Origin: a virus
Lineage: Duplodnaviria > Heunggongvirae > Uroviricota > Caudoviricetes
Virus record (IMG/VR): IMGVR_UViG_3300041405_000148
Location: 89,310-153,309 of that record
DNA: 64,000 nt
Reading direction: 5' to 3' (one strand)
Shown here: piece by piece, positions 1 to 64,000 of the stretch
How the letters are laid out: each line of letters starts with the position of its first letter
Position numbering within the stretch: the stretch's first letter is position 1
Program-made: the position numbers and the translations under genes
The notes under the pieces: model-generated
What the model was told of the DNA's origin: nothing
What the model saw: the letters and a program-made list of their open reading frames with translations, nothing else
The model's database searches: none

Positions 1-52
1 CTATGAAAGGAAAATTGATGAGCAATCCCCTACGAAGAAAGAGTTTGTTGCA

Positions 53-256
53 ATGCTGAACAAGCTTCAACTAAAGGATGGCCCTTTGACTTGGGTTTCC
101 CCTGTGAAAGGTGACGAAGCTGTTAGGATGTACAATAAATATCTAAAAGTTATTGAGTACACCACTGAAACTGAAGCAGGAAGACGGCTTGAGTCAGGTT
201 ATTATGATTTTTACCTGACAGAAGAAGAGTTTAACTACTTCAGACAAAGTTTATGA
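53..256 (+). CDS. hypothetical protein (67 aa)
   Basis: Intact ORF. An intrinsic terminator follows immediately. Confidence 0.5.
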   Translation: MLNKLQLKDGPLTWVSPVKGDEAVRMYNKYLKVIEYTTETEAGRRLESGYYDFYLTEEEFNYFRQSL

Positions 257-260
257 GATG

Positions 261-285
261 AAGCCACCTTCGGGTGGCTTTTTTG
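261..285 (+). terminator. rho-independent terminator
   Basis: Stem aagccacc / ggtggctt with loop ttcg, followed by a T6 tract. Confidence 0.7.
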
Positions 286-518
286 TGCTTGCAACTCACC
301 TAACAATTGAGTATACTGTGTGAAACCTTAAAAGGAGGAAATTAAATTGGCTATTGATGTAGTTGGAGAATTGATAGGGGCAGTTCTGGATGGACTTGCA
401 GAGTTTGCTTTCCGTGGAGCACGTGGTTGGGATTTATTTTTCCGTATTGTGATTGTTTTTGTTTTGATACCTGCTATTATTGCAGGACTTTATTGTTGGT
501 TAACATAAGGGGTAATGG

Positions 519-899
519 ATGAAAATTAATAATTATGAAGTTGAACAAACGATCATTGAAGAAACCGGTATAACATGCTACTCTTACTTTGCTTGCACTT
601 GTGAAGAGGAAGATAAAAAGTTTTGGGGAGAAGCTTTAACTAACTACTCAAAAGGTACAGAAGTAGATATTGACTCAGTACTTATTATGGATCTGACTCA
701 CACTTACCATGCAGGTGTTACAGGTATTGGTTGTGATATGTGGTTTGGAATAAGTATTAGTGCAGGTTATGGCTCTTTTGTTGGCAGTAAATTTGTTTAT
801 GATAAAGAGTGTGAGCTTTATATCCAGTGTGATGAACTTTCACACGGATTGCTTGCAGCTGTGATGATCCTTAAAGACCTTGGTTATGATGAAGAGTAA
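519..899 (+). CDS. hypothetical protein (126 aa)
   Basis: ORF preceded by a GGGG/AAGG ribosome-binding site. No recognisable motif. Confidence 0.5.
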   Translation: MKINNYEVEQTIIEETGITCYSYFACTCEEEDKKFWGEALTNYSKGTEVDIDSVLIMDLTHTYHAGVTGIGCDMWFGISISAGYGSFVGSKFVYDKECELYIQCDELSHGLLAAVMILKDLGYDEE

Positions 900-902
900 A
901 AC

Positions 903-1184
903 ATGAGTCCATTTTACAAAATTTTTAAATGGAAACCTTGGACAATCACATCTAATTATGATAAAGATAATGAATGTCAAAGATGTCCTAAGTGTGGGTC
1001 TACAAGCTTCATCACAACTGTCACAGATACTGTTGCTAATAACGCATCAGAGGTTGACACTCATTGTGCTGAGTGTGGTGAATATGTAAATTACTGGGCA
1101 TATGGAAGTTTTCATCCTTCCTTTAAGATGTGGGATAGAAGCTTTCAGATGTGGCTTGTGAGGTTAGGAAATTTTGGAAGTTAA
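903..1184 (+). CDS. Zn-ribbon protein (93 aa)
   Basis: Two CxxC pairs (CPKCGS...CAECG). Confidence 0.5.
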   Translation: MSPFYKIFKWKPWTITSNYDKDNECQRCPKCGSTSFITTVTDTVANNASEVDTHCAECGEYVNYWAYGSFHPSFKMWDRSFQMWLVRLGNFGS

Positions 1185-1187
1185 TTT

Positions 1188-1574
1188 GTGGAGGTAACTT
1201 TGGAGCTTAAGATTATTGAGAGTGAATCAGATGGTATCTCTGAAGATGGTTTGATATCACTGTTGTCCACAGGTAGTTGCGATATAATTAGTAAACCTGT
1301 GCCAGACAAAGCCCTTGCTTTACAAGCACTGGATTTTTGGGTTGAGGAATGGTGGATACGTGGTGTTGAAATTCTTTCTGCTGAACTACATACTAACTTT
1401 GATCCAGAAGATGGTGTTTGGTTTTTTACAATTGAGTTGACATGTGAAAATAGTGAAGACATAGACTCTTTCCTTGACAAAGAGTTCAACATCTTTGATG
1501 CTATGGTGGAGAACTCTTCATGTGAAACATGGTGGAGAGATTATAGTGTTTCAACTAAAAGGGTTGGAGATTAA
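1188..1574 (+). CDS. hypothetical acidic protein (128 aa)
   Basis: ORF with a GTG or TTG start after GGAGG. Confidence 0.4.
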   Translation: MEVTLELKIIESESDGISEDGLISLLSTGSCDIISKPVPDKALALQALDFWVEEWWIRGVEILSAELHTNFDPEDGVWFFTIELTCENSEDIDSFLDKEFNIFDAMVENSSCETWWRDYSVSTKRVGD

Positions 1575-1780
1575 ATGAATACATTTGTACTTATTTTCTG
1601 GTTATACCAACCACCAGGTTTTGGGGAAACATTTCCTTCTCAAATAGAAGTCACTAAAGTAGAACAACTGGATGAAAAGACTTGTAATAAATCTTTATCT
1701 TTAATATTGAACAAGGTTTCAAAGAGTAAAGTGATTACTGCTGAGGGTATCTGTATACCCATCAATTATGAGAGGCCTAT

Positions 1781-2086
1781 ATGGAAATAACAATAAGACT
1801 TGGAGGCAGGGAATTTATCTTTAAGGATGTAACTCTTCAAGAGAGTTTTCAAATTTGTGAGAAGTTTATCCAGAAAGAAGAAGAAGAAGAAGTGCATAAA
1901 CCACAGGATTTCAAAATTTATAAAATTGGTTCGCCAGTCCTCAATTTTGTAAGCCTTGCAACTGGGGTTGTCTTAGATGAGTATGCATCTTCTATTCACC
2001 TTACTAGACTTTACAGTGAAAATGATATAGAATTTAGGGAAAGGATTTTAAACAAACTTTGTGAATTGACACAACAAGGAAGTTAA
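1781..2086 (+). CDS. hypothetical protein (101 aa)
   Basis: ORF. Confidence 0.45.
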   Translation: MEITIRLGGREFIFKDVTLQESFQICEKFIQKEEEEEVHKPQDFKIYKIGSPVLNFVSLATGVVLDEYASSIHLTRLYSENDIEFRERILNKLCELTQQGS

Positions 2087-2301
2087 ACATGAAAGTAAAA
2101 GAATTTAAGGGGAGTTTATGATCACAATTGAAGAATTACTTGAGTTGCCAGCTGGCACAGTTATTTACGTAGCAGCACCCGCTAATCAAGGGCTTATGGA
2201 CTTTATTCTTCTTGCTATGAAAGTAGATGATGGCTTTGTTCAACGTGGTCGGATTCACGGCGCGGGTAAACCTGATTATGTTTACCATAAGAGGTGTAAG
2301 G

Positions 2302-2547
2302 ATGAGTGAAACACAGTCACAATTTATTGAGCCTAAGAGGAAATTCAGAAAAACAGGCCCAAATCCGGTTTTGTATCATTTGGTGACAGAGCATTTCGAC
2401 TGTGGTGAACTTATCTTTACCTACAAGTACTGGTCTAAACGTTGGCAATGCTGGATGTATGAAACTAAAACTGCAAAAGAGTATGATTATATTTGGAAGC
2501 TGGAGAAGGAATTTTTGCCTGAGGTCAGTTCCAAAAGTTCAGAATGA
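2302..2547 (+). CDS. hypothetical protein (81 aa)
   Basis: ATG at 2302 after an AGGTG ribosome-binding site. The track ORF 2227-2547 overlaps the upstream gene. Confidence 0.45.
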   Translation: MSETQSQFIEPKRKFRKTGPNPVLYHLVTEHFDCGELIFTYKYWSKRWQCWMYETKTAKEYDYIWKLEKEFLPEVSSKSSE

Positions 2548-2631
2548 TTTAGCTTAAAGAACTATAGACAAACTCGATTTGAAGTATTATACTATTTGTA
2601 AGTAACATAACCCTAAAACAGGAGAAGAAAA

Positions 2632-3189
2632 ATGTCTATTCAAGAAAGAAATCGTGGCGGTGAAGGTGAACGTAATACCTACCAGAGGAAAAATATTTCT
2701 GAACGTGAAATAACAGGTCTATTAGTCAGTAACTTTATGACGATGTTAGAAGACTCGTTAACCACGGGAGTCAACCTGAGCTTTGAAAGTTCTGTTGTTA
2801 TTCAGCATCTTCATGACGATAGAGTACAGTGTGCATACCTCACTAATTTCTATCCTTTAGATGTTGAATTGGAGGTAGAAGAGCAGAAGGAAGTCATTCG
2901 CACCATGAGTTATGGTGGTTACAGTGGATTACCTGCTGTAATAAAAGAAATGCTGAGAGAGCAAGTCAAGAACATAGTAGAAGAAGTCGAGAGAGTTAAA
3001 CGTTTTCATCCAGACACTGAAGTAACAGTTTATTTCTCTCCTGCTGATACTCTTGACCATTGTGGCACAGTTGCTAAACCAATCTACGGTTGGATTATTT
3101 TTGGAGAAAAGTCTTACTTCCAATCTGAGTGTAGTTTTGTTGTCATCCCTCATGATGAAAGTAGTCGTGCATACATGAGTAAAGACTAA
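2632..3189 (+). CDS. hypothetical protein (185 aa)
   Basis: ORF preceded by an AGGAGAAG ribosome-binding site. Confidence 0.55.
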   Translation: MSIQERNRGGEGERNTYQRKNISEREITGLLVSNFMTMLEDSLTTGVNLSFESSVVIQHLHDDRVQCAYLTNFYPLDVELEVEEQKEVIRTMSYGGYSGLPAVIKEMLREQVKNIVEEVERVKRFHPDTEVTVYFSPADTLDHCGTVAKPIYGWIIFGEKSYFQSECSFVVIPHDESSRAYMSKD

Positions 3190-3238
3190 CTTTTGAAGAT
3201 CAACAATTGGCAACTTCGGTTGCCATTTACCTTGTAGG

Positions 3239-3667
3239 GTGATTATGGAAATTGAAATGAAAAGTGAATTTGAATTAAATGGTGAACAGTTCCCCATTGC
3301 AACTAATTTCCCTGCTTTAGATGAGAGAACATTACTTTGGGTGTCTTCGGGTGTCTATTTTGGTTATCCTAAAAGGGATATAATTTCTTTCTGTCAAATG
3401 TGCATAGGAAAGAGAGAACAAACATTGACGGAAGTCCTTTCTGGCACAGGTTATGTGCCGTATGATATTTTCCCAGATAAGAATAAGTTAATTGAAGAGA
3501 TAAATAAAAATCGTTACAACAAAGAGCCATTTAATGAGAAAGATACAAAAGCTAACTACTCTACCCTTGTAGAAAAAGCAAGGTATGACCAAAATATTAT
3601 AAAAACTTTACTCAGTAAGGATGAAGGTTTTATTAAAAAGGTCTATGAAATTCTAATAGCTTTTTGA
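3239..3667 (+). CDS. hypothetical protein (142 aa)
   Basis: ORF. Confidence 0.5.
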   Translation: MIMEIEMKSEFELNGEQFPIATNFPALDERTLLWVSSGVYFGYPKRDIISFCQMCIGKREQTLTEVLSGTGYVPYDIFPDKNKLIEEINKNRYNKEPFNEKDTKANYSTLVEKARYDQNIIKTLLSKDEGFIKKVYEILIAF

Positions 3668-3814
3668 TTAAAAGGAGACAAAATGTTAATTTACAATAAA
3701 GATGGTTATCAGGTGGTTCAACATCCGCACCTTCAGTATTTCCACATTAATAAGTGGTCTGGTTACAGTTATTTTATTGACCGGAGCTTAACGAAAACAG
3801 TTAATGGAGGTTGA

Positions 3815-4219
3815 ATGACTATTGCATACGTAGCACATGTAGCTGATGAGAGAGAGCATGATGAAATAACAAAAGCCAACATGGCACAAGATGATATTCA
3901 TTTTCTTACAGATTTCAGGATGGGTGACTATTATGATGAACAGATTTGTGGTATGGATTACCAAGGTGTGATCATCTCAGACCAGGCAAGAATTAGCGAA
4001 AGTAGTTTACTTTATCTTTTAAGTAGAGTTAGGAATGAAGGTGAACTTTTTGTCCAATTAGGTGATTACCATAAAGACCTGATGGAGAGGTTTTATACAA
4101 ATCAGTGGATAGGTAATAATCTAGCATGGAGTAAATATCTTTCAGAGGAGGAAATGATAGAACTCAGAAATTGGGATCGGAAATTTTGTCTAATTCTTGG
4201 GATAACCCCTACCTTTTAA
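3815..4219 (+). CDS. hypothetical protein (134 aa)
   Basis: ORF preceded by a GGAGG ribosome-binding site. Confidence 0.5.
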   Translation: MTIAYVAHVADEREHDEITKANMAQDDIHFLTDFRMGDYYDEQICGMDYQGVIISDQARISESSLLYLLSRVRNEGELFVQLGDYHKDLMERFYTNQWIGNNLAWSKYLSEEEMIELRNWDRKFCLILGITPTF

Positions 4220-4228
4220 GGAGTAATA

Positions 4229-4843
4229 ATGGCAGGTGATTTAATTGTTATTAGCTTCAGGGATAAAGTTCCTGAAGGTTATAAGGTGATCAATACCACC
4301 AGCAGGGACACAGAGCACTATGGCAAAGGTCTTAGTCCTTTCTACCTGCGAGACATCCCTTTATACGGCGGTCGGATCTCAAAGAACATGGAGAACGCAT
4401 GGCAGTATTCTAAGGTGTATGAATGTCATGTGGATGACCAAGGTTGTCCAACTGAGGAATACTTTCAGTGGGCAACTGCGGGCTGGTCAAGCTGGAAAGC
4501 TGACAGGTATCCTATGGGTAAAGGTGCTAAGCCTTTATATAGTTACTGGGATGGAAAGAAACTGGATTACATTGAAGCACGTAAGCAACTCTACTTCCCA
4601 ATGTATGCGAAAGCTGTCAGAAAGTCACCTGTGTTTCAGGAGATAAAAGATCTACTCTCATCTGGGATTAATGTCGCACTGAAAGATTTTGATGGATACA
4701 ACCATAGACAACTTGGCATGAGTTTTTATGATGTGATTAACAATACTGAAAAGAAATGTGGACATGCATTTGTGATCTATGGTTTACTAACAGGTGAGTT
4801 AGTTGTCCATAAAGATAGCACATACATAAAGTTGATAGCATAG
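4229..4843 (+). CDS. NADAR (YbiA-like) domain protein, a putative ADP-ribose/N-glycoside processing enzyme
   Basis: LSPFY...ENAWQYSK...HAFVIYG matches the NADAR pattern (fLSNFy...EhafQ.K). Confidence 0.5.
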   Translation: MAGDLIVISFRDKVPEGYKVINTTSRDTEHYGKGLSPFYLRDIPLYGGRISKNMENAWQYSKVYECHVDDQGCPTEEYFQWATAGWSSWKADRYPMGKGAKPLYSYWDGKKLDYIEARKQLYFPMYAKAVRKSPVFQEIKDLLSSGINVALKDFDGYNHRQLGMSFYDVINNTEKKCGHAFVIYGLLTGELVVHKDSTYIKLIA

Positions 4844-4851
4844 GAGGTAGA

Positions 4852-5100
4852 ATGTTTTATCCAGAGTTAGTTACAAGGTACATGCAGATGCTATTAAACA
4901 ATGAACGTTTCTATCTTGACAAGTTTGACAACACTGACCACCTGATTTGGATGCTTAATGAACTCAGCAACAATCAGCAGCAATCCTTAACCAAGAAGCA
5001 TAGGTGGTTAGGTTACATCCAGCACAGCTTAATTGCTGTAGGGTTTACAGATGTAATGACTGAAAGAGACTACACAAGAGACCTGTTTAAGGGTGACTAA
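4852..5100 (+). CDS. hypothetical protein (82 aa)
   Basis: ORF preceded by a GGAGG ribosome-binding site. Confidence 0.5.
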   Translation: MFYPELVTRYMQMLLNNERFYLDKFDNTDHLIWMLNELSNNQQQSLTKKHRWLGYIQHSLIAVGFTDVMTERDYTRDLFKGD

Positions 5101-5123
5101 ACTAATTTTATTGAGGAGTTATA

Positions 5124-5558
5124 ATGAATAAAGTTAACACTGAGAAGTACACAGAATCGTTTGAACAATGGTTCAGAGATGTTGAAGCAGGGGATGATCC
5201 TAACTGGTCCTCACCTCCGTACCTGTCAGAAGAATGGTATCAATACCTTTCTCGTAGAGAGTTAGCGTTGGGTGCATGGACCAAAGCTGTTGAGGTTGCA
5301 CTATCCATACTGGAGCAGCTGGAGCGGGGTGGTGACTGGATTGAGTGCAGTGACAGGTTACCGCCAGACGAAACGGCGGTCTTAGTTAACTTCAATGGCG
5401 AGCCGAGAATTGGCGAACTCCGCTGGGATCATCCAACACATGAAGAATCTTATAAATCATTTCGGTATTGGGATTGCCCGTACAACGACGGGCAGCCTTG
5501 GGAGGTTTTCGATATCACACACTGGCAACCACTACCGGCACCGCCGGAAGGTGAATAA
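5124..5558 (+). CDS. DUF551-like phage protein
   Basis: C-terminal WIECSDRLPPDETAVLV motif characteristic of phage DUF551. Confidence 0.4.
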   Translation: MNKVNTEKYTESFEQWFRDVEAGDDPNWSSPPYLSEEWYQYLSRRELALGAWTKAVEVALSILEQLERGGDWIECSDRLPPDETAVLVNFNGEPRIGELRWDHPTHEESYKSFRYWDCPYNDGQPWEVFDITHWQPLPAPPEGE

Positions 5559-5561
5559 TCA

Positions 5562-5837
5562 ATGAAAGAAACTTTGCCCGCAGCATACAGGTTAGATGAT
5601 GAGTCTGTATGGGATCGTGATGACGTATCTGAAATGTACCCTGAGCTTGTAGACTACTGGAAATCTAAAGGTGCCACAGACATTGTAGTTATGCCATGTG
5701 GGCCTGTGGATGAAGATGTTCTTTATATTCATGGTAAGTTTCAGGGCTATTGCAGGATGCCCTTTGAATGGAAATTAAGAGAAGATCTGACACAAGACGA
5801 GCGCCCACCGAAAGCTAAGCAGAGGAGGACTAAATGA
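5562..5837 (+). CDS. hypothetical protein (91 aa)
   Basis: ORF. Confidence 0.45.
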   Translation: MKETLPAAYRLDDESVWDRDDVSEMYPELVDYWKSKGATDIVVMPCGPVDEDVLYIHGKFQGYCRMPFEWKLREDLTQDERPPKAKQRRTK

Positions 5838-6016
5838 AAGTGTACGCTTTAATAGAATCTCGATATGATTTTTGTAATACATGGGAAACCACTTATGCCC
5901 TCTATAAATACCAGGATACAGCTGAGTGGGAAAAACTTACATTAGAGGAATCTAATCAAGATGAACAAATAACTTACCACATTAAAGTTTGGACTTTAGA
6001 TGAATCTAAAATATAA
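5834..6016 (+). CDS. hypothetical protein (60 aa)
   Basis: ORF that overlaps the upstream stop codon. Confidence 0.4.
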   Translation: MKVYALIESRYDFCNTWETTYALYKYQDTAEWEKLTLEESNQDEQITYHIKVWTLDESKI

Positions 6017-6040
6017 ACTAGGTGAAAAGGGGAGGAAATA

Positions 6041-6457
6041 ATGTACGAACTATGTGTAGCATATACCACAGGAGATTCTTTTGGCAGCCATGCTGTTGAA
6101 AAAGATGAGCTTGGTATTGTTTTTGCAACAAAAGATCTAGCTGTCCGAGGTTTGAAAGATTTAGAAGAACACTACCGATACGTTGAACTTTACGATGAGG
6201 CTTATTATGAAAATAGTCCATTAAGCAAGGGGTATCCTGAAGATAAAACAAAAGAACAAATTCGCGTAGAGGCCTTAACTAAGGCTTGGTCATATTTTGA
6301 AAATACATATTCAGATAGCTGGCAATTTTCTATGTCTTTTGAGACAGGTTTAACTGACGGACGCACTTTTATCAGTTTACCTTATATAGGTTATTTTGAG
6401 ACATTAAAACGTGCCTGGGTGGAAGAGGTTAATACACCACTTGAGGTTAGATTTTAG
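6041..6457 (+). CDS. hypothetical protein (138 aa)
   Basis: ORF preceded by a GGGGAGG ribosome-binding site. Confidence 0.5.
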   Translation: MYELCVAYTTGDSFGSHAVEKDELGIVFATKDLAVRGLKDLEEHYRYVELYDEAYYENSPLSKGYPEDKTKEQIRVEALTKAWSYFENTYSDSWQFSMSFETGLTDGRTFISLPYIGYFETLKRAWVEEVNTPLEVRF

Positions 6458-6475
6458 TTCATTAAGTTAGAGGAG

Positions 6476-6835
6476 ATGAGCACAATGCATAACTGGAAAG
6501 GTATTTTACATGTCAAGGTGACTGATGACATTAGTAAAGTTAAATTGAATTCAGTAAAGGGGCGGGATGACTATAGTATAACATTCCCTTCTTCAAAAAT
6601 CACAGATGAAGAGTTAAAGGCTCAAGCGTATTTTAGATATTATCGCACCTCCCCTGTTATGGAGTTAGCGTATGGCCCTGCTGGGTTACAGTTTGATAAG
6701 CTCTTCATTGAAGATGGTGATTATCATAAAGAGGTTTACTCTGGTGCTATACCATACCTGATAACAAGGGTGGTAGGTAAGGTAATGTGTCCTGTAGGTG
6801 TCTTATGGCACATGTTGAATTATAGTGAAGATTGA
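6476..6835 (+). CDS. hypothetical protein (119 aa)
   Basis: ORF preceded by an AGGAG ribosome-binding site. Confidence 0.5.
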   Translation: MSTMHNWKGILHVKVTDDISKVKLNSVKGRDDYSITFPSSKITDEELKAQAYFRYYRTSPVMELAYGPAGLQFDKLFIEDGDYHKEVYSGAIPYLITRVVGKVMCPVGVLWHMLNYSED

Positions 6836-6872
6836 TCGCACAATAAATCTTTGGACAGACCTATAATAAACT

Positions 6873-7100
6873 ATGGACAACTCTATGTATTGTTTGCACA
6901 TTTACGGGAGAACTCAGTTAGACATGAAAAGCGATCAGCACAATGATGGGGTAAAGACACCTCTGGAGAGGATAAAAGAGCTACGTGAGAAAGGTATAGT
7001 TTTATTCCCAAATCTGTCCATTGAAGCTAAGAGATGTTTACTTTATATTGAAGATGAACCTATCATAATAGCTGGACAGTCCCAAGAGTTTGATAACTAA
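6873..7100 (+). CDS. hypothetical protein (75 aa)
   Basis: ORF. Its start shares the motif aactATGGACaactct with the downstream terminator repeats. Confidence 0.4.
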   Translation: MDNSMYCLHIYGRTQLDMKSDQHNDGVKTPLERIKELREKGIVLFPNLSIEAKRCLLYIEDEPIIIAGQSQEFDN

Positions 7101-7104
7101 ACAA

Positions 7105-7180
7105 TGGACGACTCTGGTCGCTGACTTAGGTCAGTTAGCTTTAACAAGCTAAAGTGCTTCGCACTCCGGTCGTCCTTTTT
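7105..7180 (+). terminator. composite hairpin: a split copy of the GGACGAC...GTCGTCC terminator enclosing two internal hairpins
   Basis: ggacgactctggtcg ... ccggtcgtccttttt, with ctgacttaggtcag and ttagctttaacaagctaa palindromes in between. Confidence 0.5.
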
Positions 7181-7240
7181 ATTGTATAAAGAAATGTAGC
7201 ATGTTATGATGTGTTCACTGAAAACAGATAAGGTGACGTT

Positions 7241-7402
7241 ATGGACGGTTTCGAATTATTTTTAATTGGTCTGATAATTCTATCAGTGATGCTGTTGGTA
7301 GGTTATATCATCTCAGCATGGTTGATGAGTACAAAAGGGTATATTAGCACAAAAGATAAGGAGGATTGTTGGATACTGCTATTACTAAGCAACTTACTAT
7401 AA
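7241..7402 (+). CDS. small membrane peptide (53 aa)
   Basis: ATG ORF encoding MDGFELFLIGLIILSVMLLVGYIISAWL, a hydrophobic helix. Confidence 0.35.
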   Translation: MDGFELFLIGLIILSVMLLVGYIISAWLMSTKGYISTKDKEDCWILLLLSNLL

Positions 7403-7412
7403 AGTTAAAAAA

Positions 7413-7440
7413 CTGTGGACGACTCTGGTCGTCCTTTTTA
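7413..7440 (+). terminator. rho-independent terminator (repeat copy 2)
   Basis: GGACGAC-tctg-GTCGTCC followed by TTTTT. Confidence 0.65.
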
Positions 7441-8263
7441 TTTGCACAATAAGCAGTGGACAGATCTGATCCGCTATGTCATAATCTCTACAGGTTATGG
7501 TCACTGGATTCCGTGGGAGACATTTGTGAAATCTGAATCTGAGCACATATCTGAATTTATTGCCACTGGTAAATTCCCTGAAGGTGCTATCTTTAAAAAA
7601 TTAAGTGTCCAGGGACTTTGGCAATATACCTGCCCGATTTGTAAAGATGATGAATACTGTCTCGCAGGGTTATGTGATGGTAATTTTAAATGTAACATCA
7701 GAAGCCTTAAAAGAGGGGAGTTGCCTTGTCGTTGCTCAAAGAAAGCAAGACTTTCAGGGGAGCAGTGGACGTATAGAGTGAGAAAGGAGTGTGAGAAACG
7801 GTCTTATACTTTCCTACGTTGGACTACCGAAAAGATAGGTTCGCACCATAAGTTTGAATGTGAATGTAGAATTCATGGGAAGTTTTCTTTAGCACCTAAC
7901 ACGTTGTTGAAGGGCACTGGTTGTGCTAAATGTGTGAATGTAAATCAGACACAAGCTTATGTGAATGTGATTAAGGATGGGGAGGTTGACCTTGGGATTA
8001 AGTATGGTATAACAAATGAAACAACAATAAGGTTGCGACATCAAAATAAAAGGAATGCACTTAAAATGGTAAATTTATGTGTCTTTAAATTCCCAAATTC
8101 AGGTCTTGCCAAGTTAGCTGAATTAAACTGCAAGAAGAGGCTAGGTAAACCATTACTTAAAAGGTTAGATTTAGTAGATGGATGGACAGAAACTACACAC
8201 ATAAATAACCTGGATATTGTGATATCCACATACAAAGAGTTTGGTGGCATAGAAATGAAATAA
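7415..8263 (+). CDS. Cys-rich protein, a possible free-standing endonuclease-like gene (282 aa; the true start is probably downstream of the hairpin)
   Basis: Several CxxC/CxC clusters and an HHKFECEC motif. The gene is bracketed by near-identical terminator hairpins. Confidence 0.4.
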   Translation: MDDSGRPFYLHNKQWTDLIRYVIISTGYGHWIPWETFVKSESEHISEFIATGKFPEGAIFKKLSVQGLWQYTCPICKDDEYCLAGLCDGNFKCNIRSLKRGELPCRCSKKARLSGEQWTYRVRKECEKRSYTFLRWTTEKIGSHHKFECECRIHGKFSLAPNTLLKGTGCAKCVNVNQTQAYVNVIKDGEVDLGIKYGITNETTIRLRHQNKRNALKMVNLCVFKFPNSGLAKLAELNCKKRLGKPLLKRLDLVDGWTETTHINNLDIVISTYKEFGGIEMK

Positions 8264-8271
8264 TCAATAAA

Positions 8272-8300
8272 ACTATGGACGGCTCCGGTCGTCCCTTTTT
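8272..8300 (+). terminator. rho-independent terminator (repeat copy 3)
   Basis: aactATGGACGGCtccgGTCGTCCCTTTTT. Confidence 0.65.
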
Positions 8301-8400
8301 CTTATAAATACTCCTTGCTTTGGACAGCTCTAAAGTGTATATTATACTCAATGAGGAACGCCGAAACTCGAATCCAAGACACTAGGGTTGTTTTGCAACT

Positions 8401-8418
8401 GAGATGAGAATTCATCTC
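8401..8418. repeat. palindrome gagatga-gaat-tcatctc (member of the GAATGA-N3-TCATTC family)
   Basis: Perfect 7-bp arms. Confidence 0.5.
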
Positions 8419-8874
8419 ATTATCAATTTTTAAACGGGCATTAGAAGCCCTGAAATTGATAACCTGACACCAAACCTGCCCACAGTTTACTTATACCATT
8501 TTGCAGATAAATCTTATAGAATTCTCTCAGGATATTATAATAATAAACCTGTATTTTCCCAATAATAACCCCTCCCCCGCAAAACAGACCCTAAAACAGG
8601 GTATGCCTTCCCAAAATATCCTCCAAGAAAATATCTAACATACTGATCTATTTAATCTTTTATCTTTTCCTCCCATACATTTCCTCCCCAAATTATAGCT
8701 AAATTTGTGTTTACCCCTTTCCCATATTTTACTGTCGCAATGTCTTGGGTGCTAAGCGCCGCCGATCCCCAGTCCTAGGCCAATCACAGAAATCCCAAAA
8801 TATCAAGAGAAAATAAAAATAAATATATCGCTTGACTTTCAGAACTGGCATGGTTTTTGCTGGAGGACAGCTTT

Positions 8875-8889
8875 GAATGAGAATCATTC
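8875..8889. repeat. palindrome GAATGA-gaa-TCATTC
   Basis: The same motif recurs four times at 22360-22475. Confidence 0.55.
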
Positions 8890-9059
8890 GCAACTACTTG
8901 AAAAGTAACAGCTAAACGACCGTTTACTAACTGTAACTCAGGTGAACCCGTGTCGATCTGTTAGTTAGTGAACAGTGAAACTATCACATCATGAACTCTT
9001 TCCGCTGAATACGAATCAATCTTATTACCATTAACATTTGCTTTCGCATCCGCCCAACT

Positions 9060-9076
9060 GAGAATGATTAGCATTC
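9060..9076. repeat. degenerate GAGAATGATTAGCATTC site
   Basis: Family member. Related sites also occur at 9011 and 22401. Confidence 0.4.
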
Positions 9077-9230
9077 CCATTTGTGCTGACTGAAAAATTT
9101 TTAAGAAAAACTTGACAAAGGGATAAAAATTTGCCTGACAATCTCACGTTATCCGTTCGATTTGCGACCAAATTTTAAAGGTGATAAACTAATTTACTGT
9201 TGACCGCAAAGCGGTTTAAGCTTTGCTTAA

Positions 9231-9523
9231 CTCACAGAGTGAGTACTATAGTTATTGTTAGCGAACATAATAACCAACCGAGGCGGTAGCCGCGTTGCGT
9301 TATTGTTCGTTCGCTAACGATTAGGTTTTTAATCATTTCTATAAGAAATAGTTGTTACTGTTAAGAATTACCGTAGGTAATTATTTTATAGCTAATCATT
9401 CATTCTTCTTTCAGGCGAACGAACAATTAGCAACGGAATAATCCCTAAAGGGGATTGTTACGGTTGGTTATTATGTTCGGCTCGCCGCCTAAAGCGTCTC
9501 GCCTCACTCACAATTAGCAACGG
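9231..9523. repeat. large dyad-symmetry element
   Basis: Perfect 19-bp inverted repeat cgaacataataaccaaccg (9262-9280) versus cggttggttattatgttcg (9462-9480). Inner 13-bp arm attgttcgttcgc versus gcgaacgaacaat. Central palindrome attaccgtaggtaat (~9367-9381). Direct repeats caattagcaacgg at 9424 and 9511. ctcacagagtgag hairpin at 9231. Confidence 0.6.
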
Positions 9524-9846
9524 TAATTTATTGCTCTGAATAAAAATACCTCAGAACATCGCTTATTCAATAAAGTGAATAACTATTCATGTAACATCGG
9601 CTAAAAGTGGTGATATGAGGTGAAAAGCTGTGATCTTGTTTTTGTGTATGGTGTTTAAAGAGCCTGTAAGCGATTCTAAGAGGTTTTATTGATAAGGTGT
9701 ATGGTAGGGTTGTCTTTCTGAGATGTCTTGTTTAAGCGGTTTAGTGAATAACTTCAGCGACTGTTATTGATAAGTAAAAGCTATTGGACTATTTCAGGTA
9801 AAAGAAAACCCGCTGTTAGGCGGGTTAATGTTATTCTAGATTTGAT

Positions 9847-10134
9847 TTATCTATCTTTTTCAACTTCATAAACAAAGTTAATCAGATCATCACAAACATA
9901 AAAAGTTGTGTGTATAGGGTTGACATTTGCATGGTTAGTGATCGATTGGTTATACTGACTTTCCAGCCAGTCAATATTTTCTTTGTCGTCTAACTGAATA
10001 CCACAAGTAAGGGCAACTAACATAACAGCGGTTTTCCGTGGTTCTTCAGTGTTCACCAGATTGATTTTAACGTCTAACACGTTGAAGCCGAAACGGTTAA
10101 CAGTGACGTGAACAAATGGAGTTGAAGTAGCCAT
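9847..10134 (-). CDS. hypothetical early protein (95 aa)
   Basis: ORF. Promoter-like TTGACG-N18-TATACT at about 10180-10215 on the minus strand. Confidence 0.5.
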   Translation of the reverse strand: MATSTPFVHVTVNRFGFNVLDVKINLVNTEEPRKTAVMLVALTCGIQLDDKENIDWLESQYNQSITNHANVNPIHTTFYVCDDLINFVYEVEKDR

Positions 10135-10253
10135 TTTTAAAACCCTTTAGAGAGTGGTTGGCGGTATTGCCTCCCGATGAAAAGAGTATAGCAAAAAGCC
10201 CGGAAAGGCGTCAACCCCTCCAGGCTAAAAAGATTGGATTATTTTCAGATTAT

Positions 10254-10499
10254 TTAGTTGTAATAACCTTGTAAGTTTCTAACGGCATATTCAATAAAAT
10301 CAGTCTGCCCTTTAATGTCGTAAGTTGAAAATTTATCTTGATAAGCATAATCAGGGTTACCCTCCGCATTTAAAGGGGTTGTAACAATAACAAATATTTC
10401 TGACCCATTATTTACAGGGATAAGATCAATATGTAAGCCTTTATCTTTTGCTTCAACAATAGCCCGGAAAAAGTTTAATGTAGTCATTTCATCGCCCAA
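10254..10499 (-). CDS. hypothetical protein (81 aa)
   Basis: ORF. Confidence 0.45.
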   Translation of the reverse strand: MGDEMTTLNFFRAIVEAKDKGLHIDLIPVNNGSEIFVIVTTPLNAEGNPDYAYQDKFSTYDIKGQTDFIEYAVRNLQGYYN

Positions 10500-10548
10500 G
10501 TTATAAGCCCCTTTCAGGGCGTTATGTTATACCAGGAGGTTAGTGCTA

Positions 10549-10884
10549 TCAGATAACGTAAACGTCGATATAGTCACCAACTAAATCCATGGTGAATTCG
10601 TAACCATCAACTGAAGAACAGCAATCCAGTGTCACCAGATAGCAAAGGCTACTTTTATCAATACTTGCCACTTGATAAAACCCGCCTTTAAGTGAATTCT
10701 TGACGATATCACCAACTTTTAAGTCTTTAGCTTTGACACGTGTCCGCACAGAAGCAATTGCAAGGATATCAGATGAATCGTATGATTTTGACAAGGAATT
10801 CAATGCTGCGATTTTAAATTTGATGGTCATTTGCTTAGTCTCTTTGATTAGCGGGAACCATTCCCGCCCTTCGATAAACATCAT
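10549..10884 (-). CDS. hypothetical protein (111 aa)
   Basis: ORF. Contains the conserved GCGGGAA-cca-TTCCCGC hairpin. Confidence 0.45.
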   Translation of the reverse strand: MMFIEGREWFPLIKETKQMTIKFKIAALNSLSKSYDSSDILAIASVRTRVKAKDLKVGDIVKNSLKGGFYQVASIDKSSLCYLVTLDCCSSVDGYEFTMDLVGDYIDVYVI

Positions 10885-11089
10885 ATCATAGTGAGCGGGT
10901 AGATCAACTATTCTTTTGTAAAGATTTAGAAACGAGAATCATTCTTATCTAGTAAATAACGTCCAGGCTCGGTGTTTGTCTCCGCCTGCTACCAGGTGCG
11001 CCGTTCGATATACAGCATAACAAAAAGGCCCAAATCGGTCAAGCCTTGAGCCTCTTTTATTTCCATCCTTTAAACTACCTTTCAAAGAA

Positions 11090-11281
11090 TCATTTTAAAG
11101 CTTCTTTTATTAAATCAAAAGCCTTATAGGCATTTTGTTTATCAAAATAAGTTGATAAGCCACACTCAATATCTGAGACATCAATACGCCAGTACTCGAA
11201 CCCGTTTCCATCAATAATCTTGAGCAATTCAACAATTTTTGACCCTTTGGAAAATTTTTCAATCACAGTTTTCATTGTCAA
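11090..11281 (-). CDS. hypothetical protein (63 aa)
   Basis: ORF. Confidence 0.4.
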   Translation of the reverse strand: MTMKTVIEKFSKGSKIVELLKIIDGNGFEYWRIDVSDIECGLSTYFDKQNAYKAFDLIKEALK

Positions 11282-11294
11282 CCCTTATTTATTT

Positions 11295-11456
11295 TACTCT
11301 GATTCTACCCACTCCAAAGCCTCTGTTAGTGTCTCAAAGTGCCCGCTATGGAACATATCTAGGGCATATTCTATTTCGCCCCGATTCAACTTATGCCATT
11401 TAGCCTGGAGGCTGTAAGATTTGCCGCAATACAGAACGTTAAAATAATTTTCCATT
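11295..11456 (-). CDS. small hypothetical protein (53 aa)
   Basis: ATG ORF (MENYFNVLYCGKSY...), not in the ORF track. Confidence 0.35.
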
Positions 11457-11458
11457 TC

Positions 11459-12022
11459 TTAATCCTCGTTATATTGCCAAACGTTTAAAGGCTCTTCAAA
11501 CATCCAGTCAATTGTATTACAATACAGTTTAGCCGTCAAGTGTTGAATATAAAATTCATCATTCGCCCACTCTCTGACAGCTTCTAAAAATGTGGGGTAG
11601 TCATAGCTACTTGCTTCCTGTGTACTATGCCAAGGATAAAGGCGGCTGTAAAGCGCTTTTAACTTTTCTTCCTGCTCTTTAAACGTCATAGACTCAGGAT
11701 CATATTCATCTGTTAACTTATCTTGTAAGTTGTTACACCTGTTGTTTGCCTTGTCCCACGCTCGCAGAATACGCCACGCATTAACCTGGTGGTCTCCTCT
11801 CACCTTTTCCAGGTAATCCTGTGTTAATGCCCCGCGCTTTCTCACCAGATGCAAAAGGGCTAACGTGTTGTCAATCCGATAATGTAACCCCTTGCCATTG
11901 TTAAGGTTAACTATCTGATGAATCGTGATCGGTGTTCTCTTCTCCACTACGCTGGCAAATAGGCGCGGCGCTTTCTGCTGCTGTTGCCACCATGAAAAAA
12001 CAGTGTTTGACAGATTAATCAT
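11459..12022 (-). CDS. hypothetical protein (187 aa)
   Basis: ORF. Confidence 0.5.
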   Translation of the reverse strand: MINLSNTVFSWWQQQQKAPRLFASVVEKRTPITIHQIVNLNNGKGLHYRIDNTLALLHLVRKRGALTQDYLEKVRGDHQVNAWRILRAWDKANNRCNNLQDKLTDEYDPESMTFKEQEEKLKALYSRLYPWHSTQEASSYDYPTFLEAVREWANDEFYIQHLTAKLYCNTIDWMFEEPLNVWQYNED

Positions 12023-12348
12023 TTCGTGTTACCTCTTTTTATCTCGCCTTCTTTCGGTAACAATAGCAGATCCTGCGCGTTATGTCCAGTGTATCGGATT
12101 TGTTCTAGTGCTTGCTCTACCTCTGCGATCTTCGCTTGCAATGCTTCGCGCCTTGTGATAAGTGCTAACCGTAAATTGTCTACGGCTTCTGTTGGTGTTG
12201 TTCCCTGACTTTCTATTTCACCATTGCCAAGGCCTGGCCCTGCCCCAGCTTTACTGGTGGCAGTGTAGTGACCGCGTTTAGACCAATAAACCTTTAGGCT
12301 GTTAAGCTGGAATACATACTTTTTAAGAGATCGGCAAAAGATAACCAT
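12019..12348 (-). CDS. hypothetical protein (109 aa)
   Basis: ORF. Confidence 0.45.
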   Translation of the reverse strand: MVIFCRSLKKYVFQLNSLKVYWSKRGHYTATSKAGAGPGLGNGEIESQGTTPTEAVDNLRLALITRREALQAKIAEVEQALEQIRYTGHNAQDLLLLPKEGEIKRGNTK

Positions 12349-12427
12349 AATTAAGCCCTTTTAGCTTGTTCGATTGCATTGATGATGGTTTGCACCTTGT
12401 CAATGGTGACAGTGATTTCTTTGTTAA

Positions 12428-12652
12428 CTACATGCTTCCATCAGCTTCACAGCCTGAGTTAACCATACCAATAAAACCGGAGAAGATAGCAACTAAGAAA
12501 CATAACATCTCAGCACCTGCTAAAGCAGGGATAATCACGTTAACCAGGACAATGGAAGCAATAAACAGTACTATAGCAAGGATGAAAGAAAAGCGCATTT
12601 TAGTATTCCTGATTTTGAAGGGGAAGATGTTTCCCCTTTCGATATAAAACAT
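12428..12652 (-). CDS. small membrane protein (74 aa, 2 TM)
   Basis: Two hydrophobic helices. Confidence 0.45.
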   Translation of the reverse strand: MFYIERGNIFPFKIRNTKMRFSFILAIVLFIASIVLVNVIIPALAGAEMLCFLVAIFSGFIGMVNSGCEADGSM

Positions 12653-12695
12653 TATACAGTGATTTAATTAAGATGCAAGCTTTTGTTTGCTTTTA

Positions 12696-12914
12696 TCAGT
12701 GCACTGCGGAAGGCGTGACGCTCCAGCCACAAGATATCACTTCACCTTTTTCTAACTCAAATTCCCAATAAAGATCTTTATGAGTAATATAAACATAGCG
12801 AGTTATTTCAACATCTTCCTGATAATTAACTACACCATAACGGCGACACTCTTTATAAATACTTTCTAAGTCACCTTTCTTTTGTGTAGCTTTCAGTTGT
12901 GATTTAGTTAACAT
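12696..12914 (-). CDS. hypothetical protein (72 aa)
   Basis: ORF. Confidence 0.4.
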   Translation of the reverse strand: MLTKSQLKATQKKGDLESIYKECRRYGVVNYQEDVEITRYVYITHKDLYWEFELEKGEVISCGWSVTPSAVH

Positions 12915-13079
12915 TGTTTATCTCACTTAGTTAGCGTTATTGCCTGATAAAGATATTACTAAAAGCGCCTAACGTTTGCAAGCGCTTTTGATAAATATTT
13001 TATTAATAAGTACCTTCCGGCAAGTAACCACTATCAAATAGTCTTTGTAAAATTCGAGATACTTCTTCTTTATTATAAG

Positions 13080-13283
13080 CTAATTTAATAGTTTCTTTTC
13101 ACCATACTCTGAAAACTTCTCAGATAGCCAACACTCTTTTGCGTTGTCTGTCAACACAAGATAACCGTAAACAGCATGGCTACGAATAACAGGGTAATCT
13201 TTGTTTGCTGTAAACATATATTCATATTGAGGCTTGACATTATCAAATGTTATGATCATACATTTACCTTTTATGAAAGTCAA
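13080..13283 (-). CDS. hypothetical protein (67 aa)
   Basis: ORF. Confidence 0.4.
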   Translation of the reverse strand: MTFIKGKCMIITFDNVKPQYEYMFTANKDYPVIRSHAVYGYLVLTDNAKECWLSEKFSEYGEKKLLN

Positions 13284-13566
13284 TCGCTGAAGTTAGCTTG
13301 TTGAGTCCGGCCTTAACTTCTGAAGTTATGCTATAATAAGCTTTTTCTTTAACAGGTGCAAGCATTAGTTTCTTTATTTCCATATTTGCTTTTACCTTCT
13401 GTTTAGTGTTCATCTTGCTGTTATTTTTGATAAGCAGCAATAAGTTATTGACTTTATCATTATGTTGACGGTAAATAAATTCCGGCTTAAACTCTTGCCT
13501 TTCACAGTGTTCAATTGTTGACTTAGCCAATGCACGTAAAGTTGAGAGAATTGTCAAGTTATCCAT
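13264..13566 (-). CDS. hypothetical protein (100 aa)
   Basis: ORF. Confidence 0.45.
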   Translation of the reverse strand: MDNLTILSTLRALAKSTIEHCERQEFKPEFIYRQHNDKVNNLLLLIKNNSKMNTKQKVKANMEIKKLMLAPVKEKAYYSITSEVKAGLNKLTSAIDFHKR

Positions 13567-13576
13567 GTTTAACCCT

Positions 13577-13750
13577 TACTTTTCAAAGCGCACAAGTTTA
13601 TCAGCAGCGCGGCGGCCCCATTTACCATTTGATGCCTGTACATCTTCAATCGCCTTGTTTACCTTTTTGATTTCGGCTGAATAAGCAGAAATAACGCAGA
13701 GAACAGGGACAACAGTAGCTAAAACACTGAGGGCGATAATCAGTGACATT
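13577..13750 (-). CDS. small membrane protein (58 aa)
   Basis: ATG ORF (MSLIIALSVLATVVPVLCVISAY...), not in the ORF track. Confidence 0.35.
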
Positions 13751-13852
13751 TTAATTTTCTCACACTACAGGCTAACCGTTAGCCCGTCTCTATGTGTAGT
13801 AATATACAGAAAAGCCGCTAAGGCGTCAACCCCAGCGGCTAAGATATTCCAA

Positions 13853-14176
13853 TTATTTTACGTTTATATTTTCTTTATATTGTGTAAAGCTATCATCTGC
13901 ATCATCAACGTTTTGCAGGTAATAAACATTCTTATTCATGCCTACCCATTCACCAGGCAAGACACGGTAACAGCCTGCAAACTGGTACTGTCTCGTTACT
14001 GGGTTACTGCGAACATCATCAGGAAACAACGCTTTCAATTGCTCTTTACAATCCGCTTGATCCTTGCTGTACTGTGATCCGCCCTGCCAGCTCTTATGAT
14101 AGGCAGTTTCACACTTATCCTTATTGTCCGGCGTTAAGGTGCAAAGGAACGTGGCAAAAACGATTGATGCGATCAT
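13853..14176 (-). CDS. secreted or periplasmic protein (107 aa)
   Basis: N-terminal hydrophobic signal-like segment. Confidence 0.45.
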   Translation of the reverse strand: MIASIVFATFLCTLTPDNKDKCETAYHKSWQGGSQYSKDQADCKEQLKALFPDDVRSNPVTRQYQFAGCYRVLPGEWVGMNKNVYYLQNVDDADDSFTQYKENINVK

Positions 14177-14214
14177 GATATTTTCTCTTAGTTTATTGTT
14201 TGGTTAACTTCTTC

Positions 14215-14254
14215 GCTCTGAGTTCTAATCTACAGAACTCAGAGAGATAAGTCA
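14215..14254 (-). promoter_or_regulatory. sigma70-type promoter TTGACT-N17-TAGATT with the -10 hexamer in the loop of an 11-bp perfect hairpin
   Basis: Minus strand reads TTGACTtatct CTCTGAGTTCT gTAGATT AGAACTCAGAG. Confidence 0.6.
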
Positions 14255-14265
14255 ATCACTTTTAT

Positions 14266-14454
14266 TTACCTCTTTGTTTCTTTCCATTCACCTGTCCAGA
14301 AGTAAATGAAAAACGGCGCCGCTATTACACAAGTATAAACCATGTAATCAAAAGAGGATTTTTTAGTCCCAGCATCTAAAGGTAAACAAAGACAAACAAA
14401 AGCTTGCATTATCCCTAAAAACGTGATAACTAAGATTATACTTGATTTACTCAT
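14266..14454 (-). CDS. small membrane protein (62 aa)
   Basis: ORF preceded by a hairpin-type promoter. Confidence 0.45.
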   Translation of the reverse strand: MSKSSIILVITFLGIMQAFVCLCLPLDAGTKKSSFDYMVYTCVIAAPFFIYFWTGEWKETKR

Positions 14455-14620
14455 GATCCACCTTCACCAGGATATCAAAGCCAAAATTTTCATTTGATAG
14501 ACGTTCTAAAATGGTGTAGCCCTTTGTTTCTATTTCAGCATGAATACCTTTTGACGTCCAGGCAGAAAAGAAACGTTTACGGGTATTATCATCAACTAAA
14601 TGAAAATGTTTATCATTCAT
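14447..14620 (-). CDS. small hypothetical protein (57 aa)
   Basis: ATG ORF (MNDKHFHLVDD...) whose stop overlaps the start of the downstream gene. Confidence 0.3.
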   Translation of the reverse strand: MNDKHFHLVDDNTRKRFFSAWTSKGIHAEIETKGYTILERLSNENFGFDILVKVDHE

Positions 14621-14772
14621 GTTTAAGATCCTCGATCAACTCTTCGATTTTAATAACACAGCCTGCAATAAAAACCATCGTAATGATAAAGATTAATAGT
14701 GGCATGTTCTTACCCTCTTTTGTTTCGATATAAGAAGAATATCATAACTAAAACGAGAGTCAAGGGTTTTTA

Positions 14773-14976
14773 TTAATCTTTGTAGATTTTTATTCTTACA
14801 TAGCTATTAGCTGGATATTCAACCTCGTAATAAGTAAGCTCTTCCGAAGATAACTCTTTTTCCAGATGTAAAGTGGTTGTTGTACTATTATGCACAGCAC
14901 CTATAATGATTTCACCGCTAACCAGTTCGTCATAATCTCGAACATCTTGGATCTTGATAAGTTTTCGTTCAAACAT
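14773..14976 (-). CDS. hypothetical protein (67 aa)
   Basis: ORF. Confidence 0.4.
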   Translation of the reverse strand: MFERKLIKIQDVRDYDELVSGEIIIGAVHNSTTTTLHLEKELSSEELTYYEVEYPANSYVRIKIYKD

Positions 14977-15176
14977 TAGATTGCCTTTATCTGAATTACT
15001 TTAGAAAGTTCTACCCGATTTGATAAGTTATCAACATAAATGAATTCGAGTTCATTTTCAACTAAAATTTGATTGCTTAAACAAATACCCCAGACCCTAA
15101 AATTATATTCATCACGATATTGCACTTTGTTGCGTTTGCTGCTAGTCAACATAGCCTCTACCTTTTCTTTTTGCAT
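14976..15176 (-). CDS. hypothetical protein (66 aa)
   Basis: ORF. Confidence 0.4.
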   Translation of the reverse strand: MQKEKVEAMLTSSKRNKVQYRDEYNFRVWGICLSNQILVENELEFIYVDNLSNRVELSKVIQIKAI

Positions 15177-15439
15177 TAGATCATACCTTTTAAACTAGGG
15201 CTTGACAAACGAAAGAGATCATGCACTACAGGCGCAAGCTTCTTTTGCACTTCTGCTGCACTCTTAGCGTTAATAATTGTCCTTTCTGGCTTGTGACCGT
15301 CTACAAAGTGCATCACAAAGCCACGGGCAGACTTTTGGCAGATCATATCAATAACGTTTGAACCTTTACGGAAAGTGATCCCGCCACGGTTGATAGTTGC
15401 GGTAATATCAGCGTTTAAGTTTTGCAAGTAGATAGACAT
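15176..15439 (-). CDS. hypothetical protein (87 aa)
   Basis: ORF. Confidence 0.45.
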   Translation of the reverse strand: MSIYLQNLNADITATINRGGITFRKGSNVIDMICQKSARGFVMHFVDGHKPERTIINAKSAAEVQKKLAPVVHDLFRLSSPSLKGMI

Positions 15440-15682
15440 TTGAACCTCGTTAGGATTAAGTTGACTTCTAAGGTAAGATTAACACATTTGAGCAATAAAG
15501 CAAGCTTTAGAGTAAATAATTTACACGCCAGTAATTCTTAGTCACTCTATAACGTCCTAGAAACGATTCTAAGGGCTTTTAAAGTTAACAAGTACCATCG
15601 GCAGGATTTAGATTAAAAGTTGCTTACGATCGTTTCTAGACCCATAGAAATGACAAAGCCAGGTTTTACCCTGGCTCTTAGT

Positions 15683-15826
15683 TATGCTGCATAGGCTTCA
15701 CTACGCTTTTCGCTTCTGTCTCTTCGGGTTTTGTTGCGCTTATCTCCCTTGCGTCCTTGCCCTTCTTCTGTCCAGTCTAATTTTTTACGGGACTGAATTT
15801 TTTCAAAGTTTTTAAAGTTTTCCATT
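15683..15826 (-). CDS. small basic protein (47 aa)
   Basis: ATG ORF (MENFKNFEKIQSRKK...), Lys/Arg-rich. Confidence 0.3.
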
Positions 15827-15834
15827 GACTACCC

Positions 15835-16149
15835 TTATTTAATGTTGAATGCAGAATTTAAATCGCTTTTTAAAGCTTCATTGAATTTAGAATACTCATA
15901 ATCATAAAGATCAAACATATCCTCTTCAGAACCTTGCCCTATGACAGTGAAATCAATAACCTCCCGAACCATAACCCGGCTACGTAGTCCAGCCTGGTGA
16001 GTCAAGTTATTTTCATGATCCATCACAGGACATAAAACCGTCTCACCTGAAGATAATGTGTACTTCATTACGTAGAAAGTTTTATTCTCTCTTTCATTTA
16101 GTACCCATCGCCTTATGGCATTTGATACTATATCTTTGATCTTTGACAT
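15835..16149 (-). CDS. hypothetical protein (104 aa)
   Basis: ORF. Confidence 0.45.
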   Translation of the reverse strand: MSKIKDIVSNAIRRWVLNERENKTFYVMKYTLSSGETVLCPVMDHENNLTHQAGLRSRVMVREVIDFTVIGQGSEEDMFDLYDYEYSKFNEALKSDLNSAFNIK

Positions 16150-16152
16150 ATT

Positions 16153-16587
16153 TTATTCTTCCATAGAGTCTACTACAGCCCTTGCGATTTCTTCTACAAC
16201 AGCTTTGCAAGCTACATCAAAGACTTGATCAACCGCGTCACCTTTACCAGTATACAATGCTTGATTGATTTCTTCAATGGTGTATTGTGAGACTAAATCC
16301 CATTTATCCATCATAGAACCAACAGAATCATGATCATAATAATATTCCTCTGACAAAGATTTCAGCCAAGATTTAATTGCTGGCGCGTGGTTGCGGAAAA
16401 ATTTCACGCTGTCAGTGTAATAGATAAAGCTGATACCCGTGTTAGCACCATACTTGCTAATGTCACTAGAAATCTCTTTAAACTCATCCCATCCACCATG
16501 CCAGCGAACAATAGCACGGATAAGAGTTGCATCGATGTTAGAGTTTTCGATAACAGTTGACAGCTTCAGAGATTTTAAAGTTTTCAT
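16153..16587 (-). CDS. hypothetical protein (144 aa)
   Basis: ORF. Confidence 0.5.
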   Translation of the reverse strand: MKTLKSLKLSTVIENSNIDATLIRAIVRWHGGWDEFKEISSDISKYGANTGISFIYYTDSVKFFRNHAPAIKSWLKSLSEEYYYDHDSVGSMMDKWDLVSQYTIEEINQALYTGKGDAVDQVFDVACKAVVEEIARAVVDSMEE

Positions 16588-16685
16588 AGCATTTTCCTAG
16601 TTAGTGCTGTTTAAGTTGGAAGGTTATTTCTCTTCCTGTTGGCCGCTATTATCTAACAGCCAATCAGCAGAGTCAACAACTATTT

Positions 16686-17051
16686 TTAATTATTTTCTTC
16701 GTTGTTTTCGGCTTGCTCTTCAGCCTCTTCTAATTCAGATTCCAGATCCTCTAACTCACTTTCCAGATCTTCTAACTCTGAATATAAATCGCGGTATTCT
16801 TCCACACCGTTTAAATCAATGTTAGATTCATAATCAGACTTGCCGCAACGATACGCAACAGGATCACAATTTTTAATAATGTCTGAAGGGTAAAACTCCA
16901 TACCTCCAACACTCACAGCCCCTTCACAATCCAAAAATTCATCGTATTCTGATTCTGTAGCTTCATATTCAAAAGCTTCTACTTCCTGTTGCTTTTCGGA
17001 AACTTCCAGTTTTTTGGCTTCAATTGCTGCTTTCAGAGTTGCGATAGTCAT
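16686..17051 (-). CDS. acidic coiled-coil protein (121 aa)
   Basis: LEDLESELEDLESELEE repeats. The GGCGGGAA-tag-TTCCCGCC hairpin lies in its 5' leader. Confidence 0.45.
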   Translation of the reverse strand: MTIATLKAAIEAKKLEVSEKQQEVEAFEYEATESEYDEFLDCEGAVSVGGMEFYPSDIIKNCDPVAYRCGKSDYESNIDLNGVEEYRDLYSELEDLESELEDLESELEEAEEQAENNEENN

Positions 17052-17138
17052 TTTCTTTTCTCTTTGATTTGGCGGGAACTATTCCCGCCTTGTTGATAGA
17101 TACTTTAATTGTTTTCTTTGTTGCCGTCAATCTTTATT

Positions 17139-17438
17139 TTAAAATTCTTCTGCTTCATTTTCCCAGGGATCGCCGTAAGCGCTTTCAATATCAGAATAAC
17201 ATTCATCACAAACAAGTGGCGCACCTTCCCAGTGGATAGCTATTTGTTGTGGAACTAAACCACAACCATCCCTTAGCCCTTCTAACAACTCCACAAATTT
17301 TTCTTTTGTGCAACTTGAACATAAGCATCCGCCTTCCTCTGTTACTAATACTTTTGGATAAGAACCAATAGAAGTAAAAGGATTACGGGCGAAAGATTTT
17401 ACATCTGCGATCAGTTCAATGTTTTCTGAGATTTTCAT
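17139..17438 (-). CDS. Cys-rich protein (99 aa)
   Basis: CxxC motifs. Confidence 0.45.
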   Translation of the reverse strand: MKISENIELIADVKSFARNPFTSIGSYPKVLVTEEGGCLCSSCTKEKFVELLEGLRDGCGLVPQQIAIHWEGAPLVCDECYSDIESAYGDPWENEAEEF

Positions 17439-17526
17439 TTTCTTGCCTTAGTTGTGAGGTTGTTATCTGATAAAATCTATTCTACCTTAACCGCTAAGGA
17501 TTGCAAGCGGTTAAGAGAAAATAGTT

Positions 17527-17760
17527 TTAGTTTGATGCAAGATTATCAAAATAAGATTGAGGCTTGACAATTACATTTTTACCGCCATTACTTAACCATG
17601 CATTAATATGGCGTGTTGTGGTGTTTGAATACTTGCGGTCTGTTTTATAACTTACCCCGTCAAAGATCGCCGCCACTGGTGTTTCGTAAGAAAAGAAAAC
17701 CTCGCAACCGCTTGACAGTGTAACAACAGTTTGATTTGCAGCTAAGGATTGAATACGCAT
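17527..17760 (-). CDS. hypothetical protein (77 aa)
   Basis: ORF. Confidence 0.4.
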   Translation of the reverse strand: MRIQSLAANQTVVTLSSGCEVFFSYETPVAAIFDGVSYKTDRKYSNTTTRHINAWLSNGGKNVIVKPQSYFDNLASN

Positions 17761-17834
17761 TTTATTAATCTCTGTTTGTGTTGGTTAAAGAATCTTAGCA
17801 AAGAGCCTGCTTTATTGCAAGCCCTTTTAGAAGA

Positions 17835-18038
17835 TTATTTACGGCGGGTTAATGTGCCTTTGCCGTCATTGTGGATTAACTGGACGCCCCATCCATTCTT
17901 ATCTTTAACATCCTGCTTAACAGTGATTGAGGTTCCTTTTGTACGCTGGCGGAGCATCTTAGCAACGTTGCGGGCTTCTTCACGCTTAGCATAACCAGAC
18001 AGCAGAGAATGAGATTTTACGTTAGCAATGTTGAACAT
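17835..18038 (-). CDS. small basic protein (67 aa)
   Basis: ORF. Confidence 0.4.
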   Translation of the reverse strand: MFNIANVKSHSLLSGYAKREEARNVAKMLRQRTKGTSITVKQDVKDKNGWGVQLIHNDGKGTLTRRK

Positions 18039-18080
18039 GATATATACCTTTTGGTTTTGGGTTGATTTAACTTTTTCTCT

Positions 18081-18117
18081 ATGCCCTGTATTCTAACAGG
18101 GCATAACGATAAGTCAA
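18081..18117 (-). promoter_or_regulatory. sigma70-type promoter TTGACT-N16-TAGAAT with the -10 hexamer as the loop of a 9-bp hairpin
   Basis: Minus strand reads TTGACTtatcgtt ATGCCCTGT TAGAAT ACAGGGCAT. Confidence 0.6.
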
Positions 18118-18352
18118 GTCTTATTGAACACCGAATTTCTGAATTCCTACAGGAGAAAGATCGGAGTAATTTTCATCAATAAAGGCTTGAGCGCTATCCT
18201 CTGAATCAAAAACACCTTGTACCGGGCAAGTTTGGTTATCAAAATCCACAACTACAAATACGGCATTGTTCATCTTATTTACCTTTTCAGTTTAGGCGCT
18301 GCACCATTGCCGCGCCTTGTGTGAGTAATTATCGGTTATTTGGTTTTAGTTG

Positions 18353-18565
18353 TCAACAGAAAATCAAAGAAAATTTGTAAGTTGAGTCAGATAATTTGTA
18401 TTCGGTCTGATTGCGAACGTCAGCGACTTTATAGAGACGGCCTTTAATCTGCATTAAATCTTTAATATCCTCTAAGTTTTTAACCCCTGTAATATCTTTG
18501 TTAAAAACTTCAGAATCACAAAATAACACTTGATTTGCTTGTTTAATTTTGGATTGAATATTCAT
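18353..18565 (-). CDS. hypothetical protein (70 aa)
   Basis: ORF. Confidence 0.4.
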   Translation of the reverse strand: MNIQSKIKQANQVLFCDSEVFNKDITGVKNLEDIKDLMQIKGRLYKVADVRNQTEYKLSDSTYKFSLIFC

Positions 18566-18818
18566 TTTAATTTCCTTTTTAACTGGTTAGTGTTTCTCTT
18601 ACTTGATAGCCCTTATCTTAAAGGGCTATCTGATAAGAGTCAACTGATCTCTTCTAATTTTTCTATTCGCCAGGAGTATTTAGTTAGCTTGCTTAACATC
18701 ATGCAACCTTCCGCATGATTTAACGGCGAATCATTCATGATCACTTTAACGCCTGTTTTATTGTTGACTACCACGACATTGTACTTTCTCATTGTTTCGG
18801 CTCCTGGTTTCTCTTCTC

Positions 18819-18856
18819 TATAGCGCCCATTATAGAACGCTATAACGAAAAGTCAA
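18819..18856 (-). promoter_or_regulatory. sigma70 consensus promoter TTGACT-N16-TATAAT with the -10 inside a TATAGCG/CGCTATA hairpin
   Basis: Minus strand reads TTGACTtttcgt TATAGCG ttcTATAATggg CGCTATA, followed by AGGAG and the ATG of a roughly 50-aa ORF. Confidence 0.6.
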
Positions 18857-19086
18857 CGATTATTTTTAATAATACAATTCATATTCACTAATGTGAAACT
18901 TCTGCCCTCTTTTGTAATCACTTCAATAACTCTTGTACCGTTGCCGATGATATTATAATCCTTGACATCGCCAGAGAACACTAATGAACCACCAGAATAA
19001 CACTCTATTTCTACAACTGGTAACACCGCACTAACTTGCATTGTAGCCAAAAGTAATGGGAACAGACCAACTTTAAAAAATTTCAT
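18853..19086 (-). CDS. secreted protein (77 aa)
   Basis: Signal peptide MKFFKVGLFPLLLATMQVSA. Confidence 0.45.
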   Translation of the reverse strand: MKFFKVGLFPLLLATMQVSAVLPVVEIECYSGGSLVFSGDVKDYNIIGNGTRVIEVITKEGRSFTLVNMNCIIKNNR

Positions 19087-19096
19087 CGTTTTAACC

Positions 19097-19306
19097 TTAA
19101 AGATAATAAACCGCTGTTACATCATGGCGAGTGCATCCACCGTTGGTAGAGATAGTAACATTTTTGATACCGTATGCAAGATCTTTTTTCAGATACCAAT
19201 CTTCAGCGCCGATACGCTCAAAGCGTCCGCAAACCTTGGCAAAGTAGCGATAATTGCCCGTCTTATCATTCTTAGTCCGACGTAACTCAGAAGTGTAACG
19301 TGTCAT
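19097..19306 (-). CDS. hypothetical protein (69 aa)
   Basis: ORF downstream of the 19351-19387 promoter. Confidence 0.45.
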   Translation of the reverse strand: MTRYTSELRRTKNDKTGNYRYFAKVCGRFERIGAEDWYLKKDLAYGIKNVTISTNGGCTRHDVTAVYYL

Positions 19307-19350
19307 AGTATAACCTCAGGTAATGTTAGGGGTTTATGTTTCTCTTGTTT

Positions 19351-19387
19351 CTGAGTCCTATTATAAGGACTCAGTGACCAAAGTCAA
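19351..19387 (-). promoter_or_regulatory. sigma70 consensus promoter TTGACT-N16-TATAAT with the -10 as the loop of a 9-bp hairpin
   Basis: Minus strand reads TTGACTttggtca CTGAGTCCT TATAAT AGGACTCAG. Confidence 0.65.
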
Positions 19388-19390
19388 CAA

Positions 19391-19597
19391 TTATTTAGTA
19401 AGAAAAGCAGTATTGCAACCAAAATCTTTTTCAAAAAGGTAGCCGTTATATTCTAATGCCAATAGCCAGGAGTTATGATCAAACTCTTTATCAGTAACCT
19501 CGACAAAATCATTGACATTACTTGTTTGTGAAGGTAAGTCAAATTTAATTTTAATCCAGTCGCCACGGCTTATTTCTTGAATTGTTTTTACTTTCAT
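19391..19597 (-). CDS. hypothetical protein (68 aa)
   Basis: ORF. Confidence 0.4.
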   Translation of the reverse strand: MKVKTIQEISRGDWIKIKFDLPSQTSNVNDFVEVTDKEFDHNSWLLALEYNGYLFEKDFGCNTAFLTK

Positions 19598-19837
19598 TTT
19601 CTTATCTCAATTAGGGTAAACAGGTTTAACAACATAGCGCACAGCGCCATAAGCATTATCACGGTTATCGGCTGCACGTGTTGCACCGTTGCGAGTCTTG
19701 CACGTCTTGACGACAAAGCCAGTTTGTGAATCTACAACCTGATAGCTACTTGCTGTTTTCATCTTAGTCCCTAATTAGTTTTTGCTGTTTTGATAAGAAC
19801 AAGTATATGTTATTATTCGGTCAAGTCAATTAATTTT

Positions 19838-20041
19838 TTAATTGCCTGTCCAACTTTTACAAGGACGTGAACTAATATAAACTTTACTACCGTGTTGCAT
19901 TGCATAGCTTGATCGTCTAATTTGAACAAGAGTTAAAAAAGATCTTTTGTTAGAAAAATCAGATTGGTTTATTTCTGCAAGTGTTTTAACAATCCTTTTG
20001 CCCTTGGAATCTGAAGTCTTAACGTTGATAAATTTTTTCAT
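19838..20041 (-). CDS. hypothetical basic protein (67 aa)
   Basis: ORF. Confidence 0.4.
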   Translation of the reverse strand: MKKFINVKTSDSKGKRIVKTLAEINQSDFSNKRSFLTLVQIRRSSYAMQHGSKVYISSRPCKSWTGN

Positions 20042-20050
20042 ATATTTTCC

Positions 20051-20239
20051 TTACCTACCCTGAAGACTGACAACAGTTATTTTTGCCTGCCTTTTCTGAT
20101 AGCGCTCAAAGCAAAAATGTGTTTTATGATCATCTGCTAACAAAGAGCTTAAAATAAAATTAACAGGGCATCCTAACCAAATGGAAACATCAACAGCTAT
20201 TTTTAATTTATTAACCCCGGAAAAATTTTTAATTTCCAT
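20051..20239 (-). CDS. hypothetical protein (62 aa)
   Basis: ORF. Confidence 0.4.
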   Translation of the reverse strand: MEIKNFSGVNKLKIAVDVSIWLGCPVNFILSSLLADDHKTHFCFERYQKRQAKITVVSLQGR

Positions 20240-20481
20240 TTTGCCGCCTTATCACACAAAAAAGATAAAGTAAGCAATAGCCCAAAAAGTAGCAGAGAAC
20301 GCAAGAGCCAGAATCCCGCCCAGCAAGGTCACGCCACGATTAGCACGATCATCAGAGTTTTTAGCCGCGTGAACTTTGTCGAGTGCATTAAAGTCGGTAG
20401 TCATTTTAGATCCTTATTAATTAGATAATGATTCATTTTAAAGTACCCTGATTAGAATTTCAAGATACTTTTGAAAATAAA

Positions 20482-20739
20482 TTATTGCCAGTCTGCCGGA
20501 TCTTCCTTACAAACGTAAACCGGATCATCATTGACTAAGTTTGCAGCCAGTTTTACATCTTCTAAAGATTCTTTTGTCTCAATAGTGACTGCTGGCATAG
20601 ACACATCATCGTGATTTACATCATTATACAGCCGTGCCGGGTCTGCTGCAAGTACTTTAACACTCCCAGATAATACCATTGTATCCAAGACAGAAAGAAG
20701 AGTTGCGGCTGATTTGGTGTAAAGCGTTACGATAATCAT
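20482..20739 (-). CDS. hypothetical protein (85 aa)
   Basis: ORF. The leftward transcription block begins here. Confidence 0.45.
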   Translation of the reverse strand: MIIVTLYTKSAATLLSVLDTMVLSGSVKVLAADPARLYNDVNHDDVSMPAVTIETKESLEDVKLAANLVNDDPVYVCKEDPADWQ

Positions 20740-20919
20740 TTTAAATCCTTAGTTACTTTGTTAAGAGGCGTTTTGCCTTGATGTGATACATAGTAAGGGA
20801 TCATAAATCTGGCGTCAACTACTTTTTAAAATTATTTTCTAAATTATTTTCTTTGGGTTGTTGCTTTCTTTCCTCTATATAGGCACAATAGAACCACACC
20901 AACAGAAGAGGCTTTAAAG

Positions 20920-21462
20920 ATGGTCTTAAATAAATCAAAATTTTTATCTGACAATTATGTCAAAAATCTTTTGTCAACAGGTCGCTGGACGGATCACGGT
21001 TCAGATCTGAATGAATGGTTAGAAGATTGCGAGGAGGTTCCCGAGGCTTATCAAGGCGGGGATATTTTCGATCTAAGTAGTGACGAAAAATTTATCAGGT
21101 TTTTCAAAGACTATCTTTCTGCAAGGTTTGATTATGCGATGAATTATCTTTCCAAAGATTTGGTAGGAGAAGGGCCGCTAAGACTTAACCGGGCAATGCT
21201 AGTTACACAAGATTTCATAGAAAACCTTAAAATTGGCGAACTTTATGATTTTGGTCAATATTGGGCAACGCAGCATACGATCCCATATGGAGCAGAACCT
21301 GATGAACAAAAGCAAGAGTTGTTTTTAGTTTGTCAAGTAGAAAGAAATCAAGTTGACATAGAAAAAACAATGAAGTCTCGTATGGATTACATACATGGAG
21401 ATTATGAAATGGAGATTCAAACAAAGACTAAAGAGAAAGTTAAGTTACTTAGCTTTGATTAA
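20920..21462 (+). CDS. hypothetical protein (180 aa)
   Basis: ORF. Confidence 0.5.
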   Translation: MVLNKSKFLSDNYVKNLLSTGRWTDHGSDLNEWLEDCEEVPEAYQGGDIFDLSSDEKFIRFFKDYLSARFDYAMNYLSKDLVGEGPLRLNRAMLVTQDFIENLKIGELYDFGQYWATQHTIPYGAEPDEQKQELFLVCQVERNQVDIEKTMKSRMDYIHGDYEMEIQTKTKEKVKLLSFD

Positions 21463-21465
21463 GTG

Positions 21466-21494
21466 TTGACGCCAGGCGCAAGCCTGGTTATACT
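21466..21494 (+). promoter_or_regulatory. promoter TTGACG-N17-TATACT with a ccaggc-gca-agcctgg hairpin in the spacer
   Basis: Seen directly upstream of the 21524 gene. Confidence 0.5.
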
Positions 21495-21523
21495 ACCTGC
21501 ACTGAAACAAACGAGGTTTAAAG

Positions 21524-21757
21524 ATGAAACAGTTTTCTTTACTAGTAGCAAAATCCAACTTCCAGTTTAAAGCGCCTGGCGCTAAAGGCCGTGCTGTTAA
21601 GGTTTCTACCGGTGATCGTTTCCTGGTTACTTCCCCGCTTCACTCAAACAATGAAACTGTTTTGATTGCTAGGGAAAAGGGCGCACGCCTTAACGATGGT
21701 TATCGCTTTGCAGTCGATACCCTGGCGAATTACTTCACACAAGAAACAGAGCAATGA
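21524..21757 (+). CDS. hypothetical protein (77 aa)
   Basis: ORF with a ribosome-binding site. Confidence 0.45.
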   Translation: MKQFSLLVAKSNFQFKAPGAKGRAVKVSTGDRFLVTSPLHSNNETVLIAREKGARLNDGYRFAVDTLANYFTQETEQ

Positions 21758-21860
21758 AAACCAATACAGAATTATTGATGAATGCTTTAGGTTGGCAGGG
21801 CGTCCTGGCGGCGATGCAGAAAATAGAATCTAAATAATTGTAGACGGGGGCGAAAGCCCC

Positions 21861-21869
21861 TGATATAAT
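21861..21869 (+). promoter_or_regulatory. extended -10 element TGATATAAT, directly after a GGGGC-GAAA-GCCCC hairpin
   Basis: Seen in sequence. The GC-rich structured segment 21875-22030 lies downstream. Confidence 0.4.
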
Positions 21870-21874
21870 GTCCA

Positions 21875-22030
21875 GACAGTAACAGAACGCCTCTCCAACG
21901 GCGCTAAACCTGGCTAGCATACCGGCAGCGGATGCAAGGTGGATCGCCCGCAACACGTCTTGATAAATTAAAGCCCGGTCACGTGTGTTATTAAATGGCG
22001 GTTGCCGGGTCGCCCCATAGGCGAGTCACT
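21875..22030 (+). ncRNA. candidate structured small RNA (GC-rich island in AT-rich DNA)
   Basis: Local GC-rich segment with multiple potential stems (gcccggtc / gccgggtc repeats). No ORF with a ribosome-binding site. Lies downstream of TGATATAAT. Confidence 0.2.
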
Positions 22031-22045
22031 AGAAAAAATGAGATG

Positions 22046-22215
22046 GTTAGACGTGATCCCATTTTTCATATTTCCTAAAAATCCAGGAAAATTTTTTCCT
22101 ATCACCAAATTTCACGGGAAAATTTTTTACTCTTAGGAAATTTTCGCCGCAAGAAAAAACCTCTTATATAATTTGACACGCAAGAAAAAACGTGCCTGCA
22201 AATTTTGAATTTTCC
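22046..22215. repeat. A/T-tract direct repeats (GGAAAATTTTTT x3, GCAAGAAAAAAC x2)
   Basis: Seen in sequence. Phased A-tracts of this kind are typical of bent origin or regulatory DNA. Confidence 0.5.
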
Positions 22216-22359
22216 ATTTTCCGGGCTAATGAGTTTTGTAAATATTCAAAAAATCGCTTGCTGTCTTTAGTGATTGTGTTATTATACCTGCATAAAGACA
22301 GCGGCGGGGAGAATTGACCCGGAGACAATCACCGGAGCTGGGCGCTATTCCGGTAATAC

Positions 22360-22475
22360 GAATGATTCTCATTCAAATGGATGAATACAAATCAAAATGA
22401 GAATGATTCTTATTAGCATTCAATATCTTGAATGAGAATGACTATCATTTGCAGATGAGAATGATTCTCATTCAA
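22360..22475. repeat. cluster of four palindromic sites of the GAGAATGA-TTCTCATTC family
   Basis: Sites at 22360-22374, 22397-22420, 22430-22450 and 22457-22473. These are the same motifs found at 8401, 8875 and 9060. Confidence 0.6.
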
Positions 22476-22616
22476 CCCAAAAATTTTTATCGGGATCTGA
22501 TTTTGGAGGTACACCCATATTTTCAGAAAAATTTCAAATCTGAAATTCCGAAACCTCCAAAATGCTAATTTGAAATTCCCGCCGGGGCAAATTCTCCGTG
22601 AAAAATAAATTCTGAG

Positions 22617-22625
22617 TGATATAAT
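22617..22625 (+). promoter_or_regulatory. extended -10 element TGATATAAT
   Basis: agTGATATAATt. An identical 12-mer recurs at 22668. Confidence 0.4.
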
Positions 22626-22667
22626 TCATGAGTTTGGGTAAAAATAAGGACAATTACTTTTTAATAG

Positions 22668-22676
22668 TGATATAAT
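22668..22676 (+). promoter_or_regulatory. extended -10 element TGATATAAT
   Basis: Second copy. The downstream 200 nt carry no ORF and end in a ggttgc/gcaacc hairpin. Confidence 0.4.
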
Positions 22677-22917
22677 TTAGTTTGAAAAATTTCAAGGACT
22701 TATTTGAAAATCTTGAGAATAAAGTTTTGGAGAAAATTTCAAATCTGTTTTCAATAAAGTCTAAAAATGCTAGTATTTATTTTCACTTTCAGAAGAAAAT
22801 TGTTGCGGATTCTACTGAGGATATAAAGTGAAAAAGGTTGCCATCTCCAGCAACCTCCAACTTTTCAGGGAAAGGGGTGTCAATTTATTTTAGTGTTTAC
22901 TTTTAAAATATCCTGCC

Positions 22918-23109
22918 TTACTTCCCCTCTATAATTTTAAAATTTACGTAGTCACCTTTAACTTTCAGACAACGGATCTCTTCTTTGGGATCATCTTTAG
23001 GAAACTGTGTCATAAAGTAGCATTGCTCTGGGTTAGTGTATACCCCATCACCTACAGTACCCTGTATTTTTCCATTGACTAATACAACCGCTAGATATAA
23101 TGAAATCAT
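22918..23109 (-). CDS. hypothetical protein (63 aa)
   Basis: ORF. Confidence 0.4.
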   Translation of the reverse strand: MISLYLAVVLVNGKIQGTVGDGVYTNPEQCYFMTQFPKDDPKEEIRCLKVKGDYVNFKIIEGK

Positions 23110-23670
23110 TTTAGCTCCTTAAGTTTAGCTCTGATACGTTTCTTTGAGGCCATTAGCCTTATACCCATGTTAATTTCTGTCTGTCTTTTACTCTGCTGAA
23201 CTTGTTGTGTTATAAAGTATTCATTCCAAGGTACTGCCCCCTTGCGAAGCAGAGCTTCAATATAGGCCCATTGACTGGGATTTAAAAGGGTCTCTTTATC
23301 GTTCAGTTGTTTCATATCCCAATGGAAATTCTCACGATCATAACTGATAGCTTTAATTAGACCGTCGCCCATGTCAAACTCTAACCAACAATCATTAGGT
23401 GTCATGTAGAATCCTACACGATTGTAAACTACTTCGTGCGCCGGGTAGTGTTGAATCAAATCAAACTCGACAGGTTCAAGCCCTTCCTTGGCTCTTCTGC
23501 TGTTCTTCCATTGCCACAAACTTACACTTGTTTGATAGGGGTTAGGTAGAACTTTAAGTTTAGCTCTTTCAACCTCTTGTGGCCCGTTGTAATCCCAGCA
23601 CTTACAACAAATTACACCAGAGGAAGTCCTGCCCTCACTAGGAACCCATTTATGTTCGCATTTAATCATT
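23106..23670 (-). CDS. hypothetical Cys-containing protein (188 aa from ATG 23670)
   Basis: GGAG ribosome-binding site plus ATG (MIKCEHKW...). The longer track ORF overlaps the upstream gene. Confidence 0.45.
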
Positions 23671-23697
23671 TTTACTCCTGTCTCATTTAATCGGCAT

Positions 23698-23991
23698 TCA
23701 GGTAGTTTTAATAGGTGGTACTGTGAACCACTCTGCCCTAACCTCTTCATACTCACGTGGGCCATGTGGACTATAAAAACTACCCTCACCTGGGTTTTCA
23801 ATTTCCCATAACTCAGGTTCAGCTTTAAGTGAAGCCAGAGCAATTTGGTAAACTTTCACCTCTTTAGATAAAAGTGCGATCACTCCGTGAGAATCATTAC
23901 CTAATCTCTTGAAAGCTTCAATGTTTTCTTTTGCAGCTGCAATAGCTTTCTCACAATGTTCAATTAGTTCTTGCTTCTCTTGTTCAGTCAT
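23698..23991 (-). CDS. hypothetical protein (97 aa)
   Basis: ORF. Confidence 0.45.
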   Translation of the reverse strand: MTEQEKQELIEHCEKAIAAAKENIEAFKRLGNDSHGVIALLSKEVKVYQIALASLKAEPELWEIENPGEGSFYSPHGPREYEEVRAEWFTVPPIKTT

Positions 23992-24170
23992 TTTTGCAAC
24001 CTCCTCAGCTCAAAATACCAAGTCTCACGCCGTACCACCTCCCCCCACAACTTTTGAACTGTAGATCGGGCAGACTCGCTTAAGTCATCACTATTATTAA
24101 TTAAATTAAAGACTTCCATCTCCAAAGACCATTCCTCTGAACTGTTTGGGATTAATGGTTTGTTAATCAT
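23988..24170 (-). CDS. hypothetical protein (60 aa)
   Basis: ORF. Confidence 0.4.
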   Translation of the reverse strand: MINKPLIPNSSEEWSLEMEVFNLINNSDDLSESARSTVQKLWGEVVRRETWYFELRRLQK

Positions 24171-24181
24171 ACATAACTCCT

Positions 24182-25060
24182 CTACGCCAACCTTTTAAAC
24201 ATTTTAGCCAACTCTGTTACACTCAGCCCCATTTCAACTGACAATGCACTGATCTTATGCCCAAACTGTTCATCAACAACTGCCATGTTTTCACGTGTAA
24301 CAGGCTTCTCTTTGTCCAAGACGAGCACAAACTTGCTTGCATTATCTAAGACTTTACCTGAGAATGAACACGTCTTACGTCCCAGACGGGCTTTAAACTC
24401 AGCGTAGTTGATTGAAAACTCCATGCCATCTTTGGCTACGATCTCAGCCAGAGTTGCGTAATAACGTGCCACACGAACATCATCTGGAAGTTTGTAGGTG
24501 GTTTTCTTTTGAGTTGGTGCTGGTACGGCTTCGACTTTTGACATTGCTTTCTCCTCAATATTTGTATCTTCAATTTCTTGTTCAAGAATAACGCTTACCA
24601 CTGACTCTTGTAAATCGCTAAAGTGATTTTTGTAGAGATCTGTAGTAGGATTATAATTCATATCTGCCCGATACTTCTGCCTTAAGTGATCAAGATACTC
24701 TGGTGTTAGCTTTGTACGTAGAGCATCCAGGATCTCCAAAGAATCTTTACGGACACGGAAAGCTTTCACGTGACTCTTATCCAGCAAAGAATCCTTCATC
24801 TGGTTAGCTTGTTCACAAGTCAAACATAGATTACCCGGTTCATAACCAAGCTTATCATTAATACGTTCAATGGTTGGGACACGTTTATCTGTGAATGGTA
24901 AGCCTGTGTAATCACAATGACCTGAATTACGCTCAAACAGTACACGTAAGTCATTATGGTCTAAAGAAAACTTAATGCCACGTTTGTTTGCATTTGACAA
25001 TTTAGCTTTGTGCTTAGCATTTAATTTAGTAGTTGAGATTTTCATGTTGTCTCCTTTCAT
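24182..25060 (-). CDS. HNH homing endonuclease
   Basis: HCDYTGLPF...PTIERIND...GYEPGNLCLTCEQANQMK. An HNH motif with Zn-ligand cysteines. Confidence 0.7.
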   Translation of the reverse strand: MKGDNMKISTTKLNAKHKAKLSNANKRGIKFSLDHNDLRVLFERNSGHCDYTGLPFTDKRVPTIERINDKLGYEPGNLCLTCEQANQMKDSLLDKSHVKAFRVRKDSLEILDALRTKLTPEYLDHLRQKYRADMNYNPTTDLYKNHFSDLQESVVSVILEQEIEDTNIEEKAMSKVEAVPAPTQKKTTYKLPDDVRVARYYATLAEIVAKDGMEFSINYAEFKARLGRKTCSFSGKVLDNASKFVLVLDKEKPVTRENMAVVDEQFGHKISALSVEMGLSVTELAKMFKRLA

Positions 25061-25072
25061 GTAGATGTGCTT

Positions 25073-25132
25073 AGATTACCTGATAAAAAGTTTATGTCAA
25101 CCCCTTGACGTAAGAAATCTGTCTGGTAATAT
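25073..25132. promoter_or_regulatory. divergent overlapping promoters (TGTCAA-cccc-TTGACG)
   Basis: Plus strand TTGACG(25105)-N16-TAATAT(25127). Minus strand TTGACA(25100-25095)-N16-TAATCT(25078-25073). Confidence 0.55.
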
Positions 25133-25158
25133 CTCTTCATCAGAACTCAGGAGGTAAT

Positions 25159-25446
25159 ATGAATTTTAAGACTTGGTTTAAATGCTTTAAGAAACAACCT
25201 GAACCACAGCCAGATGATTTCAATCAACAATTCGATGCTTGGTTAGCAGGTAAACTCTTTAAAGGTTCTGAGGAAGTGTACACGTTAGCAGTGAAAGGTA
25301 ATAGAGGTATCGCTGTTATTGAAGGAACATTCGAGTTTCACCAAGAATGGAAGCAAGCAGAAGCACGTAGGGTAGAATTGCAATCAGGCAATCCTGGTGT
25401 TAAGATTGAGATTCGTAAGATTACTTTTGATTATAAATACATTTAG
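25159..25446 (+). CDS. hypothetical protein (95 aa)
   Basis: ORF preceded by a GGAGG ribosome-binding site. Confidence 0.5.
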   Translation: MNFKTWFKCFKKQPEPQPDDFNQQFDAWLAGKLFKGSEEVYTLAVKGNRGIAVIEGTFEFHQEWKQAEARRVELQSGNPGVKIEIRKITFDYKYI

Positions 25447-25648
25447 GAGGCTTTATGATTTTTCTAATTGCAAACATGTTCTTCATGGTATTAGGCCAAT
25501 ACTTCTTTTTGATTGAAGGAAACCAAATCATGGGTTACACTATGATCGTAGCTCAAATCACCTGCCTCTTAGGCAGCTACATTGAAACTAGGTTCTTAAA
25601 TTAAGATGGCTTATCTACTTGCAAACATTCTTTGTGGTGTTATAATGC

Positions 25649-26029
25649 TTGGCACTGTCTACATGTCATTTTGTTGAGGTAAATATGTCTGTTTTTGATG
25701 GTATCGACTTTTCTGTTCTTGAATGCAGCCGGGCAGAAAAGAACATTGCTGATGATTGGGATCGTAAGCACATTACCACACGATTAGAATTTAAAGATGA
25801 AGCAAACCAACTCGTCTTCGCCGTGCGATCAAGTTACACAATATCTGAAGATCTGACGACAATGTTTGAAGAAGCTATCAAAATCTCATGCGACAACTTC
25901 AAAGAAAGCAGCAAGATACGTTTAAGAGTCTTTGGAGAACACTCAGTCTCAAAAGATTTGAAAAAAGACCTGGACATTATCGAAAAACTCTTCCATAATG
26001 CACCCAATGAAGTTAAACGAGTTTACTAA
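25649..26029 (+). CDS. hypothetical protein (126 aa)
   Basis: ORF. Confidence 0.45.
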   Translation: MALSTCHFVEVNMSVFDGIDFSVLECSRAEKNIADDWDRKHITTRLEFKDEANQLVFAVRSSYTISEDLTTMFEEAIKISCDNFKESSKIRLRVFGEHSVSKDLKKDLDIIEKLFHNAPNEVKRVY

Positions 26030-26049
26030 AACCTCTTAAGGAGAACAAA

Positions 26050-26517
26050 ATGGCTATCCCTGATTACTGTGACCCACGTGCTGAAAAGAATTTTACTCGT
26101 GGTTTTGTAGGTAGTTCACATGGTGATAATGGCTCTGCTTACCGTTATAGTTGGGACTCTCAATGTGGGCAAAAGAAAACGACTATGCTTGATCGCTACT
26201 GTGCTTATTGTGGAAATAGGGGTTTACCACTGCAACCCCTTATTGACATTTATAAAGATTATACAGTGCTAGGCCACACTTGCATCTGTAAGGACGCAAT
26301 GGATGAGTTAGAACTCAAAGATGCAGCACATCAAGTGCGAGTTAAAGCTGAAGAAGAGATTCAGGTGCTCAAGGGTAAAATGCCAAAAATAAACCCTAAA
26401 GTTATTAAAACCTTGGTTGAAAATAAATTTAAGAGTTCTTTGAACCATATTGAAAAAGGTTTTTGCTCAGAAAGCATCCTTAATGATTTAAATATTAACT
26501 TAGAGAAAGGGGAGTAA
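26050..26517 (+). CDS. Cys-rich hypothetical protein (155 aa)
   Basis: CxxC...CxC motifs. Confidence 0.5.
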   Translation: MAIPDYCDPRAEKNFTRGFVGSSHGDNGSAYRYSWDSQCGQKKTTMLDRYCAYCGNRGLPLQPLIDIYKDYTVLGHTCICKDAMDELELKDAAHQVRVKAEEEIQVLKGKMPKINPKVIKTLVENKFKSSLNHIEKGFCSESILNDLNINLEKGE

Positions 26518-26520
26518 AGA

Positions 26521-27318
26521 ATGGAAAAGATTGTTAAAATTACACAAGATGATGTTGGACGTGTCGCTGTCAGTGAGAATGGACGCTACCGTGTACGTGT
26601 AAAAGCTGTCAACCATGATCGTTATGCAGTAGTGGAACATTTAATAGAAGCTGATGGTGCTTTAAAGGGAGATATCTCAGCAAATTTTTTATTAGTCCGT
26701 GGTGGGCTTGACATGTTTTGGGAAGATGAGATGAACGAAGAAGTTAAAAAACCTACAACTCCATTTGAAATTTGGTGTGATGTAAATGGTTATGACCCAA
26801 AAGGTGAGTTTGTTTACACAAACGACACAGACGAAAATGAAGTTTGTGGATTCTTTAAGCAAGGTGACATTTTAACACTAGAATCAGATGACAAAACTAT
26901 TTGTCCAGCTTTTTGTAATCAAGAAGAGGTAGTTGCTTATGAGTATTTTGATTTCAACGCGGTTATTTTAAAGCAAAAAGGGAAAAGTAAACCTCGTTTT
27001 CATAAACCACGTAAGAAACCACCTATTCGCAAGAAAACAGATGTGGTTGTGCATTATAAAACAGGGGAGAGTTATACCATTAAGAATGTTGACAGTGTTA
27101 CAATCAACAACACTTTTTCAGAGTTGTCCTCAACTAAGGTGATTGAAAAAGGTATCCGTACTCAGTTGAGTCAGGTTATTGAGAAGCATTTAATTTCAGC
27201 GCTGGTGATTAAAACACCAAAAGGTCATATTGTAGCCACTAACTGCAACAATGATTGGGTTATTAACTCTGGCATGTCATGTGGTGTCTGCTCCCAGTGG
27301 TGTTTTAATGACCTTTAA
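26521..27318 (+). CDS. hypothetical protein (265 aa)
   Basis: ORF. Confidence 0.5.
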   Translation: MEKIVKITQDDVGRVAVSENGRYRVRVKAVNHDRYAVVEHLIEADGALKGDISANFLLVRGGLDMFWEDEMNEEVKKPTTPFEIWCDVNGYDPKGEFVYTNDTDENEVCGFFKQGDILTLESDDKTICPAFCNQEEVVAYEYFDFNAVILKQKGKSKPRFHKPRKKPPIRKKTDVVVHYKTGESYTIKNVDSVTINNTFSELSSTKVIEKGIRTQLSQVIEKHLISALVIKTPKGHIVATNCNNDWVINSGMSCGVCSQWCFNDL

Positions 27319-27350
27319 TTAACTTAGTTATAAATAGAGGAGAATTTAAT

Positions 27351-27827
27351 ATGAGAATGAAAGGTAAGAAAGTCTATTTTAGCTATCGGGATACATTTAG
27401 CTTGGATAGTGTACTTTCCCCAGTGATTTTATCAGCACTGAAGCGATTTAAAGAAGTTGTTACAGACCCAGAAAATGTAGATTACGCAGGGATTCCAGGA
27501 CGTGTTATTCAGGATATGTTCCCAGATGCTGGTTATGACACAACTGAGGAGCAATCAGCCCAAGCTCATGCACGGTGGTTAGAAATCTTAGACCAGATGA
27601 TTTATGCTTTTGACCTAAAAAATGAACCTAGTAGCAGGGATTACAATTTCAAATTCAATCGGTTATTCAGTGACAGCGAAGAGAATTCAATGTACAGGAA
27701 ATTTGATTTATCTGTAGATAACCAAGAAGAGTATGATCGTTATTGCAAAGATACCGAAGAGTACCATAAGAAAGTGCAAGAAGGTCATGAGCTTTTGGGT
27801 CGTTATCTGGCATCACTCTGGTGGTGA
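27351..27827 (+). CDS. hypothetical protein (158 aa)
   Basis: ORF. Confidence 0.5.
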   Translation: MRMKGKKVYFSYRDTFSLDSVLSPVILSALKRFKEVVTDPENVDYAGIPGRVIQDMFPDAGYDTTEEQSAQAHARWLEILDQMIYAFDLKNEPSSRDYNFKFNRLFSDSEENSMYRKFDLSVDNQEEYDRYCKDTEEYHKKVQEGHELLGRYLASLWW

Positions 27828-28005
27828 TAAAAAGTTTAAAATAGTGCTTTACATGACAACATGGATGTTGTCTAATATCACAACCAAATGAAGTAAACAA
27901 ATCACTAAAAATAAGAGGAACTATAACTATGTTTGAACAATCTGTTCCGTGCTTGGTAACCAATTTAAGGCGGCTTCGGTCGCCTTTATTTTATAAGAGA
28001 GGTAT

Positions 28006-28494
28006 ATGATGGAAATTAAAAATTGTCCTTTTTGTGATATCCAACCAGAGTCATGGGTTGATAGTAATTGTCAAGATAAATTTGTGGTTGAGTGTGCCGA
28101 TTGTGGAACACAAAAACGTGATGAATACAGTTTTGAAAGTGCCCTTAACGAGTGGAATACGCGGCCTGGAGAGAACAAAGACAAGATGTCAAACCTTCAG
28201 TTTCTTTTGACTAAGTTGTCTGAAGAATGCAATGAAGTTGGTCAGATGGCTGCGAAGTGTCAACAGTTTGGGATTGATGAAGTGTACTCAGGTGATGGCA
28301 ATACCCTGACAAATCGTGAACGTCTTCATGGAGAAATCAATGATCTATTAGGTGTTATTGACATGTTGAACTCTGAAGAAAACTTTAATTTTAACCCTGA
28401 TTGGACTGCAAAGCTCAAGAAACAACAGAAAATCGATCATTACCGCGAATACTCCAGAGATTTAGGTATGGTAGGCTTGACAACAGGGTCATGA
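28006..28494 (+). CDS. Lar-like Zn-ribbon N-terminus fused to a MazG-like all-alpha NTP pyrophosphatase-like domain
   Basis: CPFCD...CADCG at the N-terminus. LTKLSEECNEVGQ ... GEINDLLGVIDML resembles the MazG EExxE/ExxD helices. Confidence 0.35.
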   Translation: MMEIKNCPFCDIQPESWVDSNCQDKFVVECADCGTQKRDEYSFESALNEWNTRPGENKDKMSNLQFLLTKLSEECNEVGQMAAKCQQFGIDEVYSGDGNTLTNRERLHGEINDLLGVIDMLNSEENFNFNPDWTAKLKKQQKIDHYREYSRDLGMVGLTTGS

Positions 28495-28537
28495 CAACTT
28501 AAGATGGTGACTCAAACAAAGATACTAAGGATTTAAA

Positions 28538-28879
28538 ATGTCTGATTCAAAGAGTATTAATGAAATGGTTGTGTCACCATCTGTCTATGTGTTCATTAAT
28601 TTGATGCAAACCCAACCTAAACGCTTTGAAGCAAGTTATGGGAGCAATGCTATGCTGTTCATCAAAGACTTTGTGACAGGTGTTAGAGGAAGTGTATACT
28701 ATGGCAAGGAGTTTTTCCCTGGGGTTGACCCTGTAGAGTTGGGTTATGGCTGCATGGATTTTCATTTTGTAAATGCTTTGGAAGCTAAAGTGCTTTATGA
28801 AGCCATTTCGAAGTTTATGCAAGATAATCCGTTTGAATTACCTGATGAATCACCTGAGAAGTTCAAGAATGCCTATTAG
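28538..28879 (+). CDS. hypothetical protein (113 aa)
   Basis: ORF. Confidence 0.45.
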   Translation: MSDSKSINEMVVSPSVYVFINLMQTQPKRFEASYGSNAMLFIKDFVTGVRGSVYYGKEFFPGVDPVELGYGCMDFHFVNALEAKVLYEAISKFMQDNPFELPDESPEKFKNAY

Positions 28880-28914
28880 GTTTAACAGGAAGCCCTAGAA
28901 CTGGTTTTATTGGT

Positions 28915-28940
28915 GTGGGGTATACCATAGCCCCACTTTT
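28915..28940 (+). terminator. rho-independent terminator
   Basis: gtgggg-tataccatag-ccccac followed by tttt. Confidence 0.55.
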
Positions 28941-29489
28941 GACTAAAACGTCTTAGAATCGATTACAGAGAGGATTTATGTGGATTACTATTGAAGTAGA
29001 CAAAGAAGATTTAGAAGAAGTAAATATGACTCCTGAAGAACTCAAAGAAGCAATCATTCAGGACTTGGATGATGCACGTGATTATCCAGGTTTCTATGTG
29101 AAAATCGAAGTAACCAAGTAAATTGGTCTGACCAATTGCAATTGGTAAAGTGGTCTGACCAGCACTTACATTTCATGGGTGAGGCAAAAGGCCTGGCACA
29201 TGAAATATTTTTCATTTAGGGTATTGACAAATCTGAAAGATGTGATACCCTAAAGATCTTTAATAACAAGAACGAAGGTCAACAGACCGAAGTGATTGTT
29301 ATTAAAGATAGTTTTGTTTTTGTTTTATAAAATAATCAGGAAACGTAGTGAGTGGTTATTTTATAGGTGTATGTTTTAATAAAATTATTATAAAACGTAT
29401 GTGACTAATAATTTTATATTATAAGTATAATTTTAATTAAATCTAAACTATGATCTTACATAGATCTGTGATCTAAAGAGGAGATACAC

Positions 29490-29924
29490 ATGAATGAATC
29501 TAAACCAAATACAACAAGTCTGGATACTATCATCACACTAATCAAAGTAACCCTTGAGGATAAGAAAGTAGCAGAAGGACACTTACAGGCTATTGATACC
29601 CGTCTAAAGGCTCTCTATGATCAAGCACGTGCTGCTTTAGAAGGTACAGGTCTGTCCTTAGTCCTCATGGATACCTTTGCAGATAGCACAGTACAAAACA
29701 TTACAATCACAAGGTGTGAGGAATTGCAAGATGGTGATACTGTCAAGGTTAAAGTCGCTGAATGGTGGGGTGGTTCTGGTAAATGGCAAGCTTGCAGGGT
29801 TTCTGGTGCAGATATTGATGAAGACGGCTTCAGTGTTTATGAAACGCTAAGTGATGATAGTTCGTATGTAGATGCAGGCACCGATGAGTGGGAGTTCGTG
29901 TCTCGTCCATCCGGTAGCAAGTAA
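29490..29924 (+). CDS. hypothetical protein (144 aa)
   Basis: ORF preceded by an AGAGGAG ribosome-binding site, after a 370-bp AT-rich leader. Confidence 0.5.
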   Translation: MNESKPNTTSLDTIITLIKVTLEDKKVAEGHLQAIDTRLKALYDQARAALEGTGLSLVLMDTFADSTVQNITITRCEELQDGDTVKVKVAEWWGGSGKWQACRVSGADIDEDGFSVYETLSDDSSYVDAGTDEWEFVSRPSGSK

Positions 29925-29994
29925 ACAGCTTGACAAGGGCATTGATTAAGTGTAGGCTGTGCCCTACAAAGACTAAACAAACAGGAGTCATAAA

Positions 29995-30459
29995 ATGAGT
30001 GCAACAGATCAGCTGAAAGAGAAAGGTGCAGAAGCTTTGGTTAACATGATCGATGTAACTGTGAAGACTATGAGTGATGTTGTAGATTTCAGTAAGCAAC
30101 AAATCCCTGACGTTCTCCATCAATTATTAATGTGGAAGGCTGTAGAGAGTCTTGTCGGATTCATCCTGCCATTGATCCTGGCGATAGCTTTGCTATCTTA
30201 TTGTCTCTCTTTCTGGAAAAGTATTCCTAAACAATTATCCCGTGATCGTGATGGACGAGCACCTTGGATTGCAGACGAATTCCAAGGAGCAGATGGTGCG
30301 CTGTACGGTCGTTATTGGTTCCGTGGATACGTTTGTTTTGTATTAGGCATCTTGGCTTCAATTGTTGCTTTCTTCAGTTTCAATCTGGATTGGTTGCAGA
30401 TTTGGATCGCACCTAAAGTTTACCTGATTCAGTACGCTGCCGAACTAATTAAAAAATAA
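29995..30459 (+). CDS. membrane protein (154 aa, about 3 TM)
   Basis: Hydrophobic helices. Confidence 0.5.
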   Translation: MSATDQLKEKGAEALVNMIDVTVKTMSDVVDFSKQQIPDVLHQLLMWKAVESLVGFILPLILAIALLSYCLSFWKSIPKQLSRDRDGRAPWIADEFQGADGALYGRYWFRGYVCFVLGILASIVAFFSFNLDWLQIWIAPKVYLIQYAAELIKK

Positions 30460-30476
30460 TTTAGGGGAAATAACAA

Positions 30477-31169
30477 ATGCAAAAGTGGAAAATTATTAAA
30501 GGTACAGAAGCTGATTTTATCAATTGTCCTGATTGGGTGACAGTTGTATTCAAAACATCTGGTACGAATGGCCGTGGGTATGCATCTAAATGGGAGGTTG
30601 GTGCTGATCTGGTGTATGGTGATGCCTCAAAGGGTCCTAATTCACAGAATGCTGATGATGAACTACAAGGCTGGTATCAGGCAGGGTTCCTGATTGGAGA
30701 GCGTGTACCAGTTGAAGATGTAATGGCAATTCCTCGTGGTTGGTTAGTGAATGGTAAATTCACAGAAGATGATCGATATGCTCAGTGGGCAACACAGCAC
30801 GGTTATGAAGTTATTGCAATTCATGATAATGAGTCTCAACCCTCAATTGTGGATGTGATCCTTGAGACTTCTTTAAATGTGCCAGGGCGGTCAGTTCGAC
30901 ATGTTTATAAGAAACTCTGTGAAGAGGTCGGTGAAGTGGGTGATGCATTGTTGGCAATCGCAGAACATGAAGAGCCTGATGAACCACTCGAAGGTGAGAT
31001 TGCTGATGTTATCATTTGTGCAGTGGACCTACTTTTTGTCAGTAAATTTTATGAACGTGAGTGGCATCATAGCCCTGAAGAAGTGGCAGATATCGTTAAA
31101 GATCTTCTTCGAGATCGCGTTAAAGCTAAAACACAGAAGTGGATGGAAAAAGCTCATGAATCATCTTAA
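30477..31169 (+). CDS. MazG-like nucleotide pyrophosphohydrolase domain protein
   Basis: C-terminal EEVGEVGDALLAIAEHEEPDEPLEGEIADVIICAVDLL, a MazG/dUTPase-like EExGE...E.aDv motif pair. Confidence 0.45.
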   Translation: MQKWKIIKGTEADFINCPDWVTVVFKTSGTNGRGYASKWEVGADLVYGDASKGPNSQNADDELQGWYQAGFLIGERVPVEDVMAIPRGWLVNGKFTEDDRYAQWATQHGYEVIAIHDNESQPSIVDVILETSLNVPGRSVRHVYKKLCEEVGEVGDALLAIAEHEEPDEPLEGEIADVIICAVDLLFVSKFYEREWHHSPEEVADIVKDLLRDRVKAKTQKWMEKAHESS

Positions 31170-31605
31170 AATTGCAGAGGCTTTAAAAGCCTGTGATTGG
31201 TCTGGAGTTAGTATTGGTAACAAAGTAATAATTCAAGCAGCTATCACTGCACTTTCTGTGCAGCCTGTTGCCCATTTCCTACTAATTGATGGAGAGTATC
31301 ACCAGTTGGCAGATGAATTAATCACAGCTTTAGGTGGAACCAATGAGGATCTACACCGTGATAACAGCACAAAGATGTGTGAAACATGGGACCATCTAAA
31401 TGATCACTTGGCACCACCTGCTGTTGTTAAAGCTTTAGCAGAAGAGCTGCTAGCAGGGTTAACTCAAAGATCAATTATGGTGAGTAATGAGAATTTTAAT
31501 TCTGCATTGTCATTATTAAATGATTGTCTTGGTGATTGTGGTGACAGCGAACGTGGATTGCTGTTGGCGCTTTCCCGAATGGGTATTGAAGTGGAGGGTG
31601 AGTAA
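31156..31605 (+). CDS. hypothetical protein (149 aa)
   Basis: ATG at 31156 (MNHLKIAEALKA...). The long track ORF from 30877 overlaps the MazG gene. Confidence 0.45.
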   Translation: MNHLKIAEALKACDWSGVSIGNKVIIQAAITALSVQPVAHFLLIDGEYHQLADELITALGGTNEDLHRDNSTKMCETWDHLNDHLAPPAVVKALAEELLAGLTQRSIMVSNENFNSALSLLNDCLGDCGDSERGLLLALSRMGIEVEGE

Positions 31606-31717
31606 TGGGTGTATTATGGCTTTTAACTTTTTCAACTCTACTAACGATTTTAATTTTTGGGCTACCCTTGATGATTTTACTCAATTGGATTAATAAAAAA
31701 GAGCAAGAGGAAACTGA

Positions 31718-32281
31718 GTGATGAAAGAGCTGAATGAATTAGTTGAACTAGCTGAGATAGCAGATTCTGTAGGTAATACGATTGATTGTATAGATCCGCA
31801 CACCATCCTCGCCATTGCCAAAGCATTCCTAGCGCTGGAGCAGGAGAAAGAAGCGGCAGCCCGTTATGCCGAACGCCTCAACACGCTGTTGGATGACCGT
31901 GAAGCAACGCTTTCTCGTTACGAGGTGAAGCAGGAGCCGGTTGCATACACCGACGCTGAAGAGCTGAAAAGAATGCGTAAAGATACTTACGCAGACATGT
32001 TTACGCCATGTTTTGAATACCAATCAAAACCGGAATGGACTCCGTTATTCACCCGCCCTACCGCTGACCTAAGACCTGATGATATCAAGCGAGACGCTAT
32101 TCGCTATCGCTTCTTAAGAGAGAGTGACTATTTTGGTGCAGAGGATGAAGTTGGGTTAGCAAGCTGGGATGACCTGTGTGACCTTAGCTGCAATGATTTC
32201 GATGCAGCTGTAGATGCTCGAATGAATCACCCTGACTCTTTGTACACTCCCATGCTCCAGAACATTGAGGATGGCAAATGA
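31718..32281 (+). CDS. hypothetical protein (187 aa)
   Basis: ORF. Confidence 0.5.
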   Translation: MMKELNELVELAEIADSVGNTIDCIDPHTILAIAKAFLALEQEKEAAARYAERLNTLLDDREATLSRYEVKQEPVAYTDAEELKRMRKDTYADMFTPCFEYQSKPEWTPLFTRPTADLRPDDIKRDAIRYRFLRESDYFGAEDEVGLASWDDLCDLSCNDFDAAVDARMNHPDSLYTPMLQNIEDGK

Positions 32282-32820
32282 AAGGAACAGTCTGGTCTCT
32301 TTTCTTTGACCTCAAGGAAGGGATACTCTACTGGAAACCAGATCCCGGTTCTTCTAAAGAGAGTAGAAGATGGAATACTAGGTATGCTGGTAAGGCAGCA
32401 GGATCTCCTCTATCTGAAGGTAATTATCTCACAATAAAACTTAAAAGGTTGGGTATTTATCAAATTTATGTGCATAGGATTATATATGAGATGTCGTATG
32501 GACCAATACCTGAAGGCATGTTTGTTGACCACATAAACCATAACAGGCAAGATAACAGACCTTGTAACCTACGGTTGGTGACCCGAGCGGAAAACAATAG
32601 AAACGCTTCAAAGAGATCTGACAACACTTCAGGTTACACAGGGGTCAATTGGAGTAATGCTCATGGAGTTTGGGTTGCAAGAATCCAAGTAGATGGCAAG
32701 AGAAAATTCTTAGGTTATTTTGAAAGCCTCGAAGATGCTGTCTTTGCAAGAAGTTCTTGTGTGGAAAACAAAATGTTTCACGACAATCATGGGGAGGAAA
32801 ATGAAAGGGATAGTATATAG
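32278..32820 (+). mobile_element. HNH-AP2 homing endonuclease
   Basis: HRIIYEMSYGPIPEGMFVDHINHNRQDNRPCNLRLVTRAENNRN (HNH) followed by GYTGVNWSNAHGVWVARIQVDGKRKFLGYFESLEDAVFAR (AP2 DNA-binding domain). Confidence 0.75.
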
Positions 32821-33484
32821 TTTATTTGATGGGTCAGGCATTATGGGATTGCCTTGGGCTGAAGCAGGATACCAAGTGTTCTGTTTCAACTCTGATGATG
32901 GGGATCATGGTGAATATGAAGTTAAGATGCGACACCCCAATATGACGTATGTTAACTGTTGGATTGATGAATCCTTTGATCCTGAAGGATTCTATCTTGA
33001 CCTCTGTCACCCTATTGGAAAACCTGATATCATTTTTGCTTTCCCCGATTGTACAATGCTCTCAGGTGCTGGTGCTCAACATGAGCGTACAGAAGAAGCT
33101 GTTCAGAACTCAATCAGGAATGCAAAATTAGTGGAAAGTCTTGGTGATAAATACAACTGTCCATATATGATTGAGAATCCTGTAGGTAAGATGTCAACTC
33201 TGTGGAGAAAGCCAGACTATTATTTCGATCCCTATGAGTATGGTGGTTATCTCAAACCTGATGAAGGTAGTTTCCATCTGAAAATGCCAGTCCGTGATGC
33301 TTATACTAAGAAGACTTGCCTTTGGGTAGGAAACGGGTTTATTATGCCAGAGAAGAAACCTGTAGAACATTGTGGTTTCTTTTGGGGTTGGAAGTCATTA
33401 GGCGGCAAGTCTGTGAAAACTAAGCAGTTACGCTCACTAACCCCACGTGGTTTTGCAAGAGCAGTTTTTGAATTTAATAAATAG
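32801..33484 (+). CDS. small C5-cytosine-methyltransferase-like protein (227 aa, no obvious target-recognition domain)
   Basis: VYSLFDGSGIMG (motif I-like), FPDCTMLSGAG (PCQ-FS-AG-like motif IV), IENPVG (ENV motif VI). The ATG at 32801 follows a GGGGAGG ribosome-binding site. Confidence 0.5.
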   Translation: MKGIVYSLFDGSGIMGLPWAEAGYQVFCFNSDDGDHGEYEVKMRHPNMTYVNCWIDESFDPEGFYLDLCHPIGKPDIIFAFPDCTMLSGAGAQHERTEEAVQNSIRNAKLVESLGDKYNCPYMIENPVGKMSTLWRKPDYYFDPYEYGGYLKPDEGSFHLKMPVRDAYTKKTCLWVGNGFIMPEKKPVEHCGFFWGWKSLGGKSVKTKQLRSLTPRGFARAVFEFNK

Positions 33485-33492
33485 GAGATTTT

Positions 33493-34971
33493 ATGGCGTT
33501 TTCACCAACTGAAGAACAGGTAAATTGTGGTCAACTTTTTATGGTCAATGACCGACTTAAGGTGCGAGCACTTGCTGGTTCGGGAAAATCAAGTACCTTA
33601 CGTTACATTGCAGAGCAAAACCCTGATATGAGTTTTCTGTACCTTGCTTTCAATAAGAGTATGGCAGAAGAAGCACAAGCTACTTTCCCTGACAATGTAG
33701 AAGTAAGGACTGTTCATTCTTTGGCTTATCGATCAGTTGGTGTAAAATACTCTCACAAACTGGTCAGACCATCTGGAAGATACGTAAATGTTGCTGGAAC
33801 TGGTAACGAAATTGCTTTATATTATGGCATTGGAGATATCAAAACTGGCCCAAACAAAGCTATCCGCAAAGCTTATCTGGGTTTGATTGCAAAAGATACA
33901 GTGAATCGGTTTGAACGCTCTAATTATGAGACATTAACAGATAAATGCATCCCTAAACATTATCTTGAAGATATTGATAAACGATTCAATGTTGACATTG
34001 CAAAAGTCAAGAAAGAAATTCTGGATGTTGCTAAGCATCTTTGGAAAGACCGCTCTAATGAGAACAGCAGAGTTTTAGCAACACATGATACTTATCTTAA
34101 ACTTTACTCACTGTCAAAACCTGATCTGACAGACTATGATTGTGTTTTCGTTGATGAGGCACAAGACAGCAATCCCGTAACGCTTTCACTGTTTGACAAT
34201 GTGAAGAAGATTGTATATGTTGGTGATGAGCGCCAAGCTATTTATGGATGGAGATCTGCGGTGAATGCCATGAAACTTATCCAGACGGCTGAGGGAAGAC
34301 TGTCTAAATCATTCCGTTTTGGTCAGGCTATTGCGGATGTTGCAGCTGCGATCATCAAAGAAGAAGTTTATGGGAATGAGAATATTGAGTCTGTTGTGGG
34401 TGAAGTTGATCCAACTAAACAGTACACAATCCTTTACCGTAAAAATCTGACTTTGGTAAATGAAGCGGTTGATATGATCCTGAATGGTGAAAAAGTTTAT
34501 CTAAATATTGATGTACAAGACTTTATTGCTATGTTAGCATCAGCTCAAGCACTGAAGGATAAGGACTTGAAAAAGGTTAAACATGACCTGATCATGCCAT
34601 TCAGTACATGGAGTGAATTAACCACAGAAGCTAAAGGTGATCCATCTTTAGGTAAACTGGTCAAAATCATTCAAGAGCAAAAGGCTCAAGAGGTGCTCAA
34701 TACACTTGCAGCAAGCCACAGAAACCCTAAGACAGCTGATGTTGTGATGACTACAGTTCACAAGTCAAAAGGTCTGGAGTGGGATCAGGTTATCCTTGCA
34801 GAAGACTTTGATGGTCTTTTTGATGAAGAAGGACGCTTGACAGAAGACGAACAAGAGATTAATCTTATGTACGTAGGTGCGACACGAGCTAAGAAGGTTC
34901 TGAAAATCAATGAAGCCCTTGAGACTTTGATTTTGATGAACAAAAGTGATGAAGACAAATTAGTTTCATAA
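33493..34971 (+). CDS. UvrD/PcrA-like SF1 DNA helicase
   Basis: AGSGKSS (motif I), VFVDEAQD (II), VGDERQAIYGWR (III), TVHKSKGLEWDQVIL (VI). Confidence 0.8.
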   Translation: MAFSPTEEQVNCGQLFMVNDRLKVRALAGSGKSSTLRYIAEQNPDMSFLYLAFNKSMAEEAQATFPDNVEVRTVHSLAYRSVGVKYSHKLVRPSGRYVNVAGTGNEIALYYGIGDIKTGPNKAIRKAYLGLIAKDTVNRFERSNYETLTDKCIPKHYLEDIDKRFNVDIAKVKKEILDVAKHLWKDRSNENSRVLATHDTYLKLYSLSKPDLTDYDCVFVDEAQDSNPVTLSLFDNVKKIVYVGDERQAIYGWRSAVNAMKLIQTAEGRLSKSFRFGQAIADVAAAIIKEEVYGNENIESVVGEVDPTKQYTILYRKNLTLVNEAVDMILNGEKVYLNIDVQDFIAMLASAQALKDKDLKKVKHDLIMPFSTWSELTTEAKGDPSLGKLVKIIQEQKAQEVLNTLAASHRNPKTADVVMTTVHKSKGLEWDQVILAEDFDGLFDEEGRLTEDEQEINLMYVGATRAKKVLKINEALETLILMNKSDEDKLVS

Positions 34972-35045
34972 CTTGAAATAAAGTATTGACAGTAAAATCC
35001 GACACAGATAAGATGGTTACAACAAACACTAAAGAGGAAATATAA

Positions 35046-36071
35046 ATGAGTAATCAAAACATTGCAGATAAAATCCCAGCTTTTTATATTAATTTAGAGA
35101 CAGTTACCTCAGAGCAAATGAACGAAGTACTGAGTCTTGCTGTAGAACTTGGTGCTCTGCCAACTGAGGCAGTTTGGGATGATGAGAGACAGGAAGATTA
35201 TCTGCGATCAAAATTTAGTAATCTCAGCCATGTTGAGTTTTACATCAAAAATAATTTTAGATTTGCAGGTATTAATACTAACGAAGTTACTTTTGTAAGT
35301 GATAACATCTATAATTACAACGAAAATAAAATGACTTATCCTGATGCGATGCAAATGTTAAAAGAATTAAAGGGTGGTGAAGCAGTGAAAGAAGTTAATA
35401 AAGTTTCAAAAACTGAATCACTCAAATCATTTTATGTCAATATGTCAGAGGCAAATAGTGATCCAAGCCGAGTCCAAAAACTTTTTGAAGGTTTTATTGA
35501 GTTAGGTGCAGTCGCAAATGAATTGGTTTCAAATGGAGAAAATATTGATAGCGATCGTCGTCTCCACAGAGAAAAATTTGGGTCTAATGTTTATACTTAT
35601 AACATGGACGGCTTTGAATTCTTTGGGTTAACTAAAAGTGAAGATAAAAAATCAGTTTTTACTTATCTTGAGGATGATTCAGACCAATGGGATGAGGATG
35701 CTGTTGCGATGACAATTGAGGAAGCAGAAGATTATCTTAAATCTTTACAGAAATCTCAGAAAAAGTCTAAAGTCCCTGCACTTCGTCAGCGGAAAGTGTT
35801 CTTGACTTACACCAACGATAAACAATATCTTCTGAAAAACGTAGTTGGACTTGACATTAAGCAGAAAGAAGGTTATGTTGCAGTGACTTATAGTCACAAA
35901 AAAGGTAAAGTGTCTTTGAATACAAACGTTGTTATCCCATTCTCAGAGCTTAAGTCTGTGAAGTTTGTAGCTCCTGGTACAATTGGTGCTGAGTATATCT
36001 TTAAAGGTGGTAAAGTTGTCCAGGTTATCCAGGACTTCAGCCACGAAGACTTTACCCATAAATCCCACTAA
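35046..36071 (+). CDS. hypothetical protein with internal duplication (341 aa)
   Basis: Repeated LAVELGALPTE / FIELGAVANE modules. Confidence 0.5.
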   Translation: MSNQNIADKIPAFYINLETVTSEQMNEVLSLAVELGALPTEAVWDDERQEDYLRSKFSNLSHVEFYIKNNFRFAGINTNEVTFVSDNIYNYNENKMTYPDAMQMLKELKGGEAVKEVNKVSKTESLKSFYVNMSEANSDPSRVQKLFEGFIELGAVANELVSNGENIDSDRRLHREKFGSNVYTYNMDGFEFFGLTKSEDKKSVFTYLEDDSDQWDEDAVAMTIEEAEDYLKSLQKSQKKSKVPALRQRKVFLTYTNDKQYLLKNVVGLDIKQKEGYVAVTYSHKKGKVSLNTNVVIPFSELKSVKFVAPGTIGAEYIFKGGKVVQVIQDFSHEDFTHKSH

Positions 36072-36089
36072 ATTTCAGTATGCTGAACC

Positions 36090-36115
36090 AGACCTCGCTT
36101 CTGCGGGGTCTTTTT
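36090..36115 (+). terminator. rho-independent terminator
   Basis: agacctcgc-ttct-gcggggtct followed by ttttt. Confidence 0.55.
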
Positions 36116-36134
36116 ATGTCTGTCAGGAGAAATC

Positions 36135-36569
36135 ATGAGCAAGTCTTTCCGAAATTACTATCATGCAGGTCTTTCACCTATCACTAAGTTTAACATCAAC
36201 AAAGGTGGTCTGCACATGGGAGGCCGCTACAGTGCCTTAGAGGCCGCTGCAAGGAAAGTAAGGGAAATGCCTACCGAGGCGAAGAAAAGCGCTAAGATTT
36301 ACTTACACAGCGTTTTAGTGGATGATTCGACCTTCAGTGAGGTCTTTGATTGTGGACATAATGATTTATGGGAAACTTACCTTCAGAGTTGGTTGAAGGT
36401 TGGTATCAGAGGGATGAAGTATAAAAATGAATTTGAACCTGATATCCGTAAAAGTATCATTTTGTGCTGCACAAGTCTGATAAAAGAAATTTCTAAGGTA
36501 GAGGTCTTGACATTAGATGAGGCAGAGAGTATCTTGGAACGCATGGAAGAACACTACTCATACAAATAG
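36135..36569 (+). CDS. hypothetical protein (144 aa)
   Basis: ORF. Confidence 0.5.
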   Translation: MSKSFRNYYHAGLSPITKFNINKGGLHMGGRYSALEAAARKVREMPTEAKKSAKIYLHSVLVDDSTFSEVFDCGHNDLWETYLQSWLKVGIRGMKYKNEFEPDIRKSIILCCTSLIKEISKVEVLTLDEAESILERMEEHYSYK

Positions 36570-36579
36570 AGGTGATAAA

Positions 36580-36885
36580 ATGACTGAATTCGAAATGTTT
36601 GTATCACGATTTAAACGGAACCCAGAAACTTTCCGTGAAGAAATGAAACGTGAGTCCACCTATGACTTTGCAGAAGTTGCCCGAAAGCTTCAGTCCGCTC
36701 AGAATAATCTCTCTGGTTATATTATGGTTGATTTGTTTGGTGAACAACTGGGTAGTCATCTATTTGAGAAGTTTGTAACACAGTATAACCGTAATCTGTT
36801 ACTGTTCATGAATGCGTTAGGAACTGAGGAGCATTTCTTTCTTATGCATCAGTTCAACACCAACACTCATCATTGGCGGGGTTAA
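36580..36885 (+). CDS. hypothetical protein (101 aa)
   Basis: ATG at 36580 (MTEFEMFVSRF...). Confidence 0.45.
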   Translation: MTEFEMFVSRFKRNPETFREEMKRESTYDFAEVARKLQSAQNNLSGYIMVDLFGEQLGSHLFEKFVTQYNRNLLLFMNALGTEEHFFLMHQFNTNTHHWRG

Positions 36886-36887
36886 AA

Positions 36888-37421
36888 ATGAGAGCACATT
36901 TCCATATCACTTTAGGTGAAGTTGACACTGATCAGTTAATGTTAGGGGCACGTTTGGTTCGTGCTAAATGCACAACCATTGACCTTCATCGTGATACACG
37001 CTCTCAACGTGATCGGATGTTAACTAAATACCAATCTGGAATTGGTCTTGAAACCATGCAGGATGCAGTCCAAAAGCTTGAGAAAGCTGGTTTTAAGGTT
37101 CTTCGTTACAAACTTGAATTGATGTTCACTAATATTGAAGAACTTCTTCAGGAAGAATTCAGCAAAAAGAATTATGGTGAAGTCCATATTAAGACTGAGG
37201 CTAATCACCCAGTTGTAGAAACAGGATTCTTTCAGTTATCATCAAATGCAGAAGAGGTAGATTATCGGTTTTACAATGCCAGGATCTATACAGAATCTGA
37301 TAAAACTCTATTCATGGAAGCTTATCAGCAACTGCTGGATGAAGGTGTACTAATGCGATCTGCTCACTATGAAAAGACAATCTTTGATAGTAAGTATCAT
37401 TTTGATTCTTGGTGGGCGTAA
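36888..37421 (+). CDS. 2H phosphoesterase (LigT/CPDase-like)
   Basis: Two H-x-T-x motifs (HITL near the N-terminus and HIKT about 100 aa later) in a 177-aa protein, the hallmark of the 2H superfamily. Confidence 0.5.
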   Translation: MRAHFHITLGEVDTDQLMLGARLVRAKCTTIDLHRDTRSQRDRMLTKYQSGIGLETMQDAVQKLEKAGFKVLRYKLELMFTNIEELLQEEFSKKNYGEVHIKTEANHPVVETGFFQLSSNAEEVDYRFYNARIYTESDKTLFMEAYQQLLDEGVLMRSAHYEKTIFDSKYHFDSWWA

Positions 37422-37422
37422 G

Positions 37423-37602
37423 ATGAGAACAGATTATCTTGGTAGGGTCATCCCTGAGATGAAAGTCCCTGATAAAAATATCTTGTGCTATCGGTGTCTT
37501 CGGGTGTATAATCTTTCCACTGCACCACGGGTAGCACCTGCAAAGTTGGATGTAAAAGAGCCTTGCTGTCCTAATTGCAAATGTAAAATCTACTACTCTT
37601 AA
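37423..37602 (+). CDS. small Zn-ribbon protein (59 aa)
   Basis: CYRC...CPNCKC. Confidence 0.35.
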   Translation: MRTDYLGRVIPEMKVPDKNILCYRCLRVYNLSTAPRVAPAKLDVKEPCCPNCKCKIYYS

Positions 37603-37777
37603 GGAGTCTTAAAATGTTGATAGCTCTGATGTATGGCTTCTTACACTGCTTTGGTAAGAGACCTCCTACCTCTGACATGGGATTTTGTGCCTTTTTGGGT
37701 GCAGCATTCGAGATGTGTACAATAGATATGGTAATTCTTTTGTCACTTGCATATTAAATCATTGGGAGTAAAAGTAA

Positions 37778-38253
37778 TGACTGAGACTAAAAAATTAACA
37801 CCTTGTCAAGAACTTTCATTGGCAGTGAAACTTGCTGCTGAAGGTCACCTTAACCAAACAGATAAAGGTGGTAAACCTTATATCCTGCATCCTCTTAAAG
37901 TGATGCACTATCTTAAGACAGATGATATGCAACTTATGGCTATTGGTGTCCTTCATGATCACGGCGAAGATTGTGGAGGTACTTCTGAACAGTACCGTTC
38001 CTTAGGTTTTAGTGAAAGAGTTATCAGAGGTATTGACCTGTTGACAAAGAAGGATGGGATCTCTGACGATGAGTACATTGCAGCAATCAAAATGAATGTT
38101 GATGCTGTTAAGGTGAAGCTTGCTGACCTGCGTCACAACACTGATGTTCGTCGTTTGAAAGGTTTATCAGATAAAGACTTGCTTCGTATGCGTAAATATC
38201 ATAATATGCATGTGGAGTTAACAAAAGCACTTAAAATTCATGAGGGGTTATAA
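37778..38253 (+). CDS. small alarmone hydrolase (RelA/SpoT-type HD domain, (p)ppGpp hydrolase-like)
   Basis: AAEGHLNQTDKGGKPYILHPLKV...GVLHDHGED matches the SpoT HD hydrolase signature (H..Q.RK.G.PYI.HPL...LHD..ED). Confidence 0.65.
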
Positions 38254-38645
38254 TGCCAAAATTCAATAAAGGTGATAAAGTTGTACGTACAAATGGAAGC
38301 GCATTCGGATGTAAAGAAAGAGATATCGTAACTGTTGTGAGTTGTAACGATCGTCAGTTATCTCTTGAAGAACATATACATTTCACTTATGACCCAGATT
38401 ATTTTGAATTACTGGTGGAAGAAACGCTACCTGAAGTGCCAGATTCAACACGATATGAATGTGATATGTACCCAGGTCGAGACTTTATCCGTCTAATGAA
38501 AAAGAGAGATAGTGTGATAATTAAGACTGAAGAAGAAGATGAGTTTTCATCTGTCGTATTGTCAGTTGAAACTGCATTGGCTATGGCTTCCGACCTTCGT
38601 CGCATGGCTATGAAGATCAAACGTGAACAAGAAAGTTCTGAATAG
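38253..38645 (+). CDS. hypothetical protein, paralog of the 40914 gene (130 aa)
   Basis: MPKFNKGDKVVR...ASDLRRMAM versus MSKFNIGDVLVR...CHDLRRYAM. Its start overlaps the stop of the alarmone hydrolase gene. Confidence 0.5.
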   Translation: MPKFNKGDKVVRTNGSAFGCKERDIVTVVSCNDRQLSLEEHIHFTYDPDYFELLVEETLPEVPDSTRYECDMYPGRDFIRLMKKRDSVIIKTEEEDEFSSVVLSVETALAMASDLRRMAMKIKREQESSE

Positions 38646-38735
38646 TGTTTTTTCACACAGCACCAAGGATGGTGCTAAACCATTTTATGCAACTAATCTT
38701 AAATAACATTCATCCAAAAGGCCAGCGAGGAAAAT

Positions 38736-39131
38736 ATGGATACCTTACAACAATGGGTCACTCAAGCTTTGAAGTACCCTGTGATGGAAATTTATGGTGG
38801 AAAAGATTTAGCACAAACTAAAGAAGAGAAGCGTGTAATCAAAGTTTGTGAGGATATTTTTAAACTTAGTGCATCTACACCCTCAGAAAGTCTACCGAGA
38901 GTTGAAATGAGTGTAGCTTGGCGAGACTTGGAAGTGGCATTAAAGCTTACCACAACTGTTCCTGTGAAGCCTGAGTACATACAAGAACAAAAAGAAAAGT
39001 TCTTACAATCTGCGAAAGAGTTTATTATACTTCTTGAAACTACTTACAAAAAAGAACAAGTGCTGAAGGTTTACTATGAAAGTTGGAAACTTAAATATCA
39101 AGAAGTAAAAGAATTAGTTTATCACCTATAG
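38736..39131 (+). CDS. hypothetical protein (131 aa)
   Basis: ORF. Confidence 0.45.
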   Translation: MDTLQQWVTQALKYPVMEIYGGKDLAQTKEEKRVIKVCEDIFKLSASTPSESLPRVEMSVAWRDLEVALKLTTTVPVKPEYIQEQKEKFLQSAKEFIILLETTYKKEQVLKVYYESWKLKYQEVKELVYHL

Positions 39132-39142
39132 GAGATTATATA

Positions 39143-39451
39143 ATGGCTAAGTGGAATGAGACACTAGATTTATCTGATGTTTGGGAAAAAAGTAAATGGA
39201 ATGATAAAAATGTTCAGGAGTTAGGTAAAATTATTGCAGCTCGAATTCGAAAACTGAAATCCTTTAATGAAGAAGACTGGATTTTTGTGGGAGACTGTGT
39301 TGAACGGTTTGAAAATGTTTATCCATTTGAGGAGTTTATGGATGATCATGGTGAAATGCCTTACACACCAACTGAAGATTTTGATGAAGCAATGCGAGAG
39401 CTTTATGATTGGGCTGATTATAATCGGGTTTGGGTTAAAATCAATTTTTAA
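39143..39451 (+). CDS. hypothetical protein (102 aa)
   Basis: ORF. Confidence 0.45.
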   Translation: MAKWNETLDLSDVWEKSKWNDKNVQELGKIIAARIRKLKSFNEEDWIFVGDCVERFENVYPFEEFMDDHGEMPYTPTEDFDEAMRELYDWADYNRVWVKINF

Positions 39452-39465
39452 TTGAGGAGAAAATA

Positions 39466-39774
39466 ATGAACGAGAATCTAAATTTAAAACGTGCTGTTGA
39501 AATGCATCGTGAGTTTGCTGCTTTAGATAGCAGCCTTTTTCTTGACTTTGATTTGATTGAGAACATCTGGACACGTGCCTCTCAGGATGAAATTAATTGG
39601 AATAGTGATAATAACGAAGAGGATCTTCAGTCAGGTAATGGTAAAACCTACAGCATTGAAACTTATCGTGGAGCACTTTATGAAGATGATGATTACCTAT
39701 TGATTTTAGGTGATAATGGTTGTGGTGATAAAAGTTATTATCTTTTCCTGAAAGAGCGGGAGCTTTCATCATGA
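39466..39774 (+). CDS. hypothetical protein (102 aa)
   Basis: ORF. Confidence 0.45.
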   Translation: MNENLNLKRAVEMHREFAALDSSLFLDFDLIENIWTRASQDEINWNSDNNEEDLQSGNGKTYSIETYRGALYEDDDYLLILGDNGCGDKSYYLFLKERELSS

Positions 39775-40016
39775 GGTTTCAAATTGTAAAAGAGATAATG
39801 GCCGATGGGTTTGTTAGGTTTTATATAAGAAAAAAGGATTTTCTTTTTTGGGAGAAAGTAAAGTCTTATAAGAATTCGCACTCAGGGGAAATTCTATACT
39901 TTACAGATTTAATGGATGCACAGATCAAAGTTTGTGAGTACGTTGATAAAGAGCTTTCAAAGACTAAATTAGAGTCTGAGGTAGTTTGGGATTCTTTTAC
40001 AAAAGAAGGAGATTAA
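39771..40016 (+). CDS. hypothetical protein (81 aa)
   Basis: ORF. Confidence 0.4.
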   Translation: MRFQIVKEIMADGFVRFYIRKKDFLFWEKVKSYKNSHSGEILYFTDLMDAQIKVCEYVDKELSKTKLESEVVWDSFTKEGD

Positions 40017-40017
40017 A

Positions 40018-40404
40018 GTGAATTTAAATGAAATTTTGGATATACAACCTCAAGTCATTGAAGTTGAATTTGGACCAGAACCAAGTTTACGTCAGTTGAT
40101 TGAGAAATATTACGAGCCACACTTCCCTGAGGATTACAAAGATTATGTGGAAAGTTACCTATGCAAGCTACAAGAAATGGTTTCTGGATCTCCAATTAAA
40201 GTTGGTGATCATGTGCAGGTAGTTTTTGATGCCAGAGAGGGTTCACCTACCTCTTTGGTTAACTATGGTGTTAACCTTGAAGATGTTGGCGTTGTAACCA
40301 GTTTAGTTAAAGATGAATTATTCCCTGTTAGTGTTGATTTTGGCAATGGAAAAGAAATTGCTTTTACAGAGAAAGAACTGAGGAAAATTTATGTTGAAGT
40401 ATAA
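40018..40404 (+). CDS. hypothetical protein (128 aa)
   Basis: ORF with a GTG start. Confidence 0.4.
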   Translation: MNLNEILDIQPQVIEVEFGPEPSLRQLIEKYYEPHFPEDYKDYVESYLCKLQEMVSGSPIKVGDHVQVVFDAREGSPTSLVNYGVNLEDVGVVTSLVKDELFPVSVDFGNGKEIAFTEKELRKIYVEV

Positions 40405-40897
40405 AGTTGGTGATCTGATTGAAGCTGCTAAAAGTGGAGAAGTGCATGTTATAGCACACTGCTGTAATTGCCTTCATTCTATGGCGAGCGGGATCGCCCC
40501 TTTAATTAAAGAGGCTTTCCCTTACGCTTATGAAGCTGACCTAGAAACTGCAAAAGCAGATCCTAAGAAATTAGGTACAGTAAGTTATGGCATAGCAGAG
40601 CCTGAAGATTGGACAGACACAGTATATTGTCCTGATGTATTTAATCTTTATGGTCAATACAGCTACACCAAACGTAGAACCGGTGGCAGGGATCTTAATT
40701 ACGATGCACTTTATGACTCTCTTGTTGCAATGACTAAGAAGTTAAATGAGTGGGGAACCGAAAAACTGGAGACACGTATTGGTTTACCTATGCTTGGAGC
40801 AGGACTCGCAAATGGTGATTGGGATATCATAGAAATGATGATCAAGAAGACCTTGTGCTCTGCTGGATTTAATGTTACTATCTACACACTAAATTAA
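40391..40897 (+). CDS. macro domain protein (ADP-ribose binding/hydrolase)
   Basis: HVIAHCCNCLHSMASGIAPLIKEAFP and LPMLGAGLANGDW match the macro-domain signature. Confidence 0.6.
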   Translation: MLKYKVGDLIEAAKSGEVHVIAHCCNCLHSMASGIAPLIKEAFPYAYEADLETAKADPKKLGTVSYGIAEPEDWTDTVYCPDVFNLYGQYSYTKRRTGGRDLNYDALYDSLVAMTKKLNEWGTEKLETRIGLPMLGAGLANGDWDIIEMMIKKTLCSAGFNVTIYTLN

Positions 40898-40913
40898 AGA
40901 GGGGTAAAATATT

Positions 40914-41339
40914 ATGAGTAAATTTAATATTGGTGATGTCTTAGTTCGAGCTAAGTGGCATAACACTGATCCAAATTTGGTGGGTACTGTGAGTCAAGCT
41001 GATATTTATGGTGTTGGTGAGCTAATCATTACAGAAAGTAACACAAAGGACTACCCAGTTGGTTATGTTTATCTTTATTCACCAGATGCATGGAATCTTA
41101 AAGAAGAACAAGAAGAGGAAAAACTTCCAGAAATGCCTGATGAAGTGACTTACAGGGGTTCAGGACGTGAGTTGACAGTGGCACCTTATCATACCAGTCT
41201 AGGTGATATCTTTATTGGGATACGTACTGACGGAGGGTATGGGGTTCAGACTATGCACATGGATGCAGAAGATGTATTATCTCTTTGCCATGATCTTCGT
41301 CGCTACGCTATGGATGCTATCCGTAACCGTGATAAATAA
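40914..41339 (+). CDS. hypothetical protein, paralog of the 38253 gene (141 aa)
   Basis: See the 38253 entry. Immediately follows the macro-domain gene. Confidence 0.5.
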   Translation: MSKFNIGDVLVRAKWHNTDPNLVGTVSQADIYGVGELIITESNTKDYPVGYVYLYSPDAWNLKEEQEEEKLPEMPDEVTYRGSGRELTVAPYHTSLGDIFIGIRTDGGYGVQTMHMDAEDVLSLCHDLRRYAMDAIRNRDK

Positions 41340-41351
41340 GAGGGTACACAT

Positions 41352-41510
41352 ATGCAAGTAAGATATTACTACTGCAAGTCCTGTGGTTATGAAGAGTTTA
41401 ATATTTGGGCAGGTTATGCACGTACTGTTGGCAATGGTATGCTATTTTATTGCCCTGCTTGTAATAAAGAGAACTTTGTTGATGTTGAGGAGGAGGAGGA
41501 GGAGTAATGT
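41352..41510 (+). CDS. small Zn-ribbon protein (about 52 aa)
   Basis: CKSCG...CPACN with an acidic EEEEEE tail. Confidence 0.35.
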
Positions 41511-41839
41511 CTTATAGCAAGATGTACATTGCTGTATTGGATGAAGCACCGGATTACATGACTCCAACTCTGGTAGCACATTCTGTTCTTGCTGCTCACC
41601 TGAAATTTCAGGATGAAGAAATTTATAAAAAGTGGTTGACGGACTCATTCAGGAAGGTTACATTACGTGTCAACAGAAGAGAGTTCGACAAAATCAGAAG
41701 TACACTGGTTTGTCACGAAGGGCATGAAAACACGATCTGCAATGCAGAAGCAAGTTGCTTGGTTGTGATGCCAGTAGAAGCTGAATCTATTCCAAATGTT
41801 CTTAAATTTGGTAAACTGTGGAAACCAAAACAAGCTTAA
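41507..41839 (+). CDS. PTH2-like (peptidyl-tRNA hydrolase 2 family) protein
   Basis: KMYIAVLDEAPDYMTPTLVAHSVLAAH...W...FRKVTLRV...C..LVVMP matches the PTH2 pattern in length and motifs. Confidence 0.35.
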   Translation: MSYSKMYIAVLDEAPDYMTPTLVAHSVLAAHLKFQDEEIYKKWLTDSFRKVTLRVNRREFDKIRSTLVCHEGHENTICNAEASCLVVMPVEAESIPNVLKFGKLWKPKQA

Positions 41840-41850
41840 GGAGAAAATAA

Positions 41851-42252
41851 ATGACATTGGTAGAAAAACTTAAACAAGACCAACTGAATGCACGTAAAGA
41901 AGGTGACACTGCTAAAGCGTCTAACCTGACTTTCCTGCTGGGACAACTTTCACAGAAGAAGACACCAACTGACCAAGATGCAATTGACCTGATCCGTGCA
42001 ACAGTTAAATCCACTAAAGCTGCATATAAAGATGAACTGCCTACATCTGTATCATATGACATTCAGATCATGGAGAGTTATCTTCCAAGTGAATTGACAG
42101 ATGATGAAATTTATACTTTCCTGGATTCCGCTCGTGATTCAGGGGATAAGATCACTAAAGCTTATATGGGTAAAATCAATCTGTTTGCTAAAGCTCAGGG
42201 CAAGATTGTGAACAATGCCAATGCTTCTCTGATTCTCCAAGCTTATATTTAA
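41851..42252 (+). CDS. GatB/YqeY domain protein
   Basis: LKQDQLNARKEGD...LLGQL...YLPSELTDDEI...MGKINLFAKAQGK...ASLIL matches the YqeY family. Confidence 0.55.
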   Translation: MTLVEKLKQDQLNARKEGDTAKASNLTFLLGQLSQKKTPTDQDAIDLIRATVKSTKAAYKDELPTSVSYDIQIMESYLPSELTDDEIYTFLDSARDSGDKITKAYMGKINLFAKAQGKIVNNANASLILQAYI

Positions 42253-42255
42253 GAG

Positions 42256-42963
42256 GTGAAAATGAAAATTAAATTGTTAAATCTTGCTCCATATTGTGGT
42301 GTTGGCAACATTAAATTTCCTGTAATCGTAGAATGTTCTGGGGAATTTGATTTAAGCGGTGATACAGAAATTTTAGGTTCCGAAATCATTCGCCTCGGCG
42401 GGAATGAAGACGCTTTCATAGAGTCTCTCCCTTATACTGTTTATGAAGATTCGTTTGAACTAATTGAAACACAAAATAAAACCCACTGGACTCAGCTTGA
42501 AGCTGGTGATATCATTCTTGTAGAAGGTGTTGAACGCACAGTTGACGATATTGAGTATCTACGTATTTCTGGGACTGATCTTGAGGGTGATTATACTATT
42601 TCATTAAAAGAGGAAGACGTTGGAGATTTAGAGTGTACATGTGGGACATGGTTTAACACACAAAAACACCCTTGGTCTTTTGTTCGCAAAGCAGGGCAGA
42701 AAGCTGAAGAAGTGACTTCAGAAGAAGGTGAAGAGATCCCAAAAGATGTTTCTGAGGATTTTCTTTATATCGCAGATTATGGAAGCTCAGGAAGGATGTT
42801 ATCCGTTGAAAAACTTACGTTTGATAGCATCATGCTTCAAATGAGGTCTTATGAAAACAGATTTTTAGCTGGAGTAACTTTTACCCCAGAGCAGACAATT
42901 GAATTTGCAGAAGATCTACTTCGCCTTGCAAATCAAATGATTGAAGATGAAGGGGGTAAATAG
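42256..42963 (+). CDS. hypothetical protein (235 aa). Its N-terminal domain is paralogous to the 43733 gene.
   Basis: MKMKIKLLNLAPYCGVGNIKFPVIVE versus MIMKVLLLNSANYGDMQNVNFPVEVE. Confidence 0.5.
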   Translation: MKMKIKLLNLAPYCGVGNIKFPVIVECSGEFDLSGDTEILGSEIIRLGGNEDAFIESLPYTVYEDSFELIETQNKTHWTQLEAGDIILVEGVERTVDDIEYLRISGTDLEGDYTISLKEEDVGDLECTCGTWFNTQKHPWSFVRKAGQKAEEVTSEEGEEIPKDVSEDFLYIADYGSSGRMLSVEKLTFDSIMLQMRSYENRFLAGVTFTPEQTIEFAEDLLRLANQMIEDEGGK

Positions 42964-42965
42964 AG

Positions 42966-43211
42966 ATGATTTATTGGATTTACTGGGTCTTTGCCGTAAC
43001 TTCCTTTATTATCTTTTTCTCCTTACTTTATCAAGAGGAAGCAAGAAGTTCAAACGGTTGGGTGACAGGTGATGATGTTATGTTATTTCTCCTTTTTACC
43101 ATATTACCCACCATCTTTTGGCCTTTAGCGTGGTCGTTAATTATCTTGTATTTTTTGATAATCAAACCTTTGATTTACCTTAACAAGAAAATTTATGAGA
43201 AAAATCATTGA
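42966..43211 (+). CDS. small membrane protein (81 aa)
   Basis: Two or three TM helices. Confidence 0.45.
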   Translation: MIYWIYWVFAVTSFIIFFSLLYQEEARSSNGWVTGDDVMLFLLFTILPTIFWPLAWSLIILYFLIIKPLIYLNKKIYEKNH

Positions 43212-43220
43212 GGAGTAATT

Positions 43221-43436
43221 ATGAAAAAACTTGTTGTAATCTTAGCTCTGGTCATGATATCTTCTGTGTCCTCAGCGGCTGATGGTAAGCCAGACGTTAA
43301 AGAAATTTATGATGGTTGGGATGTTGATAAAATTTATGTTATGACTGACATCGAACGGGGTAAATGGTGTTATATTGTACGGGATACTGGCCGGGTTGGT
43401 TTGCAATGCTTCGACATCAAAGAAGGAGATAAATAA
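43221..43436 (+). CDS. small secreted protein (71 aa)
   Basis: Signal peptide MKKLVVILALVMISSVSSA. Confidence 0.45.
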   Translation: MKKLVVILALVMISSVSSAADGKPDVKEIYDGWDVDKIYVMTDIERGKWCYIVRDTGRVGLQCFDIKEGDK

Positions 43437-43672
43437 TGAGACTGAGAATGTATAAAGGTATTGATGAGAAGGATGGAGCTTTGTCTCTCTTTTTGGTATC
43501 AACTAAAGGTACAGCATGTTCCTTTTACTTAGGTGAGGGAGACCCTTGGGAAGACAAAGAAACTTTCCTTGACCTATATGGTATGGATTGTGATATGGTT
43601 CTGTTTGTTGACACATATGAATACATTGATTCAGTGAAAAATGCTGAACTTATTTGGGAAATTGTTGAATAA
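43436..43672 (+). CDS. hypothetical protein (78 aa)
   Basis: ORF. Confidence 0.4.
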   Translation: MRLRMYKGIDEKDGALSLFLVSTKGTACSFYLGEGDPWEDKETFLDLYGMDCDMVLFVDTYEYIDSVKNAELIWEIVE

Positions 43673-43732
43673 ATTTACTTGACTTAAGATTCTGATGAGG
43701 TATACTTACCTCATCAAGACAACAAAGAGGAA

Positions 43733-43978
43733 GTGATTATGAAAGTGTTACTGTTAAATTCTGCTAACTACGGTGATATGCAAAATGTTAATTTTCCTGT
43801 TGAAGTAGAGGCAACAGAAGCTGAAGCAACAGAAGCTGAAGCTCTAGGGTGCTACGTTAAAGGCTCTGAACTTCTTCGGGTAGGTGCAACACAAACAAAA
43901 GAAGACCCTTGGGATGAAGATTTCGATTACTACTTTAGCCACTTTCGTAATCAGTTTGTTAAAATAAATCAAGACTAA
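43733..43978 (+). CDS. hypothetical protein (81 aa) with an EATEAEATEAEA tandem repeat
   Basis: 12-bp tandem repeat gcaacagaagct at 43807-43842. Confidence 0.45.
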   Translation: MIMKVLLLNSANYGDMQNVNFPVEVEATEAEATEAEALGCYVKGSELLRVGATQTKEDPWDEDFDYYFSHFRNQFVKINQD

Positions 43979-44018
43979 TTAAAAACTTAGAAATTAAATC
44001 ATTATAGAGGAGTTACAC

Positions 44019-44993
44019 ATGACGCATCACTTCGGTTTTCCAATGCTGGACATTATCGTCCTTGTATCGGTTCTTATTTTATCAATTGGAGTTGACTTCC
44101 TAGGTCATAAAGATGGAAAAGAAATTGGGATTAAATCTGCTCTAGCTTGGTCAGGTTTTTGGATTGCACTAGCCTTAGGCTATTATGCCTTTGTGTGGGT
44201 TGAATATGGAAAAGAATTTGCATCTATGTTTCTTAGCGGTTATGTGCTTGAGAAATCATTGAGTGTTGATAACCTGGTTGTTTTTGCAGCTATCTTTGCA
44301 AGCTTTGGTATTCGTAGTACAGCACTGCAACATAAGATTCTGCTCTTGGGGATTGCAGGTGCAATTATTTTCCGAGGTATCTTTGTTGCACTAGGTACGG
44401 AATTGTTTCATCTTCACTGGTCAGTTCAGATCTTTTTTGGTATAATCGTAGCATGGTCTGCGTATGCAATCATTAAAGGTGGTGATGAAGAGGAAGAGGT
44501 CGATTATACAAAGCATTGGGCTGTTAAGTGGGTTAATAAGATTATCCCAGTAGGTGGCACTAACGGTGACAAGCTAATCACAAAAGTCGGTAAAAAATGG
44601 TATGCTACTCCTGCACTCGTTTGTGTGGCTGTTGTTGAGCTGACAGATATTATGTTCTCACTAGATAGTGTACCTGTGGTTATCTCAGTGACCCAAGAAC
44701 CTCTGCTAGTTTATTCAGCAATGCTGTTTGCAATCTTAGGTCTTCGTGCTCTGTATTTTGTACTCAGTGTTGCGATGAAGTACTTGGTTCATCTGGAAAA
44801 GGCTGTAGCTCTTGTTCTAGTGTTTGTTGGTGGTAAGATGATTTACCATGCAATGAATGAACAGTTCCACCTGAGCACCTTTGATATCTCTGTTAACGCA
44901 AGTTTGTATGTTGTACTGGGCACACTTGCAGCAGGCGTTATTGCGAGTCTGGTGTTTCCAAACAAGGAACCTGAAGAAGAAACTATCGTATAA
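44019..44993 (+). CDS. terC: TerC family integral membrane protein
   Basis: Multi-TM protein with the EKSLSVDNLVVF signature of the TerC family. Confidence 0.8.
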   Translation: MTHHFGFPMLDIIVLVSVLILSIGVDFLGHKDGKEIGIKSALAWSGFWIALALGYYAFVWVEYGKEFASMFLSGYVLEKSLSVDNLVVFAAIFASFGIRSTALQHKILLLGIAGAIIFRGIFVALGTELFHLHWSVQIFFGIIVAWSAYAIIKGGDEEEEVDYTKHWAVKWVNKIIPVGGTNGDKLITKVGKKWYATPALVCVAVVELTDIMFSLDSVPVVISVTQEPLLVYSAMLFAILGLRALYFVLSVAMKYLVHLEKAVALVLVFVGGKMIYHAMNEQFHLSTFDISVNASLYVVLGTLAAGVIASLVFPNKEPEEETIV

Positions 44994-45001
44994 TCAACAA
45001 A

Positions 45002-45024
45002 AGCCCCCATCAAGGGGCTTTTTA
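45002..45024 (+). terminator. rho-independent terminator
   Basis: agcccc-catcaa-ggggct followed by ttttt. Confidence 0.7.
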
Positions 45025-45042
45025 ATTGAGAAGGGGCTTGCA

Positions 45043-45216
45043 TGGCTAAGTATATTGAGGTAACATTGGTTGTAGAAATTCCAGATGTTGCAGAAGAAAA
45101 AGATATCAAAGATTTCGTAGATGTTCATTTTGCAGAATGCAATAGTATGCAGATGAACAATCCGATTCAGGATAATTATGAAATCGTAGAGCATTACTGG
45201 GAAATTTCCCAATAAT
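45043..45216 (+). CDS. small hypothetical protein (57 aa)
   Basis: ATG ORF (MAKYIEVTLVVEIPD...). Confidence 0.3.
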
Positions 45217-45243
45217 TAGATTCTTAGTATAAGAGGAGCTAAA

Positions 45244-45447
45244 ATGAAAAAGTTTTTTAACATTTTGTGGGTGATTTATACATGCGTTGCTGAGATTGTT
45301 GGTACATTTATCATTATCATGTTTATTCTTTCTTTGTTTGGTCATGGTAAGTTTGAGGTTGGTCACGGTAATTGGCAGCAATGTTTCGGTGATTGCCAAA
45401 AAGTTGAACAAAACTCTGTTAATCCTGTAAAAGAAGAGGTAAAATAA
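45244..45447 (+). CDS. small membrane protein (67 aa)
   Basis: TM helix. Confidence 0.4.
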   Translation: MKKFFNILWVIYTCVAEIVGTFIIIMFILSLFGHGKFEVGHGNWQQCFGDCQKVEQNSVNPVKEEVK

Positions 45448-45938
45448 TGACTCAAGAATATGTTAAATGTCTTAGTAAATTTTCTGGTGTAACTGTGGGT
45501 GAAGTTTATCCTATTGTTCAGCGTGAAGAGAATTCTTTTTGTCTAATCAATGATGCTGGCAAACAAGATGTTTGGTGGCTAGCTGATGGTGAGTTTGAAT
45601 TAGTTGATGGGCCTGAAGAAGTTAAGGAAGAGAGTAAAGCCACTCGTGAAATGAAGTTCTCAACTAAAGAAGGATCTGCTGTTGTCCATTATAAATCAGG
45701 TCAGACTTTCCATATCAGTTATCTGACACATATGGTAGTGGCAGGAAGTAGAGTTCAGGTAACACGTGAGTATACTCAGGATGGTATAGAGTTTTCTCAA
45801 ACTGCATACATCCCTTTTGAAAAGTTCGGTAAGGTTATTTGTCAAGCTTATAATGGAGAGTTAGAAATAACACTTTCCAAAGATGGAAAACTGAGTTATC
45901 CTACAGTTGTAGAAAAGAAAGAAATGTTCTTTAACTAA
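45447..45938 (+). CDS. hypothetical protein (163 aa)
   Basis: ORF. Confidence 0.5.
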   Translation: MTQEYVKCLSKFSGVTVGEVYPIVQREENSFCLINDAGKQDVWWLADGEFELVDGPEEVKEESKATREMKFSTKEGSAVVHYKSGQTFHISYLTHMVVAGSRVQVTREYTQDGIEFSQTAYIPFEKFGKVICQAYNGELEITLSKDGKLSYPTVVEKKEMFFN

Positions 45939-45963
45939 TTAAATAAACTAAGAGGAAATAAAC

Positions 45964-46671
45964 ATGACTAAACTATCACTTGAAAAACGTACCGAAAATG
46001 TTAAACTATCTCTGGAGAAAGCTGGTGTTCAGCGTAAAGATATCTGTGTCCGTGTAGGTCTGGCACTTGATAAATCTGGTTCAGCTGAAATCTTTTATCA
46101 CAACGGTCAGTTTGAAGAGTTGGTTGACCGACTGCTGCCAGTCAGCGCAAATATGGATGATGATGGCACGATTGACACTTGGCTGTTCCACAATGAATCT
46201 ATGGAAGTTGGTCCAGCTACACCTAAAAATTATGGTAGCTTTATCTCCAAAGAAGTTATGCAGGGTAAATACCGCAGTGATTGGGGTGGCACAGAATATG
46301 CACCAGTTATGAAAGATATTCATCACTTTTACTTTGGTTATGAGCAGAAGAGAAGTTTCTTTGGTTTCGGTGGTGGCAAGAAAGCTGTAACTGATTCAAA
46401 TATCCCTGCTTTGGTGTTCTTCATCACAGATGGCGCTAACAGCGACCATTCTGAGACCATCAAACTGCTTGACAGCATTAAAGATGAGCCTGTATACTGG
46501 ATGACAGTTGGTGTTGGCCGGGAAGACCAGTTTACTTTCCTGAAACAGATTGCTTCCCGTTATGATAATGTTGGTTTTGTTAATTTCAGTAATCTGAACA
46601 TCAGTGATGATGAAATGTATAATGCCATTCTGGATGGTGAACTGGCTGAGTGGATTAATAAAGTTTGCTAA
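45964..46671 (+). CDS. vWA domain protein (ter-associated, TerY-like)
   Basis: MIDAS residues: LDKSGSA (DxSxS), TEYAP (T), FITDGANSD (DG). Confidence 0.6.
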   Translation: MTKLSLEKRTENVKLSLEKAGVQRKDICVRVGLALDKSGSAEIFYHNGQFEELVDRLLPVSANMDDDGTIDTWLFHNESMEVGPATPKNYGSFISKEVMQGKYRSDWGGTEYAPVMKDIHHFYFGYEQKRSFFGFGGGKKAVTDSNIPALVFFITDGANSDHSETIKLLDSIKDEPVYWMTVGVGREDQFTFLKQIASRYDNVGFVNFSNLNISDDEMYNAILDGELAEWINKVC

Positions 46672-46958
46672 GGAGCACTAATATGACTAAAGAAGAATAC
46701 CTAGAGCAACTGAAGGTTGGTGATACCCTTACACGCTTCTTTCATGGCGCAGGATTTGTTACCCAAGGTGAAGAAATGGAGGTTGTTCATCTAACAGATT
46801 CTCGCATCTGGTTAGAAGAAAAAATGGAAAATCAGGTTGACTATAAAGCAGATAGTGTTTATAGTTATGACAGAAAAACAGGTAAACAATATACTGATCA
46901 ATTTAGCTTTGGTATGTATCACACTATTGAACTGCCAAACTCTAAAGCCCCCGACTAA
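46665..46958 (+). CDS. hypothetical protein (97 aa)
   Basis: ORF. Confidence 0.4.
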   Translation: MLRSTNMTKEEYLEQLKVGDTLTRFFHGAGFVTQGEEMEVVHLTDSRIWLEEKMENQVDYKADSVYSYDRKTGKQYTDQFSFGMYHTIELPNSKAPD

Positions 46959-46987
46959 TAATTTTTTAACAAAAGAGGAAATAAAAT

Positions 46988-47569
46988 ATGTCACTTAATC
47001 TGCAAAAAGGTTCTTCCCTGAAACTGACTAAAGATGATGGTAAAACTGCCCTAAATCGTATTCGTGTAGAGCTGTCTTGGAACCCTAACGAAGGATCTTC
47101 GCAGTATTCGTTTGACTTGGATGTAATCGGTGCAGTTTGTAAGAATGAGAATCTGCAAGCTGTTTCTGGTGAACATGTTGCTTTCTTTAATCAGAAGAAT
47201 ACTGCGGCTATCCAGGTATCCCCTGATAATACAACTGGTGCTGGCGATGGTGTAGATGAGTTCCTGGATATTACTCTGAACAATGTTCCGGTAGAAGGTG
47301 ACCGAATCCCAGTCCTGGTATGTATTTATGGTGCTCGTGGCAAGAATCAGAGTTTTTCTCAGGTAGATGGTGCAACAGTTGTGCTGCGTGATCTGGATAA
47401 CGGTAAAGTAGTTGGTTCTTGTAACATCTCTGAGAAAGGCTCATCTACAGATGAATCTCTGCTGGTAGGTGTTTTTGAGAAGCAGTCTGATGGCTCTTTT
47501 GTTTACAATCAGGTGAACGAGTTTTACAATAAGAGTTTTGAAGAGTGGATTGGTGTTTTCACTAACTAA
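46988..47569 (+). CDS. terD: TerD-domain protein
   Basis: MSLNLQKGSSLKLTKD...RVELSWNP...DLDVIGAV...GDG. This is the TerD/CABP fold signature. Confidence 0.75.
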   Translation: MSLNLQKGSSLKLTKDDGKTALNRIRVELSWNPNEGSSQYSFDLDVIGAVCKNENLQAVSGEHVAFFNQKNTAAIQVSPDNTTGAGDGVDEFLDITLNNVPVEGDRIPVLVCIYGARGKNQSFSQVDGATVVLRDLDNGKVVGSCNISEKGSSTDESLLVGVFEKQSDGSFVYNQVNEFYNKSFEEWIGVFTN

Positions 47570-47587
47570 GAGCAAATAAATAGATTA

Positions 47588-47614
47588 AGGCCCTTGTTTA
47601 GGAGGGCCTGTTTT
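47588..47614 (+). terminator. rho-independent terminator
   Basis: aggccc-loop-gggcct followed by gtttt. Confidence 0.5.
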
Positions 47615-47639
47615 AACAAAGATAAAGGAGATACTTAAC

Positions 47640-48230
47640 ATGGCAATTACTTTGGAAAAAGGTTCTAAACTCTCTCTGGATAAGTTCCAGGCATCAGACC
47701 TTAAAGTCCTTCGTGTAGAAATGACGTGGGATGCACCAGAAACCACAGGTTCAAAGTTCAAAACTTATGACTACGATTTGGATGTTATTGCTTTCATTAT
47801 TGATGAGAACAAAAAAGCTGTAAATAACTATAAACATTTTTGCTTCTTTGGACAGCAAGTCACCCCAGCAATCGAGAGTTCTGGTGATGACCTGAATGGT
47901 GAAGATGGTGGTGAATCCCTTCTGATCACACTGGATAATGTGCCAAAGAATGGTGTACAGATCCCTATCATCGTTGACTTACACAAGGCTAAAGAGCGTA
48001 AACAAAATCTGTCTCAGATGAAATCAGGTAACCTGCGTATCCTGAACCATGACACAGATGAGCTACTGGCTGAAGTAAACATGAGTCAGTTTGCAAGCAA
48101 CGAAACATCTTTCCTGTTTGCTTTCATCAACCGTACTGCAACAGGTTTTGAGGTAGAAAGTGCTCCAACAGGGTTTGATAAAAACATTCAGGATTGGGTT
48201 GATCTTTATGGAATTGACTTGAGCAAGTAA
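47640..48230 (+). CDS. terD: TerD-domain protein (second copy)
   Basis: MAITLEKGSKLSLDKF...RVEMTWD...DYDLDVIAF...GEDGG. Confidence 0.75.
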   Translation: MAITLEKGSKLSLDKFQASDLKVLRVEMTWDAPETTGSKFKTYDYDLDVIAFIIDENKKAVNNYKHFCFFGQQVTPAIESSGDDLNGEDGGESLLITLDNVPKNGVQIPIIVDLHKAKERKQNLSQMKSGNLRILNHDTDELLAEVNMSQFASNETSFLFAFINRTATGFEVESAPTGFDKNIQDWVDLYGIDLSK

Positions 48231-48250
48231 TCTTTAAGTGGTAATATCAA

Positions 48251-48273
48251 TGGGTGACAATAAGTCACCCATA
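48251..48273 (+). promoter_or_regulatory. perfect hairpin atgggtgac-aataa-gtcacccat (terminator or regulatory stem)
   Basis: 9-bp perfect stem. The following T-tract is weak. Confidence 0.35.
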
Positions 48274-48290
48274 TTAATTTCAGGAGTCTT

Positions 48291-49178
48291 ATGAGCACCG
48301 ATTATAAAAACCTTTTTAATACAAAGAAAGATTATTCTAATCTGTTTTCTAATAAGGAAAATACCCAATCACAACCTAAGCAGGAAAGAAACATGGCATA
48401 TAAAAATTTATTTGATAATGTTGTCAATGAAACAAAACCTGCAAGGGTTCAAACAACATTACCTCAAAAAGTTGTTGACCCACGAGTTGCTGATATACAA
48501 GCAATTGACCCTAAGATCAGCACACATGCAGTCATCGAATGGCTTGAAGCTTTTGATGACAACATGAAAAAGTTAACCCAAACTAATCATGGACTCTCTC
48601 AAAGAGAACTGGATTTGGCTATGGAATTCACTGATGGAAGACTCTGTGTCCAAGAGCTTTTTAATCAGATCAAGGCAACAGTTGCAACGCTGAAAGGGCC
48701 AGAAAAGAAAACAGGGTTTCTATCAAAGCTCTTTAACTCAGATCAAGAGTTTAAATTAAGTCAAGATTTGATCACACAAGTTATTCAGACAATTAGAAAA
48801 CTATTAGAAGATTTCAAAAATAAGTCTAAATATAATAATAGTATGTTTATTAAATCTGAGATGCGTAGGATCGAATCAAACATTTTTGATTTGAAAAGTG
48901 AATTGGAGTGTGCTAGAGTAGCTGCAACTTACTTAGTCAATCAAGATGATTTTAAAGGTGCAGCAAGACTTGAAAAGGTTAAGCAACTCTCAGGGTTAGT
49001 GAATGTCTCAGAGTTGCAATTAAAAAATACTTACAATCTTCTTGAGAAAGATATGGAAGCATATGAGAACTTAAAAGACGTGACAGTACCTTTTTTGTAT
49101 GCTAAGATCCAAGGATTAATGAGTAGTACTTTAGATTCTGAAGCACTCAATGTTATTAACGATATAAATAAACTCTGA
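48291..49178 (+). CDS. TelA-like (toxic anion resistance) family candidate (295 aa)
   Basis: All-helical protein with N-terminal Y(K/S)NLF repeats. Position is between terD and the HAD/PRTase genes. Sequence match to TelA not verified. Confidence 0.3.
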   Translation: MSTDYKNLFNTKKDYSNLFSNKENTQSQPKQERNMAYKNLFDNVVNETKPARVQTTLPQKVVDPRVADIQAIDPKISTHAVIEWLEAFDDNMKKLTQTNHGLSQRELDLAMEFTDGRLCVQELFNQIKATVATLKGPEKKTGFLSKLFNSDQEFKLSQDLITQVIQTIRKLLEDFKNKSKYNNSMFIKSEMRRIESNIFDLKSELECARVAATYLVNQDDFKGAARLEKVKQLSGLVNVSELQLKNTYNLLEKDMEAYENLKDVTVPFLYAKIQGLMSSTLDSEALNVINDINKL

Positions 49179-49189
49179 GGAGAGACACT

Positions 49190-50269
49190 ATGTCATACGG
49201 CAACCTTTTTACAACAGAAACAAAAACTGAATCACAGGCTACTAAGCCAACTAGTTTTGAACAGTCAGTTAAATCACTCCCTGTCCTTAAGGATGCAGAA
49301 GGTAAAGTTTACCCAATGGAGTTGAAAGACATTCAGAATTTTGGTATTGTTAAAAACTCAAAACAATCTGAAATCAATAACCAAATTCTGTCAAAGACAT
49401 TGGTCGCAGATAGTGGTGTAATGGCCCAGGGTTTTACTCAGATCATGGCGCTTTCCCAAAAAGTAGATATTGGATCTCTCTCTGATGGTAAAGTTGGCCT
49501 GTTTAAATCTATTCGTAATAAGTTTATTGATCGAAAAGCTGAGGTTAAAGCACAGTTTACAACTGTTCGGAGTCAGATCACAACCATTGCTTCGGAACTA
49601 AAGAACAACATTGTAGAGATGCAGAAAGAAGGTCAGTGGCTTGACCAAATGTACAAAGTCAATCTTGAAGAAGTACGTATGTGGGAACAAAACAAGGTTT
49701 TGGTTAATGAAGCCTTTACTACAGCAGAAGAATATTTGAAACATCTTGTTGACAATGGAGCACCAATAGAGCAAATTGAAGAGACACGGATGAAAGTTAA
49801 TGCGTTGAGCAAGCAAAGTGATAAAGTTAATAAAATGCATCAGCTTAGTGCTATTGCAGCGCCTGAGATCAGGATGATGCAGGTAACAAATTTCAACAAT
49901 ATTAATAAGTTTAATGACATTATTGAATTAACTATCCCATATTGGGAAAAGAAAATGTCACTTGCACTAAATGCTGAGAATCAGCGCAAGCAGATCGCAC
50001 AAGCAAAAATTATGGATGACTTCACTAATGATTTAATCAAAGAAACTGCTAAACAGGTTGGACAAAACATGGTAGAGTCAGCTAAAGCAAACCAGCGTGG
50101 TATTGCTGATGTAGATGTAATGGTAGAGGCAACAAACGTGATCATCAACTCTATTAAAGAGGTTGTTGAGATTGATAAAGAAGGGAATAATACCCGTAAA
50201 GAGAACGCCAAGAAGATTGAAAAATCGTTGGTTGACATGGAAGATACTCTACGGTCAGTACTTTCTTAA
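49190..50269 (+). CDS. TelA-like protein (359 aa)
   Basis: Size and helical character fit TelA/KlaA. N-terminal YGNLF motif shared with the upstream gene. Sits in ter context. Confidence 0.4.
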   Translation: MSYGNLFTTETKTESQATKPTSFEQSVKSLPVLKDAEGKVYPMELKDIQNFGIVKNSKQSEINNQILSKTLVADSGVMAQGFTQIMALSQKVDIGSLSDGKVGLFKSIRNKFIDRKAEVKAQFTTVRSQITTIASELKNNIVEMQKEGQWLDQMYKVNLEEVRMWEQNKVLVNEAFTTAEEYLKHLVDNGAPIEQIEETRMKVNALSKQSDKVNKMHQLSAIAAPEIRMMQVTNFNNINKFNDIIELTIPYWEKKMSLALNAENQRKQIAQAKIMDDFTNDLIKETAKQVGQNMVESAKANQRGIADVDVMVEATNVIINSIKEVVEIDKEGNNTRKENAKKIEKSLVDMEDTLRSVLS

Positions 50270-50289
50270 AAATACTTAGGAGAACTAAA

Positions 50290-50937
50290 ATGATTTTATC
50301 TTTTGATGTATGGAATACACTGCTGTCGGCTAACCCTGAGTTTAAAACTGCACGTATTGACGCTATTGTTTCTGAAACAGGTCTACCTAAGATTGCTGTA
50401 GCCACAAAGCTGCGTGACACCAAACGTGTACTCGACTTCATTCAAGAAGATACTGGCAAAGCTTTTACATCTTTATTTTGTTGGAAGCTGTTCTTGAAAC
50501 ATGTGAATTATGAAGGAGATATTGATGAAATGGGGAGGACTTTACTGGAAATCTCAAATACTTTGTTTGTAAGGTATCCTCCATCTTTTGATGTTGAGTT
50601 GGTAAAGGTAATTCGTAAAATGAAGAAGGGCATGTCACACATTGATGAGATAGTACTAGTGAGCAATACTAACTTCGTACCAGGTAATCTACTTTGGACA
50701 ACTTGTTTTGAACACCTAGATTTGTTTGATAGTGCATTCTTTTCAGATCAGTGGGGTGTTGGTAAACCAAGTGAAGAAGCTTTCGCTCGTGGTTGGCCTT
50801 TAATTTGTGGTCGGAAAGTGATTCATGTAGGGGACACTATTGTCACTGATGGTGCTTGTACAAAGTATGGTGCAGAATTTATCTTGGTAAAAGATCCATC
50901 AGACACACTTAAACGCTTGACAGAGTTTACGGTCTAA
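50290..50937 (+). CDS. HAD-superfamily hydrolase (ter-linked phosphatase)
   Basis: Motif I FDVWNTL (the second Asp is replaced by Trp), motif II VLVSNT, motif III GKP, motif IV GDTIVTD. Confidence 0.55.
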   Translation: MILSFDVWNTLLSANPEFKTARIDAIVSETGLPKIAVATKLRDTKRVLDFIQEDTGKAFTSLFCWKLFLKHVNYEGDIDEMGRTLLEISNTLFVRYPPSFDVELVKVIRKMKKGMSHIDEIVLVSNTNFVPGNLLWTTCFEHLDLFDSAFFSDQWGVGKPSEEAFARGWPLICGRKVIHVGDTIVTDGACTKYGAEFILVKDPSDTLKRLTEFTV

Positions 50938-50976
50938 CGTAACCTTGCTGCAACTTAACTACACAGGAATTAAATA

Positions 50977-51810
50977 ATGAATCAAACTACACAATTTGCT
51001 GTACACTACTTTGATAATCTTGAAGATATGTCATTTTGTCCAAAAGATTACTCCTTCCTAAAGTTCGGTAGCGACAAAGTGGCTAAAAAGTTTGGGTATG
51101 AGTTGGCAGAAGCTTTCTTTCAAGAACATAAAAGTCGATTGGTTGCGGAGCAATTTGTTGTGATCCCTTCTCCGTATAATTATGTTAAGAATGCTGCAAC
51201 CATTATGTCAGAGCACTTTGTAGACCGTTTAAATCATCTTGTAGTAAGTGCGGGAGGTTTGCATGTAGAATGGAGTACTATTAACCGTAAGATGTCTTAC
51301 ATTAAAGATTATGGCTTCCTGTCAGCAGACGAAAGGAAGAAACTTATTGATGGGGACACTTTTCATGTGAATAAAGGCTATCTGGAAGGTAAAAACCTTA
51401 TTTTCATTGACGATGTAAACATCACTGGTACACATGAAAGGAAGTTAGAAGAGATTCTGGATGAAAGTCAAGTTTTTAATGATAGATTTTTCTTATATTA
51501 TGGTAAATTTGTTGATAGTGGTAAAGCTGGCGCTGACATTGAATCTAAAATCAACTTTGCAGGTATTCAAGATTTAGAGGATTTTGTAAAGTTAACCAAG
51601 GAACCTAATCACCAAATTATTGTAAGACCTATAAAATTCTTGTTGTCAAGGACTCCAAATAAATTTGAACAGTTTGTAGATTTGGTGGATGAAGAATTCT
51701 TATGTAAACTTTATTATGGTGCTATTGCAGAAGGTTATTATAACATTCCTGATTATAAGTTAAACCTGAATTATTTAAATTGGTACATCCAGAAAGAAGA
51801 AAACAAATAA
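50977..51810 (+). CDS. phosphoribosyltransferase (PRTase) domain protein
   Basis: PRPP-binding loop NLIFIDDVNITGT. Confidence 0.6.
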   Translation: MNQTTQFAVHYFDNLEDMSFCPKDYSFLKFGSDKVAKKFGYELAEAFFQEHKSRLVAEQFVVIPSPYNYVKNAATIMSEHFVDRLNHLVVSAGGLHVEWSTINRKMSYIKDYGFLSADERKKLIDGDTFHVNKGYLEGKNLIFIDDVNITGTHERKLEEILDESQVFNDRFFLYYGKFVDSGKAGADIESKINFAGIQDLEDFVKLTKEPNHQIIVRPIKFLLSRTPNKFEQFVDLVDEEFLCKLYYGAIAEGYYNIPDYKLNLNYLNWYIQKEENK

Positions 51811-51834
51811 TTGTCATTTAAAAGAGGAAAAATA

Positions 51835-52755
51835 ATGAACGAACAAGCTCAAGCAATTAAGAAAGTAGTGAAGTATGTAGGACTTGCAATTCTGGCGATT
51901 GTAGCTATTATCACTGCATTAAATTCTTACACTGTTGTCCAAGATGGCACAGTCAAGACTCAGACTTTCCTAGGTAAAGTAAACCCAGAGCCTGTTAAAC
52001 CTGGTTTCCATCTGGTTAACCCGTTTGCAAGCTTTGACACCTTCAGCACCAAAGACATTGCTCTGAAGTTTGATAAGCTGCAAGTGCCAAGCCAGGACAA
52101 GTTTAAGTCAAGTGTTGACATGACTGTTATGCTGAAGTTTGATGGCAATAAAGCACCTATCAACCGCATCAATGCAGGCACACAAGACCAAGCCTTAGAA
52201 AAATACGTAACTGAGAAACTGCTTTCAACTGTACGTGAGTTTGGTAAGTCAGTGCCAAAAGCACAAGACCTGTTTAATGCCGATATTCAGGCTAAACTAC
52301 AGACTCAGGTTCAGCAAGAGATTGAAGAGTATGCACGTCCATATGGTTACACAGTAAGTCAGATTTTCCTGCAAGACATCACTCTGCCGGAAGTTATTAT
52401 GACTCAGGTAACTAACACCAAGATCCGTGAAGAGCAGGTTAACGCAGCTAAAGCAGAACTGGCACGTGTGCAACAGGAAACACAGCAAAGCGTAGCTAAG
52501 GCAGTTGCAGACCGTGAATCTCGTGCTAATGAAGCACAGGCTAATGAGCGTGATGCAGATGCTAAGCTTTATGCCGCACAGAAAGAAGCTGAGGCTAACG
52601 CCGTACTGCAACGCACAATTACCCCAGAGATGATTCGTTGGAAAGAGCTGGAAGTGTCAATGAAACGTGCTGAGAAATATCAAGGTGGTGTTCCAAGTAC
52701 AGTAATTGGTGCTGACTACGAAGGTAAACTAATTATGGATACCCGGTCTAAATAA
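51835..52755 (+). CDS. SPFH/band-7 (HflC/prohibitin-like) membrane protein
   Basis: N-terminal TM, then YTVVQDGTVKTQTFLGKV...PGFHLVNPF..., followed by a long coiled-coil tail. The ATG at 51835 follows an AAGAGGAAAAA ribosome-binding site. Confidence 0.7.
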   Translation: MNEQAQAIKKVVKYVGLAILAIVAIITALNSYTVVQDGTVKTQTFLGKVNPEPVKPGFHLVNPFASFDTFSTKDIALKFDKLQVPSQDKFKSSVDMTVMLKFDGNKAPINRINAGTQDQALEKYVTEKLLSTVREFGKSVPKAQDLFNADIQAKLQTQVQQEIEEYARPYGYTVSQIFLQDITLPEVIMTQVTNTKIREEQVNAAKAELARVQQETQQSVAKAVADRESRANEAQANERDADAKLYAAQKEAEANAVLQRTITPEMIRWKELEVSMKRAEKYQGGVPSTVIGADYEGKLIMDTRSK

Positions 52756-52764
52756 GGAGTTAAT

Positions 52765-53118
52765 ATGAATCGAATCGTAATCAATGGTCAGGTTATTAAC
52801 GGAGATTTAGTTGGTGGCAAATCCATCAATATCTCAAGTAATGGTGATAAGGTCATTATCAACGGCTCTGAAGTCTTCACCACAACAAGCAAAACCATTT
52901 ACATCACTATTGAAGGAAATGTAGAAGGTAACGTAGAAACTGTCTCTGGAGATGTTGAGGTTTATGGCAACGTTCTGCGAGGTATTTCAACAACTTCTGG
53001 GGATGTTGATGTGGACGGTGATGTAGGGGAAGGTGTAAAAACAGTATCTGGTGATGTTTCTGCCAGCTCAATTAAGGGTAATGTTAAAACCGTTTCCGGT
53101 GATATCCGAACAAAGTAA
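52765..53118 (+). CDS. beta-helix repeat protein (bactofilin/DUF4097-like)
   Basis: Five or more repeats of (T)VSGDV...G(N/D)V with a period of about 18-20 aa. Confidence 0.35.
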   Translation: MNRIVINGQVINGDLVGGKSINISSNGDKVIINGSEVFTTTSKTIYITIEGNVEGNVETVSGDVEVYGNVLRGISTTSGDVDVDGDVGEGVKTVSGDVSASSIKGNVKTVSGDIRTK

Positions 53119-53180
53119 AATTGTTTTAAATGAAAGGGGCAGATGCCCCTTTTTGTTTTATAGAGTAAAAGGAGATTTAT

Positions 53181-53672
53181 TTGATCAAGAAGATAACATT
53201 GGCGGTATTGTTCGGCCTTATGATGGGAAATGCCCAAGCAAAACCAAAAGAAAGACCAAAGACAGTTCACATATGTACGTCTTCAGACACACCCCAGAAT
53301 GTTTTAAGCTGTGCCATGTACTTCGAAGCGAGGAGTGAAAAAGAAAAGGGAATGGAGTATGTAGGTAATGTGATCCTTAATCGGAGGAGTCATGATCAAT
53401 ACCCATCTAAAATGAGTAAGGTGGTATACCAAAAGCACCAATTCTCTTATGTTCGTAAGAGGTTGAAAATTCAGGATAAAGACAGTTGGAAGTTAGCTCA
53501 AAATGTAGCAAGAAAACTTTTATCAATGTCAGATGAAAAAAGACGCTTAACAGATCCAAGCAAAGGGGCTATATTCTTCACAAGAAAAGATATCAAACGT
53601 TCTTGGGCTAAGCATTACCAAAGAACAGCGTCTTATGGCAAACATGTTTTTTATCGGGAGAGAATTAAATGA
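53181..53672 (+). CDS. SleB-like cell-wall hydrolase with signal peptide
   Basis: Signal peptide, then AMYFEARSE...VGNVILNR...YPSKM, the Hydrolase_2 (SleB) signature. Confidence 0.6.
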   Translation: MIKKITLAVLFGLMMGNAQAKPKERPKTVHICTSSDTPQNVLSCAMYFEARSEKEKGMEYVGNVILNRRSHDQYPSKMSKVVYQKHQFSYVRKRLKIQDKDSWKLAQNVARKLLSMSDEKRRLTDPSKGAIFFTRKDIKRSWAKHYQRTASYGKHVFYRERIK

Positions 53673-53914
53673 TTTTATTTTATCTACGAAATCGATGGAC
53701 TGGAGAAGTGGTTACATTTGACTCTGGTTATAATGAAGAAGGTAGTTGGGTAGAGTTGGATTATGGTTATTCAAATCCTTACTTTAACAGAGAAGACATT
53801 CTTAAGAAAATTGCTTCAGGTGAAACTAAGAGTACTTGGTCTGTTGAAATTTCCAACTGCATCCAAAAAGATGCAGAAGAGGGTCTTTTAGAGGTTATCG
53901 AAGTAGAACTTTAA
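53669..53914 (+). CDS. hypothetical protein (81 aa)
   Basis: ORF. Confidence 0.4.
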   Translation: MILFYLRNRWTGEVVTFDSGYNEEGSWVELDYGYSNPYFNREDILKKIASGETKSTWSVEISNCIQKDAEEGLLEVIEVEL

Positions 53915-54144
53915 CAAGGGGAAAATAAATGAATAAATTTTGGTGAGGAGTTAAAAGTGAAAAGAAAGGAAATTAAAGAATTCTTAAAGGCTTTTGAATT
54001 ATGGAAGTCTAAAGGTTCACCTGAGATGATCCCTGTTGTTACGGGCAAAGGCCCTTTTAGTTCTAAATTAACTCTTGCATCTAACTTCAGATTGTTTCAT
54101 CTTTATGATCCTAAATATGTGAGACTTGCAGAGGAGATTGTTGA

Positions 54145-54408
54145 ATGAAACCAATAGAACCTGGCTGCAAGGCTATGATTATTGGATTAGTTGTCCACAC
54201 TGAAGATAACTATAAAATTGTAGATGTTGTTGGTAAGGAATGGTATGAGGATGGTGAGGGTTGGCTTTGTGAAGGAGATATAATTTCACAAGAGGGTTTT
54301 GTTGGGATCTCCGCTTATAATGAAAGGAATTTAATACGTATTGATGACCCATTAAATGAAGATAACCCATACCAAGTAAAAGATAAGGAGAAAAGTGATG
54401 CAACATAA
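54145..54408 (+). CDS. hypothetical protein (87 aa)
   Basis: ORF. Confidence 0.4.
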   Translation: MKPIEPGCKAMIIGLVVHTEDNYKIVDVVGKEWYEDGEGWLCEGDIISQEGFVGISAYNERNLIRIDDPLNEDNPYQVKDKEKSDAT

Positions 54409-54560
54409 AGTCTTCCTAACTAAATCTGATGTTCAGGATGTTGTTGTAGGGGAACTGATCGGCATAGGTTATCCTTATATCCACAATGTGTACCGTATAT
54501 CAAATGAAGGTACTTTAAATTTTATTTACCATTTTACTAAATCAAAAGAAGGAGAATCAC

Positions 54561-54953
54561 ATGAAAAAACTTATTGCAGCTGTTGCAATCGTCCTGTCAG
54601 TGTGTGCTAGTGCTCAAGCACAGAATCTGGATATCAAGAAATGCGACAGTGTAGTTGTCGCTGTAAAGCACCCTGACACCCCAAGCCAAGAGATTATCCA
54701 GCTTTCTCCTGTGAAAAAGAAATCTGTAATGATCCTTGACTCAGGTGAGCAATTTCAGGTAGTCTATGAGGGTGGCAGGATCGCTTCACCAGTCTTAACT
54801 GAGGTAGCACCAGGTATTAAATCTAACCTTGGTAAGCTTCCGAATGGGGAACAGGCAATGTTCATCAAACGTGATGGTGATTACCAAGTAACAGGTGATG
54901 GTGTACGATACCTTCTGTTTAAAGATTGTGTTGACGCAACAAGCCTAATTTGA
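54561..54953 (+). CDS. secreted protein (130 aa)
   Basis: Signal peptide MKKLIAAVAIVLSVCASAQA. Confidence 0.5.
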   Translation: MKKLIAAVAIVLSVCASAQAQNLDIKKCDSVVVAVKHPDTPSQEIIQLSPVKKKSVMILDSGEQFQVVYEGGRIASPVLTEVAPGIKSNLGKLPNGEQAMFIKRDGDYQVTGDGVRYLLFKDCVDATSLI

Positions 54954-54992
54954 TAAAATCTTAGTACACAAACAAATAAGAGGAATTACTAA

Positions 54993-55559
54993 ATGAAGAA
55001 ACTGTTTCTGGCAAGTGTGGTTGTAGGTCTCGCTGTCCTTGTAGCAGGTTGTGATGATGAGGATGAACAAAAACGGACTCAGCAAGTGTATTCAGAGCAG
55101 CAAGTCCAACAGAATTATGATCAACAACAGCAAGCCCAGCAGGCTCCTGCAGTGATGCAACAGCCTCCACAAACTGTTGTGGTGCAAGGTTCTAATGGTG
55201 GTCATTCTGGCCCGTCTATGAGTGATGTTATTGTAGGATCAGCTTTAGGCAGCGTTGCAGGAACTGTAGTGGGCAATCATCTGTCAGGTAATACTGGCAA
55301 TAATAACAATGGAGGTTATCGTGAAGTCAATCGTACTACAGTCATTAATAACAACACTCGCTCTGGTAGCTATTCTCAGCCTAGCCGTAGCATTGTTAGC
55401 AAACCTGTGTCTCGAAGCCTTTCTACAACAAAGTCTGTGAGTACATTTAGCTCCTCTCGACCATCTAGTTCTTATAGTTCACCTTCACGGTCTTACAGTA
55501 GCAAGAGTTATAGTCGAAGCAGTAGCAGCTTTCGGTCTAGTTCATCACGTCGTCGATAA
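54993..55559 (+). CDS. lipoprotein with a glycine-zipper segment and a Ser/Arg-rich tail
   Basis: Lipobox LVAGC. Q-rich linker. VIVGSALGSVAGTVVGNHLSG glycine zipper. C-terminal SRS/SSS repeats. Confidence 0.6.
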   Translation: MKKLFLASVVVGLAVLVAGCDDEDEQKRTQQVYSEQQVQQNYDQQQQAQQAPAVMQQPPQTVVVQGSNGGHSGPSMSDVIVGSALGSVAGTVVGNHLSGNTGNNNNGGYREVNRTTVINNNTRSGSYSQPSRSIVSKPVSRSLSTTKSVSTFSSSRPSSSYSSPSRSYSSKSYSRSSSSFRSSSSRRR

Positions 55560-55845
55560 TTGGAGGATTTCATGTTAAAATCAGGAATGAAGTTAAGATG
55601 TTCAGGTCTAGGTGGGAACCCGGATTTTAAACCAGGTACTGTTTACACAGTTATTGAAGTGGTTGATGAAAATGAAAGTCCTTATTTAGTTACAATTCGT
55701 GATGATGGTGGATTTTTGTGCCATTGTTTAATTTCACCAACACACCGATGCCCTCATGCAGGGGAGTGGGAAATTATAAGTTGACTTTTACTTGGAGGGA
55801 TTCTACAATCCCTCTTGTTAAAAGAAATCACATTTTGGAGTTACG

Positions 55846-56046
55846 ATGAGTCATTGTATTGAAGAAGTTGAAGTGTTTTATGTTGAGTTAGTGAACCGTG
55901 TGACAGGAGAGCTAATTAGGGATGTATATTGTGGTCAAGATTATGAGCAAGCACAACGAGAAAAGGACAACATGGATCTTATTTGGGATGATGGCTCAAC
56001 ATACACTTCTATCGTTTCTGATTTTGTTGATGAAGACCAAATTTAA
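55846..56046 (+). CDS. hypothetical protein (66 aa)
   Basis: ORF. Confidence 0.4.
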   Translation: MSHCIEEVEVFYVELVNRVTGELIRDVYCGQDYEQAQREKDNMDLIWDDGSTYTSIVSDFVDEDQI

Positions 56047-56055
56047 GGGGAGACA

Positions 56056-56286
56056 ATGAGTAATATTATTAATGTAGATTTTCTGGCTAAGAAAAAGATT
56101 GAATCATTTACAATAACACCTTGGAAATGTATTATTTGTCTTCAAGGTTTTGAATCAGATTCAAGGAATGTAAGTGAAAGCAAGCGAGTTTTTGTTCGGG
56201 AAGCGACACGGAAGAAAGAGGCTGAGTATATTTGCAAAGAGTGTTGCTTGGTTATTGCAAAGATTGCAAAAGAGGAGAATTGGTAA
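56056..56286 (+). CDS. hypothetical protein (76 aa)
   Basis: ORF. Confidence 0.4.
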   Translation: MSNIINVDFLAKKKIESFTITPWKCIICLQGFESDSRNVSESKRVFVREATRKKEAEYICKECCLVIAKIAKEENW

Positions 56287-56480
56287 TATGTTGGTTATTG
56301 AAGATTATACAGATCTAAGTAAGGCACCTTTGGATAAGCTTTATAAACTGCGAGATGTTGCAACAGATAACTGTATTGAACAGAAGCGTGAATATCAAGA
56401 AGCTCAAGAACGTCTGGTTGAAATTCAGATGGAGATCGCTAATAGAAAAGCACAAGTAAGTTCACTCTAAAGGAGGTTTA

Positions 56481-57041
56481 TTGACGGAAGTTTATTATTC
56501 AACCCCGTACCTTTGCGGGGATATTGGCAAGGGTATCAATGACTTTATTGAACTTTTGCCCGAGGACTGTTGGGTCGTGATTCGTGATGCAGATACATTG
56601 TTTATGACATCAGACCAGCAAGCTCAAATCCAAAGAATCGTAGAGAGTAACCCACCTTACGATCTAATTGGTTGTCGCACTAATCGCTTACGATCCCCAT
56701 ATCAAGCTGTAGATGGCCTGTTTGAAGAAGATTCAATAATGGTTCATTTAGATCTTGCAAAGAGTCTTGAGAAGGAGTATGATACCGTAATTGAAGACTT
56801 ACCCGCACCAAATGTTATTGCAGGGATGTTTATGTTATTCAGGAAAAGTTTATGGAAAGAACACCCCTTCCCAGAAAGAACAATCCAGTTTGATATGGTT
56901 TACAGTAATCAAATCCGTGAGGCTGGAAAATCCTTAGGTATTGCTCAAGGCATCTACCTATTACACTTATACCGGTATGGTGCCAATGACCCGTTCAAGG
57001 CCATAGAGCACTTGATACACTGTCATGAATTCAACGTATAA
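56481..57041 (+). CDS. putative glycosyltransferase-like protein (GT-A-like, DxD motif)
   Basis: TTG start after an AGGAGG ribosome-binding site. VVIRDADTLF is a candidate DxD motif. Weak assignment. Confidence 0.3.
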   Translation: MTEVYYSTPYLCGDIGKGINDFIELLPEDCWVVIRDADTLFMTSDQQAQIQRIVESNPPYDLIGCRTNRLRSPYQAVDGLFEEDSIMVHLDLAKSLEKEYDTVIEDLPAPNVIAGMFMLFRKSLWKEHPFPERTIQFDMVYSNQIREAGKSLGIAQGIYLLHLYRYGANDPFKAIEHLIHCHEFNV

Positions 57042-57052
57042 AGAGGTTTATT

Positions 57053-57361
57053 ATGCAAATTATTGAAAATCCAGTTATTACATCTGATGGATATCTTCAT
57101 CCAGAATATCCTGACTTTGAAGGAAGAGAGTGGATCACTTTTGATGAATGGAAGGAATGGTTAGATCAAGAAAATCTTGAAGATTCTACTCACCTTTTAG
57201 AGTATGAAGATACGCCTTTCAGCGAGGCTTACTTTGAAGGTCAAGCTGTAGAACTGTCAGAGTGGGATATTAATAAGCCAGAAGGGGATGGTTGGTTTCT
57301 TGGTGCGATGTTCGACACTGAAGATGGCCCGTATTGTGTTTGGCTAAGAAATAAGGAGTGA
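57053..57361 (+). CDS. hypothetical protein (102 aa)
   Basis: ORF. Confidence 0.45.
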   Translation: MQIIENPVITSDGYLHPEYPDFEGREWITFDEWKEWLDQENLEDSTHLLEYEDTPFSEAYFEGQAVELSEWDINKPEGDGWFLGAMFDTEDGPYCVWLRNKE

Positions 57362-57542
57362 AAAATGGAACGAGTATACTTAGATAAAGAAGAGTTTCAA
57401 AACTTAGTTAATAACTCTTGTGAAGATGTAACTTTCAACCAAATTACTGAAGTGATTGACAGAGATCCTGAGTTAGAAGGATTGCGAACATTTGAGTTTA
57501 CTGGCATCCAGTATATTGAGAAAAGAGTCTACGAGGAATAAT

Positions 57543-58217
57543 ATGAAGACAGGTATTGGCATTATTTCAACTGGCGACAGAGCAATAAGCTCTAATATAA
57601 CACAACAGTTAGAGCTTAACTGCTTAGTTAGCATTTATGTGGACAAAGATAGAAAAGGCCCAGGGTATGGCCGGAATCAAGTAATCAAATCGCTATATGA
57701 TTCAGGTTGTGAACATTTTTTCCTCTTTGATGATGATGTATATCCTTTAAGGAAGAATTGGGATACCCACATAATTAACTTAGCTCAAGAAAACAATTTA
57801 GACTTTATTGGTTTCCCTCATGTTTGGGACAGCAAGGCAATAGAACTTGACAGGGGGATGCCTGTTTTTCCGGGTGTAACTGTCCAGTTTGCTTACCTGT
57901 CACGTAAATGTGTAGAAACAGTGGGTTATTTTGACTTGCGCTATGGTAAATATGGCCCAGAAGATATCACATATGCTTATCGCGCTCATTTAGCAGGTCT
58001 TTGTGGAAAAGGTTCTGCTTGGACAACCCCACTTGAGGTAATAAGTGGTATTTATGTGGAAGACATGTACTCTGGCTTTGAGAAAACAGTGGTTGAATCT
58101 GAAGTCAAGAAAGCTGGGATGGAAGCTGGTAAAAAGTATTTAGATGAACTTGTAGCTAACAGTGGCCCAATTTATTTGTCATATGAACAGGAGGTTAATA
58201 ATGTCAACACCGCTTGA
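57543..58217 (+). CDS. family-2-like glycosyltransferase (GT-A fold)
   Basis: GIGIIS...YGRNQ...FLFDDDVYP (DxD)...GPEDI. The ATG at 57543 follows AGGAAT. Confidence 0.5.
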   Translation: MKTGIGIISTGDRAISSNITQQLELNCLVSIYVDKDRKGPGYGRNQVIKSLYDSGCEHFFLFDDDVYPLRKNWDTHIINLAQENNLDFIGFPHVWDSKAIELDRGMPVFPGVTVQFAYLSRKCVETVGYFDLRYGKYGPEDITYAYRAHLAGLCGKGSAWTTPLEVISGIYVEDMYSGFEKTVVESEVKKAGMEAGKKYLDELVANSGPIYLSYEQEVNNVNTA

Positions 58218-59160
58218 GGATTTCGAAGAACTGAGCAATAAATTGATCCTTGATGTAAGAACAACTACATCTTGTGACTATCATCGAATACTTCTGCCAT
58301 TTAGCTACTGTGATATTAAACCAAAAGTTCCTGTGTTTATGTTTAATCGTATTGCTTCATATGGATATGACTTTTTATTTGATTTGAAGAAAGATGGTGT
58401 TAAGATCGTGATGGATATTGATGACCATTATCAATTAGACCCATCACATCATCTTTACAGTGATTTTCTGCGAAATGGTATGATGCAGCAATTGATTAGT
58501 AACCTCAAAATCGCTGATGTGGTGACAGTCACTACACCCCTATTAGCAAGTAAACTGAGACACTTGAATTCAAATATCGTTGTCATTCCAAATGCTTTAC
58601 CTTTTGACCAAGAGCAATTTGTTCTTTCACCAGATACAGAAAGTAAAAGTCCAATTGTTTGGTGTGGCGGCTCTTCTCACTACAATGACCTGAAAGAAAT
58701 TCAGGGAACACCTTTAGGTGAAAAGATGACATTTGTTGGTTATAACCCTGAAAGCACAGAATGGAAGAAAATAAATGCTGACCACCCTGACGTAACGTAT
58801 GAAGGTGAAATCAAACTTCCATTTTATATGCGAGGCTACAATGGGCATAAGTTTGCCATTGCCCCTTTGACAGATTCCGTCTTTAATAGTTGCAAATCTA
58901 ACCTGAAAATCCTGGAAGCAGGTGCAAAAGGTATCCCAATTATCTGCTCCCGTGTAGAGCCTTACTTCAACAGTGTGGATAAAGAAGTTGTCCTTTATGC
59001 AGATAACAAGACAGAGTGGCACTCTCAGATGAGTAAATTGCTAACTTATAAAGACCTGTGCTCTGATCGTGGTGCTGCATTAGCTGAGCACGTCCGCCTA
59101 CACTACAGTCTGTCAGATGCCAATGAGCTTAGGCGGCAGGTGATTGAATCTTTTTCATAA
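58201..59160 (+). CDS. GT-B type glycosyltransferase (GT1/GT4-like)
   Basis: C-terminal LKILEAGAKGIPIICSRVEPY matches the EX7E-type GT-B motif. The ATG at 58201 follows a GGAGG ribosome-binding site. Confidence 0.45.
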   Translation: MSTPLEDFEELSNKLILDVRTTTSCDYHRILLPFSYCDIKPKVPVFMFNRIASYGYDFLFDLKKDGVKIVMDIDDHYQLDPSHHLYSDFLRNGMMQQLISNLKIADVVTVTTPLLASKLRHLNSNIVVIPNALPFDQEQFVLSPDTESKSPIVWCGGSSHYNDLKEIQGTPLGEKMTFVGYNPESTEWKKINADHPDVTYEGEIKLPFYMRGYNGHKFAIAPLTDSVFNSCKSNLKILEAGAKGIPIICSRVEPYFNSVDKEVVLYADNKTEWHSQMSKLLTYKDLCSDRGAALAEHVRLHYSLSDANELRRQVIESFS

Positions 59161-59174
59161 AATTAAGGAGTTGT

Positions 59175-59426
59175 ATGTTTTACACAATAGATCTCGAACT
59201 GTTTGAACCTGATTATGTGACTGTTGAGGTTGAGATCTATTTCTACCCAGCTGACTACAACACTGATGCGTCAGACTGGGATTCCTTTGATTACTGGGAA
59301 ATATCTAAATGTTCTGTATTTTCAAATGGTAAAGAAATAGATCTTGAATTGGATGACAAATTTCTGTATAGTAAGGTCAAGGAAAGGCTGCGTGAAATTG
59401 ATTTAATGGATGTTGGAGGATTTTGA
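59175..59426 (+). CDS. hypothetical protein (83 aa)
   Basis: ORF. Confidence 0.45.
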   Translation: MFYTIDLELFEPDYVTVEVEIYFYPADYNTDASDWDSFDYWEISKCSVFSNGKEIDLELDDKFLYSKVKERLREIDLMDVGGF

Positions 59427-59440
59427 TAGTTGGAGGTTGG

Positions 59441-61252
59441 ATGTCATCTAGGTTTAAAGAAACAGAAATAACAAGATATGGGATTACAATAGATTTAACA
59501 CAAGAAGGTCATGTTGGTTGCCCAAAGTGCATTAGTAAAGGTAATGACAATTCACGTAACAACTTGATGGTTTATGGGGTTGACTGCAACGGTGAGCATC
59601 TTGGAGGCAAGTGTTTTGCTTGTGGGTATACAATCCCTAGCGTTGAATGGTTACGCGAAAATGGCGACGATGTTTTTGAAGACGAAGAGGAGGAAATAGT
59701 GGGGAGTGAGTTTAACCCTGAAGTACATAGTAAACTAAAAGCTGAGAGTGGCACAAACCCAATGGGCTATCGTGGCATTCGAGAGGATATTTCAAAACCC
59801 TTTGGTGTTAGATACAAGTATGAAAGAGATAACACCAATGTAATCAAATCTACACTTTACCCTGTGACAAAGAACTATGAAATCTCTGGTTATAAACAAC
59901 GCATTCACCCAAAAGATTTTACTCAACCAATTGGTGAGACAGGTAAAGATTGTGATCTCTTTGGTCAGTTTAAATTTAAGACTTTCACCAATACACTTTT
60001 GATTGTCGGTGGTGAACACGATCAGCTGTCTGCTTATCAGATGTTGCTTGATGCACAGAAAAATAAAAGCTTTGACCCTGTTGCAGTTGTAAGTGGTACA
60101 ACAGGAGAGTCTTCTTTATTCCGTCAGCTCCAGAACAATTATGATTTCATTAACCAGTTTAAAAAGATTGTAATTTGTATGGACTCAGATGCAGCGGGCA
60201 AAGAAGCAATGGAACGTGCTTATGATGTGTTGCCTAAAGGCAAAGTGTTCGTCATGAAGATGCGTCTTAAAGATCCTAATTCTTATATTTACAATAAAGA
60301 ACGAGCTGAATTAGTTCATCGTGAAAGTGAATTTATCAGTGACTTCTGGAGTGCTAAGCCTTATACTCCAGATGGAGTTAAATCAGCTGCTGATGGATTT
60401 GAGGAAATTGATGAGGAGCTTTCCAAAGAGCGAATTACACTTCCTGGCTATATGCACAAGATGCAGGCTATGATGGGTGGGGGTATGATCCAAGGACGTA
60501 TTGCTAACGTTATTGCAGATACATCTTCTGGTAAATCAACTCATGTTAACAGGATGGTCCACCACTGGATTTTCCATAGCCCTGTGACACCAACTATCGT
60601 CAGTCTTGAGGCAACAGCTGCTCAATATATGCTGGAAATGATGTCTATTCACATGGAGATAAACCTTCTCTGGAAGATGACAAGTGAAGAGATTAAAGAG
60701 TTCATTAAAACAGAACGTGGTCAACAAATCAAAAACGAGCTGTGTTATAAAGAAAACGGCCAACCAAGATTCTTTATTTTAGATGATCGCGCTGGTAGCA
60801 TTAAAGATTTGGAAGCAGAGCTTGAAATGTTGTACCGCAAGCATGACAGCCGTTTGTTTGTCATTGACGTTCTTTCAGACCTTCTCCGTGGAAGTAGTGA
60901 GCAACATGCAGAAGACCACATGAACTTCCAACGCAACATGGCTAAGAATGGTGTGACTACAGTCAACGTCCAGCACACGCGTAAACCGCCTCAGAACGCT
61001 GATGGTAAGCCTCGTAAGGTCACAGAGTATGATACCCTTGGCACTGGTAGTTTCGTTCAGTCAGCTGCTTATAATATCGTTCTCAACCGTGATAAACTAT
61101 CAGAAGACCTTATTGAGAAGAATACCACTGAAGTTGATCTACCAAAATGTCGTGGTGGTAAAACTGGTTCAGCTGGTAAATGGTATTATGAGTTTGATAA
61201 GGCCAAGTGTCACGACTTGGATGACTATTTTTCAGGGAACCGTGCTGCCTAA
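59441..61252 (+). CDS. bifunctional DNA primase/helicase (T7 gp4-like)
   Basis: N-terminal Zn-ribbon CPKC...CFACGY. TOPRIM motifs (LIVGGEHDQ, ICMDSDAAG). Walker A DTSSGKST and Walker B FVIDVLSD. Confidence 0.8.
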   Translation: MSSRFKETEITRYGITIDLTQEGHVGCPKCISKGNDNSRNNLMVYGVDCNGEHLGGKCFACGYTIPSVEWLRENGDDVFEDEEEEIVGSEFNPEVHSKLKAESGTNPMGYRGIREDISKPFGVRYKYERDNTNVIKSTLYPVTKNYEISGYKQRIHPKDFTQPIGETGKDCDLFGQFKFKTFTNTLLIVGGEHDQLSAYQMLLDAQKNKSFDPVAVVSGTTGESSLFRQLQNNYDFINQFKKIVICMDSDAAGKEAMERAYDVLPKGKVFVMKMRLKDPNSYIYNKERAELVHRESEFISDFWSAKPYTPDGVKSAADGFEEIDEELSKERITLPGYMHKMQAMMGGGMIQGRIANVIADTSSGKSTHVNRMVHHWIFHSPVTPTIVSLEATAAQYMLEMMSIHMEINLLWKMTSEEIKEFIKTERGQQIKNELCYKENGQPRFFILDDRAGSIKDLEAELEMLYRKHDSRLFVIDVLSDLLRGSSEQHAEDHMNFQRNMAKNGVTTVNVQHTRKPPQNADGKPRKVTEYDTLGTGSFVQSAAYNIVLNRDKLSEDLIEKNTTEVDLPKCRGGKTGSAGKWYYEFDKAKCHDLDDYFSGNRAA

Positions 61253-61256
61253 TTGA

Positions 61257-61278
61257 AGGGTGCATGTCACCCTTTTTA
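61257..61278 (+). terminator. rho-independent terminator
   Basis: gggtg-catgt-caccc followed by ttttt. Confidence 0.55.
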
Positions 61279-61288
61279 AGGAGGATAA

Positions 61289-63505
61289 ATGAAGCAGATT
61301 ACTAATTGGAGAAAAGGTACTGTAGTTGACATTGAAACAGATAATCTTTTAGAGGAATTGACTAAATGTCATGTAGTCAGTTTTCAAATGGAGGGTAAAT
61401 CAGAACCATCTTCAATCAAAGGATCTGATCTCCAACGTATTAAAGATATGCTTAAGTGGCATATTGATAATAAAATCCCTATTGTCGGACATAACTTCAT
61501 TCTGTTTGATGCACCCGCTCTGGAAAAAGTTACGGGTATGGATGTTTCTGAGTTAATGGTTATTGATACTTTAGCTTTGAGTTGGTATCTTAATACATTC
61601 CGTAAACAACATGGCCTTGATAGTTTTCATGATGACTATGGAATTAAAAAGCCAGAGGTTGCTGACTGGCAAAATCTAAGTTACGAAGAGTATAAACATC
61701 GTTGTGAAGAGGATGTTAAGATCAACAAAGCACTGTGGGAAGACTTTAAAAACCGTCTTATCACCATGTACACAATGTCAAGTGATATGATCACTGCTGG
61801 GTTAGTTGGGGGTAGTCGAGTTTCTCCTGATGAAGAGATTTACATTGATTCTCTTAAGGGGATGACAGCTGACCAGCATATTGAGCGATTCCTGACTTTC
61901 CTTATGTTTAAACTTGATACGTACCGTATTCAAGAAAAAGTTGGGATCTTACTTGATAAAGAGTTTCTTGAGAAAGCAGAAGCAGACTTTGGTGAGAAGG
62001 TAGAGGTGTTGAAGCAGAAACTTGAAACAGTTATGCCGAAAATTCCAAAATATACAAAGAAAAAGAAACCTGCTAAACCGACCAAACAAAATGGAGATCT
62101 AAGTGCAGCTGGACTGGCTTGGGAAGAAGTTAAGGAAAGGTTTAATTCAGGTGAAGTTGATGAATTTGGAACACGGATGGTTTTACTTGGCAAAGATGAG
62201 CCTACTTTAATTGTCAATGGAGTTGAAAGGGCCAGACGTGTCGAAGATATTGAAGAGTTCCAAGTGTTCTCTAAATATGAAGAACCTAATGCAAACTCAC
62301 CTGATCAAATCAAGTCTTTCCTCTACTCTCATGGATGGGTGCCAGAGACATTCAAGGAAATTAAAGACAAGGAAGCCGACCAAAAATGGCAGGAGGAAAT
62401 GAAGCAATGGAGGGCAATTAAAGGACGTAAACCAAAGAAACCAGAGCGACCTGTAGCCCGTCAAGTGCCTCAGGTGACAATTCCTGGTGATGATGGTAAA
62501 GAACTTTGTCCTAGTGTGGAACGACTGGCTGAAGATGTACCAGAAATCAAAGTTTACTCAAACCTGAACTTATATAAACACAGACATGGTGTCGTAAAAG
62601 GTCTGTTGAATAATATGGATTCAGAAGGTAGAGTTAAGGCAACATTGAATGGTCTAACAAATACCTTAAGGGTTAAACATAAAAACGTAGTTAACTTAGT
62701 TGGTGTTGATAAAATCGGTGGCAAAGAAATCCGTGGCGGTTTTATCTCTGATGAAGGTATGATCCTTTTAGGAAGTGACTTATCAAGTCTTGAAGATCGA
62801 ACGAAGCACCATTTTATGCTACCGCTTGACCCAGAGTATGTTAGCACAATGATGGAAGATGACTTTGATCCGCACTTACTTATGGCTGTGACTGCTGGAT
62901 TTATCAGTATGCAAGATATGATTGACTATAAAGCAGGTAATAAAAAACCTCACGTAGCCAAAGGTCGTAAGTTAGGGAAATCTACCAACTATAGCGCTGT
63001 ATATGGGGCCGGAGCACCTAAGATTGCTCAGACAGCTGGCGTTGATGAAAGTACTGGTAAGCAGTTGCACACAGCTTATTGGGATCTGAACTGGTCGGTG
63101 ACAGCTATTGCGGATGAACAACAGGTGGTTGAATTTGACCAAGATGACCACAGGTATTCTGGTTGGCATAAACTTTGGTTAATTAACCCAATTAACGGTT
63201 TCCTCTATAGCTTACGTGCAAGAAAGGATATTTTCAGTACATTGTGCCAAGGTACAGGTTCTTATTTCTTTGATGTTTGGGTGTCTCATGTATTACGGAG
63301 ACAGAAAGAAACTTTTGGCCTACAGAAAATTCAGCTACAAATGCATGATGAGATCGCATTCTGTTTTAAAGATACGCCACGTTTAAGGGAAGTCTTCTTT
63401 AACATTGTGAAGGAAGCGATTCATGACGTTAACAAAGAGTTCAAACTAAGACGTACTTTAGATAATGATATTCAATTTGGTCACCGTTATAGCGATATTC
63501 ACTAA
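61289..63505 (+). CDS. family-A DNA polymerase with 3'-5' exonuclease domain
   Basis: Exo I VVDIETD. Motif B KSTNYSAVYGAG. Motif C HDEIAF. Total length 738 aa. Confidence 0.85.
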   Translation: MKQITNWRKGTVVDIETDNLLEELTKCHVVSFQMEGKSEPSSIKGSDLQRIKDMLKWHIDNKIPIVGHNFILFDAPALEKVTGMDVSELMVIDTLALSWYLNTFRKQHGLDSFHDDYGIKKPEVADWQNLSYEEYKHRCEEDVKINKALWEDFKNRLITMYTMSSDMITAGLVGGSRVSPDEEIYIDSLKGMTADQHIERFLTFLMFKLDTYRIQEKVGILLDKEFLEKAEADFGEKVEVLKQKLETVMPKIPKYTKKKKPAKPTKQNGDLSAAGLAWEEVKERFNSGEVDEFGTRMVLLGKDEPTLIVNGVERARRVEDIEEFQVFSKYEEPNANSPDQIKSFLYSHGWVPETFKEIKDKEADQKWQEEMKQWRAIKGRKPKKPERPVARQVPQVTIPGDDGKELCPSVERLAEDVPEIKVYSNLNLYKHRHGVVKGLLNNMDSEGRVKATLNGLTNTLRVKHKNVVNLVGVDKIGGKEIRGGFISDEGMILLGSDLSSLEDRTKHHFMLPLDPEYVSTMMEDDFDPHLLMAVTAGFISMQDMIDYKAGNKKPHVAKGRKLGKSTNYSAVYGAGAPKIAQTAGVDESTGKQLHTAYWDLNWSVTAIADEQQVVEFDQDDHRYSGWHKLWLINPINGFLYSLRARKDIFSTLCQGTGSYFFDVWVSHVLRRQKETFGLQKIQLQMHDEIAFCFKDTPRLREVFFNIVKEAIHDVNKEFKLRRTLDNDIQFGHRYSDIH

Positions 63506-63749
63506 TTTTATAAGGGAGGGGTCTTTATGTTTTTAGTCTTTTTATTTACACTTAACTTGATAACGATTGTGTTGAGTTACTGTGCTTTTGGCCTGACTTA
63601 TCTTGGCTTTTTTATTTTCATGCAATTTGTTTTTGGTTACATCATTTACCTAGAAAATAAAGCCAAAAATTAAAATAATTATTGACAGGAGGTTCAAGAT
63701 TTGCTATTATGAGCCTTCTGGAACTCAACTTAAATTAAAGAGGATACTA

Positions 63750-63929
63750 TGGAAAAGATTGAACGGTATAATGTTTCCGCCAGGGAGCTACGCGGAAATA
63801 GTGCAGAAGATTGGTCAAGAATCATTCAGAGACTTGCTAGTGTTGATGTGTGGCCTGAAGGTGAGGAAGGTATTAAATTAGCACTTCAATTAATTGGGAT
63901 TGAGAAAGAGGAAATTGAAAATGAATAAA
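63750..63929 (+). CDS. small hypothetical protein (about 59 aa)
   Basis: ATG ORF preceded by a ribosome-binding site. Confidence 0.3.
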
Positions 63930-64000
63930 CAAGTCATTGTACAGCAAAAAGGTGGAGTTGGATTCTTAGGACTTCTGACAATTGCCTTCATTGTTTTAAA

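What the first reader, a model, noticed from the sequence alone, without database searches (positions are those of the whole stretch)
36888..42252. Cluster of small enzymes typical of counter-defence or RNA-repair functions (2H phosphoesterase, (p)ppGpp hydrolase, macro domain, PTH2-like, YqeY)
Five recognisable small catalytic domains lie within 5.4 kb. There is a 2H phosphoesterase with two HxTx motifs, the fold of LigT/CPDases and of phage enzymes that cleave cyclic-oligonucleotide signals or repair tRNA with 2',3'-cyclic ends. There is a SpoT-type HD alarmone hydrolase, a macro domain (ADP-ribose removal), a PTH2-like protein and a YqeY/GatB-like protein (tRNA-linked). Each targets a nucleotide second messenger, an ADP-ribosyl modification, or damaged tRNA, all known currencies of abortive-infection systems. 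Together with the NADAR gene at 4229 and the two MazG-like genes, this looks like an anti-defence island or a tRNA/translation-rescue module.
Basis: partly seen in the sequence, partly recalled or inferred. Interest (0 to 1): 0.75.

Follow-up and report, generated by a model that had tools for sequence, protein, structure and literature searches.

The report
Phage orphan-antitoxin and tRNA-rescue gene cluster

The parts
36888..37421 (+). ORF A (177 aa): orphan homolog of a non-canonical 'AbiEi' class, the upstream partner of AbiEii nucleotidyltransferase toxins. It is not a demonstrable 2H phosphoesterase.
   Evidence: PADLOC AbiEi PDLC02277/02279, E 3e-11, full length. The phage-only profile reaches P0280 (E 1.7e-4 in 1.84e9 proteins), which lies upstream of an AbiEii gene. 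Invariant residues H6, T8, M44, T46, R73, K75, E77, E98, H100, S118, E162, D167, D173 are shared across 34 diverse members. AF2 pLDDT 87, tandem ferredoxin-like halves. No 2H match.
37423..37602 (+). Small zinc-ribbon protein (59 aa) directly after ORF A.
   Evidence: Pfam Phage_zn_bind_2, E 2.7e-16. The same ORF A + Zn-ribbon pair occurs in close relatives L008 and L011.
37777..38253 (+). HD-domain small alarmone hydrolase (an alternative TTG start lies at 37747). Aph1/PbcSpo-like; likely substrates are (pp)pApp and 3'-pyrophosphorylated tRNA.
   Evidence: PDB 7smg Aph1, E 5.9e-21. Metal and catalytic residues H38, H60-D61, E64-D65, D117, N121 are present. Aph1 signature: D29, D123, R126, K140, Y141 are kept and R96 is replaced by A103. 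66% identity to PVP-SE1 gp220.
38253..38645 (+). Unknown 130-aa protein, paralog of 40914-41339; follows the HD gene with a 1-nt overlap.
   Evidence: phrog_4317; BLASTP between the paralogs E 1.4e-5.
40391..40897 (+). Macrodomain protein (168 aa) of the ALC1-like class, SCO6735/BT1257 subclass. Candidate DNA (thymidine) or protein ADP-ribose hydrolase.
   Evidence: PDB 5e3b, E 3.5e-9. Q89 aligns with the catalytically required Gln85 of SCO6735, K94 with Lys89, and the mobile loop YTKRRTGGR is basic; Lys34 is replaced by Ser. PADLOC DarG E 6.9e-8. 54% identity to PVP-SE1 gp232.
40914..41339 (+). Unknown 141-aa protein, paralog of 38253-38645; follows the macro gene.
41507..41839 (+). Pth2-fold protein (110 aa) of a highly conserved phage family. 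The Pth2 Lys/Asp pair is not conserved.
41851..42252 (+). YqeY/GatB-tail-like protein (133 aa).
   Evidence: Pfam YqeY, 36 bits against a cut-off of 27. PDB 1ng6 and 8xjg. Conserved in FBKp34 (56%) and in L008 (86%).
36090..36111 (+). Intrinsic-terminator-like hairpin upstream of the block. Together with the hairpin at 44999-45022 it brackets a possible ~9-kb transcription unit, 36135-44993.
   Evidence: 9-bp stem with 6 GC pairs, then a T run. No comparably strong terminator lies between the two.
44999..45022 (-). Terminator-like hairpin just after TerC.
4229..4843 (+). DUF6939 protein, possibly NADAR-like (DarG1-like).
   Evidence: Pfam DUF6939, 36.9 bits. NADAR-DarT1 E 0.0087, below threshold. 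No PDB sequence hit.
28006..28494 (+). Fusion of a Lar-like zinc ribbon with a MazG-like NTP pyrophosphohydrolase.
   Evidence: Pfam Lar_restr_allev, 30.3 bits; phrog_4856 E 1.5e-31.
30477..31169 (+). Protein with a C-terminal MazG-like pyrophosphatase domain.
   Evidence: phrog_1247 E 8e-25; Pfam MazG E 0.002.
44019..51810 (+). Context: a Ter gene set (TerC, vWA/TerF-like, two TerD, TelA, HAD-like, ComF-like PRTase). In other Stephanstirmvirinae it is interleaved with the ORF A and macro genes.

Best explanation
The stretch is part of the accessory (early/middle) gene block of a Stephanstirmvirinae-like virulent phage, between a UvrD-type helicase gene and a Ter gene set. It holds several independent, individually acting counter-defence genes. 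It is not one multi-step pathway.

Three of them copy the enzymatic 'antidote' partner of bacterial toxin-antitoxin abortive-infection systems but lack the toxin gene, so they are orphan antitoxins.
1. ORF A belongs to a family that in bacteria lies immediately upstream of AbiEii/MenT-type nucleotidyltransferase toxins, which block translation by extending tRNA 3'-CCA ends. In the phage it would neutralise such toxins. It might do so by binding the toxin, or enzymatically through its conserved His-x-Thr / His-x-Lys / Arg-x-Lys-x-Glu constellation. Which of these applies is inferred, not shown.
2. The HD protein is a small alarmone hydrolase. It would degrade (pp)pApp and remove the 3'-pyrophosphate that toxSAS toxins put on tRNA.
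3. The SCO6735-type macrodomain would strip ADP-ribose from thymidine in phage DNA after DarT2-type attack, or from protein.

The Pth2-fold protein and YqeY are translation/tRNA-linked by fold and by context. They plausibly act on the same battlefield, the tRNA acceptor end, but with unknown chemistry.

What is shown here: the homologies, conserved residues, genomic contexts and domain fusions. What is inferred: all activities and all phenotypes.
For: ORF A:
- PADLOC AbiEi hits, E 3e-11.
- 5 of 5 bacterial-context family members lie 3-204 nt upstream of, or overlapping, a PDLC02308-type AbiEii gene. Loci: L014, L016-18, L020, L021, L024.
- No AbiEii-like gene was found among ten otherwise unannotated window ORFs of 122-341 aa, including ORF A's upstream neighbours.
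- Family members are fused to a RelA/SpoT HD domain (P0169, TIGR00691 E 7.5e-29), Nudix (PF00293), a HAM1-like domain (weak NCBIfam hit) and, by eye only, a MazG-like domain (P0269).
- The HD fusion mirrors the ORF A / HD neighbourhood in the window.

HD:
-.
- PVP-SE1 SAH neutralises CapRel, PhRel2, FaRel2, PhRel and FaRel (PMC7229694, Table 1).
- SAHs restore pyrophosphorylated tRNA (bioRxiv 10.1101/2021.04.30.441581).

Macro:
-.
- SCO6735 removes dT-ADPr and rescues from DarT (PMC9411070).
- AdfM is a precedent (PMC13309987); AdfN is the NADAR precedent (PMC11825919).

Pth2-fold protein; located in the tRNA gene cluster of a T5-like phage.

Gene order ORF A ... macro, PTH2-like, YqeY ... TerC is kept in a close relative.
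Against: - No biochemical or genetic test was possible.
- ORF A is only remotely related to the AbiEii-linked bacterial members. Pairwise BLAST is weak, so the link rests on profiles and shared motifs.
- The neutralisation mechanism of this AbiEi class is unstudied. Canonical AbiEi/MenA antitoxins act by inducing toxin auto-phosphorylation and have a different fold.
- The macro protein lacks Lys34 of SCO6735.
- The HD protein lacks Aph1 R96.
- The Pth2-fold protein lacks the Pth2 Lys/Asp pair.
- In Phapecoctavirus and KP2025, ORF A and macro flank Ter-linked HAD/PRTase genes, which suggests a different, metabolic role.
- Clustering significance is marginal and post hoc.
- That PVP-SE1 gp220 is the SAH tested in the literature is my inference. 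I did not read the first 50 kb of that genome.
Confidence: 0.55

Rival explanations
1. ORF A is a 2H (LigT/CPDase-like) phosphoesterase that cleaves cyclic-oligonucleotide immune signals or heals 2',3'-cyclic tRNA ends. Together with the other four genes it forms an RNA-repair / second-messenger-degrading module.
For: The N-terminal motif G-x-F-H-x-H-I-T-L of the family is nearly identical to LigT motif 2 (F-H-P-H-I-T-L). Two of 34 family members give weak Pfam hits to LigT_PEase (E 0.0094) and 2_5_RNA_ligase2 (E 0.0068). The model has two pseudo-symmetric halves, each starting with a His-bearing strand. Fusions to nucleotide pyrophosphatases fit a nucleotide-directed enzyme.
Confidence: 0.12
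2. ORF A and the macrodomain are accessory enzymes of the phage's Ter system. They would process the phosphoribosyl or nucleoside-like metabolite made by the Ter-linked PRTase and HAD phosphatase. They would not be anti-toxin factors.
For: In Escherichia phage tuntematon and Klebsiella phage KP2025 the order is ORF A - HAD - PRTase - macro - (1-2 small ORFs) - TerC, with tight spacing. In the window all of these lie within 15 kb. Macrodomains bind ADP-ribose-like ligands. One bacterial AbiEi-like/AbiEii pair lies about 2 kb from a TelA gene (L021).
Against: ORF A occurs in Rheinheimera Barba phages with no Ter genes in the 14.5 kb read around it, and in many phage contigs without them. In the window and in FBKp34 the HAD/PRTase pair is about 10 kb or more away from macro. 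The bacterial partners of the family are AbiEii toxins in 5 of 5 cases.
Confidence: 0.13
3. There is no common theme. This is an ordinary mosaic stretch of unrelated accessory genes in a large phage. The HD and macro enzymes would serve host take-over: damping the stringent response, or reversing the phage's own ADP-ribosylation. They would not serve counter-defence.
For: Gene content varies between relatives. HD is absent in L008. PTH2-like was not found in the FBKp34 and Phapecoctavirus stretches read, and no other Stephanstirmvirinae record appears among the genera that account for its 196 phage-collection hits. YqeY differs in lineage in KP2025. FBKp34 carries a PARP-like ADP-ribosyltransferase between macro and YqeY, which would give a macrodomain a self-regulatory role. 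Clustering p is 0.02-0.06, post hoc. 11 of the 17 genes in the interval have no assignable function.
Against: Close orthologs or structural neighbours of two members have demonstrated toxin-neutralising activity (PMC7229694, PMC9411070). The HD-ORF A fusion protein argues that at least those two act in a related process. No PARP homolog was found in window positions 25-64 kb.
Confidence: 0.2

Closest known systems
AbiE (AbiEi/AbiEii) and MenAT toxin-antitoxin / abortive-infection systems (DUF1814 nucleotidyltransferase toxins)
   Same: ORF A matches PADLOC AbiEi models PDLC02277/02279. Bacterial members of its family occupy the upstream, antitoxin position next to AbiEii genes.
Phage small alarmone hydrolases (PVP-SE1 SAH, PbcSpo subfamily), ATfaRel, and Aph1 (p)ppApp hydrolase
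   Same: HD fold with the HD and ED motifs. 66% identical to PVP-SE1 gp220. 5 of 6 Aph1 specificity residues are kept, including D24 and R119, whose joint mutation lets Aph1 hydrolyse ppGpp.
   Different: R96 of Aph1 is Ala here. Activity and substrate range are untested. It is not next to a (p)ppApp synthetase toxin.
SCO6735 / BT1257 / TARG1 / DarG2 macrodomains, and phage AdfM
   Same: ALC1-like macrodomain. Gln at the position of the catalytic Lys, as in SCO6735. Lys89 equivalent present, and a long basic mobile loop.
   Different: It lacks the Lys34 equivalent. It has no DarT-binding C-terminal domain as DarG2 has. AdfM of chimalliviruses is a Lys-type (K78) DarG2-like macrodomain, a different subclass.
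Archaeal/eukaryotic peptidyl-tRNA hydrolase Pth2 (and DUF2000/Atu0240)
   Same: Same fold over 104 of 110 residues. The His of the AQVAHA helix, Gly86 and Pro102 are conserved.
   Different: The GKGK lysine aligns with Met, the DAG aspartate with a variable aromatic or His, and T88 with an invariant Glu. The family has its own invariant set (D12, D16, H25, H31, K50, E74, C84).
2H phosphoesterases (LigT/ThpR, CPDase)
   Same: One F-H-x-H-I-T-L motif identical in pattern to LigT motif 2. Pseudo-twofold architecture.
   Different: The second motif is HxK. No global profile or fold similarity could be shown.
AdfN (phage NADAR anti-DarT1 factors)
   Same: The gene at 4229-4843 gives a sub-threshold NADAR-DarT1 hit over residues 18-134.
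   Different: Its significant Pfam family is DUF6939. No structural or catalytic-residue check was done.

Membership tests
2H phosphoesterase superfamily | Two H-x-T/S-x motifs | tested here: not met
   Only H6-I-T-L is present. The second conserved His motif is H100-I-K-T, and it is H-x-K/P-x across the family.
2H phosphoesterase superfamily | Sequence-profile match to a 2H family (LigT_PEase, 2_5_RNA_ligase2, CPDase, AKAP7) | tested here: not met
   No Pfam hit at E<=10 for the window protein. 2 of 34 relatives give E about 0.007-0.009. hhalign aligns 14 columns at 10.7%; the permuted test aligns 9-10 columns.
2H phosphoesterase superfamily | Bilobed LigT-like fold | tested here: not met
AbiEi, PADLOC class PDLC02277/02279 (partner of PDLC02308 AbiEii) | Full-length HMM match | tested here: met
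   E 3e-11 and 3.4e-11, covering residues 5-176 of 177. All family-invariant residues are present.
AbiEi, PADLOC class PDLC02277/02279 (partner of PDLC02308 AbiEii) | Adjacent AbiEii (DUF1814) toxin gene | tested here: not met
   The downstream neighbours are a 59-aa Zn ribbon, a 47-aa ORF and the HD gene. No PADLOC AbiEii hit among ten other window ORFs of 122-341 aa. Hence 'orphan'. For bacterial members the feature is met in 5 of 5 loci.
AbiEi, PADLOC class PDLC02277/02279 (partner of PDLC02308 AbiEii) | Neutralises AbiEii toxicity | not testable with these tools
   Needs co-expression and phage plating assays.
Canonical AbiEi/MenA3 (COG5340: wHTH + C-terminal domain) | AbiEi_1-4 Pfam domains, or structural similarity to PDB 6Y8Q / 1ZEL | tested here: not met
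RelA/SpoT-homolog small alarmone hydrolase (SAH) | HD-domain hydrolase fold with His, HD, ED, Asp and Asn catalytic/metal residues | tested here: met
   H38, H60-D61, E64-D65, D117 and N121 align with Aph1 H33, H53-D54, E57-D58, D110 and N114. TIGR00691 E 2.6e-10.
Aph1-type (p)ppApp-specific hydrolase | Signature residues D24, R96, D116, R119, K133, Y134 (PMC10083569) | tested here: inconclusive
   Five of six are present (D29, D123, R126, K140, Y141). R96 is replaced by A103. Substrate specificity is not testable here.
ALC1-like macrodomain, SCO6735 subclass | Gln at the TARG1-K84/DarG-K80 position, Lys89, extended basic mobile loop, Lys34 | tested here: inconclusive
   Q89, K94 and the loop YTKRRTGGR are present. 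Lys34 is replaced by Ser. Pfam Macro is only E 0.023, but the PDB and PADLOC hits are significant.
DarG2 antitoxin | Macrodomain plus a C-terminal DarT-binding domain; adjacent darT gene | tested here: not met
   The protein is 168 aa, a macrodomain only. The NCBIfam DarG hit covers model positions 98-147 of 338. No darT gene is adjacent.
Peptidyl-tRNA hydrolase Pth2 | Pth2 fold | tested here: met
Peptidyl-tRNA hydrolase Pth2 | Catalytic Lys18 and Asp86 (S. solfataricus numbering). Their identity as catalytic is from my own recollection of Fromant et al. 2005, not checked in a held paper. Both are invariant in the five solved Pth2 sequences. | tested here: not met
   hhalign aligns the Lys with M18 (nearly invariant Met) and the Asp with H70 (variable). 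Pfam PTH2 scores 19.2 bits, below the cut-off of 23.
YqeY (PF09424) | Pfam match above the gathering threshold | tested here: met
   36 bits against 27. PDB YqeY hits at E 0.0017 and 0.0024.
NADAR (gene at 4229-4843) | Profile match to a NADAR family, with catalytic residues | tested here: inconclusive
   NADAR-DarT1 scores 16 bits against a cut-off of 27, E 0.0087. DUF6939 scores 36.9 bits.

The most novel reading that the evidence does not exclude
ORF A defines a phage-borne anti-AbiE factor. It would be an orphan copy of a previously uncharacterised, enzyme-like class of AbiEii/MenT partner proteins, with H-x-H-x-T, E-x-H-x-K and R-x-K-x-E motifs. It would neutralise tRNA-3'-end nucleotidyltransferase toxins catalytically, for example by trimming the added nucleotides or destroying the NTP substrate together with its fused or neighbouring pyrophosphatases, rather than by the auto-phosphorylation route known for canonical AbiEi/MenA. 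With the SAH and the macrodomain, the phage would then carry three or more orphan enzymatic antitoxins in one gene block. Two of them (ORF A and SAH), and perhaps the Pth2-fold protein, would defend the tRNA acceptor end.
Probability: 0.3. Interest if true: 0.8.

Novelty: new variant of a known kind. Interest (0 to 1): 0.6.

Why it matters
Phages copying the enzymatic antitoxin of a defence system ("orphan antitoxins") is a recently recognised counter-defence strategy; AdfN, AdfM and phage SAHs are examples. This locus would add AbiE/MenT-type nucleotidyltransferase toxins to the list of systems countered in that way. I found no phage counter-measure to them in the held literature.

It also points to an unstudied class of AbiEii partner proteins with an enzyme-like active site. 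That class is present in bacteria and in many phages, and in phages it is often fused to Nudix, HD, MazG-like or HAM1-like domains.

It further flags a very widespread and highly conserved phage Pth2-fold family whose active site differs from Pth2. Each prediction can be tested directly with simple toxicity-rescue and plating assays.

The part of the finding that is ordinary: SAH, macrodomain, PTH2 and YqeY genes in large virulent phages have been catalogued before (PMC7824862, PMC7229694).

Tried and rejected
- Megablast of the 5.5-kb region against the phage collection found nothing. The relatives had to be found through the DNA polymerase protein.
- Foldseek against afdb50 was not available, so the ORF A model was compared only with PDB libraries.
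- ORF A: PDB sequence searches with the single sequence and with the profile gave only noise. NCBIfam gave noise. Pfam gave nothing.
- A circular-permutation hypothesis for a 2H fold (LigT alignment duplicated in tandem) extended the match by nothing.
- A "GS-linker concatenation" trick to scan many ORFs in one Pfam call worked, but it produced artefactual Serglycin hits that must be ignored.
- I looked for a paper stating the Pth2 catalytic residues and could not find one in the held library. That point rests on my memory, plus the invariance seen in five solved Pth2 sequences.
- I searched for literature linking DUF1814 toxins to 2H-like antitoxins: none.
- I considered that each enzyme gene is paired with a paralogous small 'partner' gene (38253 after HD, 40914 after macro, 42256 after YqeY). 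Only the first two are detectably related, and the pattern is not kept where HD is missing. I dropped it as a mechanism.
- I considered a phage-borne complete AbiE TA pair and rejected it: no AbiEii-like ORF was found in the window.
- The 4229 protein gave no PDB sequence hit to NADAR structures.

Full report
WHAT THE WINDOW IS. The 64-kb window has no near-identical match in the phage collection. Its family-A DNA polymerase (61289-63505) is 77% identical to that of Klebsiella phage vB_KpM_FBKp34 (Stephanstirmvirinae, 141 kb). Primase/helicase, TerC, TerD, TelA and a ComF-like PRTase follow in the same order as in that phage. The window has no tRNA genes. The finding lies in a block of 24 tightly packed + strand genes (35046-44993). 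Intergenic gaps run from -14 to +90 nt, and each gene has a Shine-Dalgarno-like sequence. A strong terminator-like hairpin lies at 36090-36111 and another at 44999-45022, with nothing comparable between them. The genes 36135-44993 may therefore form one transcription unit; this is an inference. The finding's coordinates are exact: 36888 is an ATG and 42252 ends a stop codon.

THE FOUR CALLS THAT HOLD.

(i) HD protein (37777-38253; an alternative TTG start lies at 37747).
- Its best solved relative is 7smg, the (p)ppApp hydrolase Aph1 (E 5.9e-21). Rel/SpoT hydrolase domains and small alarmone hydrolases follow.
- NCBIfam spoT_relA gives E 2.6e-10.
- The metal and catalytic residues are present.
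- Of the six residues that Ahmad et al. identify as the (p)ppApp-specificity signature (D24, R96, D116, R119, K133, Y134; PMC10083569), five are conserved: D29, D123, R126, K140, Y141. R96 is Ala.
- The protein is 66% identical to PVP-SE1 gp220. This is very probably the 'PVP-SE1 SAH (PbcSpo)' that neutralised all five toxSAS toxins tested by Jimmy et al. (PMC7229694). That identification is my inference.
- SAHs of this kind also restore tRNA whose CCA end was pyrophosphorylated by toxSAS.

(ii) Macrodomain (40391-40897).
- Pfam Macro is sub-threshold.
- PDB searches give SCO6735 (E 3.5e-9), 2afc, BT1257 and OARD1/TARG1. PADLOC gives DarG (E 6.9e-8).
- Gln89 aligns with Gln85 of SCO6735, the residue that replaces the TARG1/DarG catalytic lysine and is required for activity. 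Lys94 aligns with Lys89. The mobile loop is long and basic. Lys34 is not conserved.
- SCO6735 removes thymidine-linked ADP-ribose from DNA and rescues cells from DarT (PMC9411070).
- A phage macrodomain anti-DarT2 factor, AdfM, was reported in chimalliviruses in 2026 (PMC13309987). AdfM is of the Lys type.

(iii) PTH2-like protein (41507-41839).
- Pfam PTH2 is below threshold.
- Profile-profile comparison with five solved Pth2 sequences gives E 3.4e-6. In that alignment the GKGK lysine and the DAG aspartate, both invariant in the solved Pth2s, correspond to a nearly invariant Met and a variable aromatic/His. By my recollection these two residues are the catalytic pair. Thr88 corresponds to an invariant Glu.
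- The family is large (more than 1270 proteins) and unusually conserved: 60-70% identity between T5-like, Otagovirus and other phages.
- In the T5-like phage BSP22A the gene sits in the middle of the tRNA gene array.
- The fold and a tRNA link are supported. Canonical Pth2 chemistry is doubtful.

(iv) YqeY (41851-42252) passes Pfam's threshold and hits the two solved YqeY proteins.

THE CALL THAT FAILS, AND WHAT THE ORF IS INSTEAD. ORF A (36888-37421) has one H-x-T-x motif (H6-I-T-L). The second conserved histidine motif is H100-I-K-T.
- No 2H family is hit in Pfam even at E<=10.
- Nothing is found in PDB by sequence or by profile.
- Profile-profile comparison with LigT/ThpR aligns only the motif F-H-x-H-I-T-L with LigT motif 2 (14 columns, 10.7%). 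A test for circular permutation adds nothing.
- Two of 34 relatives give E of about 0.007-0.009 to 2H Pfam models.
- The 2H idea therefore survives only as a motif-level resemblance.

The PADLOC library gives a clear answer instead: two 'AbiEi' models, E 3e-11, over the full length. A profile search of 1.84 billion representatives finds 147 family members. They share H-x-H-x-T, M-x-T, R-x-K-x-E, E-x-H-x-K, S-x-N, E...D-S-N...D-x-W-W. The window protein has every invariant residue.

I examined genomic context for every member I could look up.
- In all five bacterial-type loci the family member lies immediately upstream of a gene that PADLOC calls AbiEii, model PDLC02308, with E values from 7e-22 to about 3e-112. 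The loci are L014 (two AbiEii copies), L016-18, L020, L021 and L024 (a truncated copy).
- In phage-like contigs the family member stands alone, as in the window, in its close relatives and in Barba phages.
- In two other phage-like contigs it lies next to an ADP-ribosylglycohydrolase gene.
- Elsewhere it is fused to a nucleotide pyrophosphatase: a RelA/SpoT HD domain (P0169, on a 76-93-kb contig with NAMPT, Nudix, NAD kinase and RNA ligase genes), Nudix, a HAM1-like domain (weak NCBIfam hit), and a domain that looks MazG-like by eye only (P0269).
- No AbiEii-like ORF was found among ten otherwise unannotated window ORFs.

AbiEii/MenT toxins are DUF1814 nucleotidyltransferases that extend tRNA 3'-CCA ends and stop translation. 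The studied antitoxins (COG5340 AbiEi/MenA3, and MenA1) act by inducing toxin auto-phosphorylation (PMC11375011; bioRxiv 10.64898/2026.01.19.700257). ORF A's family is a different, unstudied partner class. I found no report of a phage-encoded counter to AbiE in the held literature.

IS IT A MODULE? Relatives show both conservation and flux.
- A metagenomic contig whose ORF A is 95% identical keeps the order UvrD ... ORF A, Zn ribbon ... macro (63%), PTH2-like (84%), YqeY (86%), TerC. It has a 104-aa ORF where the HD gene is.
- FBKp34 has the HD gene (61%) on the opposite strand about 5 kb upstream of its macro gene. It has macro and YqeY homologs, a PARP-like gene between them, and no ORF A or PTH2-like gene in the 42 kb read.
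- Phapecoctavirus tuntematon and Klebsiella phage KP2025 have ORF A - HAD - PRTase - macro - TerC in a row.
- The PTH2-like gene has 196 hits in the phage collection. The genera that account for them are T5-like, Otagovirus, Pakpunavirus and Acinetobacter phages, with no other Stephanstirmvirinae record among them.
- A post hoc simulation gives p of 0.02-0.06 for the observed clustering.
- I conclude that the UvrD-to-Ter interval is an accessory-gene hotspot in which counter-defence genes accumulate and are exchanged. It is not a fixed operon with one function.
- The single strong hint of functional coupling is the HD-ORF A fusion protein, which mirrors their adjacency here: they are separated by the 59-aa Zn ribbon and a 47-aa ORF.

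MECHANISM PROPOSED. Three genes copy enzymatic antitoxins without the toxin.
- ORF A would act against AbiEii/MenT-type toxins.
- The SAH would act against toxSAS: (pp)pApp producers and tRNA pyrophosphorylators.
- The macrodomain would act against DarT2-type DNA ADP-ribosylation.
- The DUF6939/NADAR-like gene at 4229 would be a fourth, against DarT1, if its weak NADAR match is real.
- Two of these toxin classes attack the tRNA 3' end. The Pth2-fold protein and YqeY (a GatB-tail-like domain, by my own knowledge linked to rpsU in bacteria) fit a 'protect the acceptor end / keep translation going' theme, but their chemistry is unknown.

The homologies, motifs, contexts and fusions are shown. Every activity is inferred. 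I put 0.55 on this overall reading and about 0.3 on the sharper claim that ORF A is a catalytic anti-AbiE factor.

RIVALS.
- The 2H/cyclic-nucleotide reading (0.12).
- A role for ORF A and macro in the Ter-linked PRTase/HAD metabolite pathway (0.13). The Phapecoctavirus synteny supports it. It is weakened by Ter-less phages that carry ORF A, and by the 5/5 AbiEii contexts.
- 'No theme, ordinary mosaic / host take-over' (0.2).

COMPARISON WITH WHAT IS KNOWN, AND VERDICT. HD-alarmone hydrolases, Macro, NADAR, PTH2 and Ter genes in large phages were catalogued computationally by Iyer et al. (PMC7824862). SAH, NADAR and macrodomain counter-defence now have experimental precedents. For those genes the finding is a new member of known kinds.

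Three things are new here:
- the re-assignment of the '2H' ORF to an AbiEii-partner family with enzyme-like motifs and pyrophosphatase fusions;
- the observation that the phage Pth2-fold family has replaced the Pth2 Lys/Asp pair;
- the picture of several orphan antitoxin-like enzymes side by side.

I rate this a new variant of a known kind, with interest 0.6.

Noticed in passing
window 44019-51810: A nearly complete Ter gene set in a phage: TerC, vWA/TerF-like (45964-46671), two TerD (46988-47569, 47640-48230), a 295-aa unknown, TelA (49190-50269), HAD-like hydrolase (50290-50937) and ComF-like PRTase (50977-51810; Pfam PRTase_3, E 6e-52).
   Followed up: partly
L002 (tuntematon) 8926-12784; L007 (KP2025) 8926-13141: In Phapecoctavirus-like phages the ORF A homolog, the HAD-like hydrolase, the PRTase, the macrodomain and TerC are contiguous. 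This suggests a possible link between ORF A / macro and the Ter-associated metabolite pathway.
   Followed up: partly
L001 (FBKp34) 15700-16986: FBKp34 encodes a PARP-like ADP-ribosyltransferase (WGR + PARP domains) between its macro and YqeY genes. No homolog was detected in window positions 25-64 kb.
   Followed up: partly
window 38253-38645 and 40914-41339; 42256-42963 and 43733-43978: There are two small paralog pairs. The first pair (phrog_4317) each directly follows an enzyme gene (HD, macro). The N-terminus of 42256 resembles 43733. Function unknown.
   Followed up: partly
L022 (Logan SRR12613063 contig) 1-10681: The HD-ORF A fusion protein P0169 lies on a 76-93-kb phage-like contig next to NAMPT, Nudix, NAD kinase and RNA ligase genes. 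That neighbourhood looks like an NAD+-salvage / RNA-repair counter-defence set.
   Followed up: no
L019 4001-5476, and the contig of P0212: In two phage-like contigs an ORF A-family gene is flanked by a cupin/ARD-like gene and an ADP-ribosylglycohydrolase (PF03747) gene.
   Followed up: no
L014 10333-12229: Next to a bacterial AbiEi-like/AbiEii/AbiEii locus there are an RNA ligase gene and an HD/KTI12/AAA_33 (PNK-like) gene. This is a possible RNA-repair pair beside a tRNA-targeting toxin system.
   Followed up: no
L004 (Salmonella phage BSP22A) 3995-4330: The PTH2-like homolog (71% identical) is embedded in the tRNA gene array of this T5-like phage, between tRNA-Ser and tRNA-His. The window itself has no tRNA genes.
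   Followed up: partly
window 28006-28494: One ORF fuses a Lar-like restriction-alleviation zinc ribbon to a MazG-like NTP pyrophosphohydrolase.
   Followed up: partly
window 32278-33484: An HNH_3 homing-endonuclease gene (32278-32820) overlaps the listed start of a 254-aa ORF (32720-33484). By eye that ORF has C5-cytosine methyltransferase-like motifs (FDGSGIMG, FPDC, ENPVG), but it gave no Pfam or PADLOC hit.
   Followed up: partly
window 8400-25100: There is a long block of small leftward (- strand) ORFs with reversed GC skew. It is flanked by rightward blocks and contains several stretches without ORFs of 45 aa or more (about 8.3-9.8 kb and 21.9-22.9 kb).
   Followed up: no
window 36888-37421 (model residues 31-37): The only low-confidence segment of the ORF A model (pLDDT<50) covers the invariant stretch I31-D32-L33 and the loop after it. 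This may be a mobile active-site or binding loop.
   Followed up: no

Follow-up and report, generated by a model that had tools for sequence, protein, structure and literature searches.

The window, which is the whole 64-kb stretch of DNA analysed here, comes from a large phage of virulent type and carries a Ter-type ("tellurite-resistance", membrane-stress) gene set identified by profile searches as TerC, a TerF-type vWA protein, two TerD proteins and TelA, together with a PRTase_3/HAD pair. A sequence-only reading had recognized a Ter module with such a pair borne by a phage, and this identification was correct. The set is best explained as the phage form of a defined Ter operon of bacteria, inherited vertically in the FBKp34-like branch (phi92/rV5-like phages, Stephanstirmvirinae). 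Taken as a whole, and with a probability of roughly 0.45, we consider that this phage-borne operon may condition the envelope of the infected cell and exclude competitors. Because the same set occurs in the closest relatives and in many jumbo phages, it is of a known kind. What is new here is the parallel with a Bacteroidota operon, the counts of HAD-PRTase adjacency, the invariance of the HAD motif DVWNT, the origin of the SPFH gene and the apparent division into three units. The features are as follows.

43679..43706, plus strand: sigma-70-like promoter candidate, TTGACT-16-TATACT (10/12 matches in a consensus scan; a pattern match only)
44019..44993, plus strand: TerC/Alx-family integral membrane protein (Pfam PF03741, E = 1.4e-39; phrog_7180)
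44999..45022, readable on both strands: terminator-like GC-rich hairpin and then a T run, immediately 3' of TerC
45042-45215, 45244-45447 and 45447-45938, plus strand: three small filler ORFs outside the conserved module
45964..46671, plus strand: stand-alone vWA protein of the TerF C-terminal type (Pfam PF10138, 2.3e-37)
46665..46958, plus strand: 97-aa ORF with no family match and no match in relatives
46988..47569, plus strand: TerD-domain protein 1, TerD1 (Pfam PF02342, 2.6e-28)
47640..48230, plus strand: TerD-domain protein 2, TerD2 (Pfam PF02342, 1.5e-33; loop GDDLNGEDGGE)
48250..48272, plus strand: terminator-like hairpin 3' of TerD2, with an annotated terminator at the matching FBKp34 position
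48291..49178, plus strand: TelA-neighbour protein, predicted to have a disordered N-terminus followed by a bundle of long helices
49190..50269, plus strand: TelA, toxic anion resistance family (Pfam PF05816, 6.2e-39; phrog_5890)
50290..50937, plus strand: HAD-IA hydrolase of the PRTase_3-linked family (family profile against PDB; phrog_14393)
50977..51810, plus strand: PRTase_3, a ComF-like type I phosphoribosyltransferase (Pfam PF15610, 4.2e-53)
51811..52755, plus strand: SPFH/Band_7 membrane protein (Pfam PF01145, 5.2e-17; phrog_200)
52765..53118, plus strand: 117-aa Gly/Val-rich repeat protein (phrog_3163), between SPFH and the terminator
53132..53153, plus strand: strong intrinsic-terminator-like hairpin, GAAAGGGGCAGATGCCCCTTTT and a T run, which ends the TelA-to-SPFH unit

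Eight of the nine domain assignments made from the sequence alone are supported at their positions far above chance, the exception being a second TelA-like protein. TerC, vWA, both TerD proteins, TelA, PRTase_3 and Band_7 are all matched in Pfam, the HAD has no Pfam match, and every motif that had been quoted is found in the predicted proteins. The genes had also been described as contiguous and co-oriented between terminators. They are co-oriented, but four small ORFs are interspersed among them. Terminator-like hairpins lie inside the cluster at 44999-45022 and 48250-48272, and the closing terminator is located beyond a further ORF; the cluster thus appears to form three transcription units rather than one. 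The promoter candidate sits 5' of an ORF at 43733-43978 and of TerC. The three small ORFs within 45042..45938, of which 45244-45447 encodes one hydrophobic segment, have only weak or unnamed PHROG matches and no tblastn match in the FBKp34, KMB37 and XaC1 loci. All four interspersed ORFs are unmatched in the FBKp34 stretch compared; where 46665-46958 would lie, that stretch contains just a short spacer that includes a consensus promoter. The term "complete" holds in a relative sense, since TerB was not found among the ORFs scanned and the larger biosynthetic arm known from bacteria is represented in the phage by a single PRTase and a single HAD. PADLOC gave no defence-system match. The vicinity of the module also codes for replication and nucleotide-metabolism functions; glycosyltransferase genes lie 3' of the cluster within the window, and a cell-wall hydrolase gene is found close to it in the window, FBKp34 and KMB37.

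The window phage is a relative of Klebsiella phage FBKp34 (vB_KpM_FBKp34; phiKp34; MW394390), with a DNA polymerase that is 77% identical. FBKp34 and KP13-16 share TerC, the TerF-type vWA protein, both TerD proteins, the TelA-neighbour, TelA, the HAD and PRTase_3, and, as in the window, their ter genes are placed 5' of the primase-helicase and DNA polymerase I. The Ter proteins are 67-81% identical to those of FBKp34 (TerC 73%, vWA 79%; TelA 81%, also to KP13-16). Because this is comparable to the primase-helicase and DNA polymerase (75-77%), the ter cluster was probably inherited vertically under selection. The PRTase is 59% identical to that of FBKp34, whereas the HAD is only 30% identical. 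The HAD-PRTase pair directly follows TelA in the window, whereas a cell-wall hydrolase and four small genes intervene in FBKp34. The two phages also differ in the small ORFs between TerC and vWA, and only the window has SPFH and the 117-aa ORF 3' of PRTase.

The novelty implied by the sequence-only reading does not hold, because the cluster is conserved in the lineage and annotated in GenBank, where FBKp34 and Justusliebigvirus KMB37 (Stephanstirmvirinae) have the same gene set. The FBKp34 cluster has been discussed in print (PMC8386662), and Ter systems of phages, PRTase and HAD enzymes included, were the subject of a 2021 comparative paper that put forward superinfection exclusion as their role (PMC7824862). 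Among the phi92/rV5-like coliphages (Justusliebigvirus, Phapecoctavirus), KMB37 has annotated HAD-PRTase, TerC, TelA, vWA and TerD genes within ~10 kb, in a different order and much more divergent: its TerD is 30% identical to TerD1 over 145 residues and its TelA 17% identical. The phi92 proteins gp172, gp173 and gp178 have been named Ter proteins (PMC4690881). Known jumbo-phage systems are those of Acinetobacter phage ME3, Caulobacter jumbo phages, Rak2/GAP32-like phages and Xanthomonas phage XaC1 (PMC7824862), whereas the lineage of the window phage is non-jumbo at ~150 kb. XaC1 has the order TerC-vWA-TerD-TerD-TelA-neighbour-TelA, with identities to the window of 72-74% for the two TerD proteins, 57% for the TelA-neighbour, 63% for TelA and only 30% for vWA.

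The classical ter operon has TerZ, TerA, TerD, TerE and TerF as its TerD-type members. The terZABCDEF cluster of R478 (IncHI2) and the E. coli O157 islands share TerC, TerD-family proteins and the TerF vWA domain type with the phage, which differs in having no TerB and only two TerD paralogues. The vWA domain stands alone in the phage but is fused to TerD in classical TerF, and TelA belongs to the phage cluster, whereas in classical systems it sits in a different operon.

TerC, of a TerC/Alx-type cation-transporter family, exceeds the cut-off of NCBIfam TIGR03718 (TerC/Alx; 303 bits versus 246.4) and has about eight hydrophobic segments and the signature EKSLSVDNLVVF. The MIDAS of the vWA protein is intact (D36-x-S38-x-S40, T110 and D156). 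TerD1 matches PDB 2kxt/2kxv (3e-17) and retains the acidic loop DNTTGAGDGVDE, which aligns to GDNRTGEGDGDDE in Klebsiella TerD; TerD2 is 72-73% identical to its counterparts in FBKp34, KP13-16 and jumbo phage XaC1. These features would also fit a somewhat unlikely reading in which the module serves the phage's own replication, with TerC, TerD and vWA tuning Mn2+/Zn2+/Ca2+ levels and the integrity of the envelope during infection, for instance to supply or buffer metals for phage enzymes, to maintain the membrane potential or to set lysis timing. The TerC/Alx subfamily is one of "metal homeostasis", and mutation of terC cost K. pneumoniae its resistance to Zn and Mn (PMC12054061). The nearby cell-wall hydrolase gene and a conservation of Ter proteins equal to that of replication proteins point the same way. 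Against it, no metal-dependent regulator or riboswitch was found, many TelA-bearing phage groups have no PRTase match, and many large phages have no ter genes, so the role is accessory.

The HAD is related to solved HAD structures by its family profile (2om6 at 9e-20) and contains motifs I (DVWNT, residues 6-10), II (SNTN), III (GKP) and IV (GDTIVTD), although its identity to other phage HADs is only ~30%. DVWNT had been noted as unusual. The motif is present, with Trp two residues after the nucleophile Asp, but it is invariant throughout this HAD family in phages and bacteria and identical in the solved archaeal structure 2om6; it is therefore no peculiarity of this phage. The HAD lacks the general acid/base Asp expected in a phosphomonoesterase, and thus a "nucleotide to nucleoside" step is uncertain. 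PRTase_3 has the PRPP loop LIFIDDVNITGT and an additional C-terminal helical domain. Its AlphaFold2 model (pLDDT 91.6) matched HGXPRT, ComF, PyrR and APRT in the PDB with a Foldseek probability of 1.0. The phage PRTases, which are 34-37% identical to those of Bacteroidota, group together on a separate branch of a neighbour-joining tree that carries no support values.

The two enzymes are tightly linked: HAD is directly 5' of PRTase in 80/80 bacterial loci, and the genes are adjacent in all 14 viral loci examined. PRTase and HAD are present in 157 and 156 phage records, respectively. The proposed association of the pair with Ter genes is borne out by the neighbourhoods of the 80 bacterial loci, which contain TerD (63), TelA (60) or TerC (53) within 10 kb; vWA was detected in eight at the HMM sensitivity used, and the window phage has one. 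In many Bacteroidota (e.g. Arcticibacter, Pedobacter and Mucilaginibacter), the same protein families form a tight co-directional operon, HAD-PRTase_3-TerD-TerD-TelA-X-TerC, whose order was verified with Pfam in one locus (L042). Ter-dependent systems, of which this operon is one form, were reportedly described by Anantharaman, Iyer and Aravind in 2012. The operon includes TerD twice and TelA and TerC once each, its HAD overlaps or abuts PRTase and shares the invariant Trp, and its gene order is unlike that of the phage. On a Hymenobacter plasmid, the pair lies beside three TerD and two vWA genes and genes annotated as PP2C-phosphatase and InaA-family kinase.

Among IMG/VR loci with the pair, Ter genes are present within 10 kb in 9/14. 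Not all phages keep the two physically linked, since the pair is distant from Ter genes in XaC1 (~166 kb, whereas it is next to TelA in the window), a Brevundimonas jumbo phage and a Rhizobium phage. This could suggest that the pair acts independently of Ter, in a nucleotide, NAD or modified-base pathway that salvages or makes a nucleotide used in the DNA/RNA metabolism of the phage or in DNA modification, and is close to Ter genes because the early region is crowded. Its neighbours in XaC1 and in Rhizobium phage TM3_3_6 are annotated with nucleotide or NAD functions and include thymidine kinase, RNA ligase, NMN adenylyltransferase/Nudix, PurA and macro-domain genes. A macro-domain gene is directly 3' of PRTase in KMB37, Rhizobiaceae have the pair alone, and the glycosyltransferase genes 3' in the window would also fit. 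We nevertheless regard such independence as improbable. At least 60 of the 80 bacterial loci hold the pair in the same operon as TerD-TerD-TelA with no DNA-metabolism genes, and the phage groups that bear it (Escherichia, Klebsiella, Rhizobium, Brevundimonas and XaC1) also show TerD or TelA matches, whereas many groups with TelA have no pair. Furthermore, the PRTase fold is of the type I HGPRT/ComF kind, from which nicotinamide and nicotinate PRTases differ in fold.

In the preferred reading, envelope conditioning with exclusion of competitors, host-type promoters would drive the ter genes in about three transcription units of an early/middle region, a timing suggested by consensus matches only. 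PRTase_3 would couple a base to PRPP, and HAD would process what results, yielding a small ribosylated ligand. TerD and vWA may be soluble sensors of a cation or ligand, TelA and its neighbour may form a helical layer beneath the membrane, and TerC may alter cation flux across the inner membrane. Membrane or ion stress would then be tolerated by the envelope, which until lysis would keep out rival phages and pore-forming colicins. The intact catalytic and metal-binding motifs and the host-type promoter candidates support this reading. Counting against it are the lack of a PADLOC match, the distance between the pair and the Ter genes in some phages and the missing general acid/base Asp of the HAD.

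The envelope-conditioning role is proposed by analogy, because bacterial ter operons show phage-inhibition and colicin-resistance phenotypes. Both were reported for the R478 cluster, and deleting terC in K. pneumoniae enlarged phage plaques and reduced resistance to Zn/Mn (PMC12054061); the phenotypes reported for R478/O157 ter, including tellurite resistance, are the basis of the comparison. By this analogy, the most likely role is a cation- and envelope-linked shielding of infected cells from competitors. The function of phage ter genes during infection has been stated as unknown (PMC9796965), and our literature search found no experiments on phage-encoded Ter genes. Phage inhibition by bacterial operons, and the frequency of ter islands in Klebsiella and E. 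coli hosts (PMC8193136, PMC12054061), might instead indicate counter-defence. The target would be an abortive-infection system of the host, of Ter/TerY type or otherwise acting on the membrane, which the phage proteins would mimic, titrate or pre-empt, for instance through absorbing its signal molecule or Ca2+ signal. We consider this the least probable of the readings. At E <= 1e-3, enterobacterial plasmids contain nothing related to the phage PRTase_3, and plasmid-borne host ter islands therefore lack the PRTase arm; the phage has a full, working-looking set with catalytic and metal sites intact rather than a single decoy; and the set is also found in phages of very different hosts (Rhizobium, Caulobacterales and Xanthomonas).

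Two TelA-like proteins with N-terminal YxNLF repeats had been proposed. The motif is present in both, but membership of the TelA family is not supported for 48291-49178, which has no Pfam match and an hhalign probability of 4% against TelA; with weak fold matches to phage TelA proteins, it is weakly TelA-like. Its residues 1-57 are predicted to be disordered and contain three invariant D/A-Y-x-N-L-F repeats (48303-48413), as do the FBKp34 and KP13-16 counterparts (Y-x-N-L/I-F). TelA has a single N-terminal YGNLF, and Y-x-N-L-F occurs nowhere else in real ORFs of the window. The motif is missing from bacterial TelA proteins, and neither the KMB37 locus nor the phi92-like records contain a homologue of the neighbour protein. 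The 320-aa protein X encoded 3' of TelA in Bacteroidota is unrelated to it (hhalign probability 0.2%).

The SPFH gene, although counted as a module member in the sequence-only reading, lies outside the Ter module in relatives and is missing from the FBKp34 cluster. It is putatively co-transcribed with PRTase. With 75-76% nucleotide identity to Pseudotevenvirus and Tequintavirus genes, it is, as judged from sequence, an accessory gene, probably acquired separately and recently and unrelated to the Ter module.

The cluster at 44019-52755 comprises nine substantial ORFs, all co-oriented, seven of which are backed by Pfam far beyond chance. It is securely identified as the phage counterpart of a bacterial Ter module, including the PRTase_3-HAD cassette. 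The sequence-only reading had assigned TerC, TerD, TelA, vWA, PRTase and Band_7 proteins here; Pfam matches were obtained for each of these families, and all the motifs it had quoted were located where expected.

Substantial ORFs of the cluster (window coordinates, all on the same strand), with Pfam match and identity to Klebsiella phage FBKp34 (MW394390)
44019-44993, TerC; PF03741, 1.4e-39; 73% identical
45964-46671, TerF-type vWA domain; PF10138, 2.3e-37; 79% identical
46988-47569, TerD1; PF02342, 2.6e-28; 76% identical
47640-48230, TerD2; PF02342, 1.5e-33; 73% identical
48291-49178, TelA-neighbour; 67% identical
49190-50269, TelA; PF05816, 6.2e-39; 81% identical
50290-50937, HAD; 30% identical
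50977-51810, PRTase_3; PF15610, 4.2e-53; 59% identical
51811-52755, Band_7/SPFH; 5.2e-17

The TerC, TerD, TelA and vWA genes lie on one strand within 6.3 kb. TerC scores above the NCBI curated cut-off for the TerC/Alx subfamily TIGR03718, and TerD1 aligns with the solved Klebsiella TerD (2kxt; 3e-17) over a region that includes the acidic GDNxTGxGDGxDE loop. Sequence searches found no solved relatives of the vWA and TelA proteins. PHROG families already exist for all nine proteins. TerB, which is part of the classical terZABCDEF operon, had no family match among the 25 ORFs at 40391-57041 (Pfam). The TelA-neighbour is at most a putative TelA paralogue.

Only one phage record, FBKp34 (Stephanstirmvirinae; 76.7%), exceeded 60% identity to the window DNA polymerase I, and the cluster DNA matched phage records only in short 75% patches. 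To judge from these comparisons, the window phage is a new species-level or genus-level relative of FBKp34. FBKp34 carries the same genes, annotated as such, upstream of its own primase-helicase and polymerase. Because the Ter genes are as conserved as these replication proteins (75% and 77% identical, respectively), their pattern fits vertical inheritance under selection. In the phi92-related Justusliebigvirus KMB37, HAD-PRTase, TerC, TelA, vWA and TerD are annotated within approximately 10 kb. The Xanthomonas jumbo phage XaC1 (349 kb) has a block in the order TerC-vWA-TerD-TerD-TelA-neighbour-TelA, in which the TerD pair is 72-74% identical to that of the window, the TelA-neighbour 57% and TelA 63%, whereas the vWA protein is only 30% identical.

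In the wider phage collection, tblastn found the PRTase in 157 records, the HAD in 156 and TelA in 136, the last including Rak2/GAP32-like jumbo phages, Lactobacillus phages, phiPsa374-like phages and Lak megaphages. Close TerD relatives were confined to FBKp34, KP13-16 and XaC1. Four unannotated records of about 146 kb labelled 'Campylobacter phage' (MG065639, MG065645, MG065656 and MG065689) show the same PRTase/HAD identities as phi92-like coliphages and have similar lengths; on this evidence the 'Campylobacter' label is probably wrong.

The genes had been described as contiguous and as one unit between terminators, and neither description held. Four small ORFs, without a match in the compared FBKp34 stretch, are interspersed, and terminator-like hairpins inside the cluster rule out a single operon, leaving three putative transcription units.

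Terminator-like elements in and after the cluster
44999-45022, terminator-like hairpin 3' of TerC
48250-48272, terminator-like hairpin 3' of TerD2, where FBKp34 has an annotated terminator at the same position
53132-53153, strong terminator closing the unit of TelA-neighbour, TelA, HAD, PRTase, SPFH and a 117-aa ORF

Pattern matching found sigma-70-like hexamers 5' of ORF 43733/TerC and, in FBKp34, a consensus TTGACT-17-TATAAT 5' of the TerD pair. These host-type matches suggest that the cluster genes may be transcribed by host RNA polymerase. No RNA family was matched anywhere in the window (Rfam), including a riboswitch of the yybP-ykoY type that precedes bacterial TerC/Alx genes, and no tRNA was found. 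Just upstream of TerC, the ORFs at 42256-42963 and 43733-43978 have an N-terminal module in common (phrog_13367); their translations start alike, with 'KIKLLNLAPYCGVGNIKFPVIVE' and 'KVLLLNSANYGDMQNVNFPVEVE', which suggests a small, putatively duplicated domain. Further upstream, 40391-40897 encodes a 168-aa protein of phrog_335 ('phosphatase') without a Pfam match. Downstream, 54993-55559 encodes a Ser-rich predicted lipoprotein (phrog_21570, weak DUF2076 match), the KMB37 homologue of which lies one small ORF downstream of TerC; this lipoprotein may travel with the Ter genes.

The SPFH gene belongs to the same putative transcription unit as the PRTase, abutting the PRTase stop codon and sharing its terminator. 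The sequence-only reading had counted it in the Ter set, from which we remove it: it is missing from the FBKp34, KMB37 and XaC1 clusters, and it has 75-76% nucleotide identity to Pseudotevenvirus (T4-like) and Tequintavirus (T5-like) genes that lie in unrelated contexts. Such identity between unrelated phages points to recent transfer between phage families, and by these comparisons SPFH is an accessory gene of separate origin. Its relatives in unrelated virulent phages include those of Citrobacter T4-like phages and the Salmonella T5-like PHB06. The interval from the PRTase to the strong terminator (51811-53118) consists of SPFH and the 117-aa Gly/Val-repeat ORF (phrog_3163).

The PRTase scores 180.8 bits against the PRTase_3 HMM (PF15610), for which the gathering cut-off is 28.7. 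Its PRPP-binding loop LIFIDDVNITGT is intact, and D145, D146, T150, G151 and T152 are invariant in 26 sequences. Sequence searching turned up no solved structure for any PRTase relative. In the AlphaFold2 model (pLDDT 91.6), the core is that of a type I PRTase, to which Foldseek matched HGXPRT, ComF, PyrR and APRT at probability 1.0, and an additional C-terminal helical domain extends beyond it. The HAD gene stops 39 bases 5' of the PRTase.

When one genome per bacterial species was searched, PRTase_3 relatives were present at no fewer than 579 loci, of which the best 80 were analysed with HMMs built from phage and Hymenobacter proteins. The HAD gene was directly upstream of the PRTase in all 80, and within 10 kb of the PRTase we observed TerD in 63, TelA in 60 and TerC in 53. 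The proposed link between the PRTase-HAD arm and Ter is supported by this adjacency and by the proximity of the Ter genes. Among 14 IMG/VR loci, HAD and PRTase were always adjacent and nine had Ter genes within 10 kb; some of these loci are compact TelA-vWA-TerC-HAD-PRTase-TerD clusters on 197- and 350-kb contigs. In the Bacteroidota (Pedobacter, Mucilaginibacter, Chitinophagaceae and Arcticibacter), the genes form a tight co-directional array, [TerC]-HAD-PRTase_3-TerD-TerD-TelA-X-[TerC], the order of which was confirmed by Pfam in one such operon (L042). Protein X, a conserved protein of approximately 320 aa without a Pfam family between TelA and TerC (13133-14095 in L042, with equivalents elsewhere), appears to be an undescribed member of the Bacteroidota Ter operon. 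It was considered as the bacterial counterpart of the TelA-neighbour and rejected (hhalign probability 0.2%). On a Hymenobacter plasmid, the neighbours of the pair are three TerD and two vWA genes, together with genes annotated as a PP2C phosphatase and an InaA-family kinase.

The pair also occurs apart from Ter genes. In Rhizobiaceae it stands alone, on plasmids in pRL10 and CP171850, with no Ter genes within 10 kb (loci L009, from Rhizobium johnstonii pRL10, L011-L018, L020 and L022-L024); their PRTases share 39-51% identity with that of the phage. The pair also lies far from the Ter genes in XaC1, in a Brevundimonas jumbo phage and in a Rhizobium phage, and in the first and last of these it is found among annotated nucleotide/NAD genes. 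These arrangements speak for an independent nucleotide pathway formed by the PRTase-HAD pair, a reading that we nevertheless consider quite improbable. The same three phage groups nevertheless show TerD or TelA matches, and many TelA-bearing phage groups have no PRTase match. Taken with the bacterial operons, this nested pattern, which on the phage side consists of tblastn counts by organism name rather than a per-genome census, speaks for a functional coupling of the pair to Ter.

In a neighbour-joining tree of the PRTases, computed without support values, the phage proteins form their own branch apart from the Bacteroidota; nested in this phage branch are the copies from Rhizobiaceae and those from two short MAG contigs. 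These contigs (L019, JAEZZU010000022.1, 13 kb; L021, JBDKGV010000038.1, 19 kb) were binned as Proteobacteria and Fibrobacterota MAGs, carry HAD-PRTase pairs with no Ter genes nearby, and are probably phage contigs misplaced in bacterial bins. An origin of the PRTase arm on enterobacterial ter plasmids was also considered; at E <= 1e-3 no PRTase relative was found on enterobacterial plasmids, and thus the arm does not derive from the plasmid ter islands of the hosts.

The window HAD had no Pfam match better than E 0.16 and scored 27.5 bits against TIGR02252, below the cut-off of 155; its bacterial counterpart in L042 passes HAD_2, Hydrolase_like and Hydrolase. A profile of 14 family members matched solved HAD-IA structures, led by archaeal 2om6 (9e-20) and followed by 2hoq, 1x42, HDHD3, YihX and haloacid dehalogenases. 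The window HAD carries all four HAD motifs, and D6, S125, K159, D182 and D187 are invariant in the 14 members. The Asp at the nucleophile+2 position, the general acid/base of HAD phosphomonoesterases, is absent; Trp8 occupies this position in 14 of 14 members, from phages, Rhizobium, Hymenobacter and metagenomes, and 2om6 has an identical FDVWNTLL. Other residues stand in for this Asp in dehalogenases, phosphonatase and P-type ATPases as well. The DVWNT motif noted from the sequence is thus real, but it is a property of the whole HAD family and not a peculiarity of the window phage. On these residues, the protein is a HAD-fold enzyme that ought not to be classed with the canonical phosphomonoesterases, and the Trp places the assumed 'nucleotide to nucleoside' step in doubt. 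The window HAD is 25-31% identical to other phage HADs, which are 31-52% identical among themselves, and closer relatives (59-70%) were found only in metagenomes; by these identities it is a divergent sub-lineage.

Real ORFs of the window hold four copies of the Y-x-N-L-F motif, always N-terminally, with three copies in the TelA-neighbour and one in TelA. The repeats are invariant in 15 homologues, down to 40% identity, and lie in a region of low AlphaFold2 confidence, consistent with disorder. They were not found in bacterial TelA proteins from Bacteroidota-type operons. A putative docking motif common to TelA and the TelA-neighbour is a reasonable idea.

We favour a reading in which the cluster would condition the envelope and cation balance of the infected cell, so that it withstands membrane stress and shuts out competing phages and colicins. 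This reading draws on published bacterial ter phenotypes and a published phage hypothesis, and we give it a probability of roughly 45%. Abbreviated Ter operons were described in Caulobacter jumbo phages, with the proposal that in jumbo 'and certain other related smaller tailed phages' Ter is directed at superinfecting phages (PMC7824862). For phiPsa374, terC, terD, terF and telA were listed and their role in infection was called unknown (PMC9796965), and phi92 gp172, gp173 and gp178 were named TerD/tellurite-resistance proteins (PMC4690881). We found no experiment in the literature on any phage-encoded Ter gene. The cluster is surrounded by genes for a helicase, a MazG-like protein, glycosyltransferases, the primase-helicase and DNA polymerase I. 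The Ter genes might instead manage metal or envelope for the phage's own replication, which we regard as unlikely, if worth retaining. A role of phage Ter proteins in counter-defence is the least probable of the readings considered. As for a known anti-phage defence system, PADLOC returned only insignificant matches.

A more elaborate reading, which we hold to be rather improbable, combines a HAD that is no simple nucleotide phosphatase, a ribosyl ligand and a docking layer. The invariance of the Trp from phages to Bacteroidota suggests that the HAD chemistry is different or that the leaving group of its substrate is a good one. The product of PRTase_3 and HAD would in that case be a non-canonical ribosyl compound serving as a ligand of TerD/TelA, and the Y-x-N-L-F repeats of the FBKp34/XaC1 lineage would be multivalent docking motifs through which TelA and the TelA-neighbour gather on a partner common to both (TerD, vWA or a host protein) and build a layer beneath the membrane that is specific to the phage. 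If so, the cluster would amount to a compact Ter system amenable to genetics.

Since the 1990s it has been asked what Ter systems do, and their compact phage versions make appealing models, since each gene that a phage has kept is presumably required. The window opens this question no further than the cultured phages FBKp34, phi92 and rV5, in which the same genes have been annotated and discussed. The sequence-only reading was accordingly accurate in annotation and overestimated novelty, the cluster being annotated in FBKp34 and KMB37 and the hypothesis published. The gain is comparative: the phage set corresponds to a discrete bacterial operon; HAD and PRTase form a fixed cassette of two genes, which occurs in phage groups where Ter genes are seen too; the acid/base residue of phosphatases is missing throughout the HAD family; and a short conserved motif is common to TelA and the TelA-neighbour. 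These points sharpen the choice of experiments and are not a discovery in themselves.

Some neighbouring genes were noted separately. In KMB37, a gene annotated as macro-domain/YmdB lies directly 3' of the PRTase, and in XaC1 an 'ADP-ribose binding protein' is encoded 8 kb from the PRTase of that phage. On the minus strand of the window, the best match of 24182-25060 is an HNH endonuclease PHROG (3.6e-50), and its N-terminal part has further matches, to families with the labels 'decoy of host sigma70' and 'Srd anti-sigma factor'.
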